A stretch of 64,000 nt of DNA, from IMG/VR virus record IMGVR_UViG_3300010049_000002; one strand, 5' to 3'. The stretch comes from a virus. Shown in pieces: positions 1 to 64,000 of this stretch. The stretch's first letter is position 1, and each line of letters opens with the position of its first letter. The notes beneath the pieces are model-generated. The model had not been told where the DNA came from. It made no database searches and saw only the letters and a list, made by a program, of their open reading frames with translations. The position numbers were made by a program, and so were the translations under genes.

Positions 1-1
1 C

Positions 2-106
2 AAGAGGCGAGCCCGAAAGCCCAACCCCGATACGACCACCCTGGCCGTTCTAGGCGGCGGGGTCGCATTCATCGGCCTTGGCCTCTTCCTTCTCCTGAAG
101 AAGTAG
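2..106 (+). CDS. 3' end of small membrane protein with basic-xNP-TM module (5' end outside window)
   Basis: Frame 2 reads KRRARKPNPDTTTLAVLGGGVAFIGLGLFLLLKK*; same layout as N-terminus of 26478..27164 product (RKENPDTTTILIIGGLVIATGVGVYFLT). Confidence 0.4.
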   Translation, partial: KRRARKPNPDTTTLAVLGGGVAFIGLGLFLLLKK

Positions 107-382
107 CTTCCGGGCCTGGATAATCTCCCCGGAGATGGCTACGGCATCCTCCTGGGTCATCTTCCCCAGGTCCACCTGCTCCTGCAAATCCGGGCCGGTG
201 ATGTAGTGGGCCATGAAGCGCACGACGCCAGCCCGATGTTTCTCGGGGTCGAACAAATCCGCGCCCAAGAGCCGGTTCACATAGAGCGGGATAGCGTGGA
301 ACATCACCACGAAGCTTCGCCAGACGAAGAGCGCCAGCCCCTTGAACCCCTTAGGCCGATGGGTGAGGTGCATCACCATCAT
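50..382 (-). CDS. hypothetical protein (110 aa)
   Basis: ORF 50..517 trimmed to MMVMHL start; AAGAGG SD; ATGA overlap with upstream stop at 379; 3' end overlaps convergent 2..106 ORF. Confidence 0.45.
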   Translation of the reverse strand: MMVMHLTHRPKGFKGLALFVWRSFVVMFHAIPLYVNRLLGADLFDPEKHRAGVVRFMAHYITGPDLQEQVDLGKMTQEDAVAISGEIIQARKLLLQEKEEAKADECDPAA

Positions 383-627
383 GACGGAACCTCTTGGCGC
401 ATCACGACCTGGGCCCCAAGGCGGCGCGACTCTTCGAACATCTGCCGGTGACGCACGCAGAGCCTCCCGAAGTCGATGGCGAGGCCCATCACCACCGTCG
501 CGGCCGACATCCCGCAAACGACTTGGGCTTCTTGATGCTCTAGCCGCCCCCCGTCGATGAGATGTTCATCGAGGTGCCGCGCGTAGACCTCGACCGCGCA
601 GAAGACGCAGGCATCCTCCGGTTTCAT
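379..627 (-). CDS. hypothetical protein (82 aa)
   Basis: Internal ATG (MKPEDACVFC..) of ORF 379..954; ATGA coupling at both ends. Confidence 0.45.
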   Translation of the reverse strand: MKPEDACVFCAVEVYARHLDEHLIDGGRLEHQEAQVVCGMSAATVVMGLAIDFGRLCVRHRQMFEESRRLGAQVVMRQEVPS

Positions 628-851
628 CGCCGATGCCGGTGGTCGTCGTCGGGGGGCGGAGCCGGGGCTGGGGCGCTCGCCTGGGGAATCAGCCGGGTAA
701 TCAAGCCAATTATCGCTCCAATCAGGCCAATGAGCCCGCTCAAGTCGATGGCCGCTTGGACGTCGGCCGGATGCCAGTGACTCCACGCCGCAGCTCCCGC
801 TGCAATCGCTCCGTCCACCTGCACGATGGCCTTGATGGTCTTCCAATTCAT
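624..851 (-). CDS. small membrane protein (75 aa)
   Basis: MNWKTIKAIV.. with hydrophobic helix LSGLIGLIGAIIGLITRLI; ATGA coupling both ends. Confidence 0.45.
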   Translation of the reverse strand: MNWKTIKAIVQVDGAIAAGAAAWSHWHPADVQAAIDLSGLIGLIGAIIGLITRLIPQASAPAPAPPPDDDHRHRR

Positions 852-1039
852 TGGGGCTCCTTCTTGAAGGTGGGCTGCGCGTAGTCGGGGTCCCCGTAGA
901 CTTTGTTGACCCGGCTCTTGCAGCCGGCGCAGAGGGTCCGGCCCATGGCCGCAATCATCGCGGCCTCCCCATGAACGCGGGCAATCTCGCGGAGCCTGGC
1001 CGCACACGTCTGGCAGAGCGGGACCTTGACCTGGGCCAT
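848..1039 (-). CDS. small CxxC..CxxC zinc-ribbon-like protein (63 aa)
   Basis: CQTC ... CAGC pairs; ATG start; coupled to downstream gene. Confidence 0.5.
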   Translation of the reverse strand: MAQVKVPLCQTCAARLREIARVHGEAAMIAAMGRTLCAGCKSRVNKVYGDPDYAQPTFKKEPQ

Positions 1040-1052
1040 CAGAGCGCTCCTG

Positions 1053-2540
1053 TCATCGGGGAGCTCCCCAACCTTGGGGTTGAGCCTGGGGTTGAGGCCC
1101 CTGGGGCATCGGCGGCATCGGGGGAGGAGCCATTGGAGCCATTGGAGCCATTGGAGCCATTGGAGCCATTGGAGCCACGTGGGGTGTCCCGTCGATGGCC
1201 CCCGGCGGGATATGGGAGACCACTTGGGGGCCCTGGGGGGCGCCGGCCACCTTCCGGACGACCTCCTGGACGGCCTGGCCGAGGCCTTCAGCTATCCCCA
1301 TCAGCTTCTCGGCGAAGATGGGATTCGTCATGGCGAGGCCCATCAAGGAAGGCCCACCCGATTCTTTGTCCAAAGCCAGCTTCACCGGCTGGCCATTCGA
1401 CCAATTGGCCCCGACTGGATAGCTTTTCCAGGGAACACCATCTTCGGGGTTCTCCGGGGGGACAATCTGGGCCGGTGGTTCGTCCCCCGGCTCCTCATCC
1501 CTTGGCGGAGCCCCGGCGCCGATGGATTTCTTGATGCCCTTCTCCATCTCGCCGACGAAGGTCTTGAGAGATGTCTCGAAGATGGAACCGACCGCCTGCT
1601 CCACCATCTTGGCCAATCCGGCTCCTGGCCCACTCGGAGCGGCCGGCATTGGAGCGGCAACCTGTGGCGGGTTCGCCATCCCGGCCCCTCGGAGGCCCTG
1701 GAGGACGCGGTTCGTTATCCGCTCCACGAGCTCATCGTCGGTCAGGCGCGGGGGATTGGCCAAGCCTGGAGGGGCCGGTGGGATGACGGGGTCGCGGCGC
1801 TCCTTGGCGGCGGAGAGCGCCTCCGAGAGGGCCCCCCGGAGGTAGGAGAGTTCCCCGAGCGTGGCCGCATCGACCGCCGGTGGAGCCTGGGGGGGATAGC
1901 CAAAGCCCCAAGGGGGAGGGGCCTGCCAGGGCGACGGGTAAGCGCCATAGCCCTCCGGAGCTCGAGGCGCAGCCGATGGCCCCGGGGGAACGGGGGGAAG
2001 GCCCAGCCCCGGAGAAGCCTCCACGCGCTCGGCCTGCTCGGCGGCGGCCATCATGGCGCGACACTCAGGACCCGAAGGCATAGGCAACCGACCGCTCGTC
2101 AGCAATGCCCCCGTGCCCTTCTTGAAGAAGAGCAAATCGTAGGTCGCCGGCTGGTCTGTGGTGGGGAGGTGCACATACCGGGTGATGAAATTTATCAACG
2201 CCTGGCCGGGCAGGGTGGTCCCGCTCCCCGCAACAGCCGAACCGGAGAAGCCCTGCCCAATCGGCTGGGCCAGCCCCGAAGCATGAGGGGGCCAGGTCCT
2301 CCTCACCTGGATGGTCACGTCGAAGGGGGAGCGCGTTGGTAATGCCGGGTCGTTCGACCCTGGGAGCCATTCGCAGACTTGATTCCAAACCAAATCCGCT
2401 TCGCTGACGCCGCTCCTGGCGAAGCTCTGGGGAGCCGAGGGGGCCTTTCCCGCGGGCCGCTCAAGGGGCCCATTGAGCTTTTTCTTCTTCGGAGCCTCCT
2501 CGTCATCGGGGCTCGGCGGGCTGACAACCTCCTCCGTCAT
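1053..2540 (-). CDS. hypothetical virion-module protein with Pro-rich and (MAP)5 C-terminus (495 aa)
   Basis: Long ORF, ATG start overlapping upstream stop; non-repetitive core, C-terminal PMAPMAPMAPMAPMAPPPMPPMPQGPQPQ. Confidence 0.6.
   Translation of the reverse strand: MTEEVVSPPSPDDEEAPKKKKLNGPLERPAGKAPSAPQSFARSGVSEADLVWNQVCEWLPGSNDPALPTRSPFDVTIQVRRTWPPHASGLAQPIGQGFSGSAVAGSGTTLPGQALINFITRYVHLPTTDQPATYDLLFFKKGTGALLTSGRLPMPSGPECRAMMAAAEQAERVEASPGLGLPPVPPGPSAAPRAPEGYGAYPSPWQAPPPWGFGYPPQAPPAVDAATLGELSYLRGALSEALSAAKERRDPVIPPAPPGLANPPRLTDDELVERITNRVLQGLRGAGMANPPQVAAPMPAAPSGPGAGLAKMVEQAVGSIFETSLKTFVGEMEKGIKKSIGAGAPPRDEEPGDEPPAQIVPPENPEDGVPWKSYPVGANWSNGQPVKLALDKESGGPSLMGLAMTNPIFAEKLMGIAEGLGQAVQEVVRKVAGAPQGPQVVSHIPPGAIDGTPHVAPMAPMAPMAPMAPMAPPPMPPMPQGPQPQAQPQGWGAPR
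1126..1179. repeat. 9-bp tandem repeat GGAGCCATT x5 plus one imperfect unit
   Basis: Direct reading of 1126..1179; encodes (MAP)n on the minus strand. Confidence 0.9.
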
Positions 2541-3481
2541 AGGAGAATCTCCGGCTCCAGCGCTGACACTGGCGACATGAGGGCCTGCTCGAATATCGGC
2601 GTGAAGAGATTCCGGAAGGGGAGCGCCTGGCGCTCGACGTCGATGAAGGGGTCATCAGACAACGGAAACAAATGCTGAAACCATGGGGTCAGAACGACGT
2701 CCGGCATGCTAACGAAGCCCGCCCCCCCGCGGGTGACTCGAATCTCATCGAGCTCGAGGATGAGATGAATCTCCGCCCCCGAGCCGGTCCCCTGCGGGTC
2801 GACGACAATCGCCGTCGGCATCTCAGCGAGGCCCCTCCCCGGGTCGAGGGTGTTGACCCCGACGAGGCTCCCCCCCGCACTGAAGACCGGCTGGAGCTGG
2901 GGGAGGATGGGGAAGTCGGCCGCGATGTTCATGGCCCCCGGCGGCAAAGCCGTTCCCTCGGGCTTCCCATAGAGGTTCGGGTCATTGGTGGTGGCCCGGA
3001 GCCTCCCCACCATCCTGATGAAGGAGTCCGGCGAGTAGCCCGCCCCCCCAGCCAAAGGCTCCGCGTGGTTCAGCTTCAGGTAGGCGAAGGCCTGGGCGGG
3101 CTGGTTCAGGGAATAGCTGTCCATGCTGACCCCACCGCCGGTCGGAGGGGGTGCGAGCCGGCCCCCCGCGAAGGTCACCACCGGGGGCTGTACATAGTCA
3201 AACCCCGTGTTGGTGACCGTGACGCTGGCGATGGGCGAGGCGCTGTTCCCACTCAAAGCGTTGGCCTGAGCGAAGCCATCATCCAGGGGATTCAGGCCCA
3301 AGAGGATGGTCCGGACCACGGGGTTGGCTGGAGGCACAACATGCCCGTCATCCACCAGCCTTACCCCCAGGAAGTTCAGGACATCCCGGGGCAGGCCCAC
3401 ATTGCCCATGATGGTTGCCGCCTCGGCGGGGGTGAGGCCCGCCAGGAAGGCGACGTACTGCAATCGGACCGCGCTACTCAT
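2537..3481 (-). CDS. putative structural protein (314 aa)
   Basis: Two G.G(F/Y)..xP.VV(T/L) blocks (TNTGFDYVQPPVVTFAGG; RGGAGFVSMPDVVLT) of the kind seen in phage structural proteins; coupled to neighbours. Confidence 0.55.
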   Translation of the reverse strand: MSSAVRLQYVAFLAGLTPAEAATIMGNVGLPRDVLNFLGVRLVDDGHVVPPANPVVRTILLGLNPLDDGFAQANALSGNSASPIASVTVTNTGFDYVQPPVVTFAGGRLAPPPTGGGVSMDSYSLNQPAQAFAYLKLNHAEPLAGGAGYSPDSFIRMVGRLRATTNDPNLYGKPEGTALPPGAMNIAADFPILPQLQPVFSAGGSLVGVNTLDPGRGLAEMPTAIVVDPQGTGSGAEIHLILELDEIRVTRGGAGFVSMPDVVLTPWFQHLFPLSDDPFIDVERQALPFRNLFTPIFEQALMSPVSALEPEILL

Positions 3482-4077
3482 GACGGCGGGGCCTGGGCCG
3501 GGGTTGGCGTCGGGGCAGGCTTCTCCGGGGTCGTGCCGTTCGTAGCTTCCTCCGGCTCCTCGTCCTCGGGTTCCGCCCCGGTGAAGGTCGCGTCATCGCC
3601 CGCGAGGTGCGCGCCATCCTCGAGGGCTTCCACCAGCTCGTCGCGCTTCAGCATCTCCTCCGACTGGCCCGCGATGTAGTCAATCATCATCTGGGTCTCG
3701 CCGCCGGCGAGTTCATTGCCATCAGCGACGACAGCTTGCGCCAATACGTCCCAGGTCATCGTCTCGGCGACATAGGTGGGCGCGACCCGGGTCAGGGTGT
3801 AGCGGGTCGGCCTTCTGTCCTGCCAATCCGAGGGGCGCGGGGTTGGGGGCGGGAGCGGAATGGAGTAGACCTTTATCACCTGCTCTGTTTGAAAGATGGC
3901 CAGTACCCCCGAGTAGCTGTCGAAGGGAACGGGCTTACTGACCTCGAACATGGTCGGCACCCCCGTCTGGGGATTTGCGAACCAAGCGCAGGAACGCCCT
4001 ACCGGGAGCTCGTCGGGCTCCACAATCATGTGGTCGGTGAGGTAGTCGCGGAAATCCTCGACGGTCTGGATGGGCAT
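3478..4077 (-). CDS. hypothetical protein, acidic C-terminus (199 aa)
   Basis: ATG start, first gene of minus-strand block diverging from 4213 gene. Confidence 0.6.
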   Translation of the reverse strand: MPIQTVEDFRDYLTDHMIVEPDELPVGRSCAWFANPQTGVPTMFEVSKPVPFDSYSGVLAIFQTEQVIKVYSIPLPPPTPRPSDWQDRRPTRYTLTRVAPTYVAETMTWDVLAQAVVADGNELAGGETQMMIDYIAGQSEEMLKRDELVEALEDGAHLAGDDATFTGAEPEDEEPEEATNGTTPEKPAPTPTPAQAPPS

Positions 4078-4133
4078 TTGGGCTCCAACCTGCGGCGCAG
4101 AAGAACCGGGGTCAAGGATAACGGGCAGGGAAA

Positions 4134-4146
4134 CCCGTGACCCGGT
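4134..4146 (+). promoter_or_regulatory. heptad-repeat motif copy CCCGTGACCCGGT followed by TAGAAT
   Basis: Divergent intergenic gap 4078..4212; same motif at 10 other intergenic sites. Confidence 0.55.
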
Positions 4147-4176
4147 TAGAATTAGCGCTCAGGCCGGCAGGCCTCC

Positions 4177-4206
4177 TTGCCCCTGGCCCCCGCCAGCCGG
4201 TACAAT
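4177..4206 (+). promoter_or_regulatory. sigma70-like promoter candidate (TTGCCC-N18-TACAAT), possibly leaderless for ATG 4213
   Basis: TACAAT ends 6 nt before ATG 4213; no SD in between. Confidence 0.4.
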
Positions 4207-4212
4207 CCCGTC

Positions 4213-4626
4213 ATGAGACAAGGGTTCAATCCGAGCGACGGGACGTTCTATCTGGTCCACCTCGCGCGGGCCCTCGCTTCCTCCGCCACCAACCCGCCGA
4301 CCCCACCGACTCCGCCGCCGACCCCGCCCACCGAGCAGTTCATCACCGCCCGCGGGGTGCTGCCCGTCGCGTCGCCACCGACCATCCCGCCCCTGACCGA
4401 CGCCCCGCTCGTCTACACCCTGACCGGCGCTCTGCCCGGCGATTTCATCATCGCGACGCCCAGCCCCAGCGTGGGCGGCACCGTCGCCGGGGTCATCGTC
4501 GGGACGGCGGTCTGTATCTTCCCCGACCTGGTGCAGCTCGACCTCGTCAACGGGGTGCAGGGGAGCCCCCCGGCCGACGTGAGCGCGCTGGCGTTCGACC
4601 TCGTGGCCATCCGGACGACGACCTAG
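4213..4626 (+). CDS. small spike/fibre-family protein (137 aa) with shared N-terminal FNP..FY..LA.A module
   Basis: MRQGFNPSDGTFYLVHLARALA matches N-termini at 59984, 60883, 61289; Pro/Thr linker; C-terminal PGDF.. head similar to 60897..61289 product. Confidence 0.55.
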   Translation: MRQGFNPSDGTFYLVHLARALASSATNPPTPPTPPPTPPTEQFITARGVLPVASPPTIPPLTDAPLVYTLTGALPGDFIIATPSPSVGGTVAGVIVGTAVCIFPDLVQLDLVNGVQGSPPADVSALAFDLVAIRTTT

Positions 4627-4635
4627 GCCGACGAG

Positions 4636-5844
4636 CTAAAACCCGAGCGTCGCCTCGACGATGGCCAGCTCCGTGTCGAGCTCCCTCTTCGTGATGCCCG
4701 GCTTGTCAGCGATGAGCTTCTTCCGGAGCGCCGCACGCACTCCTGCGGGGTCGGAGAGCATCTCGTCGATGGCCGCGTCGACCTCTTCTTGCGTCTTCGG
4801 TGTCTTGCTGAAGTCCACGGGCTTCCTCATCGTGTAGTAGTTGGGCCTGCCAAACCTAGCATAATTCCAGCCCGGTGGGGCGGACTCATCGTTGAACGGC
4901 GACTCGGTCTCGACAACGAAGCCATTGCGCTGATAGAGGTCCCGGAGGCCTTCGCCGAAGCACTCGAGGTAGTTTACCCCCTCGTGCTCGATGGCGAACC
5001 GGAGCATCCGTTCACCCATGCCCTTTCGGCCGCCCGCGTTGAAAAGTGCGGTACCCTCGACCCGCCCATCACCGTGGTCCTTGACCGCGATGCCGGCGAG
5101 GCCGTCGGGCGCGAGCAGGCGAGCCTTCATCGCCTGGAGCTCCTTGACCGAATAGTGCGTGACGAAGCCCGACGCCGGGTTGCTCGGGCCCATCGCGCGC
5201 TCGAACGCCTTGCGGAACTCCTTGGCGGTGGCCCGCAGGACTTCCGGGTCGCCGGTGGGGATTGGATTGGGCTCGGTGAGCCCGACCGAGACCTCCTCCT
5301 TGAATGTGTATTCCTTCTTCTCGACAATCGAATAGCAACTCGATGTTCCAATCACCACGTGGTCGAGGAACATCACCCCCTTGCCATAGGGCTTGGTGGC
5401 TTGCTGTATCTGCCGCGTGAGCTGCTTGTCCGCGGTGCTCGGCCGAGCCTTCCCACTGGGGTGGTTGTGGGCCACGATGAAGCCCTCGCAGCCGGATTCT
5501 AGGACCGCCCTCAAAACGTCTTCGACCCCGACGACGGTTGAGCTCCTCTGCCCCCTCGCAACTTCGTAGGGAGGAGTCTTCAATTCACACCGCAAGTCGA
5601 GTGGCAAAACGAGAAAAACCTCCTGGTCCTCTTGCCGTAGGCGCGGGGCCAAGAAGGCATATACTTTTTCCGTATTATCGAGTGGGCCCACCCGCTTGGA
5701 GAGAGCCAGCGCCGCCTCATGGGTCTTGGGGTCACGGGACACGCGCGCGAAGGGGATGACGCTCTCATGGGGAGCCTCGTGGACCACCTCGACGCTCTCG
5801 GCGGGTTCCCGCGCCCCCGGGCCTTGGATGACGGTCTTGGCCAT
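4636..5844 (-). CDS. RadC-like JAB/JAMM domain fused to GNAT acetyltransferase-like domain (402 aa)
   Basis: JAMM signature HNHPSGKARPSTAD; later GNAT motif A-like GGRKGMGERMLRFAIE..GF; ATG start. Confidence 0.75.
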   Translation of the reverse strand: MAKTVIQGPGAREPAESVEVVHEAPHESVIPFARVSRDPKTHEAALALSKRVGPLDNTEKVYAFLAPRLRQEDQEVFLVLPLDLRCELKTPPYEVARGQRSSTVVGVEDVLRAVLESGCEGFIVAHNHPSGKARPSTADKQLTRQIQQATKPYGKGVMFLDHVVIGTSSCYSIVEKKEYTFKEEVSVGLTEPNPIPTGDPEVLRATAKEFRKAFERAMGPSNPASGFVTHYSVKELQAMKARLLAPDGLAGIAVKDHGDGRVEGTALFNAGGRKGMGERMLRFAIEHEGVNYLECFGEGLRDLYQRNGFVVETESPFNDESAPPGWNYARFGRPNYYTMRKPVDFSKTPKTQEEVDAAIDEMLSDPAGVRAALRKKLIADKPGITKRELDTELAIVEATLGF

Positions 5845-5867
5845 GGGCTAGAGGATACCACCATGCC

Positions 5868-6188
5868 TTGTTGTCAAGGGGCTCCCGGGGTACCCTGACC
5901 CGTATGGAAGCGGGTCTCGTCGAGCAGAACCTCATCGTTCTCAGCTCCCGGCCCTTCAGCCTCGGGGCCGAGCATCGCCCCTACATGGTCTTGAGCCGCG
6001 GAGGGAGCGGCCCCTTCAACTGCCAGAACTGCAAGGCCTTCTCCCAGGACGAGCACGGCTGCTATCGCTGCTCGAGCCCGGAGTTTCAGGCCTTCATGGG
6101 GACGAGCCTGCTGCCTGATGAAAATGGCCGCCCGCTCGACGACCCGACGCGGTCTTGTTCGGACTGGTACCAGCCACGAGAGAAGTAA
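5868..6188 (+). CDS. Cys-rich hypothetical protein; start uncertain (TTG 5868 or ATG 5904)
   Basis: CQNC..C..C..C pattern; ORF track. Confidence 0.4.
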   Translation: MLSRGSRGTLTRMEAGLVEQNLIVLSSRPFSLGAEHRPYMVLSRGGSGPFNCQNCKAFSQDEHGCYRCSSPEFQAFMGTSLLPDENGRPLDDPTRSCSDWYQPREK

Positions 6189-6196
6189 GAGTCCCG

Positions 6197-6847
6197 ATGC
6201 CCCAGCTAGACCCCGCCCAGGCCGCGACCTACTACCTGGCCCGCCTGCCCCGGCGTAGCTCTGGCCAGCCCGCCGCTTTCCGCTTTGGCGCCCTCGACCT
6301 CTCCGGGATGACCCTACCCAGTAGCCTGCCCTACACCATCGCGCGCATCACTCCGCGCAACCAGATACCCTACGGCATAGGACCGTGGACGATACCTGCG
6401 GGCGGCAAGTTTGAGGACACCATCGACCTCGGCGCCCTGACCAACGACGACATTGTCCTCGTGAATATCGCGCAGCTCCCGACGGCGGGTAGCTCTTTGA
6501 TACTAGACCCCATCGCCTACCAGTACCTGGGGACGGTGACCTACCGCATCCGCAATCCAACGACCACCGATGTCACGATTCCCGACCTCCAACGGGGAAT
6601 CATTCAGTTCGTTGTCGTCAGAAAGAACCCCGGCAGCTATCTCACGACAGTCCCGATGACCGTCCCGGGGGCCCAGCCGGGCGACCTCGTCTTCGCCTCG
6701 GGCCTGCTTGGAGATGGAATCGGGGTCGCGGGGGCGGCTGTGACTGGAGTTGATTCCGTTTCGGTGAGCCTGTTCAACCTGACCGACACCCCCCAGATGC
6801 TGGGAGCGGGGTCGCTTTTGAGCGTCATGGTCCTCTCGGCCGGATAG
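6197..6847 (+). CDS. spike/fibre-family protein (216 aa)
   Basis: Trimmed to MPQLDPAQAATYYLARL (family N-terminus); C-terminal QPGDLVF.. head resembling 4213 and 60897 products. Confidence 0.55.
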   Translation: MPQLDPAQAATYYLARLPRRSSGQPAAFRFGALDLSGMTLPSSLPYTIARITPRNQIPYGIGPWTIPAGGKFEDTIDLGALTNDDIVLVNIAQLPTAGSSLILDPIAYQYLGTVTYRIRNPTTTDVTIPDLQRGIIQFVVVRKNPGSYLTTVPMTVPGAQPGDLVFASGLLGDGIGVAGAAVTGVDSVSVSLFNLTDTPQMLGAGSLLSVMVLSAG

Positions 6848-6860
6848 CCCCCTCCTCGAG

Positions 6861-7142
6861 CTACTCACGGTGGGCCTCCCGCAGCCTCCGTTCGACGCGG
6901 AGTAGGACAAGGTAGCCGAGCAAATCCAGCTCCACGTCCTCGCCCGCGGCGCTCCCCCGGGCCAGCCTGGAGAGCTTGTCATCGAGCCTCACCCGAATCG
7001 CCTCATCGGGCGGGGCCTTGGAGAAGATACGCAGCGGCCGGAGGGCCGAATCACCGTACGCCTCGTTCTTGGCAAGAAGCAGCGCCTTGAGCGCGTCGCA
7101 CTCCTTCTCGATGAGGGCCCGGGTGGCTCCGTCGTCATCCAT
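6861..7142 (-). CDS. DUF1599/Nmad1-like (MazG-fold-like) small protein (93 aa), tentative
   Basis: KNEAYGDS..RIFS...IRVRLDDKLSRL resembles my memory of the DUF1599 pattern (K.hDYG .. DK..R). Confidence 0.45.
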   Translation of the reverse strand: MDDDGATRALIEKECDALKALLLAKNEAYGDSALRPLRIFSKAPPDEAIRVRLDDKLSRLARGSAAGEDVELDLLGYLVLLRVERRLREAHRE

Positions 7143-7368
7143 CGTCTTCCCCCTTGATGCCCCTCCAGGCGCTCTCGCCAGCCAGAAAGAAAACCGCGAT
7201 GGCCCCCAGGACCTCCGACCAGGTGGTGAAGCTCGAGGGCCTAGTCACCGCGGACCACCAGACGGGATGGCAATCGCCGTCGCCCCAGCGGCGATTAGGA
7301 GCCGCCAGGCCCTCATCGGCTCCCCCCTCGGTTGCCCCTCCGCCAGCGGTCGATGCCTTCCTTCGCAC
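7135..7368 (-). CDS. possible small membrane protein (77 aa)
   Basis: ORF track only; hydrophobic segment VLGAIAVFFLAG; start unclear. Confidence 0.25.
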   Translation of the reverse strand: MRRKASTAGGGATEGGADEGLAAPNRRWGDGDCHPVWWSAVTRPSSFTTWSEVLGAIAVFFLAGESAWRGIKGEDDG

Positions 7369-7801
7369 CCAGCAGGGCGGCTACCAACAATTCCGAGATG
7401 GCCTCGCCCAGGCTAGGCCTAGCCGGCGACTCATCTTCCCCTTCGAAGCCCGCCTCGTCGATGGATTGCCACAGCCGGGCATGGCTTGTTGGCCGGAAGG
7501 GGATGGGCTCATCTTCATCCGGGGTGGACTGAACTCGCCCAGCCAGTCGTTCGGCCGTCTCGCGGCGGTCCGCTTCGAATCGTTCCGTTTGGGTCAAAGG
7601 CTTCATGGGTACCTTCTCCGGGTCAATCAGGCTGATGGGTTGAAAGAGCGAACCGTCCATGGGCGGCGTCCGGCTGTCGCGCGCCAGCTGGACGCAGAAC
7701 ACGCAGAAGGGCCGGTGGACGTTGTCGACGGGGAGAAACCACTCGGCCGGCCGCCCGCAGGCCCGCCCCTCGATGGGCCAGTCACAAGTGAAGGTTGTCA
7801 T
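7313..7801 (-). CDS. hypothetical protein (162 aa)
   Basis: Trimmed to MTTFTCDW; ATGA overlap with upstream stop at 7798. Confidence 0.5.
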   Translation of the reverse strand: MTTFTCDWPIEGRACGRPAEWFLPVDNVHRPFCVFCVQLARDSRTPPMDGSLFQPISLIDPEKVPMKPLTQTERFEADRRETAERLAGRVQSTPDEDEPIPFRPTSHARLWQSIDEAGFEGEDESPARPSLGEAISELLVAALLGAKEGIDRWRRGNRGGSR

Positions 7802-8361
7802 GGCGCTCCGCCCTCCCCGTCGAGGAAGCTCTCCTCGGGCCGACCGAACTCCTTGTCGATGTCCTCGAGGCGCGGCCGAGTCCACAGCCGCCAGACCCAC
7901 CCCCGCAGGGTTGCCAAGGCGAGGCCCAGCAAGGCCCCGCCGAGCCCGATGGGCCAGAGCACCAAGGCCTTTGGAACCCACTCCATGCCCGCGCAGATTC
8001 CCAACGCCAGGACCGTCAGCCCGGTCCCCCAGCGCCAGACCATCCGGGTCTCCCGCTCCCGGAGCTGGGCCACCCGCTCAAACTTCCTGACGGCCTCCTT
8101 GGCCTGAGCCAGCTGCTTGAGGACCGCCCGCCGGGGGGGAATGAGCTCGAAGAGGGCCAAAGGGCCCTCGGTCGTGGGCCCATCGAGAGGCTTGGCCAGC
8201 TCCAGCACGGCCCCAAGCGTTTTCTCGGCGGAGAGGTACTCGCTCGCGCACCCATCGCAGATAAGCCGGGTTGCGAAGGCGTTCCGGAACACGTAGGAGA
8301 CAGGCTCCCCGCAGAGCCGGTCCCCCCTTCTTGTTTCGCATCGGAGCATGGCGGGCAGCAT
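7798..8361 (-). CDS. membrane protein (187 aa)
   Basis: Trimmed to MLPAMLRCE (TGATG coupling with upstream stop); two hydrophobic helices near C-terminus. Confidence 0.5.
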   Translation of the reverse strand: MLPAMLRCETRRGDRLCGEPVSYVFRNAFATRLICDGCASEYLSAEKTLGAVLELAKPLDGPTTEGPLALFELIPPRRAVLKQLAQAKEAVRKFERVAQLRERETRMVWRWGTGLTVLALGICAGMEWVPKALVLWPIGLGGALLGLALATLRGWVWRLWTRPRLEDIDKEFGRPEESFLDGEGGAP

Positions 8362-8630
8362 CACCCATGCCCCATCTCGAGGTCGGAGAGGGACCCGAGC
8401 CCCGTGGCCCATAAGAGCCCTTGAACGAACCCAAGCCTCCGGAGGCGCATCCCGTCGCCCTCGCCCTCGGGAAGCTCAGAAGCCCGGATAGCCAGCCAGA
8501 GCGCCTGCTCCAGCATCTCTTCCCGGTCCGGCCAGGTCTTATTGGCAGGGAGCTTTCTCGCCTCCACCCCGCAGGAGTAGAGCTCCGCAATCCAGACCTT
8601 CAATGTCTCCTCGATGTTCTCTTCAGTCAT
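8361..8630 (-). CDS. hypothetical protein (89 aa)
   Basis: Internal ATG MTEENIEETL of ORF 8361..9161; overlaps upstream stop. Confidence 0.5.
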   Translation of the reverse strand: MTEENIEETLKVWIAELYSCGVEARKLPANKTWPDREEMLEQALWLAIRASELPEGEGDGMRLRRLGFVQGLLWATGLGSLSDLEMGHG

Positions 8631-8814
8631 CGCGCCGCTCCCCGTGTTCGTCGTTGTAGCGGGAGGGCATGCGTCTTCTCCACTCCCGGAGCATCTCGTC
8701 GGCCTGGACGGCAGCGTCACGCGGAAGGACCGGCGACGGCTGGCCCAGGAGGACCACGGCGAACGCGGTCCAGGTCTGCACTTCATCGACATTCTTGAAC
8801 TTGATATCAGCCAT
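8623..8814 (-). CDS. hypothetical protein (63 aa)
   Basis: Internal ATG MADIKFKN of ORF 8623..8874. Confidence 0.45.
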   Translation of the reverse strand: MADIKFKNVDEVQTWTAFAVVLLGQPSPVLPRDAAVQADEMLREWRRRMPSRYNDEHGERRDD

Positions 8815-9034
8815 GGTTCCTCTCGATGGTGTCTCCACAGATGATGCAGATGTCCCGGACGTAGGTCCGTACAATGAGCAGGTCCCGCGTGATGACGTCG
8901 CTCGGGATGGCTCCGTGCTTCATGCCCTCGAGGAGCCGGTCGATGACGTGGTCGGCGGAACGGTTGGGCGCCTCGTCGAACCGTCCTTCGAACCGGTGGT
9001 GGCCGAACAAGGTGGTGCACCGGACCCGGCTCAT
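8807..9034 (-). CDS. hypothetical protein (75 aa)
   Basis: ORF track; coupled to neighbours. Confidence 0.5.
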   Translation of the reverse strand: MSRVRCTTLFGHHRFEGRFDEAPNRSADHVIDRLLEGMKHGAIPSDVITRDLLIVRTYVRDICIICGDTIERNHG

Positions 9035-9264
9035 GGCTCCGGCTCGTCGGGAGGGTCATCCTCCCAGGGCTCCATGTCCTCGAACTTGTCGATGCCCCAC
9101 TCGGAGTTGTGCCAGGCCCCATCGAACTGCAAGGCCCCGCATTGGGGGCACCAATCAGCATTCTTGACCAGCTCCCGGCCGACCCAGATGCCGCTATAGC
9201 TCAAATCTGGGACTGCACCGTAGGCCGCCTCGATACGGACGCCGTTCGGGTGGGAGCAGCTCAC
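9031..9264 (-). CDS. small WCPxCG zinc-ribbon paralog 1 (77 aa)
   Basis: MSCSHPNGVRI...WCPQCGAL; paralogous to the next two genes. Confidence 0.6.
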   Translation of the reverse strand: MSCSHPNGVRIEAAYGAVPDLSYSGIWVGRELVKNADWCPQCGALQFDGAWHNSEWGIDKFEDMEPWEDDPPDEPEP

Positions 9265-9572
9265 GGTGTCTTCTCCTTGGGAGGCCCCAGGTCATTGCGG
9301 CTCGCTTCCCACTGATGCTTCTCGCAAACAGCCCCGACCACCTCCTCCCGAGGGAAGTCCCTCAGGTAGGCCATCATCCAGGAGGCCCCCTGGACCGCAG
9401 CTTGGGCTGCATCGTCACCGTGCTTGCAGAAGTCGGCAACCGCGCAGAAGGGGCATCGCATCTTCTGGAGCTCCGGCAGGCGCCACTTGTCGCCGACCGC
9501 GAGGAGCGCGCCGCAGTTCGGGCACCAATCGATGCCCTTTATCCGGACGCCATCGGAGTGGGTGCAGCTCAC
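9261..9572 (-). CDS. small WCPxCG zinc-ribbon paralog 2 (103 aa)
   Basis: MSCTHSDGVRI..WCPNCGAL. Confidence 0.6.
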   Translation of the reverse strand: MSCTHSDGVRIKGIDWCPNCGALLAVGDKWRLPELQKMRCPFCAVADFCKHGDDAAQAAVQGASWMMAYLRDFPREEVVGAVCEKHQWEASRNDLGPPKEKTP

Positions 9573-9838
9573 GGCTCACCTCCACGCCGCTCCAGGGCCT
9601 CCAGCGGCTCCTGATGCTTCTCGCCGGTCCACGGCGCGTGCCACTGCCCGCCGAAGAGCAGCGAGCCGCAGTCGGGGCACCACTCGGCCCGGAGGAACTC
9701 GTCGCGCTTCGCCTGGAAGCTCAAGGAGCCGTCGGCGCTCGGGCTAGGAATGAACCGGCCGATGGACAGACGCGCCCAGGGGCCAAACGGTGCGGGGTCG
9801 ATTTGGAAGGCCTTGTTGTGGCTACAGCTCGCGGTCAT
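9569..9838 (-). CDS. small WCPxCG zinc-ribbon paralog 3 (89 aa)
   Basis: MTASCSHNKAFQI...WCPDCGSL. Confidence 0.55.
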   Translation of the reverse strand: MTASCSHNKAFQIDPAPFGPWARLSIGRFIPSPSADGSLSFQAKRDEFLRAEWCPDCGSLLFGGQWHAPWTGEKHQEPLEALERRGGEP

Positions 9839-10059
9839 TCGGCTCCAGCCCCAATCCGCTCCATGAGCTCCCCGTAGAAATCATCTGCCAAATCAATGGT
9901 CATCGTCTTGGCGTCGCCCATGTCGAAGTCGTGGTCGTCGCCGGTCATGAAGGACGCTACTACCGTTGCCGCGGCCTCCAGGCACTCCAGCCAGTGGTGG
10001 GCCTGCTGGGCGGTGTGAAGCTCGGGGAAACCCACTTCCTCATCACTCTTCTTGGTCAT
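9835..10059 (-). CDS. acidic hypothetical protein (74 aa)
   Basis: AAGGAG SD upstream of ATG; first gene downstream of the repeat region. Confidence 0.55.
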   Translation of the reverse strand: MTKKSDEEVGFPELHTAQQAHHWLECLEAAATVVASFMTGDDHDFDMGDAKTMTIDLADDFYGELMERIGAGAE

Positions 10060-10726
10060 AGTTTCTTCTCCTTGGAAATGCCCTTACGGAACCAGCGATA
10101 CGCCACGAGACAGAACGTAGCCACACGTCACGGCAATAAGTTCTAGAGATGCCCTTACAGTACTGAGCGATACGCAACGAGACACGACGAAACGAGACAC
10201 TAAAAAACCGCGCCCTACAAAACCGCGCCGCACATAGCGGAACGCCACTGCGCGTAACCGACCCAACAGCGCGCGAGCCAACGCAACCTGACAAACGTCG
10301 CACCCGCACAGCCTCGAACATCCGCTTCTCCTCGTCGGAGACAAGTATTTTCATTTGGTTGGTTCGTTCCGCCATCTAGAAATGTCCTTACAGAACCGGA
10401 CTAGAGGTGACAGCACCACGCGCGACGACACATTGCCGCACCCCAATGAAACCCGCACTCTACTCGACGCAACCGTACGCAACGCAACGCCACAATACGG
10501 GACAGAACACCACCCAACGACATTGGAGTTCTTAGAAATGCCCTTACAGAACCGCACGAGGCATAACAGTGCCCCACGCAACCTGACACCGCCCAACGAC
10601 ACCCCGCGCAACCGGAAGCCACCTAACGTCACGCCACGTCATTATAAAAGCCATTACAGAAGATTGCCCGACGCGACACAACAACGCCATACGTAGCCAC
10701 ACCCGACAAAAGACACCGGAGGGGAC
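10060..10726. repeat. noncoding A+C-skewed region with five same-orientation copies of a 20-mer (AGAAATGCCCTTACAGAACC)
   Basis: Copies at 10074, 10145, 10378, 10534 and a degenerate copy at 10644. Extra shared words: CGCAACCTGAC at 10282 and 10577, ACGTAGCCACAC at 10115 and 10691. Plus strand is visibly T-poor. Confidence 0.8.
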
Positions 10727-11338
10727 CTAAGCCGCGAGTTCTTCCTCCTTCTGTTTCTCCCAGCATTGAATTACATATTGACCGTAAACGCCCTTCCGGT
10801 TAGGGCGAAAGTCCCCCAAGCCGCACCGCCTTCCCGCCTTGTCCCAGAGCTCCCGGATGGTGTTCTCCCCAATCTCGTGGTCGTCGATGAGAATCCTCGC
10901 CCCGAAGCTCCAGGCGTCGAAGCGCGGCCGACAGATGGCCACGGCCTCGCCCCCGTTCGGGTTTCGGCCTTGCTTGACGTCCGCCTCCCAGGTCGCGGGC
11001 TTCTCGGTGTTCGGGACGTAGAGGGGCATCACGAAATCCAACAGCGTCATGAGCCCGGGCAGTACCGTGGCTTTCGCCGTCGAGATTTGTCTCTTGGCAT
11101 CGAGCCGGACGAAGACCCCGGCCGCAATCAAGCAGGCCATGAGCATATCCCCCGGCAAGATGCACAGGTCCCCGTGCATGTAGACCTTGGTCTGGGCCTC
11201 CTCGCGCGGGGTCCGTGTGGTCCCGACGTTGGCGGCCTTGGGCTTCTTGATTTTCGTCCGGATGGTCTCGAGGGTGTTCTCGTCCATCCTATTGAACAAT
11301 AGCGGCGTGATTCCTCGACAGCGTATATTGATTAGCAT
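10727..11338 (-). CDS. conserved-looking hypothetical protein (203 aa) with Gly-rich C-terminal GLGDFRPNRKGVYG motif
   Basis: Trimmed to MLINIR (AAAGGA SD); sits between two A+C-skewed noncoding segments next to the polymerase. Confidence 0.6.
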   Translation of the reverse strand: MLINIRCRGITPLLFNRMDENTLETIRTKIKKPKAANVGTTRTPREEAQTKVYMHGDLCILPGDMLMACLIAAGVFVRLDAKRQISTAKATVLPGLMTLLDFVMPLYVPNTEKPATWEADVKQGRNPNGGEAVAICRPRFDAWSFGARILIDDHEIGENTIRELWDKAGRRCGLGDFRPNRKGVYGQYVIQCWEKQKEEELAA

Positions 11339-11395
11339 TGGATTTTTTCCTTTTTCCCCTTGCGGGGCCTTACAAAAGAGGAGGGCACATCGCAT

Positions 11396-11484
11396 AACGA
11401 GAACCTAGCGAACGTCGCGTAACCTGACGTAACAACACCCAACCCGACATGACGATACCTGGCGTCACCAGACGTAACCCGACG
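11396..11484. repeat. second A+C-skewed noncoding segment (GACGTAAC / CGTAACCTGAC words)
   Basis: CGTAACCTGAC at 11418 matches words in 10060..10726; weak 20-mer relic GCCTTACAAAAG at 11367. Confidence 0.5.
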
Positions 11485-14187
11485 TTATTCAAAGTCCCTC
11501 CATCTAAGCCCGACCTTCAAGTCAATGTCCTGAATGAACTCAACCCCTCCAGGTATTCGCACAGGCTCTGACCAAATCTCTTTTATAGCCTTAGTGGCCT
11601 TGTCGACCTTGTCTTCCGGGCACTCGTACACAGAACTGTCGTACTGATACAGACAATGCCGTATGCCCCCCGGGAGCCGCTGGTCGGTCAGGGCCAGCCG
11701 CTCGTTCATCACGTCGGCCACCCCGCTCTGCACGGGGAAATTAGCCACTTCCTGCGGCTTGGGGAAGTGGCCGAGCCACCTTTTCCGACCGAGGAACGGG
11801 GAACGCAAATAGCCCTGCTCCGAGCACACCTTGATGTTCTCCCGCACGTATTCCCCGTAGCGCCAGTACTTCACCCGGATGGCGTCGATGGCATCCTGGC
11901 AGGTATCCAGGTCGATGGTGAAGCCGTGCTCGAGCAAGTGCTGATGGAGCCGCTCGGCCTCGGCGAGGTAGATGATGGCGAAGCCGCAGTTCTTCGCGAT
12001 GTCTCTGAGTTCCTTCCCCTTGCCTTTGGGGTCCTCCAGGCGTTCCAGAGCGCCGGGCATACCGCCGAACAAAATCTTGGCGTTCGCAGTGTGGATGTCC
12101 GACCTGCAGGCCTCGATAAAGGCCGCGTCGCCGCTCAAGGCGCTAGCAAATCTCATCTCGGATTGCCGCAAATCGTAATAAATCAGCCGATGGCCCGGAG
12201 CGGCGATGTAGATGTCCCGGCATTGGTACTCAGCGAGAGGCTCTTTCCGCTTCTTGGGGTTGCAGGTCTCCTTGTGGGTCATCCCATCGATGAGGGCCAA
12301 ACCGCAACCGGGACAATGCTGAAATCTTGGGATATTCAATAAGTTAGGTACCCGAGCGGAGGGCCGTCCGGTCTCAGTCCCATAACTCCTCCAGTGAGCG
12401 TGAACGCGACAATCTGCCCCTAAATGCAAACCATCTAAATATTCCTTTCTTACGTCATTCGCCGTCCTCCAGGCCATAATCAATCTGGCTAATTGGGCCG
12501 CCTTGTTGCTCCCCATCGCCAGCTTTTCCAGGGTGGCCTTGTTGACGGCCAAGAGCCCGGTCGGGGTCAGCTCTGTCAGATAGGTCGGGGTCTTCAGCTG
12601 CTTGAAGAGGGCCCTGCGCAGGTCCCCCGGCCGGCTGGGTGAGAAGGTCCGCCGGTCGAGCAGGGCCCGCATCTGGCCGAGTAGTGAAGCCGACCGCCGG
12701 CGGAGATGAACGGAGAGCTCCCGCTTCCGCTCCTGGTCCACGAGGAGCCCGTTGACCTGCATCTTCCTACACAAGAGCGCATGCCTCATGTCGTGCTCGT
12801 AGACGCGCCTTTCTACACTCAGGTTGTCCTGCATCCGAATCCAGGCCAGAGACCCTAAATGGATATCGGCGGCGCAGTACATGGGTAGGTCCGCCTCGGC
12901 GACCCCAAAACCCCTTACCCCCTTCTCCTCGGAGCCGACCTTGAACTTTATCTTCCAGGGGGCGGAGCTGTTGTAGATGGAGCTGACAAAAGATAGCGAC
13001 TTCGGCTTGTCGCTCGCGAAAGCAAAGTGGGCAATCAACGTGTCCTCGCGCTTGGAGTAGGTCACCCCGAATCGGGCCAAGGCGATTTCATCGAAGCTAG
13101 GGCCGTTGTGGGTGACGACCGTTCGGTCCTTGAGAGCGTCCCGCAAAACGGAGAACATCTCCGGGGCTAGGAACACCTGGTCGGGAGGCTTGGTGAGGAG
13201 AACAATCCGGCTCTTGAGGAGCCTCTTGACCTTCCCCTTGGCCACCCTCTCGATGTGCTGAACGTCGGCCAGCCCGACGCACGTGATTCCAACTTCTAGC
13301 GGGTCAGTTCCGTCCGTCTCGATATCACAGTTGATGACCGGGCCCATCTTGGCCAGGAGCCGTCGAGCCTTCTCCGGGTCGCTCGTCTCGATGAACGGCA
13401 CCGCGTCCTCAAGGGGGAACCCTTCCGGGCCGCTGGCAATCCACCGGGCCATCCTCCCGATGTCGATGCGTAGGACCGGCATCCAGCTATCGGCCCCCCG
13501 CAGAATCATGGCGGGATGAACGCTGGGGATGACAACCCGGCCCTGGAGGGTGGCCCGGCACTTCAGCAACGCGAGGGAATCTCGGGCCGACTCAATCCGC
13601 TCCGGAGATGCTGGCCGCACCTCCAGGAAGGTCCCGTCCCGCTGTACGACCGAGCCCTGGAGCCGGAGCAGGTTCCTCTGGGCGCTCTTTATCGACCCAT
13701 GGGGGATTTCGGCCGCATGCCAGACAAACCCACGGATTCTCATCACCGATGATTTCCCGAGCGTCGGCCGGCAGGCCTCGGAGCCCAGGGTGAGAATCGG
13801 CACCCCGGGGAACTCCCCTAGCTCTTGAGCCAATCGGCCCGCGCAGCAGGGGATGGCGCGCTTCAAAGCTTGGTCGTTGTCGGAGACGCAAAGGGCTGCG
13901 TTGGTGATGTGGCATTCATCGCGACGTAGCCCAGCTTCCCCCAGGCACTCATTGAGCAACCGGCCGCTGGGTCCCTTGAAGGGACCACCGAGGTTCATCT
14001 CATATCGGCCCGGGTTCATCCCGATGATGATGAGCTTCGGGCTCCCGCGAGCGCGCTCCGGGGGAACGGGCTTGGAGCCGCGAAGAGAGCATCGATGACA
14101 CTCAGCTCCTTGAGCCGCCGGCCAAGGGACCTCCGGGGGGTCAGGCGGGATGGCCGCAGAGAGGGCAGACAATCCCGCCGCCGTCAT
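11485..14187 (-). CDS. family-4 UDG-like domain fused to family A DNA polymerase with 3'-5' exonuclease (900 aa)
   Basis: UDG-like GMNPGRYE..GGPFKGPSGRLL, HPAMILRG. Exo DIETDG. Pol motif A DLRQSEMRF, motif B RDIAKNCGFAIIYL, motif C QYDSSVYE. Confidence 0.9.
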   Translation of the reverse strand: MTAAGLSALSAAIPPDPPEVPWPAAQGAECHRCSLRGSKPVPPERARGSPKLIIIGMNPGRYEMNLGGPFKGPSGRLLNECLGEAGLRRDECHITNAALCVSDNDQALKRAIPCCAGRLAQELGEFPGVPILTLGSEACRPTLGKSSVMRIRGFVWHAAEIPHGSIKSAQRNLLRLQGSVVQRDGTFLEVRPASPERIESARDSLALLKCRATLQGRVVIPSVHPAMILRGADSWMPVLRIDIGRMARWIASGPEGFPLEDAVPFIETSDPEKARRLLAKMGPVINCDIETDGTDPLEVGITCVGLADVQHIERVAKGKVKRLLKSRIVLLTKPPDQVFLAPEMFSVLRDALKDRTVVTHNGPSFDEIALARFGVTYSKREDTLIAHFAFASDKPKSLSFVSSIYNSSAPWKIKFKVGSEEKGVRGFGVAEADLPMYCAADIHLGSLAWIRMQDNLSVERRVYEHDMRHALLCRKMQVNGLLVDQERKRELSVHLRRRSASLLGQMRALLDRRTFSPSRPGDLRRALFKQLKTPTYLTELTPTGLLAVNKATLEKLAMGSNKAAQLARLIMAWRTANDVRKEYLDGLHLGADCRVHAHWRSYGTETGRPSARVPNLLNIPRFQHCPGCGLALIDGMTHKETCNPKKRKEPLAEYQCRDIYIAAPGHRLIYYDLRQSEMRFASALSGDAAFIEACRSDIHTANAKILFGGMPGALERLEDPKGKGKELRDIAKNCGFAIIYLAEAERLHQHLLEHGFTIDLDTCQDAIDAIRVKYWRYGEYVRENIKVCSEQGYLRSPFLGRKRWLGHFPKPQEVANFPVQSGVADVMNERLALTDQRLPGGIRHCLYQYDSSVYECPEDKVDKATKAIKEIWSEPVRIPGGVEFIQDIDLKVGLRWRDFE

Positions 14188-14432
14188 GAGGGCTCCCCGT
14201 CGCGCCTAAAAGGAGCCACCACCGCCGCCATCCCCTGGCACTCCGCCAAGAGCTCACAGACGAGCTTCGAGATTCTCTCCACCCGCTCGACCGGGCAATC
14301 GCCCCGGATGGTCACAGCCAACAATTCCCGGCCCCGCTCGTCGATGACCGAGCACTCGGTGAAGTCGGCCGAGAAGTTCATGGTGAAGGTGATGAACTTC
14401 TTCGTTGGCTCGGCGAAGAACTCCGCCATCAT
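14184..14432 (-). CDS. hypothetical protein (82 aa)
   Basis: ORF track; coupled to polymerase gene. Confidence 0.5.
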   Translation of the reverse strand: MMAEFFAEPTKKFITFTMNFSADFTECSVIDERGRELLAVTIRGDCPVERVERISKLVCELLAECQGMAAVVAPFRRDGEPS

Positions 14433-14803
14433 GGGTCCCCCACTCCGGTTTCGCAGATGTCGCCCTTGTCGCCCGGAGCCCGTCGCCAGCCAGGGAGCTT
14501 CCGGTATTCGACGGGGAGCCCGGCCTCTTCGTACATCGCGAGGCTGGCTTTCATCCCGGGGGAGATGCCAAGGTCTGTGTAAGCGACCACTCTATCGCCG
14601 GTGATTCCCCAGACCTGCCCCGCGATAATCCCCAGGTGCCGCTCGAACCCCACCTCGTCGTCGAGGCACTGGGGGTAGAGCAGATGGGAAGCGAATGGGG
14701 CCTCGTCGTGGTGCATGAGGCAGTCCCGCATGCACTCCCGCGCATAGCGAAGATTCCGCTCCACATCCCCAGCGAAGGGGGTCTCCAGGATGACCCTCTT
14801 CAC
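14429..14803 (-). CDS. nucleoside 2-deoxyribosyltransferase-like/DUF4406-like protein (124 aa), tentative
   Basis: Short Rossmann-like N-terminus KRVILETPFAGD and general layout; weak recognition only. Confidence 0.4.
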   Translation of the reverse strand: MKRVILETPFAGDVERNLRYARECMRDCLMHHDEAPFASHLLYPQCLDDEVGFERHLGIIAGQVWGITGDRVVAYTDLGISPGMKASLAMYEEAGLPVEYRKLPGWRRAPGDKGDICETGVGDP

Positions 14804-15003
14804 CTTGCTAGCCCCGGAAAGAGGGGGAGGGTTCTCTCTTCAGCAGATAGCTTCAACCCGCTCAGCCTGGAGGCGTTTTCCTTGAGCAGGTTCAAATACG
14901 CGAGCTCGACGAGGCTACCCAAAAGCTCATTGGGCTTGACCCCCTCCTCGTCCGCCAATTCCTTGAGCCACCTGGATTGCCTTTCTGAGAGATAGACCAG
15001 CAT
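14800..15003 (-). CDS. small DNA-binding-like (RHH-like) protein (67 aa)
   Basis: MLVYLSERQSRWLKELADEEG.. beta-helix-helix-like start. Confidence 0.45.
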   Translation of the reverse strand: MLVYLSERQSRWLKELADEEGVKPNELLGSLVELAYLNLLKENASRLSGLKLSAEERTLPLFPGLAR

Positions 15004-15035
15004 CTTCAGCCTCCATTGAGTTGTCAGCCGAGAAG

Positions 15036-15102
15036 TGGGGTGGCGCCGAATCGAACGGCGCTCCTATTCCTCCGCAGCCCGAACCATGAGCTACGTCACC
15101 CC
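15036..15102 (-). pseudogene. tRNA-like fragment (acceptor, D-arm-like and perfect T-arm, no anticodon arm)
   Basis: Minus strand GGGGTGACGTAGCTCATGGTTCGGGCTGCGGAGGAATAGGAGCGCCGTTCGATTCGGCGCCACCCCA. T-arm is CGCCG-TTCGATT-CGGCG. Only 14 nt where about 23 are needed. Confidence 0.3.
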
Positions 15103-15127
15103 GGGGGGCCTCATGGGGCCCTATGCC

Positions 15128-15751
15128 TTATCGCCGAGAAGCCTTGGCCGGCCCGGGGCCTTTATGCTTCACCTTGGGAGGCTCCTCCAAATCCGGTTCC
15201 TCCTCCACCGGTTCGTCCTCGATGGCCTCGGGCTCTTCCCGGCGCGGGGTTGGGGCCTGAATCCTGCCCCTTGGTTCGTTGTATTCGATGTTGCACCGGA
15301 CCACGCCGTCGGCTTGCTTCCTGTTGGTGACCCAGCCCGTCAGCTCCCGGCCATAGACTTCTTCAGCGAATTGCTCGACAGTTTCCGGGGTCATCCGGCT
15401 GAAGTCGACGGTGAGCTCCAGCTTATCGCGGAGCGCCCGGAGCTTGGCCTTCCCCTGATTCCCCCGGCTCGAGTCGTCCAACACAATGTAGTCGAGCAGC
15501 TCCACCATCACGCTGGATTTGCACTCGGCCGAGTCCTCGTAGGTCTCAATCAGTTTGACCTCCAAGACAATCATCGGCCGGGAGGGGTGGCTATTGGTCC
15601 ACTTCCAGATGGCCTTCCCGAACCGGAACTCGTACTTGCCCGCGTAGGCCTCGGGCTTCATCTCGTCGATGTTCATCCCGAAGTCGAAGCGCTTTCCCCC
15701 GTAATCGTTCGAAGCCTGCTGCTCGATGGCATTATTATTGTGATTGGGCAT
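15128..15751 (-). CDS. DUF669-like putative ssDNA-binding protein with acidic tail (207 aa)
   Basis: Position directly after Sak4-like ATPase; acidic C-terminus EPVEEEPDLEEPP; family call tentative. Confidence 0.5.
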   Translation of the reverse strand: MPNHNNNAIEQQASNDYGGKRFDFGMNIDEMKPEAYAGKYEFRFGKAIWKWTNSHPSRPMIVLEVKLIETYEDSAECKSSVMVELLDYIVLDDSSRGNQGKAKLRALRDKLELTVDFSRMTPETVEQFAEEVYGRELTGWVTNRKQADGVVRCNIEYNEPRGRIQAPTPRREEPEAIEDEPVEEEPDLEEPPKVKHKGPGPAKASRR

Positions 15752-16556
15752 TGCTCACCTTCCTCTCTTGGCTCATGGCCTTGGGCTTCGGAGGCTCATA
15801 GTCCTCCCCATCTGGCTCCGGGATGGAGCACCACTCGATGAACTGGCCGACATGCGCGGGGAGCACGTGGGAGCCCTTCTTGCTCCGGCACCCCGGGCCC
15901 CACCACCCGGCGGTCTCTGTCACGAAGACCCGGTTCTTGTGGCTCTTCTCGCTCCCCCTTGAGACTTCGAACCGGACGACGTCGTGGAAGGCGGAGCCGG
16001 TCCACTTCCGGGCCCACCGGTTGGGGAGCAAAGGCACAATTCCCCGGCCGCTGGGCGAGCCGTCCTCGCCATCCTCGCCGGTCGTCTCTTCGAAATGGGA
16101 GACGACAATCACGTGGGCGGGAATGGTGAGCAATAAATCGATGATGTGCTTGTATCGGCGCTTGAAGAGGCCGTGGGCCGCCCGCCCGTCTTCGTTCCCC
16201 TGCTTCGTCCTGCTCAGTTTCATCGCCTCCTCGAGCAGGTTGTCAGCAAGAAACGAGAGTGGGTCCAACACCACGCTGGCTATCTTCTTTTTCCTCGCAT
16301 CGTCCTTGGCCGCGACGATGTACTTGACCGCGAGGTCGTAGATGTCACCGGCGGCATTGGGCTGGACCAGCTCCGCGTCGAACGCCAAGGTCTCGCGCCG
16401 GGCGCCGTTCGCGGCCGACTTGTCCTCACATAGGAGAAGCCTGACCGGGGGTGGGGCGGTGGAGACAGCTGTCGTTGTCTTCCCTAGCTTACTTTCGCCC
16501 AGAATCAGAAGGCGTGAATAGGCATCGCGTCCCAGCTCGCTCGCTGGAATTGGCAT
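15735..16556 (-). CDS. Sak4-like AAA/RecA-type ATPase (273 aa)
   Basis: Walker A GESKLGKTT, Walker B-like SVVLDPLS; GGAGG SD. Confidence 0.7.
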   Translation of the reverse strand: MPIPASELGRDAYSRLLILGESKLGKTTTAVSTAPPPVRLLLCEDKSAANGARRETLAFDAELVQPNAAGDIYDLAVKYIVAAKDDARKKKIASVVLDPLSFLADNLLEEAMKLSRTKQGNEDGRAAHGLFKRRYKHIIDLLLTIPAHVIVVSHFEETTGEDGEDGSPSGRGIVPLLPNRWARKWTGSAFHDVVRFEVSRGSEKSHKNRVFVTETAGWWGPGCRSKKGSHVLPAHVGQFIEWCSIPEPDGEDYEPPKPKAMSQERKVSNAQSQ

Positions 16557-16627
16557 GTGTCCCTCCTACGCTGGATGGCGGGCAAAGAACCCCCACAGCC
16601 GTCGGAGGGCAACCGGATGCCGCCCCC

Positions 16628-16658
16628 GACACGGGTTCGCTCGCCCGTTACGGGTCAC
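16628..16658 (-). promoter_or_regulatory. heptad-motif copies (GACCCGTAAC..N..AACCCGTGTC on minus strand)
   Basis: About 70 nt upstream of ATPase start 16556. Confidence 0.5.
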
Positions 16659-16764
16659 ACCAATGGCACTCGGCCGTCGCCGCGTCAATGGGTCATCTGG
16701 AGCTTATTTTCTCCCCAGGGGAACGTCGATGGAACCGCTGGGGGATTTCTGGCGGGCTCATTCC

Positions 16765-16778
16765 AAACGGGTCACGGG
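16765..16778 (-). promoter_or_regulatory. heptad-repeat motif copy (CCCGTGACCCGTTT on minus strand)
   Basis: Noncoding stretch; followed by AGAAATCCCCC as at 37466. Confidence 0.5.
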
Positions 16779-16810
16779 AGACCTTCCTGGCCCCGCGGAG
16801 TCCCGAGCCG

Positions 16811-17017
16811 TCATTCCGTCAGGAGTCGGTCCAGGCACGCTCCCGAGCAGGTGACGACCATCTCCGGGGCGTGGTCGCCGGAAACGAATCCTAGGGCCGC
16901 TCCTGGAGGAGGCAGGAGCATCTCCGGAGCCTCGGGGTGGCGACTCGTGCTCGAGCGCAGGATGACGACCCGGTCGCACATGCAACACCGCTGGGGGCGC
17001 TTGGAGTCAATCCGCAT
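16811..17017 (-). CDS. possible small Cys-rich protein (68 aa)
   Basis: MRIDSKRPQRCCMCDR...TCSGAC; weak SD; sits in otherwise low-coding region. Confidence 0.25.
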   Translation of the reverse strand: MRIDSKRPQRCCMCDRVVILRSSTSRHPEAPEMLLPPPGAALGFVSGDHAPEMVVTCSGACLDRLLTE

Positions 17018-17233
17018 GGCCGCCGCCGGGGAGGGGTTTTGTGGGGGCCCCGTCGGGGGGCTTGGCCCCTCTCGGGAAAGGCATGTCCCCCAAAAAGAAG
17101 TAGCCCCCCCGGTCTCGGTCCGGAGGGGCCACCCAGCGTAGGCGCCCAGGTCCGCAGGAAAGGCGGTCTCTCTCAACAATGGGGGAGAAGGAGCGACTGC
17201 GGGGAAGGTACGACACCCCCGAGCCGAGGTCAA

Positions 17234-17246
17234 CCCGTGACCCGTG
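17234..17246 (+). promoter_or_regulatory. heptad-repeat motif copy CCCGTGACCCGTG
   Basis: Plus-oriented although flanking genes are minus; followed by hairpins and a T-run. Confidence 0.45.
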
Positions 17247-17285
17247 CCGGGGCGGGATTTTGGGGGCCCCCGGGGGAACTAGAAC

Positions 17286-17346
17286 CTATCTTTCCACTGG
17301 GAATCCCACCAGATAGACACCCCCAGTGACGGGGGGCGCGATTTTT
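17286..17346 (+). ncRNA. candidate short structured transcript or terminator (two hairpins plus T-run)
   Basis: CTATCT..TGGGAATCCCA..AGATAG (17286..17316) then CCCCCAGTGACGGGGGG (17320..17336) then ATTTTT. Confidence 0.25.
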
Positions 17347-17527
17347 GGTCCCAAAGAGAATTATTAAGAGAGAGAGTGTATATAGGTATGGAAGAGAAAA
17401 TGGCGCCCTTGGCGCCCCCTACTATATTCCTCTTAGATTCTTAGAGAATAGAAGCGAAGTCATCTGCAAAAGTGGCCGCCCCTATCCCGCCCCCTGCCTG
17501 GGGGAGCACCCGAGCGGGGTCAGCCCT

Positions 17528-18955
17528 TCAGCCCCCACCGTCTTTCTCATTGGTTTCGCTATCTTTTAGCAGACGCAGCGGCCGGTATCGCTTCCCATTC
17601 ACCTTCCCCTCGAGGTGTCCGAGGGCGTTCAGGCGACGGCCAAAAGCGTTCATGCTGGGCGCACGAAACCCTCGTTTTTCAGCCCATTCAGTGAGGCCCC
17701 CATAGAGGTCCGCGATTGGCGTCCAGCCATTTTCTCGGGTGACGGGACGCTTCAGAGTGACCGAGAGCCGGTCCTTGACGAACTCATAGATAGGGTCGGT
17801 CTCGGCCCGCCAGTCGTCGATGGCCTGGGGGTGGGACGCCGGGATGGTGTAGGCGCCTCTGGCGAGGGCCTTGGCTCCGGTTCTAATGAGCCACGAGACC
17901 ATCTGGGGCCTCTCGGTGGCCAGGACCTTCTCGGCGAGCCCCAGGACCCGCGCCGGGTCGCCGGTGAACCTCCGGTTGAACGTCAGCACCAGAGGCCGCC
18001 TCCAGAAGCCGTGGCTGCTATCGGCGAACCGGGGATACTCATTGCTGGCTAGGATGTGGCCGGCGATGGGCTTGAACTCGATGGGCTTCTCGCGGATGGG
18101 CCGCCCGCGCATCTTGTCGCCGGTGGTGATGGCCTTGAGGGTGACGGAATCCAACACCTCCCGCTGGTTCACCTCACTCACCGTGTTGAGAAGCTTCCCG
18201 CACAAATCCGCCCGGTCGTACTCATTCTCGAGTCGCTCCGGCCGGATGGAGCAGGTGGACCCGGTCGGGAAGCACCCGGTGATGAGCTCCAGGAGAGTGG
18301 ATTTCCCGTCTTCCCCCGGGCCCTTCAGCAGGAGCCATTGCTGAAGACGTGTAGCCGCCCCTAGGAGGCACACCCCCGCGAACTCCCCCACCAGTTGCAC
18401 CTTCTCCGGCCCGTCGTCATCGGGCTTGAACATCCCCCGGAGCGCATCGAGGAGCAGGGCGGGTTCCTCCTCCGTGTAGGGGAAGTCGTATGCGAACCGG
18501 ACCAGGTGCTCGGGCGAGTGGTCCCGGAAGCCAATCTCACCCTCACCCGTGACGTAGACGAAGGCGTCGCGGAACGGCAGGCCGGGGGACGTGCCGGTGA
18601 AGAACTCGCGGCTCCACGCCAGGCCCCGCAAGCACCAGAGGGCCCCTTTGAGGTCGGCGGCCTTCAGGTGAATCACGTGCTTTCCGAAGGGGGTCCGGTC
18701 GTAGCGCTCCAGGGTTCTGGCGAGTTCTTCCTCTGAGATTCGCGCCCAGATGCCTACCGGGTCGTACCGGTAGAAAGCGCCCTCATCGTAGACGGGGGCG
18801 ATGACCTTCCCATCGAGGTTCACCGAGAACTCGTGCTGGAGGGCCTTGGCATACTGGATATGGCCCTTGCCCTTCAATCTGTAGGGTGACTTGGCGGCCT
18901 TGGGGGGCGCCTTCTGCGGCTCCTCCGGGGTCTTTCGGTTTTCATTGTCGTTCAT
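17528..18955 (-). CDS. D5/P4-family SF3 helicase-primase-like protein (475 aa)
   Basis: Walker A GPGEDGKST; LNTVSE..GDKMRGRPIREKPIEFKP..HILASNEYP block typical of phage/plasmid primase P4 C-terminal region; trimmed to MNDNEN (AAGGAGGA SD). Confidence 0.8.
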   Translation of the reverse strand: MNDNENRKTPEEPQKAPPKAAKSPYRLKGKGHIQYAKALQHEFSVNLDGKVIAPVYDEGAFYRYDPVGIWARISEEELARTLERYDRTPFGKHVIHLKAADLKGALWCLRGLAWSREFFTGTSPGLPFRDAFVYVTGEGEIGFRDHSPEHLVRFAYDFPYTEEEPALLLDALRGMFKPDDDGPEKVQLVGEFAGVCLLGAATRLQQWLLLKGPGEDGKSTLLELITGCFPTGSTCSIRPERLENEYDRADLCGKLLNTVSEVNQREVLDSVTLKAITTGDKMRGRPIREKPIEFKPIAGHILASNEYPRFADSSHGFWRRPLVLTFNRRFTGDPARVLGLAEKVLATERPQMVSWLIRTGAKALARGAYTIPASHPQAIDDWRAETDPIYEFVKDRLSVTLKRPVTRENGWTPIADLYGGLTEWAEKRGFRAPSMNAFGRRLNALGHLEGKVNGKRYRPLRLLKDSETNEKDGGG

Positions 18956-19112
18956 CACACCATCCTCCTTCCACGCCCGTAACGGGTCTGTGGAAATCTT
19001 GTTGAGAGCTCCTCCGGACCTCCTTCCCTTCAGAACCAGGACGCTACGCCGGGTTGACATTAGCCACCGGGTGCACATAACTCAAGCCACACACGGGATA
19101 CGGGTTGACGAT

Positions 19113-19298
19113 ATGCGGACGTCTACGAGGCAGGTGAGGACCCACTTCAACATGCGCCTGAGCGCCGAGGAGCGCTCCATGGTCGCGGAGCTTGCCCATG
19201 GACACGGCCTCAATTGGTCGGACTTCATTCGCCAGCTGATTCGGGCCGCATACTCCGCCCGGCATGTCGAAAGGAGAGCCCCCGATGAGGAACGGTAA
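19113..19298 (+). CDS. ribbon-helix-helix (MobC/CopG-like) protein (61 aa)
   Basis: THFNMRLSAEERSMVAELAHGHGLNWSDFIRQLI. Confidence 0.6.
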   Translation: MRTSTRQVRTHFNMRLSAEERSMVAELAHGHGLNWSDFIRQLIRAAYSARHVERRAPDEER

Positions 19299-19851
19299 GG
19301 TTCAGAGCCTCATCGACCGGGCTCTGCACCCCCGAACGCCAGTCGAGGAGGCCCGGACGAGCGCCATCATTGCCCTGCGCCAAGCGGTCTCCCAGGGACT
19401 TTTGTCATCCGGCATCCGGCTGGAGCCCCAGGTCGACAAGCGGGCCTTGGAGGACGCGGAGGCCACCGGCTACGCCCGAGGGATTGTCGAGGGGGTCAGG
19501 AAAGGCATCGCCGAGGGGGAGAAGCGCGCTTCAAGCGAAGCAAGGCGCATTGGGTTCGACGAGGGGAGGGCCGTCGGGATTGTCCAGGGGGCCGCAGAGG
19601 CGATGGACAAAGCCCGAAGGGCCTACCAAGAGGGCTTCGACGCGGGACGGGCGGAGGCCCTCGGGCACATCTCGGTCGACGTCGAGGCCTTCGGCAGGAT
19701 GCCAGAGGCCAAACCATCCAGGGCCCGGAAAATCATCCAAGCCAAGTATGCCGGCAGCTGCAACTACTGCGGGGTCTATTGGGATGTCGGTGAGCCGATT
19801 GCCTGGGCGAAGGGCCGGGGGGCCACCTGCGTCAACTGCCAGGAGAGATAA
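19285..19851 (+). CDS. hypothetical protein with C-terminal CxxC..CxxC motif (188 aa)
   Basis: AAAGGAG SD before ATG 19285; alternative ATG 19264. Confidence 0.55.
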   Translation: MRNGKVQSLIDRALHPRTPVEEARTSAIIALRQAVSQGLLSSGIRLEPQVDKRALEDAEATGYARGIVEGVRKGIAEGEKRASSEARRIGFDEGRAVGIVQGAAEAMDKARRAYQEGFDAGRAEALGHISVDVEAFGRMPEAKPSRARKIIQAKYAGSCNYCGVYWDVGEPIAWAKGRGATCVNCQER

Positions 19852-19853
19852 TC

Positions 19854-20270
19854 ATGACTCAGAAGGGCGACTTTTGGTCGGTGACGAACGAGGACATCCA
19901 CAAGGCCCTGGAGGAGCTCCAGAAGAAGGTCGCGGAGTCGAAAAGGGCCTCGACGACAGCCGCGCCGCGAATCGACATAGCGGCACAGAGGGACCAATGC
20001 GACCCCGAGTGGGCCCCGATGAGCCCCACCACCGAGCTGGAGCTGAAAATCCAGGCCCTGGAGATTGAATCCAAGATGTGGCGGGGCCGGGCGGAGACCG
20101 CGGAAAGGGAGCACCGGGCGACCGCGGCGCGCCTCGACACCATGACGGACCGCGCGATGGGGGTACACAGGCATAACATGTTCTTGGCCGACGAGTGCGG
20201 AAAGCTCAAAAGCGAGAACGAGGGCCTGCTGGCCGAGAACGCGCGCCTCCGGAGGAAGCATGGGCGCTGA
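19854..20270 (+). CDS. coiled-coil protein (138 aa)
   Basis: Heptad-like charged sequence; ORF track. Confidence 0.55.
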   Translation: MTQKGDFWSVTNEDIHKALEELQKKVAESKRASTTAAPRIDIAAQRDQCDPEWAPMSPTTELELKIQALEIESKMWRGRAETAEREHRATAARLDTMTDRAMGVHRHNMFLADECGKLKSENEGLLAENARLRRKHGR

Positions 20271-20499
20271 GCCGCCTCTGGGCTTTGACCTGCTCTGCGT
20301 GGGCAAGTTCCACGCGGCCGACCTGCACCCGTCCTACGGCGCCGCGGGACTACTACATGAACACGTCCTTGAGTTCCGACACGAGCCGGAGGGGGGTCTC
20401 AAGATGCGGCCCATCACGCCAGACTATCTCCGGGTGAAGTGTCCGAAGGAGGCCTGGGACCAGTTCGAGGTGGGGAAGGTCTACCGGGTGGTCCCATGA
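20260..20499 (+). CDS. hypothetical protein (79 aa)
   Basis: ORF track; overlaps neighbours by a few nt. Confidence 0.45.
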   Translation: MGAEPPLGFDLLCVGKFHAADLHPSYGAAGLLHEHVLEFRHEPEGGLKMRPITPDYLRVKCPKEAWDQFEVGKVYRVVP

Positions 20500-20759
20500 C
20501 AATTCCCTCAAAAGAGCGCGAATGGCGGGAGTGGGCCTGCCGGAAGATTGCCCGCCTCGACGCCGAGTGCGAGCAGCTCCTGGCGCAGCTCGAATCCTTG
20601 AGAGCCAGAAAGACGGCGGATGGCAGGCCCCGATGCGACTGTGGCTGGCTCCTACCACACCGCTTCGAATGTCTTGGTCATATGTCCATCCTCCGGGTCG
20701 AGTGCCCGGAATGCGGAGAGCGCTACCTCATCAAGTCCCCCAAGGAGGCCACCCAATGA
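20496..20759 (+). CDS. small zinc-ribbon-like protein (87 aa)
   Basis: Trimmed to MTIPSKER; CDC...CPEC. Confidence 0.5.
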   Translation: MTIPSKEREWREWACRKIARLDAECEQLLAQLESLRARKTADGRPRCDCGWLLPHRFECLGHMSILRVECPECGERYLIKSPKEATQ

Positions 20760-21934
20760 GGGGCGACAACGGCGCGGAGCTGCTCGAAGAGCTGGAGCGG
20801 GAACCCCGGGGCGAATCAACCCAGGAAGACCCTGAGATTGTCCCGACGGCGAGCCGGACCGACCTGCTATTCGCCTGCACCTATCCCTGGGGCCGGCGGG
20901 CTCCAAAGACTGACCCGGGACCCCCGGCCAGATTCGGGCTCGCGTTTCATAAGGCCATGGAGCTTCTCTTCAGCGAAGGGGCCTACGACCCGGAGACCAT
21001 CGCTTCTCGCCATGGGATAGACGCCGAGGAGCTGCGCACGCGCGTTGAGCCGTCCTATTCGGTCCTCCGCAAGTGGCTCACGGAGAACCTGTTCGACCTC
21101 AAGTTCATCCGTCCCCAAACCGAGGTCAGCGTGGCCTACAATCCCTGGGAGGATACGGCCCGGGACTGCCTGCCTCCGACCGAGGAGACCCACGAGTACT
21201 CCGACCGCAGGCCGGGGGAGATTCCCGGGACCGCGGACCTCGTGGCCGCCGCCCAGGGCGACCGCTCGAAGATTCTGGGCGACCCCTCAAAGGTCCTGGT
21301 CGTCGACTACAAATCCGGCTGGGACGTCGGAGCGAGCTGGCAACCTCATACCCCCGCGGAGTCGGGCCAGCTCCGGTCCCTGGCCCTGGCCTTCTCCAGG
21401 CTCTGGGGGGCCAAGGAACTCTTCGTCGCCTTCCTCCACGCTCCGGCCGGGGGCGCCCCCGAGGTTCTCTCCGACCGGTTGACATTGGAAGACCTCGAGG
21501 AGCACCGGAGGAACCTGCGCCGGGCCATGGGCCAGATTGGCTCCGGCTGGATGAGGCCTAGAGAGTGGTGCGCCCACTGCCCGGGGTTCAGTATTTGTCC
21601 TGCGCAGAGCAATGCTTTGGTGGCCTTGAACAGACCCCCGGGACCTCTCTCGGCGAGCCGCGTTGGGGCCATCCACCAAGCGACGGGGCTCTACGACAAA
21701 CTTCGGGAGCGGCTGAGAGACGAGATAAGAGCCTGGGTGAAACAACATGGCCCGGGAATCCGCCCCGACGGCCAAATCGTCGACCTGGTCGAGACCGAGA
21801 CGACGAACCTCTCCCAGGCCAGCATCGAGAGAGCCTTGGGCCCGCTGAAAGGTGCCAAAGAGATAGAGCGCCTCAATAAGCTTGGGTGCATTGAGAAGAA
21901 GAAACGGGTCGAGCTTCGAGCGAGGAAACAATGA
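20756..21934 (+). CDS. Cas4/RecB-like PD-(D/E)XK exonuclease with Fe-S-type Cys cluster (392 aa)
   Basis: GTADLV and VVDYKSG nuclease motifs; CAHCPGFSIC (CxxCx5C) plus N-terminal Cys; AAGGAGG SD. Confidence 0.75.
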   Translation: MRGDNGAELLEELEREPRGESTQEDPEIVPTASRTDLLFACTYPWGRRAPKTDPGPPARFGLAFHKAMELLFSEGAYDPETIASRHGIDAEELRTRVEPSYSVLRKWLTENLFDLKFIRPQTEVSVAYNPWEDTARDCLPPTEETHEYSDRRPGEIPGTADLVAAAQGDRSKILGDPSKVLVVDYKSGWDVGASWQPHTPAESGQLRSLALAFSRLWGAKELFVAFLHAPAGGAPEVLSDRLTLEDLEEHRRNLRRAMGQIGSGWMRPREWCAHCPGFSICPAQSNALVALNRPPGPLSASRVGAIHQATGLYDKLRERLRDEIRAWVKQHGPGIRPDGQIVDLVETETTNLSQASIERALGPLKGAKEIERLNKLGCIEKKKRVELRARKQ

Positions 21935-22548
21935 CCATCGCTAGACTCCCGCCGCCTGTGAAGCGCAAACGTGTCGATACCATCTGGCTCACCCGGGAGA
22001 TTTGGAACAGCTACGAAAAGCCCGAGGCCCAACGTCCCACCAAAGACGAGTTACCGAAGGTCGCGGAGGTCGCACGGGAAATCAAGGTGACCGGGGTGTT
22101 TCCCGGCATCCTGACCATCGGCCTCTTCGCTGGGAAGGAATGGGTCATCGACGGCTTGCACCGGGGCGCCGGATTCATGCAGAGCGGCCGGAGCGAAGTC
22201 TTGTGCGACGTCCACTACATTGAATGCGCGTCGCAAGCAGATATCGCCAAGGAGTTCATCAAGCACCAGACCTCGATTGTGCGATTCCTGCCCGACGACA
22301 GGCTCCGCGCGCTCGAGGTGGCCGGTTGCGCCGCACTCTCCGTCATCCGCGGGGCATGCCCCTTCGTCGGATATGGCAACCTTCGCCGCAGCGGGTCTGC
22401 TACGCCACGCCATCGTGCTATTGGACGTCGAGAGGGGTGGGGTCGTGCTCAGGGGAAAGCCCCATATCCTCCTCGCGGGCCCGCGGCGGCCCACCGACGT
22501 CTTACCCGACGAGGCCCAGCAGCTGCTCGTGGATTTCGATTGTCTTGA
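21931..22548 (+). CDS. ParB-like nuclease domain protein; 3' third looks out of frame
   Basis: VIDGLHRGAGF (DGxHR) motif; tail after about 22375 is Arg-rich nonsense while the +1 frame reads protein-like. Confidence 0.55.
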   Translation: MTIARLPPPVKRKRVDTIWLTREIWNSYEKPEAQRPTKDELPKVAEVAREIKVTGVFPGILTIGLFAGKEWVIDGLHRGAGFMQSGRSEVLCDVHYIECASQADIAKEFIKHQTSIVRFLPDDRLRALEVAGCAALSVIRGACPFVGYGNLRRSGSATPRHRAIGRREGWGRAQGKAPYPPRGPAAAHRRLTRRGPAAARGFRLS

Positions 22549-22618
22549 CCTAGATGAGCCGGTCGAGAAGGTCGTCGATGACCTGGTCGGGCTTTATGTG
22601 GATTTGTGGAAAAAATAA
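22373..22618 (+). CDS. separate 81-aa ORF or frameshifted C-terminus of the ParB-like gene
   Basis: MATFAAAGLLRHAIVLLDVERGG...DDLVGLYVDLWKK in +1 frame relative to 21931 ORF. Confidence 0.4.
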   Translation: MATFAAAGLLRHAIVLLDVERGGVVLRGKPHILLAGPRRPTDVLPDEAQQLLVDFDCLDLDEPVEKVVDDLVGLYVDLWKK

Positions 22619-22627
22619 GGTGTAGCC

Positions 22628-22960
22628 ATGAGAGACTACTGGCATGACGGGATTGTCCTGCGCATCCGACCCAAGAACCCACCGGAGGGGGATTATCCCA
22701 ACGGGCTCCTGTTCGGCGACGCACTGCTCTTTCTCCAATTGCTGGAAAAGCGCCTCCCCCCCAAGAAGGAGAAGGGCTACCACCACGGGCTGGTGTATAC
22801 CCGCGATGGAGCCTTCTGCGTCGAGCTCTGGGAGCCGGACGGCATCCGATGGCAGGTTCAGCTGACCAGCGAGGACTTGAGAGGAGTCTCCGTCGAGGAG
22901 CTGGTGGAGAATCTCGCGAGGAGGGTGGAGGAGGGCATGGGGTGGCCCAAGACGAAGTGA
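22628..22960 (+). CDS. hypothetical protein (110 aa)
   Basis: ORF track, ATG start. Confidence 0.5.
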   Translation: MRDYWHDGIVLRIRPKNPPEGDYPNGLLFGDALLFLQLLEKRLPPKKEKGYHHGLVYTRDGAFCVELWEPDGIRWQVQLTSEDLRGVSVEELVENLARRVEEGMGWPKTK

Positions 22961-22977
22961 TTTGGCTGGAAAAGCTG

Positions 22978-23229
22978 ATGCCCACCACCAACCGCCCCGG
23001 CGAGAAGACCCTGCACCTCTTCTGCGCCAACCACCACCATCGGGACCATGAAAGCAAGAAGCCCACGACCATGCATCGCCACGGGACGCACGTCCTATTC
23101 GAGGCGAAGTCTCACACGAACGGCGAGCGCCCGGTGGTTGTCGACATAAAACACGGCATCACCGTCGACGTCTTCGCGTGCGAGGTGTGCGGCTACGTGG
23201 AACTCTACGCCCAGCCGGAGGAAGAATGA
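22978..23229 (+). CDS. hypothetical His-rich small protein (83 aa)
   Basis: Trimmed to MPTTNRPG; C-terminal CEVCG. Confidence 0.45.
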   Translation: MPTTNRPGEKTLHLFCANHHHRDHESKKPTTMHRHGTHVLFEAKSHTNGERPVVVDIKHGITVDVFACEVCGYVELYAQPEEE

Positions 23230-23495
23230 CCATCTGGCTCCGGGCCCGCGCCCGCGACTGCGGGATGTACGAACTGCACGCCGATAAAGCCCCGACGGCG
23301 AGAGACCTCCGGAGCATCATCCGGGTCTTGGGGGTCATGGCGGCATACGAAGAGGGCTCCGACATCGACAAGGTCATCGCTTGGCTAGACAAGCAGCCAG
23401 ACCTATTGGGCCTGGATGTCGGCAAGCGGCTCCGAAAGGCGCTCCTAGGCGGGGACCAGCCCGAGGGAGAGCACTGCGGGCCGGAAGTCGGCTAG
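23226..23495 (+). CDS. hypothetical protein (89 aa)
   Basis: ATGA coupling with previous gene. Confidence 0.5.
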   Translation: MTIWLRARARDCGMYELHADKAPTARDLRSIIRVLGVMAAYEEGSDIDKVIAWLDKQPDLLGLDVGKRLRKALLGGDQPEGEHCGPEVG

Positions 23496-23504
23496 AATCT
23501 TCTC

Positions 23505-24059
23505 ATGGGAAAGCCGCACGACTCCCCGGACTGCCCCTGCGCCGCCTGCCGGGAGCGGCTGGACAGCGCCGGGACCGCGGCCAGCTCCCATTGGAGGGCT
23601 TTCCAGAACTATCTCGCCCGTCGCTACGAGTGGGTCCGGCCGCGCCCGAGCCTGTACTCGTCCTGGGTCGTCTTCTCACCCAGTGAGTTGCCTGGCGCCT
23701 GGACCGCGCACGCCCTGGAGTTCGACGTCATCACGCAGGGAAACAGCCCCGAGCACACCTACCAGATGGCGCTCGAGGCGGTCGAGATGGTACTCACCGA
23801 CGACATCGCGCGCGGGGCCGACCCGTTCGCCCGTCGTGCCCCGGACGAGTACTGGGACCGGCTCTTCGACCTCCGGGAGCACGGTGAGAAGGTGGACCCT
23901 TCCATGAAGCTCTCCGAGCTGATGAAGCCCCCTCGCCCATTCGCCGCCCTGGTGATGTTTCGGTCAGGCCGGGACCAGCCGCCGGAAAGCCTTTGGGTTG
24001 GTGAGGTACCAAGCCAGCAAACCGCTCCCGGCGACGATGGCGACCCCAATCGCGACTGA
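23505..24059 (+). CDS. hypothetical protein with HicB/UPF0150-like core (184 aa), tentative
   Basis: AHALEFDVITQGNSPEHTYQMALEAVEMVL resembles the HicB-fold pattern; 3' 96 nt overlap the convergent lysozyme gene. Confidence 0.45.
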   Translation: MGKPHDSPDCPCAACRERLDSAGTAASSHWRAFQNYLARRYEWVRPRPSLYSSWVVFSPSELPGAWTAHALEFDVITQGNSPEHTYQMALEAVEMVLTDDIARGADPFARRAPDEYWDRLFDLREHGEKVDPSMKLSELMKPPRPFAALVMFRSGRDQPPESLWVGEVPSQQTAPGDDGDPNRD

Positions 24060-24491
24060 CCCCCAGGGGAACCCCGGTGGCGGATTCCCCGTCGAGCTAT
24101 TCAGGCTGGGGTCATAAAACGCCTTGTAGTTCCCGTTGTTGAAGGTCGACCAAGGCCCGAAGTTCTGGCCCCCGTTCGGAGCCTTCAGCCAGACCTGGTA
24201 GGCGGCCTGGGCATTATAATTTGGGTCGAGCAGGTTCCCGCCGGAGTCGAGGTCCGGATGGAATGCCACATCGATTTGCCAGAGGCCTTTCGATGGCCCC
24301 TGCACGTTCGGCCCCGTGTCCCCAATCGCTCCGTCGTCGGCGAACCCCTGCCCACACTGCCCCGGGCAGAGACTCGTGTCGCTGGAGAGACATTGGCTCT
24401 CGGCCATGGCAATCGCCGCGGCCATCGCCGGGTCGGGGAACCCAGCTCCAGCCGCCAGCCAGACGAGCTGTTCAATGGTCCAACATCCCAT
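23964..24491 (-). CDS. lysozyme-like/lytic transglycosylase with C-terminal TM anchor (175 aa)
   Basis: AIAMAESQ ... GLWQIDVAFH motifs; C-terminal helix VAIGVAIVAGSGLLAWYL; trimmed to ATG (GAGAGG SD). Confidence 0.7.
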   Translation of the reverse strand: MGCWTIEQLVWLAAGAGFPDPAMAAAIAMAESQCLSSDTSLCPGQCGQGFADDGAIGDTGPNVQGPSKGLWQIDVAFHPDLDSGGNLLDPNYNAQAAYQVWLKAPNGGQNFGPWSTFNNGNYKAFYDPSLNSSTGNPPPGFPWGSVAIGVAIVAGSGLLAWYLTNPKAFRRLVPA

Positions 24492-24517
24492 GGGGCCTCT
24501 CGAACCGGCCAACGTAA

Positions 24518-24530
24518 CCCGTCACCCGTA
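24518..24530 (+). promoter_or_regulatory. heptad-repeat motif copy CCCGTCACCCGTA
   Basis: Divergent gap between 24491 and 24585. Confidence 0.5.
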
Positions 24531-24584
24531 TCAGGCTACCCCAAGCTTTCCCCGGGTGGTAGGCTCCTTGTCAAGGAGAACCTC

Positions 24585-25670
24585 ATGGCCAAGAGAAACC
24601 CCATTGACGGGAGCATCCTGCTGGAGGGGGCGGCAATCGGTGCGCTGGGGTGGACCGGCGGCCAGATGATTCTGAACCAGGCAAGGAACCAGGCCTGGGG
24701 CAGCCCGCCAGGCACGCCGGGAGTCAATCCCATCACCCAGACCGCCCCGGCCACCTGGGCCTCGGGCGCTTTGGGGGGCGCGGGAGTGGGGTTGGGAGTC
24801 GCCGGGCTCGCGGCGGCGGCGTCCGGGGGCGGAACGGAGACGCTCCTCGTCGGGCTCGTCGGAGCGGCGGCGGGCATCTTCGGAGCCATGTCCATCGCGA
24901 GCAACCCCCAGACGGTGGGCCTGGCGGGGCTCGGAGCAAGGAGCCGGCGGCCGATTCCGCCAGTGATGCGGCAACACTCGCCAACCGCTTCCGTGGGCCG
25001 GCGCGCTCCCAGCGTCCGGGAGATGACCCGGGCCCTTCCCCCGGGCCTGCGGGAAAGCCACGGGTATGGGTGCGTCAACTGCCCGGACAACCAACCGGCT
25101 AGCGTCGCTGGACCCTACCAGGGAGCGCACCCGCCGCTGCCTCTGCATCCCTACCATCCCCATTTGTCGCCCCGCACCATGGGGGAGGCGGAGAATGTCC
25201 GGCGATTGCTCCCGCCCGAGCCGTGGACGCCCATGGCCATGATGTGGGACAACGACGATTACAACTTCCCCCAGCAGGCCCAAGCCGCCGCGCAGATGGT
25301 CCCCACATCCGCCGCGCCAACGCCAGGCCCTCCGGCGCAGAACCAGACCGTCGTCCCGGTGGCCCCCGTGCAACCGGCCCCTGGGGTCCCCGCCGGCTCT
25401 GCGGATACCGCCCTCCCGCAGGCCCCAGCCCCTACTACCCCGGTCGGAGCCGCCCCTTGGGCTTCTCACCGCATCGCCCAACAGCATCCGGCGCCCAGCG
25501 TTCCCATCGGAGCGGTGCATCCCGTTCAAAGAATCCCCTTCCAGATGCAGCCGGTGCAGCACACGCCGTTCCCGAACAACCGGATAGCGGCCCAGCATCC
25601 CGCTCCATCGGTGCCCATCGGAGCCCCCGGATATCCGGCCGGGAGCTGGGAAGCCTACCACCGGCGATAA
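24585..25670 (+). CDS. membrane protein with N-terminal KRNP-TM module and Pro/Gln-rich tail (361 aa)
   Basis: MAKRNPIDGSILLEGAAIGALGW; AAGGAG SD; repeated HPAPSVPIGA segments. Confidence 0.6.
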   Translation: MAKRNPIDGSILLEGAAIGALGWTGGQMILNQARNQAWGSPPGTPGVNPITQTAPATWASGALGGAGVGLGVAGLAAAASGGGTETLLVGLVGAAAGIFGAMSIASNPQTVGLAGLGARSRRPIPPVMRQHSPTASVGRRAPSVREMTRALPPGLRESHGYGCVNCPDNQPASVAGPYQGAHPPLPLHPYHPHLSPRTMGEAENVRRLLPPEPWTPMAMMWDNDDYNFPQQAQAAAQMVPTSAAPTPGPPAQNQTVVPVAPVQPAPGVPAGSADTALPQAPAPTTPVGAAPWASHRIAQQHPAPSVPIGAVHPVQRIPFQMQPVQHTPFPNNRIAAQHPAPSVPIGAPGYPAGSWEAYHRR

Positions 25671-25671
25671 A

Positions 25672-25989
25672 ATGCGCCGAGCTCTCTCCAGAAAGAAGAA
25701 TCCCCCCTCCTCCGCCGAGGCGGTGCTGGGTGTCCTGGTCATGGCCGGCTTTGGCGCCGCGGTGGCGGCGGGGTCTTCTGCGCTCGCGGGCGCAACCACC
25801 CAGGCGACTCCGAAGACCAGTGACCTCGCCGTGATGGGCGCTGCCATCGGGACCGCGTGGGGCGGCATCACCGAGGGTTTGGCCGCCGGGCGGGGGGAGT
25901 ACATGATTCTGGGGTTGGCGCTTGGTGGTGGGATTGTCTTCGCGTTCAAACAGAGCCAGGGGCAGAGCGCTCCACCCCCGGGGGCTTGA
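25672..25989 (+). CDS. small multi-TM protein with RKKNP-TM module (105 aa)
   Basis: MRRALSRKKNPPSSAEAVLGVLVMAGFGAAVAAG. Confidence 0.55.
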   Translation: MRRALSRKKNPPSSAEAVLGVLVMAGFGAAVAAGSSALAGATTQATPKTSDLAVMGAAIGTAWGGITEGLAAGRGEYMILGLALGGGIVFAFKQSQGQSAPPPGA

Positions 25990-25992
25990 GCG

Positions 25993-26481
25993 ATGCCCCT
26001 GATTCATGGCTATTCGGATGCCACCCGGTCGAAGAACATCAAGAAGCTCCGGCGGGAGGGCTATTCGTCCAAACAAGCCTCCGCCATTGCGTATCGGGTC
26101 CAACGGCAAGAACTGAGAAAGCACCACATGTCCACTCGGAAGCTGGCCAAGCGTTCTCGGGACAAGCCTCGAGCTCGAAGACGCAAGGAGGCCAAGGAGA
26201 ATCCCTCCCCCGCGATGGATACGGCCATCAAGTGGCTCGGGGGTGGGGCGTTGGTGGGTGGCGCTCTGGGAGCCTTCGTCGGCATCGGCGCGGGGCCCAC
26301 CAACAACACGATAGCTTCCGCGATGGGTGGAGCCGCATCAGCGGTGGGGCTGGTGGCGATAGGGGGCCTCGTCTACGGCCTGGTGGAACCCAAAGACCGC
26401 GATGCCGCCTTCGCCACGGCAGGCCTCGGGCTCGCTGGGTCCATCCTCCTGGGCGTCATCACCAACATGAGGGGCATATGA
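25993..26481 (+). CDS. basic N-terminal (KQAxAIAY motif) protein with KENP-TM module (162 aa)
   Basis: SSKQASAIAYRVQR; ..RARRRKEAKENPSP..WLGGGALVGGALGAFVGIGAG. Confidence 0.55.
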   Translation: MPLIHGYSDATRSKNIKKLRREGYSSKQASAIAYRVQRQELRKHHMSTRKLAKRSRDKPRARRRKEAKENPSPAMDTAIKWLGGGALVGGALGAFVGIGAGPTNNTIASAMGGAASAVGLVAIGGLVYGLVEPKDRDAAFATAGLGLAGSILLGVITNMRGI

Positions 26482-27164
26482 GTCGGCGACGGAGCAGCAG
26501 GCGGGTTCAGAAGCGGAAAGAGAACCCGGACACGACGACCATCCTCATCATCGGGGGGCTCGTGATAGCTACCGGTGTCGGGGTCTACTTCCTCACCCGG
26601 CCCCAGCAACAGCAGAATGGGGGCGGCAACGGTGGAGGAGGCGGGGGAGGCAATAATCCCCCGCCCCCCACCGGCATCACCTACGGCGGCAATACCTTCA
26701 GCCTGACCGACGTCTGCGCTCGAGCGGGCCAGACGGCCGCCCAGACCGGAGCTGACCCGAGCATCTGGGCCGCGCTCTGCCAAGAGCACGGAGGCACACC
26801 AGCTCCTCCACCGACAACCCCGCCGCCGACCAACACCCTGCCCCCCGCAGCGTCGACCGCCACCGACTCCACCGTCGTCTGGACCGACCCCCACGGCGTT
26901 CCGTACACGCGCCTGCAGGCCTGTCAGCTGTCGATTGTCCCTGGGGGGTACGGCGGCAAGACACCAAGCCAGTGGTACGACCTCTGCTCGTCGAACGGCG
27001 GGTCGGGGCCGACTATGGTCGGTGTCAACGATAACACCGTCGTCTATGGGCCGGACCCGGGGGGCGTCACCTATACGCGCAAGAAGGCCTGCCAGCTGGC
27101 CCAGGGCGGCGGTACGTTCTGGCCGGCTCTTTGCAAAATGTACGGCGGCACCCCAGGACCCTGA
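26478..27164 (+). CDS. KENP-TM anchored protein with three 2-Cys repeat domains (228 aa)
   Basis: MSRRRSSRRVQKRKENPDTTTILIIGGLVIATGVGVYFLT; three C..(W/F)..LC...GG(T/S) units; ATGA coupling. Confidence 0.65.
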   Translation: MSRRRSSRRVQKRKENPDTTTILIIGGLVIATGVGVYFLTRPQQQQNGGGNGGGGGGGNNPPPPTGITYGGNTFSLTDVCARAGQTAAQTGADPSIWAALCQEHGGTPAPPPTTPPPTNTLPPAASTATDSTVVWTDPHGVPYTRLQACQLSIVPGGYGGKTPSQWYDLCSSNGGSGPTMVGVNDNTVVYGPDPGGVTYTRKKACQLAQGGGTFWPALCKMYGGTPGP

Positions 27165-27166
27165 CC

Positions 27167-27637
27167 ATGAGCAAGAGAATCCAAAGAAGAAAGAGCAAGG
27201 AGAACCCCAACGTCGTGCCGATGTTGGTCATCGGGGGGCTGGTCATCGCCGCGGGGGTGGGCGTCTACTTCCTCACCCAGCAACAATCTGGAGGGGGAGG
27301 AGGAAGCTCTACCCCGAACATCTCCGTCCAGGGCAAGAACTTCACCCTTGCGCAAATCTGCGCGAACGCGGGTCTGCCCCAGAGCCAGACCAACGTCGAC
27401 CCGGCGACCTTCGCCTCGCTCTGCACCCAGCATGGGGGGACACCCGCCGCCGCGCCGACCGGCCCCAACATGACCGTGGCCAAATTCCCGAATGGCACCG
27501 TCAACGTCACCCGGGCGATGGCCTGCGGGTGGGGCAAGTTCGCACAGACGGCGCCCACCGGCTCCATCGCCGGGAAGACCTACGCTCAGTGGGCAACTCT
27601 CTGCACGCAAAACGGCGGAACGGTAGGGGGGAGCTGA
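27167..27637 (+). CDS. KENP-TM anchored protein with two 2-Cys repeat domains (156 aa)
   Basis: MSKRIQRRKSKENPNVVPMLVIGGLVIAAGVGVYFLT; paralog of previous gene. Confidence 0.65.
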   Translation: MSKRIQRRKSKENPNVVPMLVIGGLVIAAGVGVYFLTQQQSGGGGGSSTPNISVQGKNFTLAQICANAGLPQSQTNVDPATFASLCTQHGGTPAAAPTGPNMTVAKFPNGTVNVTRAMACGWGKFAQTAPTGSIAGKTYAQWATLCTQNGGTVGGS

Positions 27638-27638
27638 G

Positions 27639-28202
27639 ATGGCGAGACGCAAATCGAACCCAATCAGCAATACCACCTGGCTCCTGGTTGGGGGAGGGGT
27701 GCTGGTGGTCGGCGGTGTCGCGTTCTGGGCCATGACCCGCAGGACGACCCCTCCACCTGGGGGGCCGCGGAACTTCACCCAGAGCACCGGCGGCGGATGT
27801 GACCCAGGCTACGTGCTAGGGCCCGATGGCAACTGCTGGGCACCGTGCCAAAACGGGAGCGCGCCTGATGCCAACGGGTGCTGCCCGGAGGACTACCAGA
27901 ACGGCAACTGCGGCGGAGGGGGAGGCGGTGGCGGTGGCGGGCAGGTCTACGATGACAACACGGTGGTCGGGACCGATGTGAATGGGAATAATGTCACCAG
28001 GTGGCAGGCCTGCCAGTGGGCCGTGCAGTATGCGACCAACTCGATAGCGGGCAACACCAGCGACAATCTGAACAAGGCCGGGCTCCTGGCCGGGGCGTGT
28101 CAGGCCTTCCAGGGAACCTTCAACGCGCCGTTCGGAGTCAGCCTCCAGATTCAGACCCCGCCGATTGGGGTTCTGCAGTCGAATCTGCCGACGGCCCCCT
28201 GA
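27639..28202 (+). CDS. KSNP-TM anchored Cys-rich protein with poly-Gly run (187 aa)
   Basis: [32 protein letters not shown]; G10 run; one 2-Cys unit. Confidence 0.6.
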
Positions 28203-28205
28203 GCC

Positions 28206-28772
28206 ATGCCGCTTGAGAAGGACCCCGCGCTCCAGTATTTGGCCCGGCTGGCGCTGGCGAGGAGCGGAATGCCTGGCCCACCGGGACCTCCGGGGCCGCC
28301 GGGCGAGCCGGGCGAGGATGGGCCCCCGGGCATCGATGGGCCCCCCGGAGAACCAGGCCAGGATGGGCCCCCCGGGCCTCCGGGTTTGAACGCCGGCAAC
28401 ATCATCGGTCCGGTCAGTAACACGTCCGTCGCCACCAGTGTGTCATCAGCCTCTATCGACCTCCCAGGGCCCTCTGGATATATGCCTCGTAGCTCCGGGA
28501 CTGTCCTATTTTGGGCCACGGTCAACGGCACGATGGATGCAACTCCAGGGTTCATCGTCCTGGACGTCCAGTTAGATGGGGGGACAGTAGTATCTTCCGC
28601 GAGGACCGGCGGGACAGTGATACCGAACGGCGTATTTACCGTAGTCAATCTCGGGACCGCTCAACTTCCGCTGGATGGGAGTCCTCACTTCTTGAGAGTT
28701 GCTTCAAGCACCACGGCCGGAACCTACACCGTCCAGGCCGGCAGCCTCACAATTTTCGCTGTCGAGCTCTAA
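28206..28772 (+). CDS. collagen-like (GXY) fibre protein 1 (188 aa)
   Basis: [40 protein letters not shown] then beta-rich head; N-terminus [18 protein letters not shown]. Confidence 0.75.
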
Positions 28773-29308
28773 TGCCGCTCAGTGACGAGTACCTCACCAA
28801 GCTTGCGGTTGGAAGACCGGTGGTTCCGGGACCCCAGGGTGCTCGGGGTGTTGACGGCACTCCAGGCAACCCAGGCGCGAACGGCGCTACAGGGATACCG
28901 GGCGAGGATGGAAATCCAGGGCCCGCAGGTGAGAGCACGGCCAACTACCTATTTACGGCGCAGAACACGGCTAGCAGCGGAACGAGTATATCGACAACTA
29001 CGGTAAACTACACATCCCACGGCTCTGGTATCATCATCGTATGGCTCATGGCCAATATCGCTAGGCTGGTGGAAAGCGCGACACAAGGGTCATTGACGAT
29101 AAGGCTCTATGTCAATGGATCAGGGCAGCCAGTTAAATTTGTGCGATTTGATGCTGTCAATGGGATACGTGGGGCGGGTCAGATTTTCTTGTGGGTGGTG
29201 GCGATAACCACAGGAAGCACCGCAGCCTTTTATGCGAATGCATCGGGTACTTTGACAACAAATGCCCAACTCGGAAACCTGAGACTTCTCGGCCTGGAAT
29301 TGACCTGA
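28772..29308 (+). CDS. collagen-like (GXY) fibre protein 2 (178 aa)
   Basis: GPQGARGVDGTPGNPGANGATGIPGEDGNPGPAG; start overlaps previous stop (TAATG). Confidence 0.75.
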   Translation: MPLSDEYLTKLAVGRPVVPGPQGARGVDGTPGNPGANGATGIPGEDGNPGPAGESTANYLFTAQNTASSGTSISTTTVNYTSHGSGIIIVWLMANIARLVESATQGSLTIRLYVNGSGQPVKFVRFDAVNGIRGAGQIFLWVVAITTGSTAAFYANASGTLTTNAQLGNLRLLGLELT

Positions 29309-29313
29309 AGAGG

Positions 29314-30936
29314 CTAGGCTCCAACGGCTTGTTCGTAGAGCCTCCTAAGCCTCTCCATCGCGCTCTCCTTCCTGGCATCCATCAACTCTCTCAAGTCGGC
29401 ATCCAGCTGGTCGTCGCCCTTCCCGAGGGCCCCGTTCATGGCATCTAGCTTATCGATGACAGCCTTCCGGATGACGTCATCGGCGCTGCCTCTTGCTATC
29501 GGAATTTGAATCAAGACCTTCTGGCCTTTGAACCTCCCAAACCGATTCTCGAACTGCAGCAGGGTAGTCGCGAGATAGCTCAACTCCGCGATGACGACGT
29601 TGCCCGCATAGGATAGGAGATTGACCCCCTCCTTGCAGGAGTCAAAAGTTAGACATAGGCAGTCCGGCTGAGATTTGTAAATCAATTCCCGTTTCTCCAC
29701 CGGCAGGCCCCCATGACTCACCTTCACCCGCGCCTCGGGGCAGCGCCCAGAGACTGCCCCGGCAATCCCCTCGGCGATGGAGCGCCGGTGGCTCCCCACG
29801 ACCACCTTAGCCCCAGCCTCCAGGTGTAGCGCTACAAGCGCCACCACCATGTCGAACTTCCCCTCGGCGGCAAGCCCCAACGCCTTCTGGAAGGCCTTCT
29901 CTTTGAATTCGATGGGGGCAATAAAGCGAGGGTCTATCTCCGTCGAGAAGACCTGCCTCGTCCGCGGGGGGAGTTCCAGCTCCACGTCGCTCTTCGTCCT
30001 CCGGAGCATGAACCCCCAGGGCCTAGCCGGGGACCACATGAGCCGCTCATTGAGCTCCTCGAGGTTGGAAGAGCCGTCCCATTTCCATACCGTTTTGAAG
30101 ATGCCCACCCCATCTTCCCGCATCTGAATCTGCTCCTGGCGCCCGCCACAATACCGGAGCCCGTATTTGAAGAAGCTCTTGCCGAGACGGCCCGGGGATA
30201 TCACTTCCAATGGCCCGAAGAACTGCTTCACGCGGTTGGAAATCGGCGTGCCCGTGAGCATCATCCGGTGGGAACACTTCTCCCCCAGCTCCCTGGCGGC
30301 CTTGGAGCGCCTCGCCTCGAGGTCCACCAACCTGTGGCCTTCATCGAGGATGAGCGTCTTGACCCCCCAAGCGATGAGGCTCTCCGCCCAGGCGTGGAGA
30401 ATCTCGTAGTGGACCACGCAGACGTCGAGGGATGGGTCGATGGGCGACGGCTTGGTGCCTTGGAGCCCCCCGCGCTTGGCCGCCGGCCACCACTTCTCCA
30501 GCTCCCCGCCCTCCGACAGCCAGACCCCGCGCACGGCGTTGGGGCAAACGATGACGGTCTTCTGGCGGAGGGCCCTTGCTGCTGTCGCCGCTTGGCTACT
30601 CTTGCCGAGCCCCATGCTGTCCGCGAGGATGCAGCCCTCGGAGCTCTTCTGAAGGAGGAAGTCGACCCCCACCCGCTGGTAGTCCCGGAGGCCCTTGGAG
30701 GCGGTCAGGAGCCCAGAAGGCCCGACCAGCCCGGACCAGTCGCCGTGAATCACGAGGCCCCGCTGGTGGGCGTTCTTCGCGGTCACATGCACCGCGTCCG
30801 GGTAGCCCACCAAGCAGCGCAAGGCCTTGTCCCAGCGCATCCCCGGGACCTTGTCGGCCTCCTCTTTCAACACCTGAGAGAAGCCCGAGGAGCGCAGAGC
30901 CCATAAAGGCCCACCCACGTGCTGGATTTGAATCAC
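29314..30936 (-). CDS. SNF2-family helicase (540 aa)
   Basis: Motif I ADSMGLGKS, motif II LILDEGHRL, C-terminal helicase lobe. Confidence 0.85.
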   Translation of the reverse strand: MIQIQHVGGPLWALRSSGFSQVLKEEADKVPGMRWDKALRCLVGYPDAVHVTAKNAHQRGLVIHGDWSGLVGPSGLLTASKGLRDYQRVGVDFLLQKSSEGCILADSMGLGKSSQAATAARALRQKTVIVCPNAVRGVWLSEGGELEKWWPAAKRGGLQGTKPSPIDPSLDVCVVHYEILHAWAESLIAWGVKTLILDEGHRLVDLEARRSKAARELGEKCSHRMMLTGTPISNRVKQFFGPLEVISPGRLGKSFFKYGLRYCGGRQEQIQMREDGVGIFKTVWKWDGSSNLEELNERLMWSPARPWGFMLRRTKSDVELELPPRTRQVFSTEIDPRFIAPIEFKEKAFQKALGLAAEGKFDMVVALVALHLEAGAKVVVGSHRRSIAEGIAGAVSGRCPEARVKVSHGGLPVEKRELIYKSQPDCLCLTFDSCKEGVNLLSYAGNVVIAELSYLATTLLQFENRFGRFKGQKVLIQIPIARGSADDVIRKAVIDKLDAMNGALGKGDDQLDADLRELMDARKESAMERLRRLYEQAVGA

Positions 30937-31103
30937 CGGCGAGAGCCCCCGAGAGAAAGGGCCACCCGGCAGCTCTCGAAAGGAGCCCCGCCCAGGGGGG
31001 TAGGCGAGGGGGGAACGAGCAGCGCGCCGGGCGCCCTTTGACCCTTGTAGCAGGGCCTGTCGCCGGGGGCCTTATTTTTTACTAAAGGACAAGCAGGGCC
31101 AGC

Positions 31104-31397
31104 CTATTTGTTCTGCTTGCTGACCCACCGCAGGACGCGCTCCCGCTCCCGCTCGCTTTGGATGACTCCGGGCGCTCCAGCCCTGAGCGGGAGATACTGG
31201 ACCAGCCAGCCGCTCCGTTTGAACCGCTCGGAGAACCCCGGGATGGGGACGTAGGTACAAAGCCCCCGCTCTTTCAGCCGGTCCAGCTTGTCGAGGGTCA
31301 CAATGCTCGAGTTCGTATCCACCACGTGGATGTGGCCGGCGTAGATGTCGTCCAGCAGGATGCGGTCTTCGGGGGCGATTCCTAGCCGATGGGCCAT
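31104..31397 (-). CDS. hypothetical protein (97 aa)
   Basis: ORF track; immediately upstream of SNF2 gene. Confidence 0.5.
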   Translation of the reverse strand: MAHRLGIAPEDRILLDDIYAGHIHVVDTNSSIVTLDKLDRLKERGLCTYVPIPGFSERFKRSGWLVQYLPLRAGAPGVIQSERERERVLRWVSKQNK

Positions 31398-31442
31398 CTC
31401 TCCGGCGTAGCCATAAGGGCTGAGAGCGTCAACGGTCTAGTG

Positions 31443-31937
31443 TCACCCCTTGGTGTCATCCTTCCGGGGGACAAACTGGTCGGAGGAGACAGCTGCGACG
31501 GCGTCGCGCAGGGCCTGGAGCATCGCGATGCGCCGGTCCAGAGACTCGATGAACTCGCTCATGGTGGTGCTGGGGCCGGCGAGCGGGGGCTCACCCACGA
31601 ACCCCGATGGGGATGACGCGGGCTGAGATGCCGCAACGCGCTGGCCGACCTCGACGGCCATCTGCGCCCATTTCCTGCCCGACGCCTTGTCGACGCGGTT
31701 GGCTCTCTGGAGGTAGGTCTCCCCTCGGCCGCGCCTGGGGAGGAAGTCGGGGTACTCCTCAAGGAACAGTCTCCGGCGCTCTTTCGGGTCCACGACGTCG
31801 GGGTGCCAGTCGGGGTGCGCGTCGACAGGGGAAATATGGTGTTGCCAGCCCATCGCGCCAAATCGGAACGCATATCCACAAATGGGACATACCTTCTTCG
31901 GAGGACCAGAATACGGCTCCTCCTTTTTCTTGGTCAT
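31443..31937 (-). CDS. hypothetical protein, paralog of 35771..36358 (164 aa)
   Basis: CPICGYAFRFGAMGWQHHI..HPDWHP..RRRLFLEEYPDFLPRRGR matches CPLGCGHVFRYGVNGWHHHI..HPHWHP..RKALFLDEFPDFLPKRGR. Confidence 0.6.
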   Translation of the reverse strand: MTKKKEEPYSGPPKKVCPICGYAFRFGAMGWQHHISPVDAHPDWHPDVVDPKERRRLFLEEYPDFLPRRGRGETYLQRANRVDKASGRKWAQMAVEVGQRVAASQPASSPSGFVGEPPLAGPSTTMSEFIESLDRRIAMLQALRDAVAAVSSDQFVPRKDDTKG

Positions 31938-31992
31938 GGCCCGGATTTATGCGGCTGGGGCCACAACGTCAATCCCGCAGTGTATAGGCACT

Positions 31993-32026
31993 CAATTACC
32001 GGTTAGTGCTTATCCATTAGTAATTG
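31993..32026. repeat. inverted repeat CAATTAC-N20-GTAATTG in an AT-richer gap (att or operator candidate)
   Basis: Direct reading; contains TTACCGGTTAG also seen after heptad motifs at 4141 and 58955. Confidence 0.5.
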
Positions 32027-32292
32027 GGATAGGGCTCCGGCCAGGGGCGGTCGAGGGGCCCCCGGGCGACGGATGAACCTCGGGCGAGCCCCGGGAGGCT
32101 TTGGCAGCCCCGCGGTGTCAAGACGAAATGGACCTCGAGGGGCTTGTAGCGCCGGCGGGCCTGCACCGCCAGCCTGGACCTTGGGGGGTTCAGGGGGCTG
32201 GGCGGGCGGTTTGGGGGGAAATCGGAAGGGAAGATTCCGATTTGGGGCCCCTTGAACGCGGCCTCTGGGGGACCCACCCTCCGGGCGACCCA

Positions 32293-32568
32293 ATGCTCTC
32301 CCGCGCACAACGACGCCTCATCCGCCAGACCATCGGGTCGGCCCCAGCCCCACCGCCGGCTCCGCTTGAGAGGGCGGGCTACTCAATAGCCGAGGCCGCT
32401 CAGGTGGTAGGCGTCCGGCCGGCGACGCTCCGGCGGATGGTCGAGCGCTACGCCCAGGTCGAGGGCGACGAGGTCGTGTCGCGCTTGACCGGCATGACCG
32501 TCAGAAAGCGCGGCGGCCTGGGCCGGTGGGTCGTTACCCTCGACCCGTGGCTGAAAGGCCCGGCCTAG
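32293..32568 (+). CDS. helix-turn-helix DNA-binding protein (91 aa), excisionase/regulator-like
   Basis: YSIAEAAQVVGVRPATLRRMVERY; converges on and overlaps serine recombinase stop. Confidence 0.5.
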   Translation: MLSRAQRRLIRQTIGSAPAPPPAPLERAGYSIAEAAQVVGVRPATLRRMVERYAQVEGDEVVSRLTGMTVRKRGGLGRWVVTLDPWLKGPA

Positions 32569-34181
32569 GCCACCGCCGAGAGTTCAATGGTTCGTTCAAC
32601 AGCCCTGCGGCTACTGTTCAAACCATTGAAGTCGACGTCGCAGCCGGCCAGGCCTGCGTAGGTCCCCGTCCCGTGGAGCTTCCAGGCTCTTTTCCCTTGG
32701 ATTGTGACCAGGCTTGCCCGGAGCCGCTGGCCGCCCAGCAGGACCCGGACAGCCTCCGCGGCCTCGCGGCCCCCCTTGGCCAGGCTCTGGCGCAATTGCT
32801 CGGCCTGCTTCTCCAGGTTGGCGACGAGCCTTCGGGCATCCAACTCCGGAGGGCCAGCCTTCAACCGCTCCAGGCTCTTCTCCAAGGTCGCCAGCCGCGC
32901 CTTCTCCTTGTCCAAAGCCTCGTAGATGTCCCCCCGGTGGGCTTGTGGGGCGGTGGCGACGGCGTCGATGAGGTTGGCCTTGCGTCTCTTGGCGCTGGTG
33001 ATTTCCGCCTCGATGCGCTTTCGGTCGTCGGCCCGCTTGGGGGTCGTCCGGAGCTCCTTCCGGAGCCGGTCGCAGGTCTGCTTGATTCGTTCGGGGGTCA
33101 GCATCCCCGCCGCCATTTCGATGACCGCCTTCTCGACCCGCCAGGCGACACGCATCCCGATGCCAGGACAGGCTTTGGTCCGCGTGTGGTTGCAGTGATA
33201 AGACCGGGTGGGGCCGGAACCGGTCGCCGCGATACACCCCCCGCAGAGGCCGCAGGCGATGACGCCCGAGCAGACGTTGAACACGGTCCCCTTTCGCTCG
33301 GTGAAGTGCCATGGCCTGTTGGTCCGAGCGTGCGCCATCGCAGCCTCGAGGCGGGTGATTTGCTCCGGGGAGAGAATCGCCAGGTCCGGGAGCTCGTAGC
33401 GCTGGCCGGAGAACATCCGGTACCCCCGGTAATACGGATTCTTCAGGACGAACAAAACAGAGCTCATGACCCAGGGCCCCTCGGCCGACCGGAGGCCCTC
33501 GTCATTCAGGATGATGGCTGTCCGCCGGTAGCTCTCGGTCTGGAGGAACACATCGAAGAGCCGGCGGACGACAGCTAGCTCCGGCTCGTGCTTGACGGCC
33601 CATTTGCCGGGCCGGTCGCCAGTGCCCCGTGCGTCGGCGATGGTCACGGTTTTGAGCCGGTAGCCGAATGGCGGTTTGCCGGTGGCCCGGCCCTCGTTGG
33701 CGCGCTTTTGCAGATTCTCCTTAGACCGGTAGCTCGCGGCGAGTCTCTCTCCTTCGCCCCGGAAGCTATCGACGGTCGTCAGAAGCAGGTCGGGACCGCG
33801 GATACCGACCTCCTTGCCCTCCCGGTACTTCCAGACCTTGACCCCCACGGCGTGTAGGTCGCTCAGGATGGCGATGGACCGGTGGGCCTCGAGGCGCGAT
33901 AGCCGGTCGAGGGCCCGGACGACGATGACGTCGAACTCTCGCCGTTTGGCCGCCGCCAGCATCGCCTGGAGCGCCTTGCGTTCCTCGGTGCCGCCCGAGA
34001 CGCCGTCGTCGACGTAGACGTGGCCTTCATCGAGGCGCCACGCCTGGGCGGCGATTGCCTCGCGAGCGTTCTCCTCCTGGACCCGACAGGATTCGATGCC
34101 TAGCTGCTGGCCGCGAAGGTCCTCCTTGGAGAGACGTACGTAGATGGCGGCCCGGAGGGCGGTGGTCGAGGGCTTGTTCAT
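32565..34181 (-). CDS. large serine recombinase/integrase (538 aa)
   Basis: AAIYVRLSKED, DDGVSGG, VVVRALDRLSR resolvase motifs; recombinase domain, Cys zinc ribbon (CGLCGG..CNH..C), coiled-coil C-terminus. Confidence 0.9.
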   Translation of the reverse strand: MNKPSTTALRAAIYVRLSKEDLRGQQLGIESCRVQEENAREAIAAQAWRLDEGHVYVDDGVSGGTEERKALQAMLAAAKRREFDVIVVRALDRLSRLEAHRSIAILSDLHAVGVKVWKYREGKEVGIRGPDLLLTTVDSFRGEGERLAASYRSKENLQKRANEGRATGKPPFGYRLKTVTIADARGTGDRPGKWAVKHEPELAVVRRLFDVFLQTESYRRTAIILNDEGLRSAEGPWVMSSVLFVLKNPYYRGYRMFSGQRYELPDLAILSPEQITRLEAAMAHARTNRPWHFTERKGTVFNVCSGVIACGLCGGCIAATGSGPTRSYHCNHTRTKACPGIGMRVAWRVEKAVIEMAAGMLTPERIKQTCDRLRKELRTTPKRADDRKRIEAEITSAKRRKANLIDAVATAPQAHRGDIYEALDKEKARLATLEKSLERLKAGPPELDARRLVANLEKQAEQLRQSLAKGGREAAEAVRVLLGGQRLRASLVTIQGKRAWKLHGTGTYAGLAGCDVDFNGLNSSRRAVERTIELSAVA

Positions 34182-34555
34182 CGAGCACCTCGGGCAATGA
34201 ACATCTTGGCCAGCTCCTGGGCGATAGGGTCATCGGGCGGGACGTCCATGGCCGGGATGCTACCAGCCTTACAGATGAGGATGGCTTCCGCCTGGTTCGG
34301 CGCATCGACGAAGACAACCGGAGCCCGGTAGATGATTTCCTCGTCGGCCTCGAGGGCGATGGGCTCGGCGGGTAGGCCCTCTGGCGAGAGGGCGATACGC
34401 AGTTCCCCCCTGGCACCACGGAGCATCCGTCGGAACCGGTCGGGCGCAGCCGAGAAAATGACGGCCGGAATGGTGTGCGGGCGTAGCGGCTCGAGGGCAA
34501 TGAGCCGGGGCCGGGGCCTGGCCTTCTTGACCGAGGGCCCCCTCCGGCGGGTCAC
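34178..34555 (-). CDS. hypothetical protein (125 aa), GTG start
   Basis: GTGA coupling with upstream stop at 34552; ATGA-type overlap with recombinase start. Confidence 0.4.
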   Translation of the reverse strand: MTRRRGPSVKKARPRPRLIALEPLRPHTIPAVIFSAAPDRFRRMLRGARGELRIALSPEGLPAEPIALEADEEIIYRAPVVFVDAPNQAEAILICKAGSIPAMDVPPDDPIAQELAKMFIARGAR

Positions 34556-34869
34556 GGCCCGGGCTCCCGCATCACAAAGCCAGGCGCCTGCATAAAGTAC
34601 GTCGCCGCCCCTATCTGCCGCGCCAGGGCCAGCCACCGGCGCTCGTCCGCGGCCATCAGCCGCCACCGGAGCTCGGCGAGCCACTGCTCGGGGCCCATCG
34701 GGGTCTCGCGCTCCCGGCGGCGCTGCAGGATGCGCGCGGATGCCAGCCGGTCGGCGGGGCTCGTCTTGCGAAAGAGCACGACCCCGCGCTCGTGCCGACC
34801 GCCATGAATCCGGACGCCGTGGTGTACGATGGCCCGCTTCTCGTAGAGGTTCAGTTCGTCCGGTCTCAT
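34552..34869 (-). CDS. hypothetical protein (105 aa)
   Basis: Trimmed to MRPDELNLYEK; ATGA coupling. Confidence 0.45.
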   Translation of the reverse strand: MRPDELNLYEKRAIVHHGVRIHGGRHERGVVLFRKTSPADRLASARILQRRRERETPMGPEQWLAELRWRLMAADERRWLALARQIGAATYFMQAPGFVMREPGP

Positions 34870-35252
34870 GATGAGACCCCCCAGCGCCGCAGCTGCTCCA
34901 GGCGCGCTCGTTCCTCCCGGCCCAGCTCGCCCCGCAAGGCCACCCGCTCCAGCCGGTCGAGGGTCGCCCGCTTCATCACGTCCGCGGTGACGCCCAGCGC
35001 CTCCCAGCACTTCCTCGGCCCCCTCTGCAGGTACTCCGCGCACGCCCGGTCCCAAGCCTGCACCTGGCATTCGCAGAAGGCGCCGCGGTTGGCCGCCACC
35101 ACTACGCCCACGCGCGCCCACCCGTAGGCCATCATGTCCGCCCGCTCGAAGCTGTCGATGCTCCGGAGCATCACGTCGCGGCGCCAGGCAGCTTCAGTGG
35201 GGGCCATCGGCTGTTGGTCGATATCTCGCCCACACTTCCGACATTGTTTCAT
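34866..35252 (-). CDS. hypothetical protein with N-terminal CxxC (128 aa)
   Basis: Trimmed to MKQCRKCGRD. Confidence 0.45.
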   Translation of the reverse strand: MKQCRKCGRDIDQQPMAPTEAAWRRDVMLRSIDSFERADMMAYGWARVGVVVAANRGAFCECQVQAWDRACAEYLQRGPRKCWEALGVTADVMKRATLDRLERVALRGELGREERARLEQLRRWGVSS

Positions 35253-35262
35253 GTGGATAACC

Positions 35263-35568
35263 CTATTCCCGCGGATAGCGAAGGAGCCCCGTACAGGTGA
35301 GCTCCACATACCAGGCCTCGATACCCCACTCCCGCACCGCATAAGAAATCGGAATCACCTCGACGAATCCCGCCTCCTCCAGGCTCCGAAGTTCCTCCCG
35401 GGAGACGAGCCCGGCGTCGACCTGGGCCGGGTCGGAGCGGCCCCGGAAGATAATCTCGAGCACCTCCCGGTCGGAGCGGCTGGGGGGCAGCCTCGTCGCT
35501 TTGGCGAGGTCAGGAGCAATCGGGGTTGCTGCGCGGAGGTTCCTGCTGCTCGTGGGGTGTTTGGCCAT
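35263..35568 (-). CDS. hypothetical protein (101 aa)
   Basis: Trimmed to MAKHPTSS (AAAGGGA SD). Confidence 0.45.
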   Translation of the reverse strand: MAKHPTSSRNLRAATPIAPDLAKATRLPPSRSDREVLEIIFRGRSDPAQVDAGLVSREELRSLEEAGFVEVIPISYAVREWGIEAWYVELTCTGLLRYPRE

Positions 35569-35708
35569 GGGCTTTTTGTCCCTTTCCCGAAGACGAGATG
35601 CCGCCGTCCCATAGGAAACCCCCCGCAGGGCAGACCTCGGTTGGGCGGGCCTTCCGGCTACCCACCTGCATCCACCCCTCATGTAGGCCCCCGCTGGTCG
35701 GCCCAATC

Positions 35709-35737
35709 ACTGACTGGCCAAGTTATGACCAGTCAGT
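35709..35737. repeat. perfect 9-bp inverted repeat ACTGACTGG-N11-CCAGTCAGT
   Basis: Direct reading; lies in gap between 35771 gene stop and 35568 gene start. Confidence 0.6.
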
Positions 35738-35770
35738 AACGAACCGGCTTAGCGCCCCGACCGCCGCCGG

Positions 35771-36358
35771 TCAACGGTCTTCACGCCGAATCGTAGCAGG
35801 CTCGCCACTACTGGCCTCGGCCAGGCTGAGCATCGCCTGGAGCTTGCCGATTTCGGCCCGGATTTCCCGGACAACCCCTGGCCGGTCGGCTCGGAGCCGC
35901 TCGGCGAACTCTTCGATGGAGAGAGCCGACAACCGCGGGGCCGGCACCACGTACGGGCTGGAGGCCGGCTCGATAAGGCTCTTCTTGCCGGAGGGCTTTG
36001 GGGGCTTGGCCTGGGGCCTCGGGATGAGAACCCCCGGGACCGACATCCCCATCCGCTGGGCTCTAGTTGCTTCGATGCGCTCCTGGCGCTTCTCCCTCGT
36101 CTCCCGGCCCCGCTTGGGAAGGAAGTCCGGGAACTCGTCGAGGAAGAGAGCTTTTCGAACCTCCGGGTCGCGCTCCTCCGGGTGCCAGTGGGGGTGCCTG
36201 GCCCAGGGCCCGATGTGATGGTGCCAGCCATTGACGCCATAGCGAAAGACGTGGCCACACCCAAGGGGACACGGGCGGGGCTTCAGGGTTCCTTCCGGCT
36301 CTTCAGGCTCGGGGGGCTTAGGGGATTTGGGGGGTGGCAACTTCTTCTTGGAGGCCAT
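35771..36358 (-). CDS. hypothetical protein, paralog of 31443..31937 (195 aa)
   Basis: See 31443..31937. Confidence 0.6.
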   Translation of the reverse strand: MASKKKLPPPKSPKPPEPEEPEGTLKPRPCPLGCGHVFRYGVNGWHHHIGPWARHPHWHPEERDPEVRKALFLDEFPDFLPKRGRETREKRQERIEATRAQRMGMSVPGVLIPRPQAKPPKPSGKKSLIEPASSPYVVPAPRLSALSIEEFAERLRADRPGVVREIRAEIGKLQAMLSLAEASSGEPATIRREDR

Positions 36359-36424
36359 TCGGGGGTTCCTTTCAAAAAGGAGCGACCCGCGGGGACCTGC
36401 CCCGAAGGCCGCCCCTCTCGATTG

Positions 36425-36976
36425 CTACTCACAACAGAACGCGAGATTGCCGCTGGGGTCGTTCATTGCGGCCCCGCAAGTCAGCTGGGGGGCGAGCGCG
36501 CGCGGGGTCGAGCCGTTGCACAGGTATCCGGTGGCGACCGAGGAGCAGGGGACCGATGGCGCAAGCTGGCAGGCGCCGAAAGCGAGGCCGGTGCTGCTGC
36601 CGGTCGTGCAGAAGCTGCACTCGTTCATGCAGTCCAAACAGGCGCACGAGTCGACCCACTTCGTCCACTCGTCCCGGGCGGCCGTCGACTCGACGTCCTC
36701 GCAGGTGTTGACGCACGTCTGGTCGACCTGGCCGCTGCAGTGGTTGACGCAGTCGTTCAGCGAGACGCAGCTCGTGTCTCTACTGCAGGCGGTCGCTTGC
36801 GGCTTGCAGGCGTTCCCAGAAGCGGCCACAAGGCAGCTCTGACAGACCTGGCTGACCGTGGGGTTGTCGAGCGGAAGGGCGATGAGGTCGGACGGGGGGC
36901 CGCTCGTCGATGAGGAGTTCCCTGAGCAGGCGGGGATAAGTAAGAGGAATAAGAGGGTGGTGGTACTGCGATTCAT
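36425..36976 (-). CDS. Cys-rich secreted lipoprotein (183 aa)
   Basis: Signal peptide MNRSTTTLLFLLLIPAC (lipobox-like); many Cys in the mature part. Confidence 0.65.
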   Translation of the reverse strand: MNRSTTTLLFLLLIPACSGNSSSTSGPPSDLIALPLDNPTVSQVCQSCLVAASGNACKPQATACSRDTSCVSLNDCVNHCSGQVDQTCVNTCEDVESTAARDEWTKWVDSCACLDCMNECSFCTTGSSTGLAFGACQLAPSVPCSSVATGYLCNGSTPRALAPQLTCGAAMNDPSGNLAFCCE

Positions 36977-36979
36977 GAC

Positions 36980-37345
36980 TTACTCCGTTGGGGGTTCTTC
37001 TTTGGGGGGATTGTCTTCGGGGGGTTCTTCTTTAGGGGGTTCTTCTTGGGGAATGTCTTCGGGAAGGGGTTCTTCCGGAATGTCTTCCCGGATGTGTTCT
37101 CGCGTCAGGTCCTCGAGCGTTTTCCCCCGAACGAGCTTGGCCTGAGCGCGGATGGCATTGGACACCGCTATCGTGCGGCACCGCCCCGGAGCCAGGCCGG
37201 AGCTGATGCTTTCGAAGAGGCAGAGGATTTCCAAGTCGCCCGCGATATCGTCCGGAAGCCAGACGTCGACCCGCACCAGGCCCGCGGCCCGGCGGCCTGT
37301 TTTCTTCTGGCGCAGCTCCCTCGTGTTCTTCTTCTTGGCGGCCAT
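36980..37345 (-). CDS. hypothetical protein with basic N-terminus and PKEEPP repeats (121 aa)
   Basis: ORF track; repetitive EEPPKEEPPEDNPPKEEPP tail. Confidence 0.55.
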   Translation of the reverse strand: MAAKKKNTRELRQKKTGRRAAGLVRVDVWLPDDIAGDLEILCLFESISSGLAPGRCRTIAVSNAIRAQAKLVRGKTLEDLTREHIREDIPEEPLPEDIPQEEPPKEEPPEDNPPKEEPPTE

Positions 37346-37432
37346 CGTCGGTCGACCCGTTTATAGCTCAGTCTGTCGCTTTCCAGCAAGGTTTACCCGT
37401 GTGGCCGGCGGATGGGCTTGTCAATGGCCTGA

Positions 37433-37445
37433 CCCGTGACCCTTG
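37433..37445 (+). promoter_or_regulatory. heptad-repeat motif copy CCCGTGACCCTTG (half-site ACCCGTGT at 37395)
   Basis: Divergent gap 37346..37477; TAGAAAT box at 37466 ends 5-6 nt before ATG 37478. Confidence 0.55.
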
Positions 37446-37477
37446 TCGGGACAGAGCCGGCGCGGTAGAAATCCCCC

Positions 37478-37738
37478 ATGAGCAAAGAAAGAGACGCGGC
37501 CGAGCTTCCCGAGCTCGAAGAGGCGGTCAAGAAGACGGTCTTCGACACCATCACGGGCGAAGTGCAAACGTGGGTCAAGGGCATCGTCGACTACGAGCTC
37601 CAGACGCGGGAAGTGCGCGAGCTCCGGCCCTACGTGGCGGATTTGGTGCGTGACGCCCTTCGCGATGCGCTCAAGGAACGCGACAAGAAGAAGAGCCCGG
37701 ACGACACGCAGTCGACGAGCAGCGACGAGAACCTCTAG
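37478..37738 (+). CDS. hypothetical charged protein (86 aa), possibly leaderless
   Basis: ATG with no SD; ORF track. Confidence 0.55.
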   Translation: MSKERDAAELPELEEAVKKTVFDTITGEVQTWVKGIVDYELQTREVRELRPYVADLVRDALRDALKERDKKKSPDDTQSTSSDENL

Positions 37739-37914
37739 GGCTTCTGGCCTCGGCTCGGCTGGAGCATCTCATCGAGCGCCGCGTCGCACACCTCGCAGAC
37801 GTGGCCCCGTAGGCGGTCGACCCGTACTCGGGGAGACTTCTCGCCGTCGCAGTGCTCGCAGGGGGTGTTTGCCGGCCAGTGCGCGCCGGTGGTGTCCCAA
37901 TAGCGGCGGGTCAT
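37735..37914 (-). CDS. small CxxC protein (59 aa)
   Basis: Trimmed to MTRRYWDT; CEHC..CEVC; ATGA coupling. Confidence 0.45.
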   Translation of the reverse strand: MTRRYWDTTGAHWPANTPCEHCDGEKSPRVRVDRLRGHVCEVCDAALDEMLQPSRGQKP

Positions 37915-38132
37915 CGGCGGCCCCCGTCGCAGGTGCAGGCGTAGAGGTCGCCGCTCTCTCCCGGTGGAGCGCGCTCGACCACGGCGCAGAACCGGCCGCA
38001 CCTGGAACAGCGCGGCGGCAGGCGTTGGGCGACAAGGACGTGGTCCTCGAATTTGTTGCCGCACTTTGGGCACGGCCCGTCACCCGGCCCCGGCCATTCG
38101 TGCTCGCAGCGCCCGCAGATGAAGTGCGTCAT
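37911..38132 (-). CDS. small multi-CxxC zinc-ribbon protein (73 aa)
   Basis: CGRC..CPKC..CSRC..C.C. Confidence 0.5.
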   Translation of the reverse strand: MTHFICGRCEHEWPGPGDGPCPKCGNKFEDHVLVAQRLPPRCSRCGRFCAVVERAPPGESGDLYACTCDGGRR

Positions 38133-38332
38133 GGCTCCCCCCGGCCCAGGCCCCCGAGCTTGATAGGCCTGAGCGCTGCCGTGAAGCGGTGGTAGGCCCG
38201 GATGCGGTCCACCTCACGGACAGCTGTTTCTAGCCTCACGATGTACTCGAGCGCGGCTAAGAGGGCCGCCCGCATGTCGTCGCGCAGGTCCGGGTCGCTG
38301 GCGACGACATGGCGAAGCTCACTCAGGGTCAT
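38129..38332 (-). CDS. hypothetical protein (67 aa)
   Basis: ORF track; coupled. Confidence 0.5.
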   Translation of the reverse strand: MTLSELRHVVASDPDLRDDMRAALLAALEYIVRLETAVREVDRIRAYHRFTAALRPIKLGGLGRGEP

Positions 38333-38568
38333 TGGGGGGCCTCCTTCCAGAACCAGAACTTCCGGACGAAGTCGGCCACGCCTGCCCCGATGGTCGACGC
38401 CGGATAGGACGCCAACAGCATATCGCCGCTGAGCACTCGCAAGCGCCCCCTGCGCACCCCTAGCCGTGCCAGCTTCTTGCCGTCGCGGGAAATGAATCCG
38501 TCGTCGGATAGCTCAGCACCATAGCGGCGGAGCGTGGCGGTGACCCATTCGCGTTGCTCTGGAGTCAT
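38329..38568 (-). CDS. hypothetical protein (79 aa)
   Basis: Trimmed to MTPEQREW; ATGA coupling. Confidence 0.45.
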   Translation of the reverse strand: MTPEQREWVTATLRRYGAELSDDGFISRDGKKLARLGVRRGRLRVLSGDMLLASYPASTIGAGVADFVRKFWFWKEAPQ

Positions 38569-38753
38569 TGGTCGGTCTCCACAGCCCCGGGTTGTCGGAA
38601 TCGCACATAGCCGTTCTGGAACCAGAAGGCGGGCGCTGGTCGGGGTTCGTTCCACCGGTGGCCGCAGTCCTCGCAGCGCTTGACCAAGCTGCGCAGCTTG
38701 ACGAGCACCAAGACCGGTGGGCCGTGGCACTCGGGACAAAAGCTATCCCTCAT
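38565..38753 (-). CDS. small zinc-ribbon protein (62 aa)
   Basis: Trimmed to MRDSFCPECHG..CEDCG; ATGA coupling. Confidence 0.45.
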   Translation of the reverse strand: MRDSFCPECHGPPVLVLVKLRSLVKRCEDCGHRWNEPRPAPAFWFQNGYVRFRQPGAVETDQ

Positions 38754-39172
38754 GAGACGTACACCTTTCCGTCGTCGCCCACGTAGAAGTCCTGAGAGCC
38801 GAACGTCTTTGCGGCTTTGCTGAGCAGTTCCCCCGCGTCCCGGCCGCGGTCCCAGAATCCGGTCCCATGCCCGTTTCGGGTGAGGAAGAAGTCGTGCCCG
38901 GCCTCCTCCGCGCTCCACTCATCGAGGGAGATGCCTAGGTCCGCGCAGTAGCCGAGGAAGTTCTCGCAATCCTTTTTGACCTCCGCGAGCGCCTCCGGAG
39001 CGAGGTCGTCGGGCCCGAAGTTGTCCTCGAGCGGGTCGCCCCCGTCATCGCGGCCGCAATAGCCATTCTCGTCTAGCTGGTTGTCCGGATGGCCCTCTCC
39101 GAGATAGCCGTTATCGTTCGTCGCCCAGAGGGCGCAGTCGATGTAGCCACCGACGAATGCATCCAAGTCCAC
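38750..39172 (-). CDS. conserved hypothetical acidic protein (140 aa) with GHDFFLTRNGHGTGFWD motif
   Basis: Motif I recall from plasmid/phage accessory-region proteins; family name not recalled. Confidence 0.6.
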   Translation of the reverse strand: MDLDAFVGGYIDCALWATNDNGYLGEGHPDNQLDENGYCGRDDGGDPLEDNFGPDDLAPEALAEVKKDCENFLGYCADLGISLDEWSAEEAGHDFFLTRNGHGTGFWDRGRDAGELLSKAAKTFGSQDFYVGDDGKVYVS

Positions 39173-39184
39173 GTTGGCCTCCTT

Positions 39185-39319
39185 TCAATGCCAGTGATGG
39201 TGATGGTGGCCCCAGCCGCGCCGGGGACCTCGCCAGCCGTGGCGGTACCAGCCCCCGCGATGGTGCCAGCGGCTGAGCAGGAACAGTCCCCCGAAGAGCC
39301 ATAAAACGATGAGAGCCAT
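39185..39319 (-). CDS. tiny membrane peptide with His/Trp/Arg/Gly tail (44 aa)
   Basis: Not in ORF track (<60 aa): MALIVLWLFGGLFLLSRWHHRGGWYRHGWRGPRRGWGHHHHHWH*; AAAGGA SD. Confidence 0.4.
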   Translation of the reverse strand: MALIVLWLFGGLFLLSRWHHRGGWYRHGWRGPRRGWGHHHHHWH

Positions 39320-39332
39320 GGGCGTTGTCCTT

Positions 39333-39533
39333 TCAGGCTTCTGAGACCAGGACGTCACTCCCCTCGGGAACGTCCCCCCGTTCGTCGAGCATCCGGGCGA
39401 CCTCGCTCCGGAGCCATGGGTGGCCGGGCGACCAGAGGAAGACCTTCACGCGCTTGCCGGTGTTGGTTTTGAACTCGACCCGGTAGCGGCGATGGGTCAC
39501 GCCCTCGACAACGAGTTCGCGGGGGCGCTTCAT
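39333..39533 (-). CDS. hypothetical protein (66 aa)
   Basis: ORF track; ATGA coupling. Confidence 0.5.
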   Translation of the reverse strand: MKRPRELVVEGVTHRRYRVEFKTNTGKRVKVFLWSPGHPWLRSEVARMLDERGDVPEGSDVLVSEA

Positions 39534-40066
39534 GGCTTCCCCGCGAGGATGCGACGGCCCTCCGCCTCGTAGGCGCTCCGCGCGCGCTCGACTTGGTCCG
39601 CGTCCGGTTCTTCGCCCAGCAGCTTATCGAGGGCGGTCCGATGCTCGCCGGACCACTGTCCGTCAAAAGTCAGGCCATCGTCCGCGTGCTCGGCGCAGAC
39701 ACGGGCGTCCCGACGGGCGAGGTCGCGGGCCCACTCATGCACCAGCTTTCTGGCCCGGCGCGTCTCCCACTCGCCTCCTATCCCGCAGAAGTCGTTCCAC
39801 CCCTCATCGCCCAGCCAGCGGAGGATTTCCTCCTCCAATTCGTAGTCCTTCCTGCCCTCGTCGAGGGTCTTTCCGCCCGTGACCTGACAGGTGTCGTCTC
39901 CGGCTCCGCCGAACCTCGCTTGTTGGACCTCGACCTCGTAGCCCTCGAGCCACGGTGCCTCACTCAGGGTGTCGTCTACGAAGTCTCGCCAGCAATCGAA
40001 GTCCGTCCCGTCGACGTCGCCCATGCTCGCGCTGGAAAGGGTGATGATGATGCGCCTCGCTGCCAT
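39530..40066 (-). CDS. hypothetical acidic protein (178 aa)
   Basis: ORF track. Confidence 0.55.
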   Translation of the reverse strand: MAARRIIITLSSASMGDVDGTDFDCWRDFVDDTLSEAPWLEGYEVEVQQARFGGAGDDTCQVTGGKTLDEGRKDYELEEEILRWLGDEGWNDFCGIGGEWETRRARKLVHEWARDLARRDARVCAEHADDGLTFDGQWSGEHRTALDKLLGEEPDADQVERARSAYEAEGRRILAGKP

Positions 40067-40156
40067 GATTCGCTCCGTTGGGTGAGAGAATAGCTCAGTC
40101 TGCCATGAGCCGGCCGCCCCCCCCGGCGCGGCTCAGCTCCCCCCCTTTGGGCCCCC

Positions 40157-40444
40157 CTACCGGTGGCCCGGCCGGAAGCCCCCAAAGCCCCCGTGGCCCC
40201 CGCCGAACCCCGGCCGGTAGCCTCCCCCGGGCCGGGGGCCGATGTGCCCGAACGGGCGCCCGCCATGGCCGAAGCTTCCGCCATGCCCCCCGTAGCCGCC
40301 CCCGTAGGAGTGGCCGTAGCCGCCCCCGCGGCCTCCGCCGTAGCCTCCGCCTCCGCGCCCGCCGTAGCCGCGCCCAGCCGCGCTCGCGATGGGACTCAGG
40401 GCAAAGATGCCGAGGAACGCGCCGAGGATGATGATGCTTTTCAT
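40157..40444 (-). CDS. secreted Gly/Tyr/Arg/His-rich peptide (95 aa)
   Basis: Signal peptide MKSIIILGAFLGIFALSPIASA then GRGYGGRGGGGYGGGRGGGYGHSYGGGYGGHGG.. Confidence 0.55.
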   Translation of the reverse strand: MKSIIILGAFLGIFALSPIASAAGRGYGGRGGGGYGGGRGGGYGHSYGGGYGGHGGSFGHGGRPFGHIGPRPGGGYRPGFGGGHGGFGGFRPGHR

Positions 40445-40677
40445 GGTCGGGACTCCTTTTCATAATCGTGTTCGAAGACAAGCTTTCGTCCGAACGGATA
40501 GCGCTCGTCTTCCTGGTAGATTTCCGCGCGCTCGACGCGGCCCTCGCTGACGAGCGCCTGCAGTCGGGCGTCCGCCTCGGCGCGGGAGTCGAACATCTCT
40601 TCGTAGCTCCCGTGCTTGAACGCTGAGGGGTATGGCTCTAGCCCGGCGTACGGGAGGTAAGATAGTAGGTGTCGCAT
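40441..40677 (-). CDS. hypothetical protein (78 aa)
   Basis: Trimmed to MRHLLSYLPY. Confidence 0.5.
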   Translation of the reverse strand: MRHLLSYLPYAGLEPYPSAFKHGSYEEMFDSRAEADARLQALVSEGRVERAEIYQEDERYPFGRKLVFEHDYEKESRP

Positions 40678-40679
40678 GG

Positions 40680-40835
40680 TCAGTCCCCCTCGTCGCAATC
40701 GCAGCAGCGCCGGTTGCATCGGCCTCGCCCCGTGACGATGACCGGGGGCTCACGGCGGTCCCCTCGACCGCTCGCGGCGGCAAGGACGATGACGAATCCA
40801 ATCAGGATGAGAAACAGGGGAAACATGTGGTGCAT
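40680..40835 (-). CDS. tiny membrane peptide with Cys-rich tail (51 aa)
   Basis: Not in ORF track: MHHMFPLFLILIGFVIVLAAASGRGDRREPPVIVTGRGRCNRRCCDCDEGD*; AAGGAG SD. Confidence 0.4.
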   Translation of the reverse strand: MHHMFPLFLILIGFVIVLAAASGRGDRREPPVIVTGRGRCNRRCCDCDEGD

Positions 40836-40847
40836 GGTGGTGACTCC

Positions 40848-40964
40848 TTATTGAGAGACGAGAGTGGTAATCGGTTTATTCAGATGGTCGGCTCTAACCT
40901 GTTGCCGAATGTTGAGGGCCAGGCTGGCCAGGAGGAGGGCGATAATCAGCGATTCGAGTTTCAT
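40848..40964 (-). CDS. tiny membrane peptide (38 aa)
   Basis: MKLESLIIALLLASLALNIRQQ..; same TGACCATG junction as at 40675. Confidence 0.35.
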   Translation of the reverse strand: MKLESLIIALLLASLALNIRQQVRADHLNKPITTLVSQ

Positions 40965-40966
40965 GG

Positions 40967-41362
40967 TCAGTGCTCCGCGCCGGCAACGTTGTCGAAGTGC
41001 TCGCCGAGGAACCGACGGAGGCGCGGGGCCATCCGCACGCAAGCGGCGTGAATCCTCTCCGCCTTGCGGCTATCGGAGTCGTACCCAAGGTCGGAGCAAA
41101 ACTCTTCGAACGACTGTTCCCCGGCGTTTGCGTCAATGACCAGGCAGGCCAGAACATCCGCCGCGGTAGGTTCCCTCGTGCTGGCCGGGCCCATAAAGAA
41201 GTCGACGGTGAGCTGTCTCCGGCCTCCGCCCGCGGTGCGACGGGTCAAAGTCACGCGGTACGGGTGCGTCCCCGGTTGCCAGCCTTCCGGTACCTCCGCT
41301 CCGCCATATTGGGATTCGGCCGTGATTCCGAGCTTCTCGCAGAGCGCCTCTAGCTGACTCAT
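40967..41362 (-). CDS. hypothetical protein (131 aa)
   Basis: Trimmed to MSQLEALCEK. Confidence 0.5.
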   Translation of the reverse strand: MSQLEALCEKLGITAESQYGGAEVPEGWQPGTHPYRVTLTRRTAGGGRRQLTVDFFMGPASTREPTAADVLACLVIDANAGEQSFEEFCSDLGYDSDSRKAERIHAACVRMAPRLRRFLGEHFDNVAGAEH

Positions 41363-41444
41363 TGATGCCTCCAATACCCCATGCCCCGGCCCGCCGGTTG
41401 TCCGGCGAGTGCGGGGCGGGGCAGGGGGCTTGGCGGCCCAGGCG

Positions 41445-42125
41445 CTACTCGTCGCTGTCGTCGTCGTCGTCTTCCGGCTCATCGGCCGGCACATAGACGG
41501 ACCACTTGCAGTAAAACTGACTCTGCTCGTCCTTGTGAAAGATGAATCGCCGGTAACCCTTCGCGACTAGCTCCTTCGCGACCTTCTTCGGGTCGTCGGT
41601 CTGCCCCGGGTGAAACCCGGTTTCATAGGAATCCTCATTCAGCCGGACGTACCCATGGTCCGTCGGGTCAATCGAGGCGATAGAATTGAACCCCTGCCCG
41701 TCGGCCAAGCCGCGGAGATACTCCGCCGGGTCCAGGCAATCGGTGCAGGTGATATCCCCGTCACCCACAACGAATTCCGGTTGCCAGCCGTAGGAGTCCG
41801 GCTCGGTTTTAATCAGGCGCCCGCAATCGCCACAGGTGGTCACCTCGTCAGACCAGTCAATCTCGGCGCCGGCTTTCTCCAGAAGGTCTCCGAGGCGCTT
41901 CATCAGGGTTTTCGCCCGCTCGGAGTAGCTGTTATCATGGTAGCCTCCGATATCGTTCCAGTCGGCGTACCATATACCGCCTTTTGGGGCCTCGCGTCGG
42001 TCCGCCCACTCGGCCGCCCACCCGACGTTCTCGACCTCATTGGAGAACACGTGGGTGCCATACTGCTTGTCGAACCGCTTCGCGTCGGCGCGGGCGGCTT
42101 CATAGACTCGGGATGCGGTGACCAT
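41445..42125 (-). CDS. hypothetical acidic protein with CxxC..CxxC (226 aa)
   Basis: ORF track; poly-Asp C-terminus. Confidence 0.6.
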   Translation of the reverse strand: MVTASRVYEAARADAKRFDKQYGTHVFSNEVENVGWAAEWADRREAPKGGIWYADWNDIGGYHDNSYSERAKTLMKRLGDLLEKAGAEIDWSDEVTTCGDCGRLIKTEPDSYGWQPEFVVGDGDITCTDCLDPAEYLRGLADGQGFNSIASIDPTDHGYVRLNEDSYETGFHPGQTDDPKKVAKELVAKGYRRFIFHKDEQSQFYCKWSVYVPADEPEDDDDDSDE

Positions 42126-42154
42126 CGGAGAACCTTCCTTTTTGATTCGTGAGA

Positions 42155-42370
42155 CTATGGGCGGTAAGATTCGAGGCTACGGGCGGTAAGCTCCACCTGC
42201 TCCAGCTGCCCCGCCATATCGTCCAGCCGCCGCTGGATAACACCTAGAGCCTCGCTGCACGTGAGCGGCATGTCGCTGGCGTATCGCGCGTCCGCTACCT
42301 CGCAGATTGCGTGCTGCAATGCGGTAAAAGCGGCGTGAATTAGTTCGGACGGTGCTTTGGGTGTGACCAT
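42155..42370 (-). CDS. hypothetical protein (71 aa)
   Basis: ORF track. Confidence 0.5.
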   Translation of the reverse strand: MVTPKAPSELIHAAFTALQHAICEVADARYASDMPLTCSEALGVIQRRLDDMAGQLEQVELTARSLESYRP

Positions 42371-42388
42371 GTGCAGATTCCTTTCGGG

Positions 42389-42589
42389 CTAGCGACAGAC
42401 GTAACCGCACTTCTTGCAGGTATTGAAGGAGTAGTTGACCAACATGCGTAGCGTCACCCGCTTTCCGGCCCCACCGCACGCCTTGCAGGTGACGGTGTGA
42501 GACGGGTCCTCTGCGGTACCCTTCCCGAAGTACAGCGGGTTCGCGTCCAGCCTTGCCTGTAACCTCTGCTGCCAAACGGGCTTCGCCAT
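42389..42589 (-). CDS. small zinc-ribbon protein (66 aa)
   Basis: CKACGG..CKKCG. Confidence 0.5.
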   Translation of the reverse strand: MAKPVWQQRLQARLDANPLYFGKGTAEDPSHTVTCKACGGAGKRVTLRMLVNYSFNTCKKCGYVCR

Positions 42590-42599
42590 GAGGTGCCTG

Positions 42600-42629
42600 C
42601 CTTCCTTCTGTCAGCCTTCCTTCTGTCAG
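42600..42629. repeat. 15-bp tandem duplication CCTTCCTTCTGTCAG x2 (duplicated SD region on minus strand)
   Basis: Direct reading; lies immediately 5' of ATG 42589. Confidence 0.85.
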
Positions 42630-42644
42630 TCTGAAAGGGTCGAC

Positions 42645-42980
42645 TCAGAATATATTCACGTTGTCCGGACAACGCAACCTGAATGCCTTCACTTCCGCCA
42701 GCGCTTCGTCGGCGGAGCCATAGGGCCCCATCCAGCTGGTCGTATCCGTGTAGCCCGGGGCCGACAAGCGGCTGTACCACCCTTCCTTGCGCTCAACCTC
42801 GCGGACGGTGGAGCCTTCCAAGTAGTCGCGAAGGTCCGCCTTGACCCTTCCGGGGCCGTGAACACCCATCGCCGCGAGGTCGAGAATCCCGCACACATTC
42901 TGGGGCACAAGCTCCAGCCCTACTTCCGTCTCTACGTGGTACATGACAAGATGTTCCGCAACAGGCACCATGAATCCCAT
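42645..42980 (-). CDS. hypothetical protein (111 aa)
   Basis: ORF track; first gene of the minus-strand accessory block. Confidence 0.55.
   Translation of the reverse strand: MGFMVPVAEHLVMYHVETEVGLELVPQNVCGILDLAAMGVHGPGRVKADLRDYLEGSTVREVERKEGWYSRLSAPGYTDTTSWMGPYGSADEALAEVKAFRLRCPDNVNIF
42659..42674. promoter_or_regulatory. perfect 16-bp palindrome CGTTGTCCGGACAACG (operator candidate), copy 1
   Basis: Followed on minus strand by TGAA-TATATT (-10-like); second copy at 43032. Confidence 0.45.
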
Positions 42981-43031
42981 AGTCTCGTCTCCCTTCTTGC
43001 CTAGTTAGACGCAGGGGCGGGCGTGTTTATT

Positions 43032-43046
43032 CGTTGTCCGGACAAC
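43032..43046. promoter_or_regulatory. palindrome CGTTGTCCGGACAAC (operator candidate), copy 2
   Basis: Upstream of ATG 42980 on minus strand; flanked by a T7/A7 tract. Confidence 0.45.
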
Positions 43047-43055
43047 TTTTTTTAT

Positions 43056-43105
43056 GGGGCCTACCCCCCAACAAGCGGGGCCTGACCCCATGGGGCGAAA
43101 TCCCC
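43056..43105. repeat. three tandem GGGG-N4/6-CCCC mini-palindromes
   Basis: GGGGCCTACCCC, GGGGCCTGACCCC, GGGGCGAAATCCCC read directly. Confidence 0.7.
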
Positions 43106-43309
43106 TTGTTTCTGGCCCTCGTCGTCGGCTAGGACATGACATATTCTGTCACGTCTCGTGCCAGCCTGAGCCTAGCCCATGTCCGGCCCGGGACCGTGCC
43201 CCGCCCCGGTCCGGAATCGGCCCTAGGGACGCGTCTTCTCAATCCCCGCTACTCCCCCCCTAGGCTAGTGGCCAATCGGCCCTCCTAAGGGCCATTCCGG
43301 CCCGCCTGT

Positions 43310-43322
43310 CCCGTGACCCGTT
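43310..43322 (+). promoter_or_regulatory. heptad-repeat motif copy CCCGTGACCCGTT
   Basis: 52 nt upstream of integrase ATG; TATATT box at about 43354. Confidence 0.55.
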
Positions 43323-43373
43323 GCGGGCCGGCGCCCCCGGGAGTAGCCTAAGGTATATTAGCGCCAACACGGG

Positions 43374-44780
43374 ATGGCTGAGATGGGTATAAAAGATAAT
43401 GATTCCGGATACTTAGACACGAAAGCGCGCATCATGGCGGCGATACGGGGCAAGGGCTACTCCCCCCCGGCTACCCAGCGAGAGCCCGACCCGCCCGCGG
43501 AAGCTATACCGGCCGACGAAGATAGCCCCGATAGCGAACCGGTCGAAGAGCCCACCGAGCAGGAGCTCCTGGAGGCGGCGGGAATCCCGAGCCACGTAGC
43601 GGCGGCGATAGCGGCCCCGGACGAGGGCGCGCCCGGCGAGCTACCGGAGGTGGGCGCGGATGCTAACGGGGCCCCGGGGGCTCCAAGCCGAGCGCTGGCC
43701 CTGCGCACCGATTTGCTCCCGCCCGGCGCAGGGGTGCTCTGCGCGCTTGAGGACGACCCGGGCCTCTACTGCATGCAGAGCTACCTGGCGTCGCGGGTTT
43801 CCGGCGACAGCAAACGAACGATGCTCCAATCCCTGCAAAGGGTCGCCCGGATGCTCAACACCACCCCGGACAAAATCGCCTGGCACAAGCTCCGGTTCCA
43901 GCACACCGATGCGATTCGAGCAAAGCTCCTCGACTGCGGCTACTCCCGCGCGACGGTGATGATGACGCTGGCCGGCCTGAAGGGGGTGCTTCGTCAAGCA
44001 AAGCGGCTCGGGCTCATGTCCGTCGAGGATTACGACCGGGCCACGGACTGGGACCCGGCGACGGGCGTTTCGCTCCCCCCCGGGCGCGAGCTCTTGGCCG
44101 TCGACATCCAGAGCATCCAAGCCTATCTCGGCCAGCTTGAGGGCACGGCGTACGGGGCGTATCTGGAGGCCGTCTTCGCGCTCTGCCTGGGCCTGGGATT
44201 GCGCGGCGACGAGGCTTCCAACGTGCTGACGGTCGGCCTGGACCTTGGGAAAGCAACGTTGAAGCTCCTGGGCAAGGGCCACAAGGAGGACGAGGTTCCG
44301 CTAGGGCCCGCGGAGAGCCGGGCGCTAAGCTCCTGGCTCGCCTGGCGCAAGTTCTTCGAACGTCGGCACCGCGTTCCCCACCTGCTTCTCAGGGTCCAGC
44401 CGAACGACACCGTGATGAAGAGCCGGCCCACCTGCGACCGAAAGCAGCTCGAGTACCTGTGCCGCCGCGTCGCCCGCGAGGCCGGGGTCAAGCACTTCTC
44501 GCCCCACGACTTGCGGCGGACCTTCTGCACCCGGGCCATCCGCGAGAGTGGGGGCGACCTCGCGACGGTCCAGCGGCTCATGCGCCACGCCGACATCGGT
44601 ACCACGAAACGCTATGACCGGCGAAGCGACGAGGAGCGCCACGCCGCCCGGCAGAAGTGGACCATCTGGCGGCCCCCGGAGCCGGTCGAGCCCGAGCCGC
44701 TTGAGGAGCCCGAGCCGCCGGAGAGCCCGCCGGAAACTCGCAAGCCCGGGTTCCGGTTGCTCCCCGGGGGCAAGACTTGA
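43374..44780 (+). CDS. int: tyrosine recombinase/integrase (468 aa)
   Basis: LGLRGDE (box I Arg), HDLRRTF, LMRHADIGTTKRY (His-x-x-Arg..Tyr) catalytic signature. Confidence 0.9.
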   Translation: MAEMGIKDNDSGYLDTKARIMAAIRGKGYSPPATQREPDPPAEAIPADEDSPDSEPVEEPTEQELLEAAGIPSHVAAAIAAPDEGAPGELPEVGADANGAPGAPSRALALRTDLLPPGAGVLCALEDDPGLYCMQSYLASRVSGDSKRTMLQSLQRVARMLNTTPDKIAWHKLRFQHTDAIRAKLLDCGYSRATVMMTLAGLKGVLRQAKRLGLMSVEDYDRATDWDPATGVSLPPGRELLAVDIQSIQAYLGQLEGTAYGAYLEAVFALCLGLGLRGDEASNVLTVGLDLGKATLKLLGKGHKEDEVPLGPAESRALSSWLAWRKFFERRHRVPHLLLRVQPNDTVMKSRPTCDRKQLEYLCRRVAREAGVKHFSPHDLRRTFCTRAIRESGGDLATVQRLMRHADIGTTKRYDRRSDEERHAARQKWTIWRPPEPVEPEPLEEPEPPESPPETRKPGFRLLPGGKT

Positions 44781-44823
44781 CCATTGGCTGGCCGACCGGC
44801 GGTCTCTGCTATGCTCGCCGGGC

Positions 44824-45516
44824 ATGCTCGGCAACTTCAGAACCCCCGGGGAGGTGAGGAAACTGGCCCTGGAGATGTCAGCCCTGCTCTTCGACCATTG
44901 CGGGGAAGGGCCGTTCGGTGACGAACAGGTCCTTGATAAGGCCCGCCAGCATCAGCTCTTCGGGGAGTTCCTGGAGCTAAGCGGGGGCCCGGGGCAGCTC
45001 CAGACCATCGCACAGTACCGCTGGGCGGAAAGCGGCTTCCCAGTCGTTTCCCTGGGCGAGAAGTTCGCGGCTGCCCTGCTCGTCACCAGCGCGAGCCTCG
45101 AGGCGGTCCAAGCTGTCATGCCGCCGTTCCCGGCCTTCTTCCTGGAGGTTCCAGTTGGCTTGATTCGATGCCGGGACCACGAGGGAAAGCCCGATGACGT
45201 CCTGGCCGCGTACGTCATGCGCTACCACCACCGCGGCCGGGGCCTCGACAACGCCTGGGCCTACTGCACCTGCTCGGCGAAGGGGACCGCGCTCTACCGA
45301 TTCGGCTGCACCTCGGAGGAGTTGCTTCCGCCGGAGCTGGTGGGGGACCTATCGATTGACGCCTTCGATGCCTTCGCGGGTGAGCTCACAGGGGTTGATG
45401 AACGGGCCATGGCAATGATGGGCCGGCTCATTGTGAACACCTGCCTGGCCTTCTCCGACCCGACGAACGTCAGGCCGCCCAAGGAGACCCGGGTTCGCCA
45501 TCGACTCTCCCTTTAG
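44824..45516 (+). CDS. hypothetical protein (230 aa)
   Basis: Trimmed to MLGNFRTPGE. Confidence 0.55.
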   Translation: MLGNFRTPGEVRKLALEMSALLFDHCGEGPFGDEQVLDKARQHQLFGEFLELSGGPGQLQTIAQYRWAESGFPVVSLGEKFAAALLVTSASLEAVQAVMPPFPAFFLEVPVGLIRCRDHEGKPDDVLAAYVMRYHHRGRGLDNAWAYCTCSAKGTALYRFGCTSEELLPPELVGDLSIDAFDAFAGELTGVDERAMAMMGRLIVNTCLAFSDPTNVRPPKETRVRHRLSL

Positions 45517-45553
45517 CGGGAGAAATGAGCCGACCCCCACCGCGCGGGTCTAC

Positions 45554-45775
45554 GTGCTGAGTCGCCCGGTGAAGCATGACTTCCGGGACCGGGTCCGGGA
45601 CTACGTGGAGGGCAAGAGCCACTCCGCCCCGAACGTGCAGGTGTTGGTCTCCGGCCACCACAAGATGCAGCCCCACGGGCCCGGCAACTCGCTCCGCAAG
45701 CTCATCTGGCGGGAGCCCTTCTGGCGCGGGCCGGAGGATGCGCCCATCGCCATCCGGCCCCACAAACTGGACTAG
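45554..45775 (+). CDS. hypothetical protein (73 aa)
   Basis: ORF track. Confidence 0.4.
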   Translation: MLSRPVKHDFRDRVRDYVEGKSHSAPNVQVLVSGHHKMQPHGPGNSLRKLIWREPFWRGPEDAPIAIRPHKLD

Positions 45776-45781
45776 GCCGCG

Positions 45782-46168
45782 CTAAACGCTGGAGCCGCCC
45801 CCGCCCGCGTCATTGGGATTGGGCGGAAGACACGAGCTGGTCTCCATGCTGTAGGTCCAGCCGGGGTCGCAGTACGGGATACAGGACGCGCTATCGACGT
45901 CGTAGACCTCGCCCTGGTCACAGGCCGGGGGAGCGCAGGAGCTCGTCGAGGGGTCGAACGTCCAGCCCGAGTCGCAGTTCTGGGTCCCCGTAGCCGGGGG
46001 CCGGTTCGGGGGATTCTGCTTGGCCGGGACGGACCCGGGCGGGCCGCCTCCTCCCCCGGTCTTCTGCATGCCTGTATAGATGAGATACCCCACCACTCCA
46101 GCCGCAACGAGGCCCCCCGCGATGAGAAGCCCGTTGGGGTTCTCTTTGGCTTTCCTGGAGCGACTCAT
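45782..46168 (-). CDS. KENP-TM anchored Cys-rich protein (128 aa)
   Basis: MSRSRKAKENPNGLLIAGGLVAAGVVGYLIY then Cys-rich ectodomain. Confidence 0.6.
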   Translation of the reverse strand: MSRSRKAKENPNGLLIAGGLVAAGVVGYLIYTGMQKTGGGGGPPGSVPAKQNPPNRPPATGTQNCDSGWTFDPSTSSCAPPACDQGEVYDVDSASCIPYCDPGWTYSMETSSCLPPNPNDAGGGGSSV

Positions 46169-46170
46169 GC

Positions 46171-46443
46171 TCAGACCGCGACAATCTTGGGGTCGGGCTG
46201 GTCGGCAAGGTCCCCCAAGCCCACCTCGACGTCGGCCAGGGCCACAATCGCGTCGGCGACCTGCTCCGGGGCCATGTCGAGCTCCTCGGCATCCAGGGTG
46301 AACAGGCGAAATTGCTGCGAGCCCTGAACCGGAGCCAGAGCGACCGACAGCCGGCCCTCGCCCAGGATGAGCGCGTGGTGCTGGCCCTCGAGCGGCGGGA
46401 GTCTCTCAGAGAGCAATTCCAGGAGCCGGAGGGCGCTACGCAT
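46171..46443 (-). CDS. hypothetical protein (90 aa)
   Basis: Trimmed to MRSALRLLEL. Confidence 0.45.
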   Translation of the reverse strand: MRSALRLLELLSERLPPLEGQHHALILGEGRLSVALAPVQGSQQFRLFTLDAEELDMAPEQVADAIVALADVEVGLGDLADQPDPKIVAV

Positions 46444-46448
46444 CGCGC

Positions 46449-46679
46449 TTAGGGCCGGTGGGTCCGGCTCCGGCTGGGAGGGATTCCCGGGGGAGGCTTG
46501 GCGGCTCCAGGCCCCCTCGCATAGGCGGCATTCCTGGCCGCGGTCTTGTCCCGCCACTCGCCGCAATTGCGGCATCGGCCATCCGGCCGTGCCCGGTCCC
46601 TTGGGGTGACCCCGCAATGATTGCACTTGGGCACCTGGGGAGTGGGCCTACCTCGGAATCGATGGGAATCCGCCGCCAT
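46449..46679 (-). CDS. possible CxxC..CxxC small protein (76 aa)
   Basis: CNHC..CRNC; overlaps upstream gene by 32 nt. Confidence 0.35.
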   Translation of the reverse strand: MAADSHRFRGRPTPQVPKCNHCGVTPRDRARPDGRCRNCGEWRDKTAARNAAYARGPGAAKPPPGIPPSRSRTHRP

Positions 46680-46848
46680 CTTCTTCTTCCTCTTCCAGCT
46701 TCTTGGCCTTGGCAGCCGCTTGGTGCTCGTCGTGAACCCGCTTCCAGCTCTCGATGGCTTGCTGGGTGAGCTTGTAGATGAGCCGGACCGTCACCTCGAC
46801 GCCGAACTTGGAGAGAAACTCCAAGAGGGGCTTGGCAATGTCAATCAT
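46648..46848 (-). CDS. hypothetical protein (66 aa)
   Basis: ORF track. Confidence 0.45.
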   Translation of the reverse strand: MIDIAKPLLEFLSKFGVEVTVRLIYKLTQQAIESWKRVHDEHQAAAKAKKLEEEEEDGGGFPSIPR

Positions 46849-47026
46849 CTTCTCCGGCCCGGCCCCGAGCGATGCTCCCAGCCCGCTTGGCGCCCTTCTT
46901 GACCCGTCGGTCGGCCTCTTCAGTCAGCTTGCCGACTTCCTCGAGGGCCCTTTCCACCCCCGCGGCCAGGACCTTCCCGCCGACGGATTTTAGCTCCTCC
47001 GCCATGGCCCTCATGAAGGGGTTCAT
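46841..47026 (-). CDS. hypothetical protein (61 aa)
   Basis: Trimmed to MNPFMRAMAEEL; ATGA coupling. Confidence 0.4.
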   Translation of the reverse strand: MNPFMRAMAEELKSVGGKVLAAGVERALEEVGKLTEEADRRVKKGAKRAGSIARGRAGEDD

Positions 47027-47220
47027 GCAAACCGGGCCTTCTCCTCGGAGAGGCTCAAAACCCTCAAGGGGTTTCCCTGGAGCCAGGCCAAGTCCTGCTC
47101 TGCGAGGGGACGCCTCCAGCCGAGGGGGGAGACAGCCTGGAGCAGAGCAAATTGCCGGCCTCGAGCGACGCCGATGTTGGCCCGTCCTCCCCACCGTCGG
47201 AGCCGGCTGGTCCACCTCAT
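47023..47220 (-). CDS. hypothetical basic protein (65 aa)
   Basis: ATGA coupling at both ends (GroES stop 47217; next start 47026). Confidence 0.4.
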   Translation of the reverse strand: MRWTSRLRRWGGRANIGVARGRQFALLQAVSPLGWRRPLAEQDLAWLQGNPLRVLSLSEEKARFA

Positions 47221-47540
47221 GGCTCTTCGACAATCTGAGCCAGGATGGCTTCATCCCGGGCCATGAGGAGCTCTTCGCCGTTCAATTCCACCACCGGGAA
47301 GGGGTTCCGGGCATTGAACACCACCCTATCCCCGGGGCGTATGTCCGGCATCGGCCACCGGGTCCCGTCTTTCAGGCGCATCCCCCGACCCATCGCAATG
47401 ACGGTCCCAAAGGAAGAAGGCTTGCGGTAGGCCGGGGGGATGACCAGTCCCCCCCGGGAGAACGCTGAAGGTTCGTCCGGCCGAATGAGTATCCGGTTCT
47501 GGAGAAGCCCCAGGCGCTCAGGGTCGAAGGTGGCGGTCAT
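47217..47540 (-). CDS. groES: GroES/Cpn10-like co-chaperonin (107 aa)
   Basis: NRILIRPDE..SRGGLVIP..FGTVIAMGRG..IRPGDRVVF..GEELLMARDEAILAQI aligns by eye with GroES. Confidence 0.8.
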   Translation of the reverse strand: MTATFDPERLGLLQNRILIRPDEPSAFSRGGLVIPPAYRKPSSFGTVIAMGRGMRLKDGTRWPMPDIRPGDRVVFNARNPFPVVELNGEELLMARDEAILAQIVEEP

Positions 47541-47776
47541 GCGGCGGAGTCCTCTTTGCGATTGCGACTCCGGGCCTGGCCACCCTTGCGGCCAATCTCG
47601 GCCATATGGGCCCTGTCCGAAGCTACCTTCTCGCCGCCCTTCCTGCCCGCCGCCGCGGCCTCGCGTGTGGTGAACTCGTGGGCCTTGCCAGCGGCGTGGG
47701 CCGCAATCCCGCCCTTGCGGGCAATCTCGGCCTGCTTGGCGGGGTCCATCGACGCGAAGCCGCGGGGTTTGCTCAT
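47537..47776 (-). CDS. KGG-repeat general stress protein (YciG-like) (79 aa)
   Basis: GFASMDPAKQAEIARKGG..GRKGGEK..IGRKGGQA. Confidence 0.75.
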   Translation of the reverse strand: MSKPRGFASMDPAKQAEIARKGGIAAHAAGKAHEFTTREAAAAGRKGGEKVASDRAHMAEIGRKGGQARSRNRKEDSAA

Positions 47777-47785
47777 GGCAGCGCC

Positions 47786-48781
47786 TTAGTCTCGGTTCCG
47801 GTCCCGGCCGCCGCGGTCGCCGCGGTCACCCCGGTCGCCGCGGTCGTCGCCCCGGCGGTCATCATCATCGCGCTCCCTGTCGTCGTCATCGCGCTCGCGG
47901 TCCCGGTCGTCATCGTCCCGGTCTCGCCGGTCGTCGTCGTCGTCCTCGCGCTCACGTTCTCCGCGCTCACGCTCACGTCGGCGCCCAAACCGGTCATGGT
48001 CCAGGCTCTCCCTCCAGGTGTGGTCGCCCTGGTGGACTTCGACCATCTTCTTGCCATCGCGTTCAAAGAGACGAACTCGGCCCTTGCCCCGGACGTGATG
48101 CCGGCGGCACATGTCGGCCGCCTGGCGAGCCGCGCACTCGTGGTCCTCGCGCTCGAACATGCTGCGCTCCTTCTCTTTCTCGTGGAACTTGCTCTCGTCT
48201 TCCTCGTCCTCGTCGCGCGAGCTCTTCTTGGCCTTGTGCTCGTCCTCGTCGTACTTGCGACGGTTCTCGTCCTCCTCGCGCTCCTTGTATTTGCGCTCGG
48301 CGTGGCCCTTCTGCTCGTCCTCTTCGTGCTCGCCTTCCTCGCGGTCGTACTCGACGCGCTTGTACTCGACGACGTGCTCGCGCTCGTGGTGCTTCTTCTC
48401 GTGCTCCCGCTCCCCGCTGCGCTCACGCTCGGCAGACTCGCGCTCATGGCGCTCATGCTCCTTGGAGGCGGACTCCTTTTCCTTGCGGCCGTACTCGGAG
48501 CGGGCGGATTCCTTCTCCTTGCGCTCGCGCTCCCGGGAGCGGTCCTCGTCCTCGGCGCGGGAACGCTTCTCTTCGCGCTCATGTCGGCCCTCGGAACGCT
48601 CGCCCCGCTCGCGCTTCTCGAAGTCGTCATCACGACTCTTGTCGCGGCCCTCGAAGCGGTCCTCCCGGCCTTCGCGACCTTCGCGCTCCTTCTTGCGCCA
48701 GCCCTCGTCGGAGCGACGCCGGAGGTGGTTTTCCAGGTCCTCGCGACCCAGGTCATCGATTTCAAAATTGATTCCAGCCAT
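47786..48781 (-). CDS. extreme mixed-charge (E/R/D/K/H) low-complexity protein (331 aa)
   Basis: MAGINFEIDDLGRED.. then ERER/EKE/DDDRRDR tracts; short Cys/His-containing non-repeat island; AAGGA SD; frame choice not certain. Confidence 0.55.
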   Translation of the reverse strand: MAGINFEIDDLGREDLENHLRRRSDEGWRKKEREGREGREDRFEGRDKSRDDDFEKRERGERSEGRHEREEKRSRAEDEDRSRERERKEKESARSEYGRKEKESASKEHERHERESAERERSGEREHEKKHHEREHVVEYKRVEYDREEGEHEEDEQKGHAERKYKEREEDENRRKYDEDEHKAKKSSRDEDEEDESKFHEKEKERSMFEREDHECAARQAADMCRRHHVRGKGRVRLFERDGKKMVEVHQGDHTWRESLDHDRFGRRRERERGEREREDDDDDRRDRDDDDRDRERDDDDRERDDDDRRGDDRGDRGDRGDRGGRDRNRD

Positions 48782-48820
48782 CTTCGTCATCCTTTCAAAG
48801 AGTCGTTGGAGGGGCCCCAA

Positions 48821-49954
48821 TCACCAGTTTTCCCAGCCCTCGTCATCCCAATCCCGCCCCCGCCGGCGGTCATCCCAGTCGCGCCCTCGGCGGCGGTCGT
48901 CCCAGTCGCGCCTTCGGCAGTCGTCCCAGTCCCGGTAGACGACGCGCGGGTAGTAGCGGCCGACCGGGTCGTGGGCGTGGTGCCAGTCGTTCTCGCGCTG
49001 CTGCGCGTAGAAGTTCCCGGCTCGGGGCGAGCAGTAGGCCATCGGACCGTAGCCCCTTCCGGGGCCATAACCGTAGCCATAGCCCCCCCGGCCGTAGCCG
49101 CCGGTATAGTAGTTGGCGCGCCCGTACCCGTAGCCCATGTAGCCGTCCCGATACGGGTAACGTCCCATGGCATATCGGTCCCCATAGAGATAGGGGTGTC
49201 GGGCCCCGTACGCGTAGGGCATGGGATAGTAGCGCCCGTCCCAATACGGGGCCGGGTAGGGGTAGTAGTAATCGCCCCGGCGGCGGTCGTCCCAGTCGTG
49301 CCGGCGGCGCTCATCCCAGTCCCCCCGGCGCCAGCCTCGGCGGCGGTCATCATCATCCCGTCGGTCGTCATCATCTCGCCGGCGGTCGTCGTCGTCTCGT
49401 CGTTCCCGGCGGCCTTCCCAGCGCTCATCGAAGTCGACGTGGTGCCGCTCCCGCCGCTCGCCCCGGTCGTCATCCCGGTCTCGGCGGCGGTCATCATCGT
49501 CTCGCCGGTCGTCCCAGTCTCGCCTGTCGTCTCGGTCTCGGTATGCCATCTGCATTTCCTCCCAATCGGGTTCTTGTGCTTCTCGAGCCCGGCGCTCCAG
49601 GCGCTCCCGGTCGCCGTAGGTAAAAATAGCGCGCCCGTAACCCGTGTCATCCCCCCACCAGCTCGCCCGTGTGGGTGCCAGGGACATTGGGTAGGATGAG
49701 GGGACCACCGGGGGGTTGGCCTCGCTGGAGACTCGGCCCGGGGTCACAATCATCTGCTGCGGACGGGGGTTGGCCGGGGTCGGTCTTTGCACCCCCTGAG
49801 CGCCCGCGGGGAATTGCCGTTGCGCCACCCGCCAGTTGGTGGTGATGCCAGCTCGTATCGTCGGGGAAAACCCGCGATACCACCGGGGGTTTGGAACCCG
49901 GAATGGCATCGGGCCCGCGGGGTTTCGTGTCGGGTCACCGGGGCGGCTGGGCAT
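48821..49954 (-). CDS. RD-repeat plus Tyr/Gly-rich low-complexity protein (377 aa)
   Basis: AAGGAG SD before ATG 49954; RDWDDRRR repeats, GYGYGRANYYTGGYGRGGYGYGYGPGRGYGP segment; alternative starts 50005 and 49549. Confidence 0.55.
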   Translation of the reverse strand: MPSRPGDPTRNPAGPMPFRVPNPRWYRGFSPTIRAGITTNWRVAQRQFPAGAQGVQRPTPANPRPQQMIVTPGRVSSEANPPVVPSSYPMSLAPTRASWWGDDTGYGRAIFTYGDRERLERRAREAQEPDWEEMQMAYRDRDDRRDWDDRRDDDDRRRDRDDDRGERRERHHVDFDERWEGRRERRDDDDRRRDDDDRRDDDDRRRGWRRGDWDERRRHDWDDRRRGDYYYPYPAPYWDGRYYPMPYAYGARHPYLYGDRYAMGRYPYRDGYMGYGYGRANYYTGGYGRGGYGYGYGPGRGYGPMAYCSPRAGNFYAQQRENDWHHAHDPVGRYYPRVVYRDWDDCRRRDWDDRRRGRDWDDRRRGRDWDDEGWENW

Positions 49955-50012
49955 TCTCGGCTCCTTGGCTTCTCGGGCAACTTCTCGGTGCCAGGTCAGT
50001 GACACCCTCCAG

Positions 50013-50651
50013 TCAAGTCTTGTGAATCATCGTCCAGGCGAGCAGGCCGCCGCCGACGAGGACCGCTCCGCCGATAATCCACGGGGTCCAGTCGGTGGGC
50101 TTGGCGGCCGGGGGATTCGTTCCGGTGGTGCTTGCCGGGGTGGTGGTGCTGGTCCCGCCCCCGCTGGTGGTCCCGCCCTGCTGGTTGGTCGAACCGCCAC
50201 CGCCCCCGGAGGCCTGCCCGACGCACCCCGGGGGAGCGGTGTTGGAGAAGGTCCCGGCCGGAGAGTCGGAGATGACCTGGTCGAGCGCGCTCATGGTGTT
50301 GGTCCCATAGAGGTCGTCGACCGCAATTGCAGGCGAGTATTCGGCGTTGTAGGCGGTCTGGAAGGCGGAGACGACGCCTCCTCCCGCAGGACACCCACCG
50401 TTGTTGTATTGGTTGAAGACGGCCTGCGCGGCGCTGATAAGGCTGCCCGAGGGCTGGCCGAACCCGAAGGCGACGTACCTCATGGGGCGCATCGTCACCC
50501 GCTCGCGGGCATACCAGGTTCCCTCATGGAGCAATGGCTGGGTGGCCCCCAGGCCCGGCGGAGCGAAGGGTGAAAGGAACCATCCACCGGCAGGGCCAAC
50601 CCTCGGGCGGACCAGGCTCATAATCTTGGGGGCGCTATTGGGGGGAATCAT
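50013..50651 (-). CDS. PG-binding-like protein with C-terminal TM anchor (212 aa)
   Basis: VSAFQTAYNAEYSPAIAVDDLYGTNTMSALDQV resembles the PG_binding_1 pattern; C-terminal WIIGGAVLVGGGLLAW. Confidence 0.5.
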   Translation of the reverse strand: MIPPNSAPKIMSLVRPRVGPAGGWFLSPFAPPGLGATQPLLHEGTWYARERVTMRPMRYVAFGFGQPSGSLISAAQAVFNQYNNGGCPAGGGVVSAFQTAYNAEYSPAIAVDDLYGTNTMSALDQVISDSPAGTFSNTAPPGCVGQASGGGGGSTNQQGGTTSGGGTSTTTPASTTGTNPPAAKPTDWTPWIIGGAVLVGGGLLAWTMIHKT

Positions 50652-51544
50652 TGGGGCCTCTCTATGCCGGTTCCAACCTCGAGAATCAGAGCGCCACCCA
50701 CCCGCCAGTAGATAGGCCGCTGGGCCGGCTCGACGTCGAAGAGGTGGTTCGCGATGAACTTCTCCTCCTGGGGGAGGCCATCGAACGGCGGGCTGGCGAC
50801 GTCGTACTGGCCGGCGGATTGATGCACGCTGGCGAAGAAGGCAATCGTTGATGGGCCATCCACTCGCATGTTGAGACTGCTCCAGGCCTGCGCCGCTCGC
50901 CAGGGGGCCCTTTGGTCATAAAAAGTGGGTTGATGCCCGGATTGGATGGACGTGCCGTAGGGCCGTCCAAGAGTCGGGGGAACGTATCGGGTGAGCTGGG
51001 TATAGATGCGATTCCCATCCGGGATGTCGTAATCCTCATAGAGCAGACATGGCCCATCCGCCCAAACTTCCTTGAAGGAGGGGAGGTCTCTATTGAGGGT
51101 CGGCGGGTCCCTCTGGATGGAGCCATCAGGAGGGATATTCCCATCCCCTCTGACGTTGGCGAAGCTTGGGGGTGGTCTAGCCACCCGCCGATTTGGAACC
51201 CGGGGGATGCCCTGCGCGTTCGGCCCCCCCAGCTGCCGGAGGTGCCAGGAGATGTTCCCATCAGGGAGTCTCCAGTTCGGGCTGGCGATTTCCAGCTCAT
51301 AGAACCGCCCAAGGCCAGGGGACCACCCGATGGAGCTGAACTGCCGGTAGCCTCGGATGATAGACGTCTCGCCCTCCCCCAGGGAAAAGGAGGCCAGAAG
51401 AAACAAATATCGGTGGTTCGCGTCGGGGGTCGGGAGCGTGGGGACCCGCAATCCGAAGCTAGACCATTCCCTGAAGCCAGAACTCCCAATGCCCTGGATG
51501 TATTCGTCGTAGCCTGCCGATGATATCTCGATAAGTTGGGCCAC
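50648..51544 (-). CDS. virion-module hypothetical protein (298 aa)
   Basis: ORF track; coupled to neighbours. Confidence 0.6.
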   Translation of the reverse strand: MAQLIEISSAGYDEYIQGIGSSGFREWSSFGLRVPTLPTPDANHRYLFLLASFSLGEGETSIIRGYRQFSSIGWSPGLGRFYELEIASPNWRLPDGNISWHLRQLGGPNAQGIPRVPNRRVARPPPSFANVRGDGNIPPDGSIQRDPPTLNRDLPSFKEVWADGPCLLYEDYDIPDGNRIYTQLTRYVPPTLGRPYGTSIQSGHQPTFYDQRAPWRAAQAWSSLNMRVDGPSTIAFFASVHQSAGQYDVASPPFDGLPQEEKFIANHLFDVEPAQRPIYWRVGGALILEVGTGIERPQ

Positions 51545-51556
51545 ATCATCGCTCCA

Positions 51557-52357
51557 TCAGTTGATGGCAATCATGCGGTCCACGTAACTTTGAGCTAATT
51601 CTATGCCAAACTCTGTTTGGAGCGCGCTAATGGCTTCCCGGGTCGTCATCACGACGAAGGATTGAGTCACCGGCTGCCAGGTCCGGAAGGTCACAATCAC
51701 CTCAATCGGCGCGTAGGGCAGGGCAATCCTGGCCTGGAAGTCCATCTTCAGCTGCTGCTGGTAGGTGAGTATCCACCCGCCTGGCCACCGGCAGCATCCG
51801 TTTATTACGTCCGCTATGTTGGCCAAGGGGGTGAATTTGACCACCGGGGAATATCGAGGTGCTCCCGTGACGCTCAAAGTTGCCTCAATCCCGCTGGTGA
51901 AGCCGAAGAAGAAATCACTCAGGCTCTGGAAGACGTTCTGGTTGGCGGTCAGGCTCAGGTTCTGGACCCGGGCCACCATGGAGTCGACGATGAGGTCCTG
52001 GGTTATCTTCTCGTCGGACCCCACATCGGGGACGATGGCAGTAGTTGTGTCTGGGAAGACCGCCCGGACGTTGATGGTCTGCGGGGCCAGCGGGATGCCC
52101 CGGGCTTTGCAGAGGGCCAACCTTGGGGACCCGCCCGCCAGCATCGTATAGACGCCCGCGGAGAGCGGGCCTAACCCGTCTCCATCGCCGCTGGTCGTCA
52201 TGTCCCCGCAACAGCCCAACCCGAACATCTTGGGGGAGGGCTTCCCGGGAGCCCCCAGCCCCGGTCCCTTCTGCACGATAGAGGGGAGCACCGCGAGCAG
52301 CCGTTCGAACTGCTCCGGGGTGAAGCTCGCGCCGAAGGGGCCGGGGGGGTGATTCAT
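51557..52357 (-). CDS. virion-module hypothetical protein (266 aa)
   Basis: ORF track. Confidence 0.6.
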   Translation of the reverse strand: MNHPPGPFGASFTPEQFERLLAVLPSIVQKGPGLGAPGKPSPKMFGLGCCGDMTTSGDGDGLGPLSAGVYTMLAGGSPRLALCKARGIPLAPQTINVRAVFPDTTTAIVPDVGSDEKITQDLIVDSMVARVQNLSLTANQNVFQSLSDFFFGFTSGIEATLSVTGAPRYSPVVKFTPLANIADVINGCCRWPGGWILTYQQQLKMDFQARIALPYAPIEVIVTFRTWQPVTQSFVVMTTREAISALQTEFGIELAQSYVDRMIAIN

Positions 52358-52373
52358 CGGGGTCGCTCAGAGC

Positions 52374-53843
52374 TCAGAGGGCGAACTTGATTCCGACGCA
52401 GGCGAAGATGGCATCCCGCAGGTCGGCATTGGACGACAGCTGCGTGTACCAGTCCTGGCTGACTTCGAAGCCGCGGATGGGCAGGGTCAGTTTCAGGTCG
52501 CCTCCCTGGAAGATGACCCGCTGGGCATCGACCTGCTGGGCGGCGTAGGTGCTAGCCTCCATCGTGGCCTCGAGCATCACCGTATTGACGCTGGTGAGGT
52601 TCGGGTCGTTGGTCCAGGTGAAGTCGGCGTTCCAATTGAGGTCTGGGGTGATGGCCGGAGGCGTCTGCCCGCCCAAACCTTGGGTAATCGAGAGGAATTG
52701 CCTCATCTGGTCGCCCTGCACGGAGTCGGTTTCCTGGAGGAAAATCCCAATCGGCACCCCTCGGGGAATCACATACGGAACGCACATCTTGCGGAACTCG
52801 GAGTTGCCCCGAAGCATGGAGCGGAGGTCCATCCCGCCGTAGGTCGCCGGGACGAGCTCGAAGTGCCGATTCGGGTTGAAGACCCCGAGGTTGACCGTCG
52901 GGTTGGCGTCGGTGGGCGGAGCCGCGAGAGGGTTCTGGATGCTGCTGGTGCTCCCCGACCTAACAAAGTCGACCGGCATGAAGTTCAAGGCGCTCCCCAG
53001 GGCGTCGTATCGCTTGTTCACATTCGAGACGAACGTCACGGTGTCGACTTGGGAATTGGACGCTGACCCCTCTTGGGCGTTGGGAGGCATGTAGGCCGTA
53101 TGCCTAAGCTGCTCGTCCATGATGTTGACGTGCTGGCCAATCTTCCAACGGTAGTTGTAGGCTCGAGCGAGGTGCCAGCCGACGTAGTTGGCCCACCATC
53201 CCCACCGGAGAATCGCCGGAACGAAGCTCATTCCCACATTGGGGCCATTGGGGTCAAACAATGCCCCGTTGAAGTAGTCGTTGCGGGTGAACACGTCCGG
53301 GCTGGGGGGCTTCTGGCCGCCCTGGGTCGGATGGTCGACCGCGTTTCCAATCACGGTCCAGCAGAGGGGCTCGGGCTCGATATGGAATCCCACATAGCAG
53401 GCCACAAAATTTACTTGAGTTTGACCCGTCTGGGCCATCGTGGTCTCGACGTAGTCAATCCCGAAGGGTGATTTCCCGCTTCCGAAGAGGTCAATCTCAG
53501 CGCCGAAGTTGACGGTGATGCTCTCGTCGACCTGGGGCCCGGTCATGGTCCAGCGGACTTGCTCAATCACGTCCATGTTCCACACGGGCGTCTGGCTAGA
53601 CTGCTGCATGGCATCGAGGATGGACCCCGCTCCCACCCTCAATTGCTCTGCGGTGCGAATCCGGCTCAAGTCGATGGCCACGCCGGCGCCGACCTGGTAG
53701 CGGTTGGCCGGCCGCTCCCGCACAACGGGCTTGGTCACCCGCGGGGGAACGGGACGCGTCTCCCATTGCTTCCTCACAAAGGGCGGCCTGGCGAGGGCCC
53801 GGCTGGGCTGGGCGGGACGATGTGCTGCTGCTCCAACTTTCAT
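52374..53843 (-). CDS. large virion-module protein, capsid candidate by size and position only (489 aa)
   Basis: Largest non-repetitive structural-block ORF; no family recognised by eye. Confidence 0.55.
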   Translation of the reverse strand: MKVGAAAHRPAQPSRALARPPFVRKQWETRPVPPRVTKPVVRERPANRYQVGAGVAIDLSRIRTAEQLRVGAGSILDAMQQSSQTPVWNMDVIEQVRWTMTGPQVDESITVNFGAEIDLFGSGKSPFGIDYVETTMAQTGQTQVNFVACYVGFHIEPEPLCWTVIGNAVDHPTQGGQKPPSPDVFTRNDYFNGALFDPNGPNVGMSFVPAILRWGWWANYVGWHLARAYNYRWKIGQHVNIMDEQLRHTAYMPPNAQEGSASNSQVDTVTFVSNVNKRYDALGSALNFMPVDFVRSGSTSSIQNPLAAPPTDANPTVNLGVFNPNRHFELVPATYGGMDLRSMLRGNSEFRKMCVPYVIPRGVPIGIFLQETDSVQGDQMRQFLSITQGLGGQTPPAITPDLNWNADFTWTNDPNLTSVNTVMLEATMEASTYAAQQVDAQRVIFQGGDLKLTLPIRGFEVSQDWYTQLSSNADLRDAIFACVGIKFAL

Positions 53844-53912
53844 GGCTCGATTTCCTTGGTAGAGCCGCCTACCCCACGGGCTCAGGCGGGTTTATTGCTC
53901 GGGAGTCGAAAC

Positions 53913-55619
53913 TCAGTCCCCGCCCTCGTCCGGGTATCCCCAGGTGAACGGGTTGAACTTGGGTTGCGGGGGGGCCGCCATGCCGTACGGACTCCCGCGA
54001 AGGGTCTCGGTGATGGCCGCGCGCGGGGGAGGGGGAGGCGGCGGTGGAACCGGCGGAGCGGTGGCGGGCACCGGCGGGAGGTTCACCTGCTGGGGAGGAA
54101 CCGCGGTCGGGGGAGGGGGAACGGTATTGGCGGTTGCCACTTCCCGGGGGAGTGAAGGCCAAGCGGCCCCAACTCCCCGGGCGGGATATCCAACCCCATG
54201 ATGGGAATGGGGCGCTCCGTGGCCGGCGGCTCCGTGACCGCCGCAGCCGGGGCAGGGATTGCCCGGCCCGCACCCACCGCATCCAGCCTTTTGAGGAGCT
54301 CCCAACGCTCGAATGGGCGCCCGCCGGCCCAACCCGGCGCTGGGGAGTTGCGGGCCAGTGGTGGGGAGCGTCCCACCCTTGACCGTCTGGAGGAGATTGG
54401 CGCGCATCTCTCCGTCGAAGAGCTGCTGGCCCATGGGGCTGGTCATGGTCATGGCCGCGAGGCCGTCGATGGCCATCTTTCCGAAGATGCGAACTCCGGC
54501 GCCATAACCGGCTATCGTCAATCCCGTCTTGAGGCCGGGCCCCTTGGCGAGACCTGCCCCACCCCAAAAGAGCAAAAGAACCCCGCCCGCCACCAGCATG
54601 CGCATGGGCGAGGCCCACATGGGCGCGGCTATCGCGGTGGGGTTGTAGAGGCCCTCATAAGGGCTCCCCGTGGGTCCCCGGGGGTCGGAGTAGATGACAT
54701 TCCCCGTGGAGTCCTTCTGCCCCGAGTCTTGGAGGGAATGGGTTGTGGCGAACCGGTCGACGATGTCGCCGACCATGAAGCCCGCCAGGGCGCTGAAGAA
54801 GTGCCCGACGTACTCGCCCTTTCCCTCGAGCGGATTCTCCAGGGTCGCGTGGGAGGAATGGCGCCGGTAGCGGCTAGGGTTCTTGCGCCGGCCCCGTCGA
54901 CGTTCGCTCGCCGGGGGACGCTCGGGGCCGTAGTGCGTCTCGTGCTCGATGGTCGCCCCGTGCGTGCCGTGCATCTTCGCGGGCGCGCGCCTCTTCTTCT
55001 TCCGGTGGCTCGACTTACCGCTCCGGCCTCGTGTGAATTGGCCCTTCTTGTTGCGCTTGGGGCCTCGGCCGGAGCTTCGTTTGCCGACCTTGCCTTTGCC
55101 CTTCCTGCCCCTCTTTCGACGTTGCCAGCCGAGCCTCGCCGCCTTCGCGTGGGCGGAGCGGTTGCCGTGCCAGGCCTCCCGCGCTCCGCTCTTCTTCTTC
55201 TTTTTGTAGGCCTTGCGCTTTCCCTTGCTGCGCTTGATGAAGCGGCCCTTGGAGTCGCGCTTCATGCGACCCGCGTGGCGCTTGCCCTTTCGACGCTGAT
55301 GGCCCTTGAGCGCGGCTTTGCGGTGGCCGGCCCGATTGCCGTGCCAAGCCTCCATCGCTCGACTGCGCCTACGACGCGAGGAACGACGGGGCTTCTTGCT
55401 CCCGGATTCGCTGGCCCGGGAGCTTCCCCGGCGACGAGCCGTCCGGCGCTTCCTGGGCTTCTCTCCGGCCCTGGCCCTCGAGGTCCGGCCCCGGCGCCGG
55501 GCGGTCTTCACCCGAGGCTTCTCACTGGCCTTCGCCCGACGGGCAGCCCTCGCCTTGCGGAGGTTGCGCATGCTGGCCTCGCGGGCTCTCGCGCTCTGCC
55601 GGCGCTTGGTCTTTGCCAT
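53913..55619 (-). CDS. hyper-basic (Lys/Arg) N-terminal domain fused to membrane domain and Pro-rich tail (568 aa)
   Basis: Trimmed to MAKTKRRQSA (GAGGA SD; motif copy lies upstream). Duplicated EAWHGNR..H.KAA..G.QRRK motif. RKNP and LENP precede hydrophobic segments. Confidence 0.6.
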   Translation of the reverse strand: MAKTKRRQSARAREASMRNLRKARAARRAKASEKPRVKTARRRGRTSRARAGEKPRKRRTARRRGSSRASESGSKKPRRSSRRRRSRAMEAWHGNRAGHRKAALKGHQRRKGKRHAGRMKRDSKGRFIKRSKGKRKAYKKKKKSGAREAWHGNRSAHAKAARLGWQRRKRGRKGKGKVGKRSSGRGPKRNKKGQFTRGRSGKSSHRKKKRRAPAKMHGTHGATIEHETHYGPERPPASERRRGRRKNPSRYRRHSSHATLENPLEGKGEYVGHFFSALAGFMVGDIVDRFATTHSLQDSGQKDSTGNVIYSDPRGPTGSPYEGLYNPTAIAAPMWASPMRMLVAGGVLLLFWGGAGLAKGPGLKTGLTIAGYGAGVRIFGKMAIDGLAAMTMTSPMGQQLFDGEMRANLLQTVKGGTLPTTGPQLPSAGLGRRAPIRALGAPQKAGCGGCGPGNPCPGCGGHGAAGHGAPHSHHGVGYPARGVGAAWPSLPREVATANTVPPPPTAVPPQQVNLPPVPATAPPVPPPPPPPPRAAITETLRGSPYGMAAPPQPKFNPFTWGYPDEGGD

Positions 55620-55696
55620 CACTGTTCCTCGAGTTGGCTTGCCTTGGGCTCCTTTCCTTTCAGAACCAGACGCTACGCTGGCCTTTAGTGTCTCCT

Positions 55697-55709
55697 GACG
55701 GGACACGGG
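55697..55709 (-). promoter_or_regulatory. heptad-repeat motif copy (CCCGTGTCCCGTC on minus strand, preceded by TTGACG)
   Basis: 78 nt upstream of ATG 55619. Confidence 0.5.
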
Positions 55710-55834
55710 CGTCAAGGACCGGGGGTTGACTTTCCCTTGGGAGCCCTGGGGGGCCTTGCCGGACGCGGCATACTCGGGGCCCTCCTCCCGGTTCTCGTCC
55801 AACATCCTTTGGTAGTCGGCCACCCCCCGATGGT

Positions 55835-55860
55835 GTCACGGGACACGGGTAAGGTCACGG
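55835..55860 (-). promoter_or_regulatory. heptad-repeat motif cluster (CCGTGACCTTACCCGTGTCCCGTGAC on minus strand)
   Basis: Gap after 55855 gene stop. Confidence 0.5.
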
Positions 55861-56415
55861 CTTGACGAATCCGCGAGCGTTCAAGACTGACCCCCGGGGG
55901 AGCTGAATCCGCCACCACCGGCCCCGACGGTAGAGCGTCACCCTTCCGTGATTGAACATCCCCTGGCCGAACCCGTGGTGATACCGGCCGGGGTGCGACC
56001 TTCCCCCGCGCGTGTAGTAGATATCGGTCACCGTCCCGACCCGTTGCCACCCTTGGAGCCCCCGGGGGGGAACTTTCGCGCTCCCGACCTTGGCCCGATA
56101 GCCGGACCCGAAGTAGGCCTGGGCATCATCATCGGGCGGGGCTCCCCGGTGGCCGCGAGCAATCGGCCCGAAAAGAACCGAGTTGCGGGGCCAGGCTTTC
56201 CCCTCCGGGTCGTGGAGCATGGTCCCGGGGAGAGTCACCTCCCGGCCATCGGACAAATCCACGAACACATTGCGCCCTTTGGCAATCAGCCGGCGGCGCC
56301 TCGGGGCCGTCTCGAGACCGACGGGATTCTCACGCCCTTCCCGAGAGACCAGCCAAGCCCCGAGCCCCAGGACCACGAGCGCCCCGATGACCAGCGGCAC
56401 CGAGCTCTGAGCCAT
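55855..56415 (-). CDS. N-terminally anchored protein (186 aa)
   Basis: MAQSSVPLVIGALVVLGLGAWLVSREGRENP. Confidence 0.55.
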   Translation of the reverse strand: MAQSSVPLVIGALVVLGLGAWLVSREGRENPVGLETAPRRRRLIAKGRNVFVDLSDGREVTLPGTMLHDPEGKAWPRNSVLFGPIARGHRGAPPDDDAQAYFGSGYRAKVGSAKVPPRGLQGWQRVGTVTDIYYTRGGRSHPGRYHHGFGQGMFNHGRVTLYRRGRWWRIQLPRGSVLNARGFVKP

Positions 56416-56418
56416 GGC

Positions 56419-56487
56419 TCACTTCCGGAGGAGAACCAGGAACACCGCCAAGAAGGCCGCCGCGGTGACCCAGAAGAGCAGCGTCAT
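56419..56487 (-). CDS. possible 22-aa TM peptide
   Basis: MTLLFWVTAAAFLAVFLVLLRK*; ATGA coupling with upstream stop. Confidence 0.3.
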   Translation of the reverse strand: MTLLFWVTAAAFLAVFLVLLRK

Positions 56488-56978
56488 GCCCGCCCTCGAG
56501 TGAAGTACCAGTAGGCTCCCCCACCGAGGGCCAACACACCGGCCGCGATGAGGACCACCGTCGTCGTGCTGATGCCCTGAGCCGGCGGGTTGTTGTTGTT
56601 GTTGCCACTCGGGGGTGGCGTCCCCGTCGTCTGGCACTGGTCCATGACGACCTGAATCTCGGCGTCGAGCGACATCAGGCGGTTGCCGATGTTGTCGATG
56701 GTCGTCGTGTCGTACGGATAGGAGTCCCAGAGGCTGGGGTCGATGGGGTTGACCGCGTCGCCGGTCTCCGCGGCCTGGATGGCGGCCGCCTCGTTGTTCA
56801 AATCGCTCTGGGCCTGATTGAAGCGGTTCTTCCAGTCAGGGAAGCCGGTCCAGTTGGGGCAGAAGTACTGGGAGAGTTTCGAAAGGGTGGCCTGCGCGCT
56901 GGATAGCGAATCAGCCGCGTCCTTGATGGTCGGGACGATGCTGGACCCGACCCCCCGGGCTGGAAGCCAAGGCATCAT
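56484..56978 (-). CDS. C-terminally anchored protein (164 aa)
   Basis: C-terminal VVLIAAGVLALGGGAYWYF; similar layout to next gene. Confidence 0.55.
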   Translation of the reverse strand: MMPWLPARGVGSSIVPTIKDAADSLSSAQATLSKLSQYFCPNWTGFPDWKNRFNQAQSDLNNEAAAIQAAETGDAVNPIDPSLWDSYPYDTTTIDNIGNRLMSLDAEIQVVMDQCQTTGTPPPSGNNNNNPPAQGISTTTVVLIAAGVLALGGGAYWYFTRGRA

Positions 56979-57433
56979 TCCTTCTTCTCCGGGGCTTCTC
57001 GAGGCGGTGGCGGAATGAGCTGGAGAATCGAGTAGAGGACGTACGCGCCCGTCAGGCCCCCGACGACGAAGGCGGTGTACTTCAGCGCGTTCAGAAACTG
57101 GTCGACCTGCGGGTTGGCGTCGGGGTCGACGACCGGGATGCCCAGGTTGCAGCCGGCCTTCTGGAGCTGCTGCTGCCAGGCGTACAGCGTCCGGGCGTAG
57201 ACCCGGGCCTGCTCATAGACCGCGTCACTCGAGGGGGTTATCCAGCCTGGGGTTGTGGTCTTGGCCCACTGGCTGGCGGTCATGTAGAAGCTGTTCCAGG
57301 CCTGGGCTTGCGTGCTGCTGAGAGCCGTACAGCTCAAAACGGCGTTGTTGGTCGAGTCGAGGTTCGTGGCAAGGCTCGTGAGCTGGGACGTCGCGGCCGC
57401 GGGGTCGATGAAGGTCGGAAGCAGGCCTCCCAT
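56975..57433 (-). CDS. C-terminally anchored protein (152 aa)
   Basis: C-terminal AFVVGGLTGAYVLYSIL. Confidence 0.55.
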   Translation of the reverse strand: MGGLLPTFIDPAAATSQLTSLATNLDSTNNAVLSCTALSSTQAQAWNSFYMTASQWAKTTTPGWITPSSDAVYEQARVYARTLYAWQQQLQKAGCNLGIPVVDPDANPQVDQFLNALKYTAFVVGGLTGAYVLYSILQLIPPPPREAPEKKE

Positions 57434-58602
57434 CAGCGCCTCCTCCTATGACCATGATGGCCGTGCCAGAAGTAGAAGCCCAAGCCCCCGACGACCGCGA
57501 TGCCGCCCGCGACGGCGAGCATGGTGCCCATCCCAACGGCAGCATCTTGGGGCGCAGCCGGGTCCGGGATACCGGCCGCCTGGGGGTGGAGCAGCGTCTG
57601 GGGGGTCGGAGCCGATGGGTTGATTTGCAGCGCCCCATCGATGAAGGACCGGTTCGTATCCGAGTCGAGGCTCCCGGAGCGCAGAGCCACCCCCTGGACG
57701 TACCACCACGCGTAGCCCTGCGCGTCGCCCGCCCCGGCGGAGGTCACGGCCTCGACATTCAAATCATTCGCGAAGAGATTCTCAACATCGCTCGACTGTG
57801 CGACGCTCCCATCGCTGTTCGGAGAAACGAGAACCTGGAACCGGTAGCGGTTGCCGTCGACCAGCTGGTAGGAGAAGCCGCCCGCGTCGGCGTTGGGGGT
57901 GTTCGTGAACGGCAGCTCGGCGAAGTCGGGGTCGGGCAGGGTGATGGGGGAAGACGCTTGGCCCAGGCTTCCCAGCCAAGGAGGCTTTCCGAAGGTCACA
58001 ATTCTCGCCTCCTGTTCAGGCAGCGCGCCGACCGGGCCGAAGGGGTCAATCCATGTCTCGTTGGCGGTCCCCAGGGTGCTCCCGAAGGGCAGATTGGTGC
58101 TGGGGTCCGCGTAGTGCCAGTCATCCCCGGTAAACACCGCGGTCAGAACATGGTCTTGTTTATCGGGGCCATAGGACTGCTTGACAATCTGGACGGGGAT
58201 ACCGACACTCAGGCAGAGTGACCCGTAAGCTGCCGTAAGTCCATCACAATCCTCGCCATTCAGGCATAGATTCGGCCGCAAGCATAACGTCGCTCCCGCT
58301 GATGGGATAAGCTCTGTTGCATAAGGGTCGGGGGCATAAACGGTCGCCTTTCTGAAGCACTCAAGCAAAGCCGCGGCCTGCTTGAACGGGGTGGTGGTGG
58401 CATCGCGGCCATCTAACCCGGCTTGTTTCAGGCAATCCAAGGCCCACCCGCGAACGGATGCATCGATGGCCCCATCCCGCATCTTGGAGGACATCTCCTC
58501 CAGGCTCATCTTTATCTGCTGGGCGTTGGTCCCCACGTAAGGCCGGACGGAGTTCTTTATCCCCGCCTGGGTCATGCTCTGGGGCCCGGGAGCGAAAGCC
58601 AT
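57433..58602 (-). CDS. transglutaminase-like Cys protease-fold protein with C-terminal TM anchor (389 aa)
   Basis: EDCDGLTAAYGSLCLSVGIPVQIV..DHVLTAV..WHYADPS fits the C-H-D core; C-terminal AVAGGIAVVGGLGFYFW. Confidence 0.65.
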   Translation of the reverse strand: MAFAPGPQSMTQAGIKNSVRPYVGTNAQQIKMSLEEMSSKMRDGAIDASVRGWALDCLKQAGLDGRDATTTPFKQAAALLECFRKATVYAPDPYATELIPSAGATLCLRPNLCLNGEDCDGLTAAYGSLCLSVGIPVQIVKQSYGPDKQDHVLTAVFTGDDWHYADPSTNLPFGSTLGTANETWIDPFGPVGALPEQEARIVTFGKPPWLGSLGQASSPITLPDPDFAELPFTNTPNADAGGFSYQLVDGNRYRFQVLVSPNSDGSVAQSSDVENLFANDLNVEAVTSAGAGDAQGYAWWYVQGVALRSGSLDSDTNRSFIDGALQINPSAPTPQTLLHPQAAGIPDPAAPQDAAVGMGTMLAVAGGIAVVGGLGFYFWHGHHGHRRRR

Positions 58603-58611
58603 GGCGAGCCC

Positions 58612-58932
58612 CTAGGGAACCCCGCGGGTCGCTGTGGGCTGGACGTGCGGGGGGGAGCCTTCCGTGTTCATCGGCAACACCGGGAACCCGGCATTGGCCG
58701 GCATGGAGCTCGAGGAGCTCTGAACCGGGAACCCTTGGGGGGTGGGTGGTCTCACCTGGCTCCCGTCCCACTTCCGATGGGCCCCGGCCCGGAGCTGGGT
58801 CTGGCCCCCCGAGGCGCCCATGAAGGCCCCGACGACAGCGCCCCCAGCCGTCAGGATGAACGAGCGCCCGAGTAGCCAGCCGACGAAGGCCCCCACGCCA
58901 GCCCCGACCGCGGCGCCCGTCTTGACATCCAT
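58612..58932 (-). CDS. Gly-zipper membrane protein (106 aa), possibly leaderless
   Basis: GAAVGAGVGAFVGWLLG..GGAVVGAFMGASGG; no SD. Confidence 0.55.
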   Translation of the reverse strand: MDVKTGAAVGAGVGAFVGWLLGRSFILTAGGAVVGAFMGASGGQTQLRAGAHRKWDGSQVRPPTPQGFPVQSSSSSMPANAGFPVLPMNTEGSPPHVQPTATRGVP

Positions 58933-58960
58933 ACGGGACAGGCTAGCGCACCTTGACTAA

Positions 58961-58979
58961 CCGGTCACGGGTCACGGGG
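58961..58979 (-). promoter_or_regulatory. heptad-repeat motif (CCCCGTGACCCGTGACCGG on minus strand) followed by TTAGTCA
   Basis: 29 nt upstream of ATG 58932. Confidence 0.55.
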
Positions 58980-59000
58980 TTCAGCCCGAGCCCCCCCGGG

Positions 59001-59984
59001 TCATCCCGCAATCAGCCCCTGGTCGCTGGACACGACCATCACGCACCCGCCCTGGAGGATGAGCGGGTTCACCGCGACGTCGCCGAAGCCCCAGAGAGTC
59101 ACCATCCACGTTCCTACGGGGAGGTTCTCGAAGACGGTGAAGTTGGTCACCGTCGTGTTGACGTCCGCCGGCATGTAGAGGCTCGTCTCCAGGCCCTGCG
59201 TCGTGTTTCCGGCCGTGTCTGACAGGTCCGGCCGGAGATAGACGTTCCCGGGGTTATTGGGGATGCCGGATTGGCGGTAGACCTGCGCCTGCGTCGTCAC
59301 CACCACCGTCTGGCCCTGGACCGTGGTCTGGAAGGCCTGGGCCTCGATGATGGGGGTGAGGTTGGTGAACGGGACGTCGGCGGGGTTCTGGTATTGAGGC
59401 AGAATCGTCGCCGCGCTCCCCCCACCAGTTCCCCCGGGCTCGGTGACAATCGCTTGGATGGCCCCGTAGCCGGCCTGCACGCGAACGGCGTTGGCAGCGG
59501 GCGTTCCAACCGGCGTCCCCGGGCTGGCCAGAGCGCTCACCGTGATGGTGTAGAGGCCGGCCGCGAGCGGGGTCGGGACGGCCCCCGGCTGAGCGCCTAC
59601 CGGTAGAACCGTGGAAGCTGTGAGCCAGATGAAGTCACCGGACTGGGAGATGATGCTCCGGGGGTTGGCCTCAATGGCGCTCGCTGGGTCGGCCTGGGGA
59701 GCGATGGAGAGGATGAGCTGAACCTCTTGCAAGACGGCATCCGGGTTGGTCGCCGTGACCCCCGCGAAGACGAAGATGCCGGAGATACCCTCATTCCCCG
59801 ACAGACTGATGTCGAGGCTGGCGATGGGCGTCAGGCCCGTGCTATCGATGGGGATGTCGTGGTCGTTGACGGCATAATACGTGGTGACGAGACCTCCGGC
59901 TGGGACTGGAGCCGAGGTCGCCGCGACGGCGAGGGCGGCCTTGTAGAAGGTGGCCGCAGTGGGATTGAACCCGGTGTTGCTCAT
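59001..59984 (-). CDS. spike/fibre-family protein (327 aa)
   Basis: MSNTGFNPTAATFYKAALAVAA family N-terminus; ATGA coupling. Confidence 0.65.
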   Translation of the reverse strand: MSNTGFNPTAATFYKAALAVAATSAPVPAGGLVTTYYAVNDHDIPIDSTGLTPIASLDISLSGNEGISGIFVFAGVTATNPDAVLQEVQLILSIAPQADPASAIEANPRSIISQSGDFIWLTASTVLPVGAQPGAVPTPLAAGLYTITVSALASPGTPVGTPAANAVRVQAGYGAIQAIVTEPGGTGGGSAATILPQYQNPADVPFTNLTPIIEAQAFQTTVQGQTVVVTTQAQVYRQSGIPNNPGNVYLRPDLSDTAGNTTQGLETSLYMPADVNTTVTNFTVFENLPVGTWMVTLWGFGDVAVNPLILQGGCVMVVSSDQGLIAG

Positions 59985-60883
59985 GAGGTGATGAGCACCT
60001 GCAAGATGGCCTCGCCCGGTGCCACCGCGAGTTCGTCCGTAGGCGTACCGACAACATCGGAAGCCACGACCGTTCGAACCGTGTGCGGACCCGCGGGCAC
60101 ATTCGTGTAGGCGCCCACAATCGGGAACCACGCCTCCCCTCCGACGCCGATATTCGCGGTATAAATCGGTCCGGCGATTTCCCCAGGCAGCCCGCGGTCG
60201 AGGAACGTCTGGGCGGTGGCAAAGCCCGCGGCGACGCCTTGCGATATGATTCGGACGTTGCCCGACGCGAAGATGGTGGACGGGGCAGCCAGTTGGATGT
60301 TGTCCACCGCGGCGATGATGGTCGCCGTGGGCGTCACCGGGGTGATGTCGGCGTTGCTGTTCGACAGCGCGACAACAGGGCTCGCCGCCCCCGGGGTGTT
60401 GTCGATGTCCAGGAGCAGCAGGCTCGTGCTCAAGTCGAAGACCCGGAGGTCATTCCCCGCCCCGCTGAGCAGCACCGTGTAGGCGATGTTCGGGTCGAGG
60501 TCGAAGGCCAGCGTCGATACGATGTTGGCCGAGAGGGTCGGGGGAATCACCCAGTCTGAGATGGTCTTCTCGGCGACGATGGTCCCGGTATCGTCCGCGA
60601 TGGCGAGCTGGAACCACGGCTCTGCGCTGTTGGCGGAGCTGATATTCTGATAGGGGATGATTCCGAACGCGACCACCGTTCTCGCATTGGGCGACGAGGG
60701 CAGCGCAATCTGTGCGATGACCGTGGGCGGTGGGGTGTTGGAGAGGTAGAGGTCCGACCCGTTGTCGTTGGTCGCGAAGAGGGGGATGACTCGGCTACCG
60801 GTGGTGACCGGTGTGCCCGCCTGCGCCAAAGCGAGGGCGAGCTCGGCCCGATAAAAAGTCGCCGGATTCGAAATCTGGGTCAT
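59981..60883 (-). CDS. spike/fibre-family protein (300 aa)
   Basis: MTQISNPATFYRAELALALAQAG. Confidence 0.65.
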   Translation of the reverse strand: MTQISNPATFYRAELALALAQAGTPVTTGSRVIPLFATNDNGSDLYLSNTPPPTVIAQIALPSSPNARTVVAFGIIPYQNISSANSAEPWFQLAIADDTGTIVAEKTISDWVIPPTLSANIVSTLAFDLDPNIAYTVLLSGAGNDLRVFDLSTSLLLLDIDNTPGAASPVVALSNSNADITPVTPTATIIAAVDNIQLAAPSTIFASGNVRIISQGVAAGFATAQTFLDRGLPGEIAGPIYTANIGVGGEAWFPIVGAYTNVPAGPHTVRTVVASDVVGTPTDELAVAPGEAILQVLITS

Positions 60884-60896
60884 GGCTTGCTCCTTT

Positions 60897-61289
60897 TCAG
60901 ACGAGCGTGGGGTTGCCCCGGACGAGCAGGAAATCGAACGGCTGGTCGAGCAACGTTCCGCCGGGGTCGGTGTTGTCGTTCTGGATGGCCAGGATGAGAA
61001 TCCCGGGCGCTGGAACATAGACGCTCGTCACCCACAAGCCGGCCGGTAGGGCCCCGAAGCTTCCCTGCCAGAGGACGAAGTCGCCGGGCATCACAATCGG
61101 CACCGTGAAGGTGAGGTTTGGCTGGTAGCCGGGCAGGATTGTGTTCGGGAAGCCGTTTGCCTGGACGGCCTTGGCGATGAGAAGCTGGGGCGCGTTCGCA
61201 GCCGCAGCGGCGGCGGCCGAGGCCTGCGCCAGGGCGACCTGCACCTTGTAGAAGATGGCGCTATTCGGGTTGAAGTCCTGGGTCGTCAT
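60897..61289 (-). CDS. small spike/fibre-family protein (130 aa)
   Basis: MTTQDFNPNSAIFYKVQVALAQASAA; PGDFVL.. head. Confidence 0.6.
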   Translation of the reverse strand: MTTQDFNPNSAIFYKVQVALAQASAAAAAAANAPQLLIAKAVQANGFPNTILPGYQPNLTFTVPIVMPGDFVLWQGSFGALPAGLWVTSVYVPAPGILILAIQNDNTDPGGTLLDQPFDFLLVRGNPTLV

Positions 61290-61296
61290 CGGGTCC

Positions 61297-61914
61297 TCAT
61301 AGTTTGGGCGCAGCCATCTGCGTCTGAATCTGCATGGTCATGGGCTTGCCCTTGGCGACCCCGGACGTTGCGTCGATGAGGGTCATCGAAACCGTGACCG
61401 TGCCCTCCCCCTGGGCGGTGATGACCATCCAGTCGGGGCCCCCCTGGCTGGTGAAAAAACTGCCCGAGATGATGTCGGTCTGGAACTGGTAGCGGGTGTT
61501 CATGTCCGAAGGCGGCCCCGGGGGGACAACGGCGAGCGTCTTTCCGAATGCGAGCTGCGAGCCTTGAGCCATCAGCCCGCCGGCGACTATCGGGGTCATG
61601 GGGACCTGGAAGTCCGCCTGGGGGACCGGCTGCGTGATGGTGACCGTCATCGGGATGGAGTCTTCCGGCCCGCTCGGGGTCGTGTGGCTGTAGTCGACCT
61701 CGAGCTGCCCAACGGCCGTGGCCTGAATCCAGAACCAGTTCTGGGCCTTCTGGGAGGTGAAGAAAGGCGCCGCCGGGGGCTTGGAACTGAACTCCCACCA
61801 GTTGCCGGCGCCCGGGTCTCCGGGCTGGTTGATGAGCAAAGACTGCCCGACGGCCAGCTGCGCCGGGGGCCCGGCGGCGACGGAGATGGAAGCATTGGGG
61901 GGCACGGTGGACAC
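61297..61914 (-). CDS. virion-module protein with internal duplication (205 aa)
   Basis: PFFTSQKAQNWFWIQATAVGQLEV vs SFFTSQGGPDWMVITAQGEGTVTV. Confidence 0.6.
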   Translation of the reverse strand: MSTVPPNASISVAAGPPAQLAVGQSLLINQPGDPGAGNWWEFSSKPPAAPFFTSQKAQNWFWIQATAVGQLEVDYSHTTPSGPEDSIPMTVTITQPVPQADFQVPMTPIVAGGLMAQGSQLAFGKTLAVVPPGPPSDMNTRYQFQTDIISGSFFTSQGGPDWMVITAQGEGTVTVSMTLIDATSGVAKGKPMTMQIQTQMAAPKL

Positions 61915-61937
61915 CGCTAGGCCTGCGGGGGCTGCAC

Positions 61938-62390
61938 CTATGGTGGTACCGGCGTGATGGCGGTCGCACCATAGGGCAAGGTCGTGGGGATGGGCATCTG
62001 CGTACCGTTGTAGGTGAGGGTCACATGCCAGTCGGAACCCACCAGAGTCGCGCTGTTGGTCCAGGTCCAGGGAGAGCCGACCTGCTGGACCTCCGATGAG
62101 ATGACAGATTGCCCCCCCTGCCCGACGACGGACGCGGGGATGGTCAGGACGTAGCTCGTCCCGGGAATCAGGGCGTTCAGCGGGGTCTGGAACGTGGACC
62201 CACCGCCGCCGGCATCATTGGGATTCGGGTTCGGACCGCTACCCCCATTGGACCCCGGGGATGTCTTCCGGGTGGCCAGATAAATCGCTACCCCGCCGAC
62301 GAGCAGAACCCCGACACCGATGGCAATCCAGACCTCGGTACTTGGATTCTCCTCCCGGCTCCGGGCTCGGGCTAGATGTCGGCGGGGCAT
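61938..62390 (-). CDS. EENP-TM anchored protein (150 aa)
   Basis: MPRRHLARARSREENPSTEVWIAIGVGVLLVGGVAIYLA. Confidence 0.6.
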   Translation of the reverse strand: MPRRHLARARSREENPSTEVWIAIGVGVLLVGGVAIYLATRKTSPGSNGGSGPNPNPNDAGGGGSTFQTPLNALIPGTSYVLTIPASVVGQGGQSVISSEVQQVGSPWTWTNSATLVGSDWHVTLTYNGTQMPIPTTLPYGATAITPVPP

Positions 62391-62391
62391 C

Positions 62392-63279
62392 TCAATTCAA
62401 GCTGGTGATGGGGGTGTGGCTGGGGAAGGACCCATACGCCGCGGCGGTGACTCCCGCGGAGCTGACCGGCGTTCCCCCCTGACCGTTCCACTGCGCGGTG
62501 GCGGTGAACTGGCCGGTGGGGATGGTCAGGAGCGCGGAGATGCTCCCAGGCAACGTGCTGATATCGCCCGAGCCCGCGTAGGAGATGATTTGAATCGCGC
62601 CCCAGCCGAAATTCTTGAGCGTCTGGGCCATCTCGCCCGCGCTCGGGGGGCCCAGGGTGCTGGAAGCCCCAGGGATGGTCCCGATGAAGGTGTACTGCTG
62701 CAGATTGCCCAGGCCCTCGGTGCCAACCAAGCTTCCCGCCTGGGGAGCCGTCGTGGGCTGCGCGGTCATCCCCGCCTGGGCCACCGGGTTCGTTGGCGGG
62801 AAGCTTCCGGCAATCGCCTGGACCCCGATGCCGCTTGGAACGGGGGCGCTTGGCTGGCCCCAGACTGCCGTGGCCACCAAGTTGGTGCTGGTCGTCGCCA
62901 AAGCGGGTTGTTGCGTAGCCGGGTCCACCGGCATCGTTTGAATCCCCTGCGCCTGGGGCCCAAACCAGATGATTTGCACGTTGGTCCAGCCGTTGGCCAC
63001 GAGGACGTTCGCCTGGGTCGCGGCATCGACCACCCCGGCGGAGACTGGAACGCTGAAGGTGTAGCTGTTTCCCTGGATGAACCAGGAAACTGGGCTGCCC
63101 TGGGTCTCGGTCACCGTCCCGCTTGGCAGGGGAGTCGACTGCGGCCCATAGCCTCCCTGAGAAGGTCCGTATCCAGGCAGGCCCGCCTGGGATTGCCGCG
63201 AGGTCATGACCACCGCGCCCACGACCAGGGCCGCCAACGCAGCGCCGCCCACCCAAAGCATGGTCTTTTCGTCTGCCAT
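62392..63279 (-). CDS. N-terminally anchored protein with internal duplication (295 aa)
   Basis: TM MLWVGGAALAALVVGAVVM; NSYTFSVP..ANGWTNVQIIWFG vs QQYTFIGT..NFGWGAIQIISYAG. Confidence 0.6.
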   Translation of the reverse strand: MADEKTMLWVGGAALAALVVGAVVMTSRQSQAGLPGYGPSQGGYGPQSTPLPSGTVTETQGSPVSWFIQGNSYTFSVPVSAGVVDAATQANVLVANGWTNVQIIWFGPQAQGIQTMPVDPATQQPALATTSTNLVATAVWGQPSAPVPSGIGVQAIAGSFPPTNPVAQAGMTAQPTTAPQAGSLVGTEGLGNLQQYTFIGTIPGASSTLGPPSAGEMAQTLKNFGWGAIQIISYAGSGDISTLPGSISALLTIPTGQFTATAQWNGQGGTPVSSAGVTAAAYGSFPSHTPITSLN

Positions 63280-63298
63280 CCCGTCACCCGTTACCGGT
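63280..63298 (+). promoter_or_regulatory. heptad-repeat motif CCCGTCACCCGTTACCGGT
   Basis: Divergent gap; abuts ATG of 62392..63279. Confidence 0.5.
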
Positions 63299-63395
63299 GA
63301 GGCTACCGCGAAGCATGGGGTTGGGCTAGCGTCAAGGGGATGAAACTGCGGGCGGATAGCCGACTCAGCGCGAGGGCCGGCGTGAGGGGTGTCCC

Positions 63396-64000
63396 GTGAG
63401 CGCGTGGCCCCAGCACTGGCCGGCGCCGGCTGGATTCGGCCGCCCCCCTGGGTTCGGTTTTAGTGCCCTGGAGGCCCAAGCCATCCGAGCCGCCGCGACC
63501 GCCGGTCCCATCGACGTCACGTCCGCGACCAAGCTCCTAGGTTCAGGCTCGCCCATTGGTCTGCAGGCCCTCATGAGCGCCCAGGGCCTGAGCCCCGACG
63601 CCGTTATGGCCATGGTCCAGCAGACGACCGACCAGCTGGTCTCCCAAGGCATGGCCGACGCCCAGGCGCTCTTCGACCAGAGCCAGACCCCGCAGGCCAA
63701 CGACGCGCGCATCGCCAACGGCGCCAACGCCTTGATGGACCTCATCACCAGCGGCTACGACCCCGACAAGCCGGCCGACAACCAGAAGATGATTATCGCC
63801 GTCGCGGGGGCGGTCTCGCTCATCATTCCGGTCGGGAGCATGATTGGCGGCATCATCCTCTTGGGCGACGCGGTCGCCATGGGCCTCGCCAACGTGCTGG
63901 TGGCCGTCGGCTTGATGCCTGCGTTCGGCTGCCACTCCAGCGGCAACTGGACCGAAGTGATGATTACCCAAGGCGCGCAGAGCTGGTTCAACCAGGGCAC
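63396..64000 (+). CDS. membrane protein, 3' end outside window; start uncertain (GTG 63396; first ATG 63573)
   Basis: Open frame from 63360 to the window end, not in ORF track. Reads ..LMSAQGLSPDAVMAMVQQTTDQL..IIAVAGAVSLIIPVGSMIGGIILLGDAVAMGLANVLVAVGL. Confidence 0.5.
   Translation, partial: MSAWPQHWPAPAGFGRPPGFGFSALEAQAIRAAATAGPIDVTSATKLLGSGSPIGLQALMSAQGLSPDAVMAMVQQTTDQLVSQGMADAQALFDQSQTPQANDARIANGANALMDLITSGYDPDKPADNQKMIIAVAGAVSLIIPVGSMIGGIILLGDAVAMGLANVLVAVGLMPAFGCHSSGNWTEVMITQGAQSWFNQG

Follow-up and report, generated by a model that had tools for sequence, protein, structure and literature searches.

Two adjacent minus-strand genes of an uncultivated phage of ~65 kb (IMG/VR record IMGVR_UViG_3300010049_000002) encode proteins of extreme composition, here called YG and ERDK. 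Are the two reading frames genuine genes, and what might such proteins do for the phage? We addressed both questions in a window of 64,000 nt, the whole stretch of DNA that was analyzed, to which all coordinates refer.

Gene structure and composition

YG (48821..49954, minus strand; ORF and start read directly) begins with the ATG at 49954, stops at 48821-48823, and encodes a 377-aa orphan protein of 45.9 kDa (pI 9.0, GRAVY −1.79). Its residues are 20% R, 15% D, 10.6% G, 9% Y, 9% P, and 5% W, so that one chain carries 34 Tyr, 18 Trp, and 77 Arg. By composition, four parts were distinguished. Residues 1-135 (49550..49954) form a nonrepetitive Pro/Arg-rich N-terminal region, followed by an Arg/Asp(+Trp) mixed-charge domain at residues 136-227 (49274..49549; R 38%, D 36%), in which repeat periods were 18, 21, and 24 nt and all positive residues were Arg. 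Residues 228-330 (48965..49273) are a Tyr/Gly/Pro/Arg-rich tract (Y 25%, G 19%, P 11%), and residues 331-377 (48824..48964) are C-terminal DWDDRRRG(R) repeats with a 27-nt period (~3.5 copies). Two of the 9-aa units at this C-terminus encode the same peptide with four synonymous third-position differences.

ERDK (47786..48781, minus strand; ORF and start read directly) begins with the ATG at 48781, stops at 47786-47788, and encodes a 331-aa orphan protein of 41.0 kDa (pI 5.4, GRAVY −2.59). It is 66.5% charged (R 21.8%, E 21.5%, D 15.4%, K 7.9%), with a net charge per residue of −0.07. The sequence-only reading had described this protein as extremely charged with one short Cys/His-containing nonrepeat island, and the island was found at residues 206-268 (2 Cys, 6 His). 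The strings that it had quoted (RDWDDRRR repeats, GYGYGRANYYTGGYGRGGYGYGYGPGRGYGP, and DDDRRDRDDDDRDRERDDDDR) were all located in the proteins, and good Shine-Dalgarno sites were read directly upstream of both genes, as it had claimed: AAGGAG 6 nt 5′ of the YG start (49961..49966) and GAAAGGA, Shine-Dalgarno-like, 8 nt 5′ of the ERDK start (48790..48796).

The structure of ERDK was predicted with AlphaFold from the single sequence (mean pLDDT 66.8). Residues 52-184 (48230..48628) were predicted to form one continuous alpha-helix of 133 residues, ~20 nm long, with a block pLDDT that reached 76-89 across approximately residues 70-180 and was lower before them. This segment contains 42 E, 25 R, and 15 K; Pro is absent, and A/I/L/M/F/V/W/Y together account for 15 residues. 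Opposite charges at i+3/i+4 were enriched (0.195 vs. a shuffle mean of −0.005, z = 2.5), a modest signal that 14 of 2000 shuffles reached. The island was predicted as an alpha-beta-beta-beta-alpha fold at residues 197-277 (47951..48193; helix 197-227, strands 235-241, 244-251, and 254-260, helix 263-277), where pLDDT was 76-84 across approximately residues 221-260 and fell off at both ends. Neither fold nor sequence searches with the island returned a significant match; the best Foldseek matches, all nonsignificant (E = 0.2-1.5, probability about 0.2-0.9), were the dsRNA-binding domains of DGCR8, DCL4, and R2D2 and also SRP9/14. Residues 278-331 (47789..47950) are a predicted disordered Asp/Arg tail with 9- and 27-nt repeats, ending in (GDR)3GGR.

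Support for the reading frames

Both ORFs were present on the minus strand where they had been placed earlier, and the gene caller of the public contig gives the identical pair of calls (377 and 331 aa). The sequence-only reading had left the frames to be verified by GC3 and codon statistics, and these supported the annotated frames. The YG frame had the best synonymous codon score of six (0.266) and was the only stop-free frame; ERDK scored 0.326, and both values lay within the range of ten reference genes (0.23-0.45). GC3 was higher than GC2 in YG (0.77 vs. 0.56) and in ERDK (0.82 vs. 0.39). Every period of the tandem repeats was a multiple of 3, and 22 of the 43 variable columns between repeat units fell at third codon positions (P = 0.012). 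This third-position excess, together with genome-typical synonymous codon use, indicates constraint at the peptide level. Codon usage and repeat variation thus support YG and ERDK very probably being genuine genes in their annotated frames.

That the annotated frames are wrong, being the shadow of another frame or a frameshifted collagen-like relic, is highly improbable. The candidates are a 697-aa antisense ORF (47606-49699) and a Ser/Thr/Ala/Gly-rich −1 frame. The antisense ORF ties with the annotated frame over ERDK (0.331 vs. 0.326), across which three frames are open, but it crosses the Pfam-confirmed KGG gene and scores 0.036, with a stop, over YG. The −1 frame scores 0.08-0.12 and has an atypical GC pattern. 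Shifted by one base, the Asp/Arg codons yield Thr/Ala/Gly strings resembling the G-A-T collagen repeats of related phages; however, nucleotide similarity to ten collagen-like genes did not exceed that of codon-shuffled controls (74 of 100 and 21 of 100 shuffles equaled or exceeded the observed score), and variation among repeat copies prefers third positions of the annotated frame.

Distribution and genomic context

Six contigs encode exactly these two proteins. An assembly artefact was rejected on this count and on the identical YG/ERDK DNA of a second contig, fetched from a different sequencing run. The pair was confined to a single clonal genotype of one phage lineage, with identical DNA in every contig examined. 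Searches of Pfam, PHROGs, NCBIfam, PDB, and GenBank phages gave no homologue of either protein, and the YG N-terminus (140-aa query) had no match among 1.84 billion representative proteins. Neither protein matched a Pfam family, the ERDK island not even at E = 10, and the sole Pfam match of the YG Tyr/Gly tract was a nonsignificant keratin head (E = 0.7). The exact sequences were also absent from a large protein collection that holds their same-contig neighbors; such proteins may therefore escape routine homology screens. A scan of all six frames located 60-aa windows of balanced charge in which at least 70% of the residues are charged in YG and ERDK only; other viral loci, about 1.25 Mb in all, had none. 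The combination had been called undescribed, and we likewise found no published description.

YG and ERDK occupy the variable far end of a long minus-strand operon. They are separated by 39 nt; 9 nt separate ERDK from a KGG (YciG-like) gene of 79 aa (47537..47776, minus strand; PF10685, E = 3.4e-13), which overlaps by 4 nt a gene for a GroES-like co-chaperonin of 107 aa (47217..47540, minus strand; PF00166, E = 4e-14; phrog_3188; scores under the NCBIfam cut-offs). No promoter or terminator signal between YG, ERDK, and their neighbors exceeded shuffled expectation, and the layout supports reading YG, ERDK, KGG, and GroES as one putative co-directional operon. Upstream of YG lies the gene for a protein of 212 aa that has a membrane anchor at its C-terminus (50013..50651, minus strand); this gene is the only variable-slot gene shared with relatives (tblastn homologues in loci L003 and L004, E about 1e-7). 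The pair had been placed between a virion block and the KGG and GroES genes: the downstream half of this placement is borne out by Pfam, whereas the "virion block" is without family or fold support. The genes upstream of YG had no Pfam, PHROG, or PDB match, and for the best-conserved of them an AlphaFold model gave no significant fold match. A Lys/Arg-rich 568-aa protein of pI 11.9 is encoded 4 kb upstream. Elsewhere, the phage has two collagen-like genes of its own (28206-28772 and 28772-29308) with 12-14 G-X-Y triplets.

The sequence-only reading had staked itself on related elements carrying a related sequence at this position, and here it failed. In 13 related phages the equivalent position holds genes unrelated to YG and ERDK, and tblastn of the two against 25 related loci gave nothing at E ≤ 1e-3. 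The proteins in this slot are membrane-anchored, collagen-like (G-X-Y with C-terminal beta domains), or Ig-like (155 aa); one further protein is glycine-rich and one has 907 aa. The KGG gene recurs in most of the relatives that were surveyed, and KGG and GroES are retained in nearly all related phages whose contig extends that far. The unrelated sequences argue against a conserved role in the phage group, not against the reality of the genes, and the fibre-like and membrane proteins speak for a structural role no less than for a protective role.

Possible functions

On the evidence of the frames, the absent homologues, and the unrelated genes at the relatives' position, YG and ERDK are genuine lineage-specific orphan genes formed by repeat expansion. 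They illustrate how such expansion at a variable operon end can produce long, codon-adapted orphan genes. Probably, the products are made late in infection, lack enzymatic activity, and either self-associate or protect; we infer expression timing, disorder, self-association, and any protective or scaffold role. Among the roles proposed earlier (DNA condensation, ejection, condensate scaffold, and protectant), only the last two have backing from composition or position.

In the mechanism that we propose, both genes would have arisen by in-frame expansion of 9-27 nt repeats. YG would be largely disordered and multivalent through its Arg/Asp/Trp mixed-charge domain, Tyr/Gly/Pro tract, and DWDDRRRG repeats, and ERDK would combine a rigid charged single helix of ~20 nm with the small alpha-beta-beta-beta-alpha island and the Asp/Arg tail. 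Produced with the late genes and highly hydrated, these non-enzymatic "material" proteins would associate with themselves and with each other through Arg-Asp and Arg-Tyr/Trp contacts, giving a matrix that would be cohesive or protective, in the manner of hydrophilins or mixed-charge domains, and that would act beside the KGG hydrophilin and GroES in assembly or particle protection. We put this mechanism forward as possible and doubtful; the statement as a whole, of co-transcribed orphan genes with a material-protein mechanism, is tentative and deserves serious consideration. A condensate would be physically plausible for sequences of this kind. It is improbable that the two proteins are a condensate- or glass-forming pair that makes up, with KGG and GroES, a late proteostasis or protection compartment; in such a compartment, located in the infected cell or in or around the particle (e.g., for desiccation survival), the Arg/Asp/Trp and Tyr/Gly segments of YG would be the scaffold, and ERDK, which would bring a small binding domain, would be a charged-helix spacer of 20 nm.

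Other explanations were weighed against the same evidence. YG and ERDK might be translated yet dispensable, short-lived orphans, generated by repeat expansion in a recombination-prone region and without a specific role, which would leave them merely extreme phage orphan genes. Their restriction to one genotype, the lack of homologues for the YG N-terminus and in the family libraries, their near-total construction from short tandem repeats, and their location where the operon varies most agree with this. It is nevertheless somewhat unlikely given the third-position excess and the genome-typical codon use, the presence of two adjacent genes of ~1 kb with open frames, Shine-Dalgarno sites, and compact spacing, and the nonrepetitive ERDK island with its confidently predicted small fold. 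We also consider it unlikely that the proteins are accessory parts of the virion, either on its surface, as fibres or decorations for which the ERDK helix would be a 20-nm stalk, or as internal or ejected proteins. The slot in the 13 relatives does hold repeat-built, elongated proteins (collagen-like, Ig-like, glycine-rich, and the 907-aa protein), ERDK is predicted to be rod-like, and the operon is shared with the best-conserved, presumably structural, genes. However, YG and ERDK have no sequence similarity to any of the relatives' slot proteins and no trimerization motif, beta-domain, or signal peptide; the upstream block lacks the family or fold matches that would mark it as structural; and collagen-like genes are already present elsewhere in this phage, which leaves no gap in fibre function.

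A role directed at nucleic acids is very unlikely. YG and ERDK would then serve as an RNA or DNA chaperone, as a DNA-condensing partner or counter-ion for the 568-aa protein, or as an anti-defence DNA/RNA mimic, and the ERDK island would be a double-stranded-RNA-binding-like module. ERDK is net negative, the mixed-charge segments are not polycationic but close to neutral or negative, and the fold matches of the island, nonsignificant as they are, have no counterpart in Pfam; in favor stand the topology of the island and the identity of those top matches, the Arg-rich tracts with Tyr and Trp for stacking, and the pI 11.9 protein 4 kb upstream.

Comparison with known systems

The collagen-like fibre proteins of the relatives share the operon position with YG and ERDK and are likewise repeat-built, elongated, and of low complexity. 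However, YG and ERDK have no G-X-Y periodicity except in the ERDK C-terminal (GDR)3GGR, share neither the N- nor the C-terminal domains, and are no more similar in nucleotide sequence than shuffled controls. With dsRNA-binding domains, the ERDK island agrees in topology, but only at the Foldseek values given above and with no Pfam match.

Glu/Arg/Lys single alpha-helix (SAH) domains are found in myosin VI, VIIa, and X, caldesmon, and other proteins (for those of myosins see, e.g., PMC10579538). ERDK 52-184 resembles them in being 62% E+R+K without Pro or a hydrophobic seam, in its uninterrupted predicted helix, and in the i+3/i+4 enrichment of opposite charges. ERDK differs in being richer in His, Ser, Gly, and Asp and in lacking flanking motor or binding domains; its helix is predicted only.

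In a 128-aa protein of an unrelated phage (IMG/VR contigs UViG_3300043753_000024 and UViG_3300043734_000074; loci L061 and L048), (D/W)DDRRRG octapeptides stand in tandem and match the YG repeat exactly; the protein also has a charged, helical central region and, as ERDK does, a tail of Gly, Asp, and Arg. It is much shorter, belongs to no family, and shows no similarity beyond the repeats; the resemblance is probably convergent. Its gene sits between a gene with PHROG hits to the terminase large subunit and a large gene that is a putative portal gene by its position.

Ser, Gln, and Asn are typical of prion-like domains. Like FUS-type Tyr/Arg "sticker" domains, YG pairs Tyr, Trp, and Arg with a G/Y-rich tract, but it is Pro-rich and poor in Ser, Gln, and Asn, and no RNA-binding domain was detected. 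The RGG likeness suggested earlier was overstated: YG and ERDK have a single RGG motif each, not several closely spaced ones, and are not RGG-box proteins.

Hydrophilins are defined by Gly >6% and a hydrophilicity index >1.0 (PMC7448490), and the KGG protein YciG (55-60 aa) is classed among them (PMC5437024). Both thresholds were passed by YG (Gly 10.6%, Kyte-Doolittle GRAVY −1.79) and ERDK (Gly 7.3%, GRAVY −2.59), which are putatively co-transcribed with a genuine KGG protein, itself borderline in hydrophilicity (−0.92). Unlike hydrophilins and LEA-like proteins, they have no KGG or LEA motif (the Pfam PF10685 profile was unmatched even at E = 10), and they exceed YciG several-fold in length and by far in charge content. 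If protective, they would be a first hint of phages with their own hydrophilin-type protectants beside a co-chaperonin.

Mixed-charge domains are defined by 60-aa windows in which no fewer than 70% of the residues are charged and positive and negative charges stand in a ratio of 1 ± 0.3; their condensation depends on Arg and is abolished by rising negative charge (Greig et al., bioRxiv 10.1101/771592). The alternating-charge description of the sequence-only reading was correct and takes numerical form here: 68 such windows were found in YG (residues 110-241) and 59 in ERDK (residues 12-130 and 237-326), an assignment to a class of composition and not to a family of homologues. R/(R+K) was 1.0 in YG and in the tail of ERDK, and 0.65-0.72 in the region of the ERDK helix; Arg is thus the sole or the main cation, as in the cohesive R-MCD subtype. 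They differ from the domains of Greig et al. in being viral/bacterial, without an RNA-recognition motif or RS domain, in carrying Trp inside the DWDDRRRG repeats, and in being mostly slightly net-negative (most −1 to −9, two 0). They resemble those domains in the dominance of Arg and Asp and in the thorough, non-blocky mixing of charges (kappa, a measure of charge patterning, about 0.12). The condensate reading, if true, would make them the equivalent, in a bacterial virus, of the arginine-rich mixed-charge condensates of eukaryotes, and if the two proteins self-associate or protect, they would offer a compact prokaryotic test of eukaryotic condensate rules (arginine dependence, charge mixing, and Tyr/Arg contacts).

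Genomic context and operon structure

The window, which lay within the public metagenome contig ENA ERZ27264051 k141_7338773 (65,174 bp; G+C content about 66%), is a phage genome with genes for a family-A DNA polymerase (11485-14187, minus strand), a primase/helicase, a PD-(D/E)XK nuclease, a SNF2 helicase, a serine recombinase and a tyrosine integrase. The polymerase had a uracil-DNA-glycosylase-superfamily domain fused at its N-terminus, and the large serine recombinase (32565-34181, minus strand) and the tyrosine integrase (43374-44780, plus strand) were both present in this one phage. Two short MAG contigs were the only matches in the host search.

YG and ERDK were located inside a long minus-strand gene run. 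In the direction of transcription, the operon consisted of genes for proteins of 568, 489, 266, 298 and 212 aa, YG (48821-49954, 377 aa), ERDK (47786-48781, 331 aa), KGG (47537-47776), GroES (47217-47540) and several small genes, with KGG and GroES both confirmed by Pfam. The gaps from the 212-aa gene through YG and ERDK to KGG were 58, 39 and 9 nt, and KGG and GroES overlapped by 4 nt. YG and ERDK each had a correctly spaced Shine-Dalgarno sequence, and no promoter-like or terminator-like signal above shuffled expectation was found between them and their neighbors. Two charged low-complexity genes had been noticed at this position in a sequence-only reading, and this observation was confirmed by the frames, the Shine-Dalgarno sequences and the Pfam assignments of KGG and GroES.

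Exactly these two proteins were found in six contigs. A second contig (run SRR5215206) was identical in DNA to the window, as were three partial ones, obtained from different runs or sources, wherever they overlapped it; therefore, the sequence is not an assembly artifact. Because all contigs examined were identical, there was no population variation to analyze and dN/dS estimation was impossible. Contig edges fell within or a few bases away from the Asp/Arg repeat at the 3′-end of ERDK (47778-47820): of three viral loci compared with the window, L009 (edge at 47820), L010 (47778) and L030 (47781), two begin and one ends there. This repeat fragments short-read assemblies.

Reading frames and repeat expansion

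The annotated frame of YG was the only stop-free frame of the six and had the best synonymous codon score (0.266, with ten of the window's genes, used as reference, scoring 0.23-0.45). The ERDK region had three open frames, and the antisense frame tied with the annotated frame on codon score (0.331 vs. 0.326). This antisense ORF (47606-49699, plus strand, 697 aa, Leu/Val/Ala-rich) covers KGG and ERDK and reaches into YG. It was rejected as a real gene, given that it crosses the Pfam-confirmed KGG gene and that over YG it scored 0.036 and was interrupted by a stop. The ORF is a shadow of the coding strand, which is rich in purines. Gene finders could mis-call it.

The two-fold codons of ERDK matched the preference of the genome (GAG 58 vs. 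GAA 13, GAC 43 vs. GAT 8, AAG 24 vs. AAA 2). Tandem repeats in YG and ERDK had periods of 9, 18, 21, 24 and 27 nt, every one a multiple of three, and 22 of the 43 variable columns in repeat arrays defined on the DNA fell on the third base of a codon in the annotated frame (binomial test, P = 0.012). A further count, in which 12 of 12 differences between repeat units fell at third positions, was circular, as the units had been chosen for identical peptides, and was not relied on. Taken together, these results support the annotated frames. That YG and ERDK are real protein-coding genes and that they were built by in-frame repeat expansion are both secure.

Composition and predicted structure

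YG consists of a proline-rich N-terminal part of 135 residues, an Arg/Asp/Trp tract of 92 residues (R 38%, D 36%), a Tyr/Gly/Pro tract of 103 residues (Y 25%, G 19%) and DWDDRRRG(R) repeats at the C-terminus. ERDK was 66.5% charged, near-balanced and well mixed (net charge per residue -0.07, kappa 0.12).

Hydrophilins are defined by Gly >6% and hydrophilicity >1 (PMC7448490), and both YG (GRAVY -1.79) and ERDK (GRAVY -2.59) exceeded these thresholds. KGG proteins of the YciG type are themselves classed as hydrophilins (PMC5437024). Mixed-charge domains are defined by 60-aa windows that are ≥70% charged with a positive/negative ratio of 1 ± 0.3 (10.1101/771592); residues 110-241 of YG and residues 12-130 and 237-326 of ERDK fell within this definition, with arginine as the sole or main cation. 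In six-frame scans, no such windows occurred in approximately 330 kb of related phage loci or in approximately 920 kb of other viral loci, and they are rare. Within the window, only YG, ERDK and the hyper-basic 568-aa protein were ≥50% charged in any 60-aa stretch. The composition of YG and ERDK is extreme and rare. The RGG label attached to them in the sequence-only reading was inapplicable, with a single RGG in each protein.

In the single-sequence AlphaFold model of ERDK (mean pLDDT 66.8), residues 52-184 are predicted to form one unbroken helix, with pLDDT 76-89 across approximately 70-180. Residues 197-227 are predicted to be helical again, three strands make up a sheet at 235-260 (pLDDT 76-84), a further, short helix covers 263-277, and the C-terminal Asp/Arg tail is predicted to be disordered. 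The non-repeat, Cys/His-containing island between the long helix and the tail thus had a predicted alpha-beta-beta-beta-alpha topology.

Homologs and look-alikes

Searches of YG and ERDK against Pfam, PHROGs, NCBIfam and PDB sequences gave no match, nor did searches of the ERDK island against Pfam, ERDK against GenBank phages, or YG peptide patterns against IMG/VR. No homolog was found by a full-length YG search among the 8000 low-complexity candidates listed, by a search with the YG N-terminus against 1.84 billion representatives, or by a sequence search with the ERDK island. The exact YG and ERDK sequences were absent from a collection of 15 billion proteins that does include three neighbors from this contig, the 212-aa protein, KGG and GroES; therefore, empty homolog searches with low-complexity proteins should be read cautiously, and such proteins may be under-represented in that collection. 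The Asp/Arg tracts of YG and ERDK could not be linked as paralogs: 73 of 200 local codon shuffles scored at least as high as observed.

A DNA-pattern scan of IMG/VR for DWDDRRR returned one independent lineage with tandem copies, the viral loci L061 (IMGVR_UViG_3300043753_000024; 12010-12396, minus strand) and L048. Both encoded a 128-aa protein with no family match, starting MNGGRYDDDRRRGDWDDRRRGDWDDRRRG, followed by a charged helix and the tail GGRRDGDRDRGRD; its N-terminus carried three (D/W)DDRRRG units and its tail was rich in Gly/Asp/Arg. The gene was flanked by terminase large-subunit (PHROG) matches on one side and by a large putative portal gene, assigned by position only, on the other. 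The octapeptide repeat is the same as that of YG, but the phage is unrelated, and the likeness is probably convergent, because no similarity was found outside the repeats. No GYGYGYGPGR motif was found in IMG/VR, and a (GDR)3 scan returned scattered short tails only; short (GDR)n or Asp/Arg tails were sporadic in other viral proteins. A giant-virus contig (locus L080, IMGVR GVMAG-S-1041346-183, about 6850-7060, plus strand) encoded the C-terminal tail GGGGYGGWGGRGWGNRGYDAGYGNVYNNFDDRRDDRRRGDRGDRGDRGDHGDHGD, in which an Asp/Arg tract comes after one of Gly/Tyr/Trp; these are the two flavors of YG.

A variable slot in a conserved operon

The 489-aa protein (52374-53843, minus strand) defines a metagenomic family with no fewer than 214 members (loci L003-L069), many of them on contigs of 60-82 kb; all named members were "hypothetical." The equivalent region was compared in 13 distinct relatives (45-72% identity). 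Genes for proteins of 489, approximately 250 and approximately 270 aa were widely kept at one end, and KGG, GroES and an approximately 65-aa gene at the other (47023-47776, minus strand, in the window), an order maintained across the phage group (L003-L069). GroES was present in 10 of the 10 relatives whose contigs extend that far and KGG in nine of 10, the tenth (L024) having a large gap outside the survey. Occasionally, a further gene was inserted at the KGG-GroES end: for a vWA-like protein in L027, for a 62-aa protein rich in Cys/His in L028 and for one of 65 aa in L003. We know of no described role for the conserved phage KGG gene.

The slot between the conserved ends varied from about 1.2 to about 6 kb. 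In relatives, it contained membrane-anchored proteins that carried a peptidoglycan-binding-like motif, collagen-like G-X-Y proteins whose C-termini were beta-rich, Ig-like proteins of approximately 155 aa, a glycine-rich protein and, in a single relative, a protein of 907 aa. No gene resembling YG or ERDK was detected by tblastn in related loci. The sequence-only reading had stated that finding an unrelated sequence here in related elements would count against it, and unrelated slot genes were what all 13 relatives carried. It is secure that YG and ERDK are confined to one phage lineage and that, in a conserved operon, they take the variable end, with the conserved KGG-GroES pair directly after them.

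This phage carried membrane-anchored proteins (27131-27637 and 27639-28202) and collagen-like genes (28206-28772, with 14 G-X-Y triplets, and 28772-29308, with 12) elsewhere, all on the plus strand within 27131-29308. Equivalents of these genes occupy the YG/ERDK slot in relatives, which suggests cassette relocation. The relatives may represent an undescribed phage group, possibly membrane-containing because of its many small membrane-anchored proteins.

Upstream of the slot, the genes had no Pfam or PHROGs match except a weak "head closure" match at 2537-3481, and profile and sequence searches of the PDB were empty. An AlphaFold model built for the 489-aa protein from a 36-sequence alignment (pTM 0.69) had no significant fold match in the PDB or BFVD; among its top matches, none of them significant, jelly-roll capsid proteins predominated. 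The window had no recognizable terminase, portal or HK97-type capsid protein. The "virion block" of the sequence-only reading therefore found no family or significant fold support in Pfam, PHROGs, PDB or BFVD. The 568-aa gene (53913-55619, minus strand) lies directly upstream of the 489-aa gene, and genes of similar size (439-533 aa) occupied its position in relatives. The N-terminal approximately 300 residues of its product were rich in Lys and Arg, hyper-basic (pI 11.9) and internally repetitive (AREAWHGNR...); hydrophobic segments came next, and the tail was Pro-rich. The product could be a core protein that condenses DNA or associates with membranes.

Possible roles of YG and ERDK

With low confidence, we propose that YG and ERDK are non-enzymatic, highly hydrated, self- and co-associating proteins. 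The resulting phase, cohesive or protective, would exist late in infection or else within or surrounding the particle. This proposal is made because both proteins fall under the hydrophilin and arginine-rich mixed-charge definitions, because Tyr and Trp are abundant to pair with Arg, because ERDK combines a predicted rigid spacer with a small putative binding domain, and because both would share a transcript with a hydrophilin and a co-chaperonin. Counting against it, the net charge is slightly negative in most mixed-charge segments, and the two proteins lack conservation.

There are four main rivals. YG and ERDK might be virion-associated accessory proteins in a fiber slot; for the upstream block, a possible structural role is suggested only by operon position and the fiber-like genes of relatives. 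They might also be dispensable, transient orphans; both genes are singletons. Alternatively, they might be directed at nucleic acids. The top fold matches of the ERDK island were dsRNA-binding domains and SRP9/14, which were non-significant (E = 0.2-1.5). The fourth, that the frames are wrong, is unlikely. A frameshifted collagen-like origin was considered because a one-base shift turns Asp/Arg codons into strings like the G-A-T collagen repeats and because the slot of relatives holds collagen-like genes, but blastn against ten such genes was no better than codon-shuffled controls, and uncorrected tblastn gave low-complexity noise only.

The earlier interpretation was partly supported: the real genes, the alternating charge and the KGG-GroES operon stood, RGG did not, and the "virion block" could not be verified. 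Recombinant protein would allow a direct test of the condensate or protectant idea. The predicted long helix of ERDK, without proline or a hydrophobic seam and with opposite charges at i+3/i+4 modestly enriched (z = 2.5), carries the signature of Glu/Arg/Lys single alpha-helices, and YG and ERDK together are a new form of known physico-chemical kinds of protein in an unexpected place.
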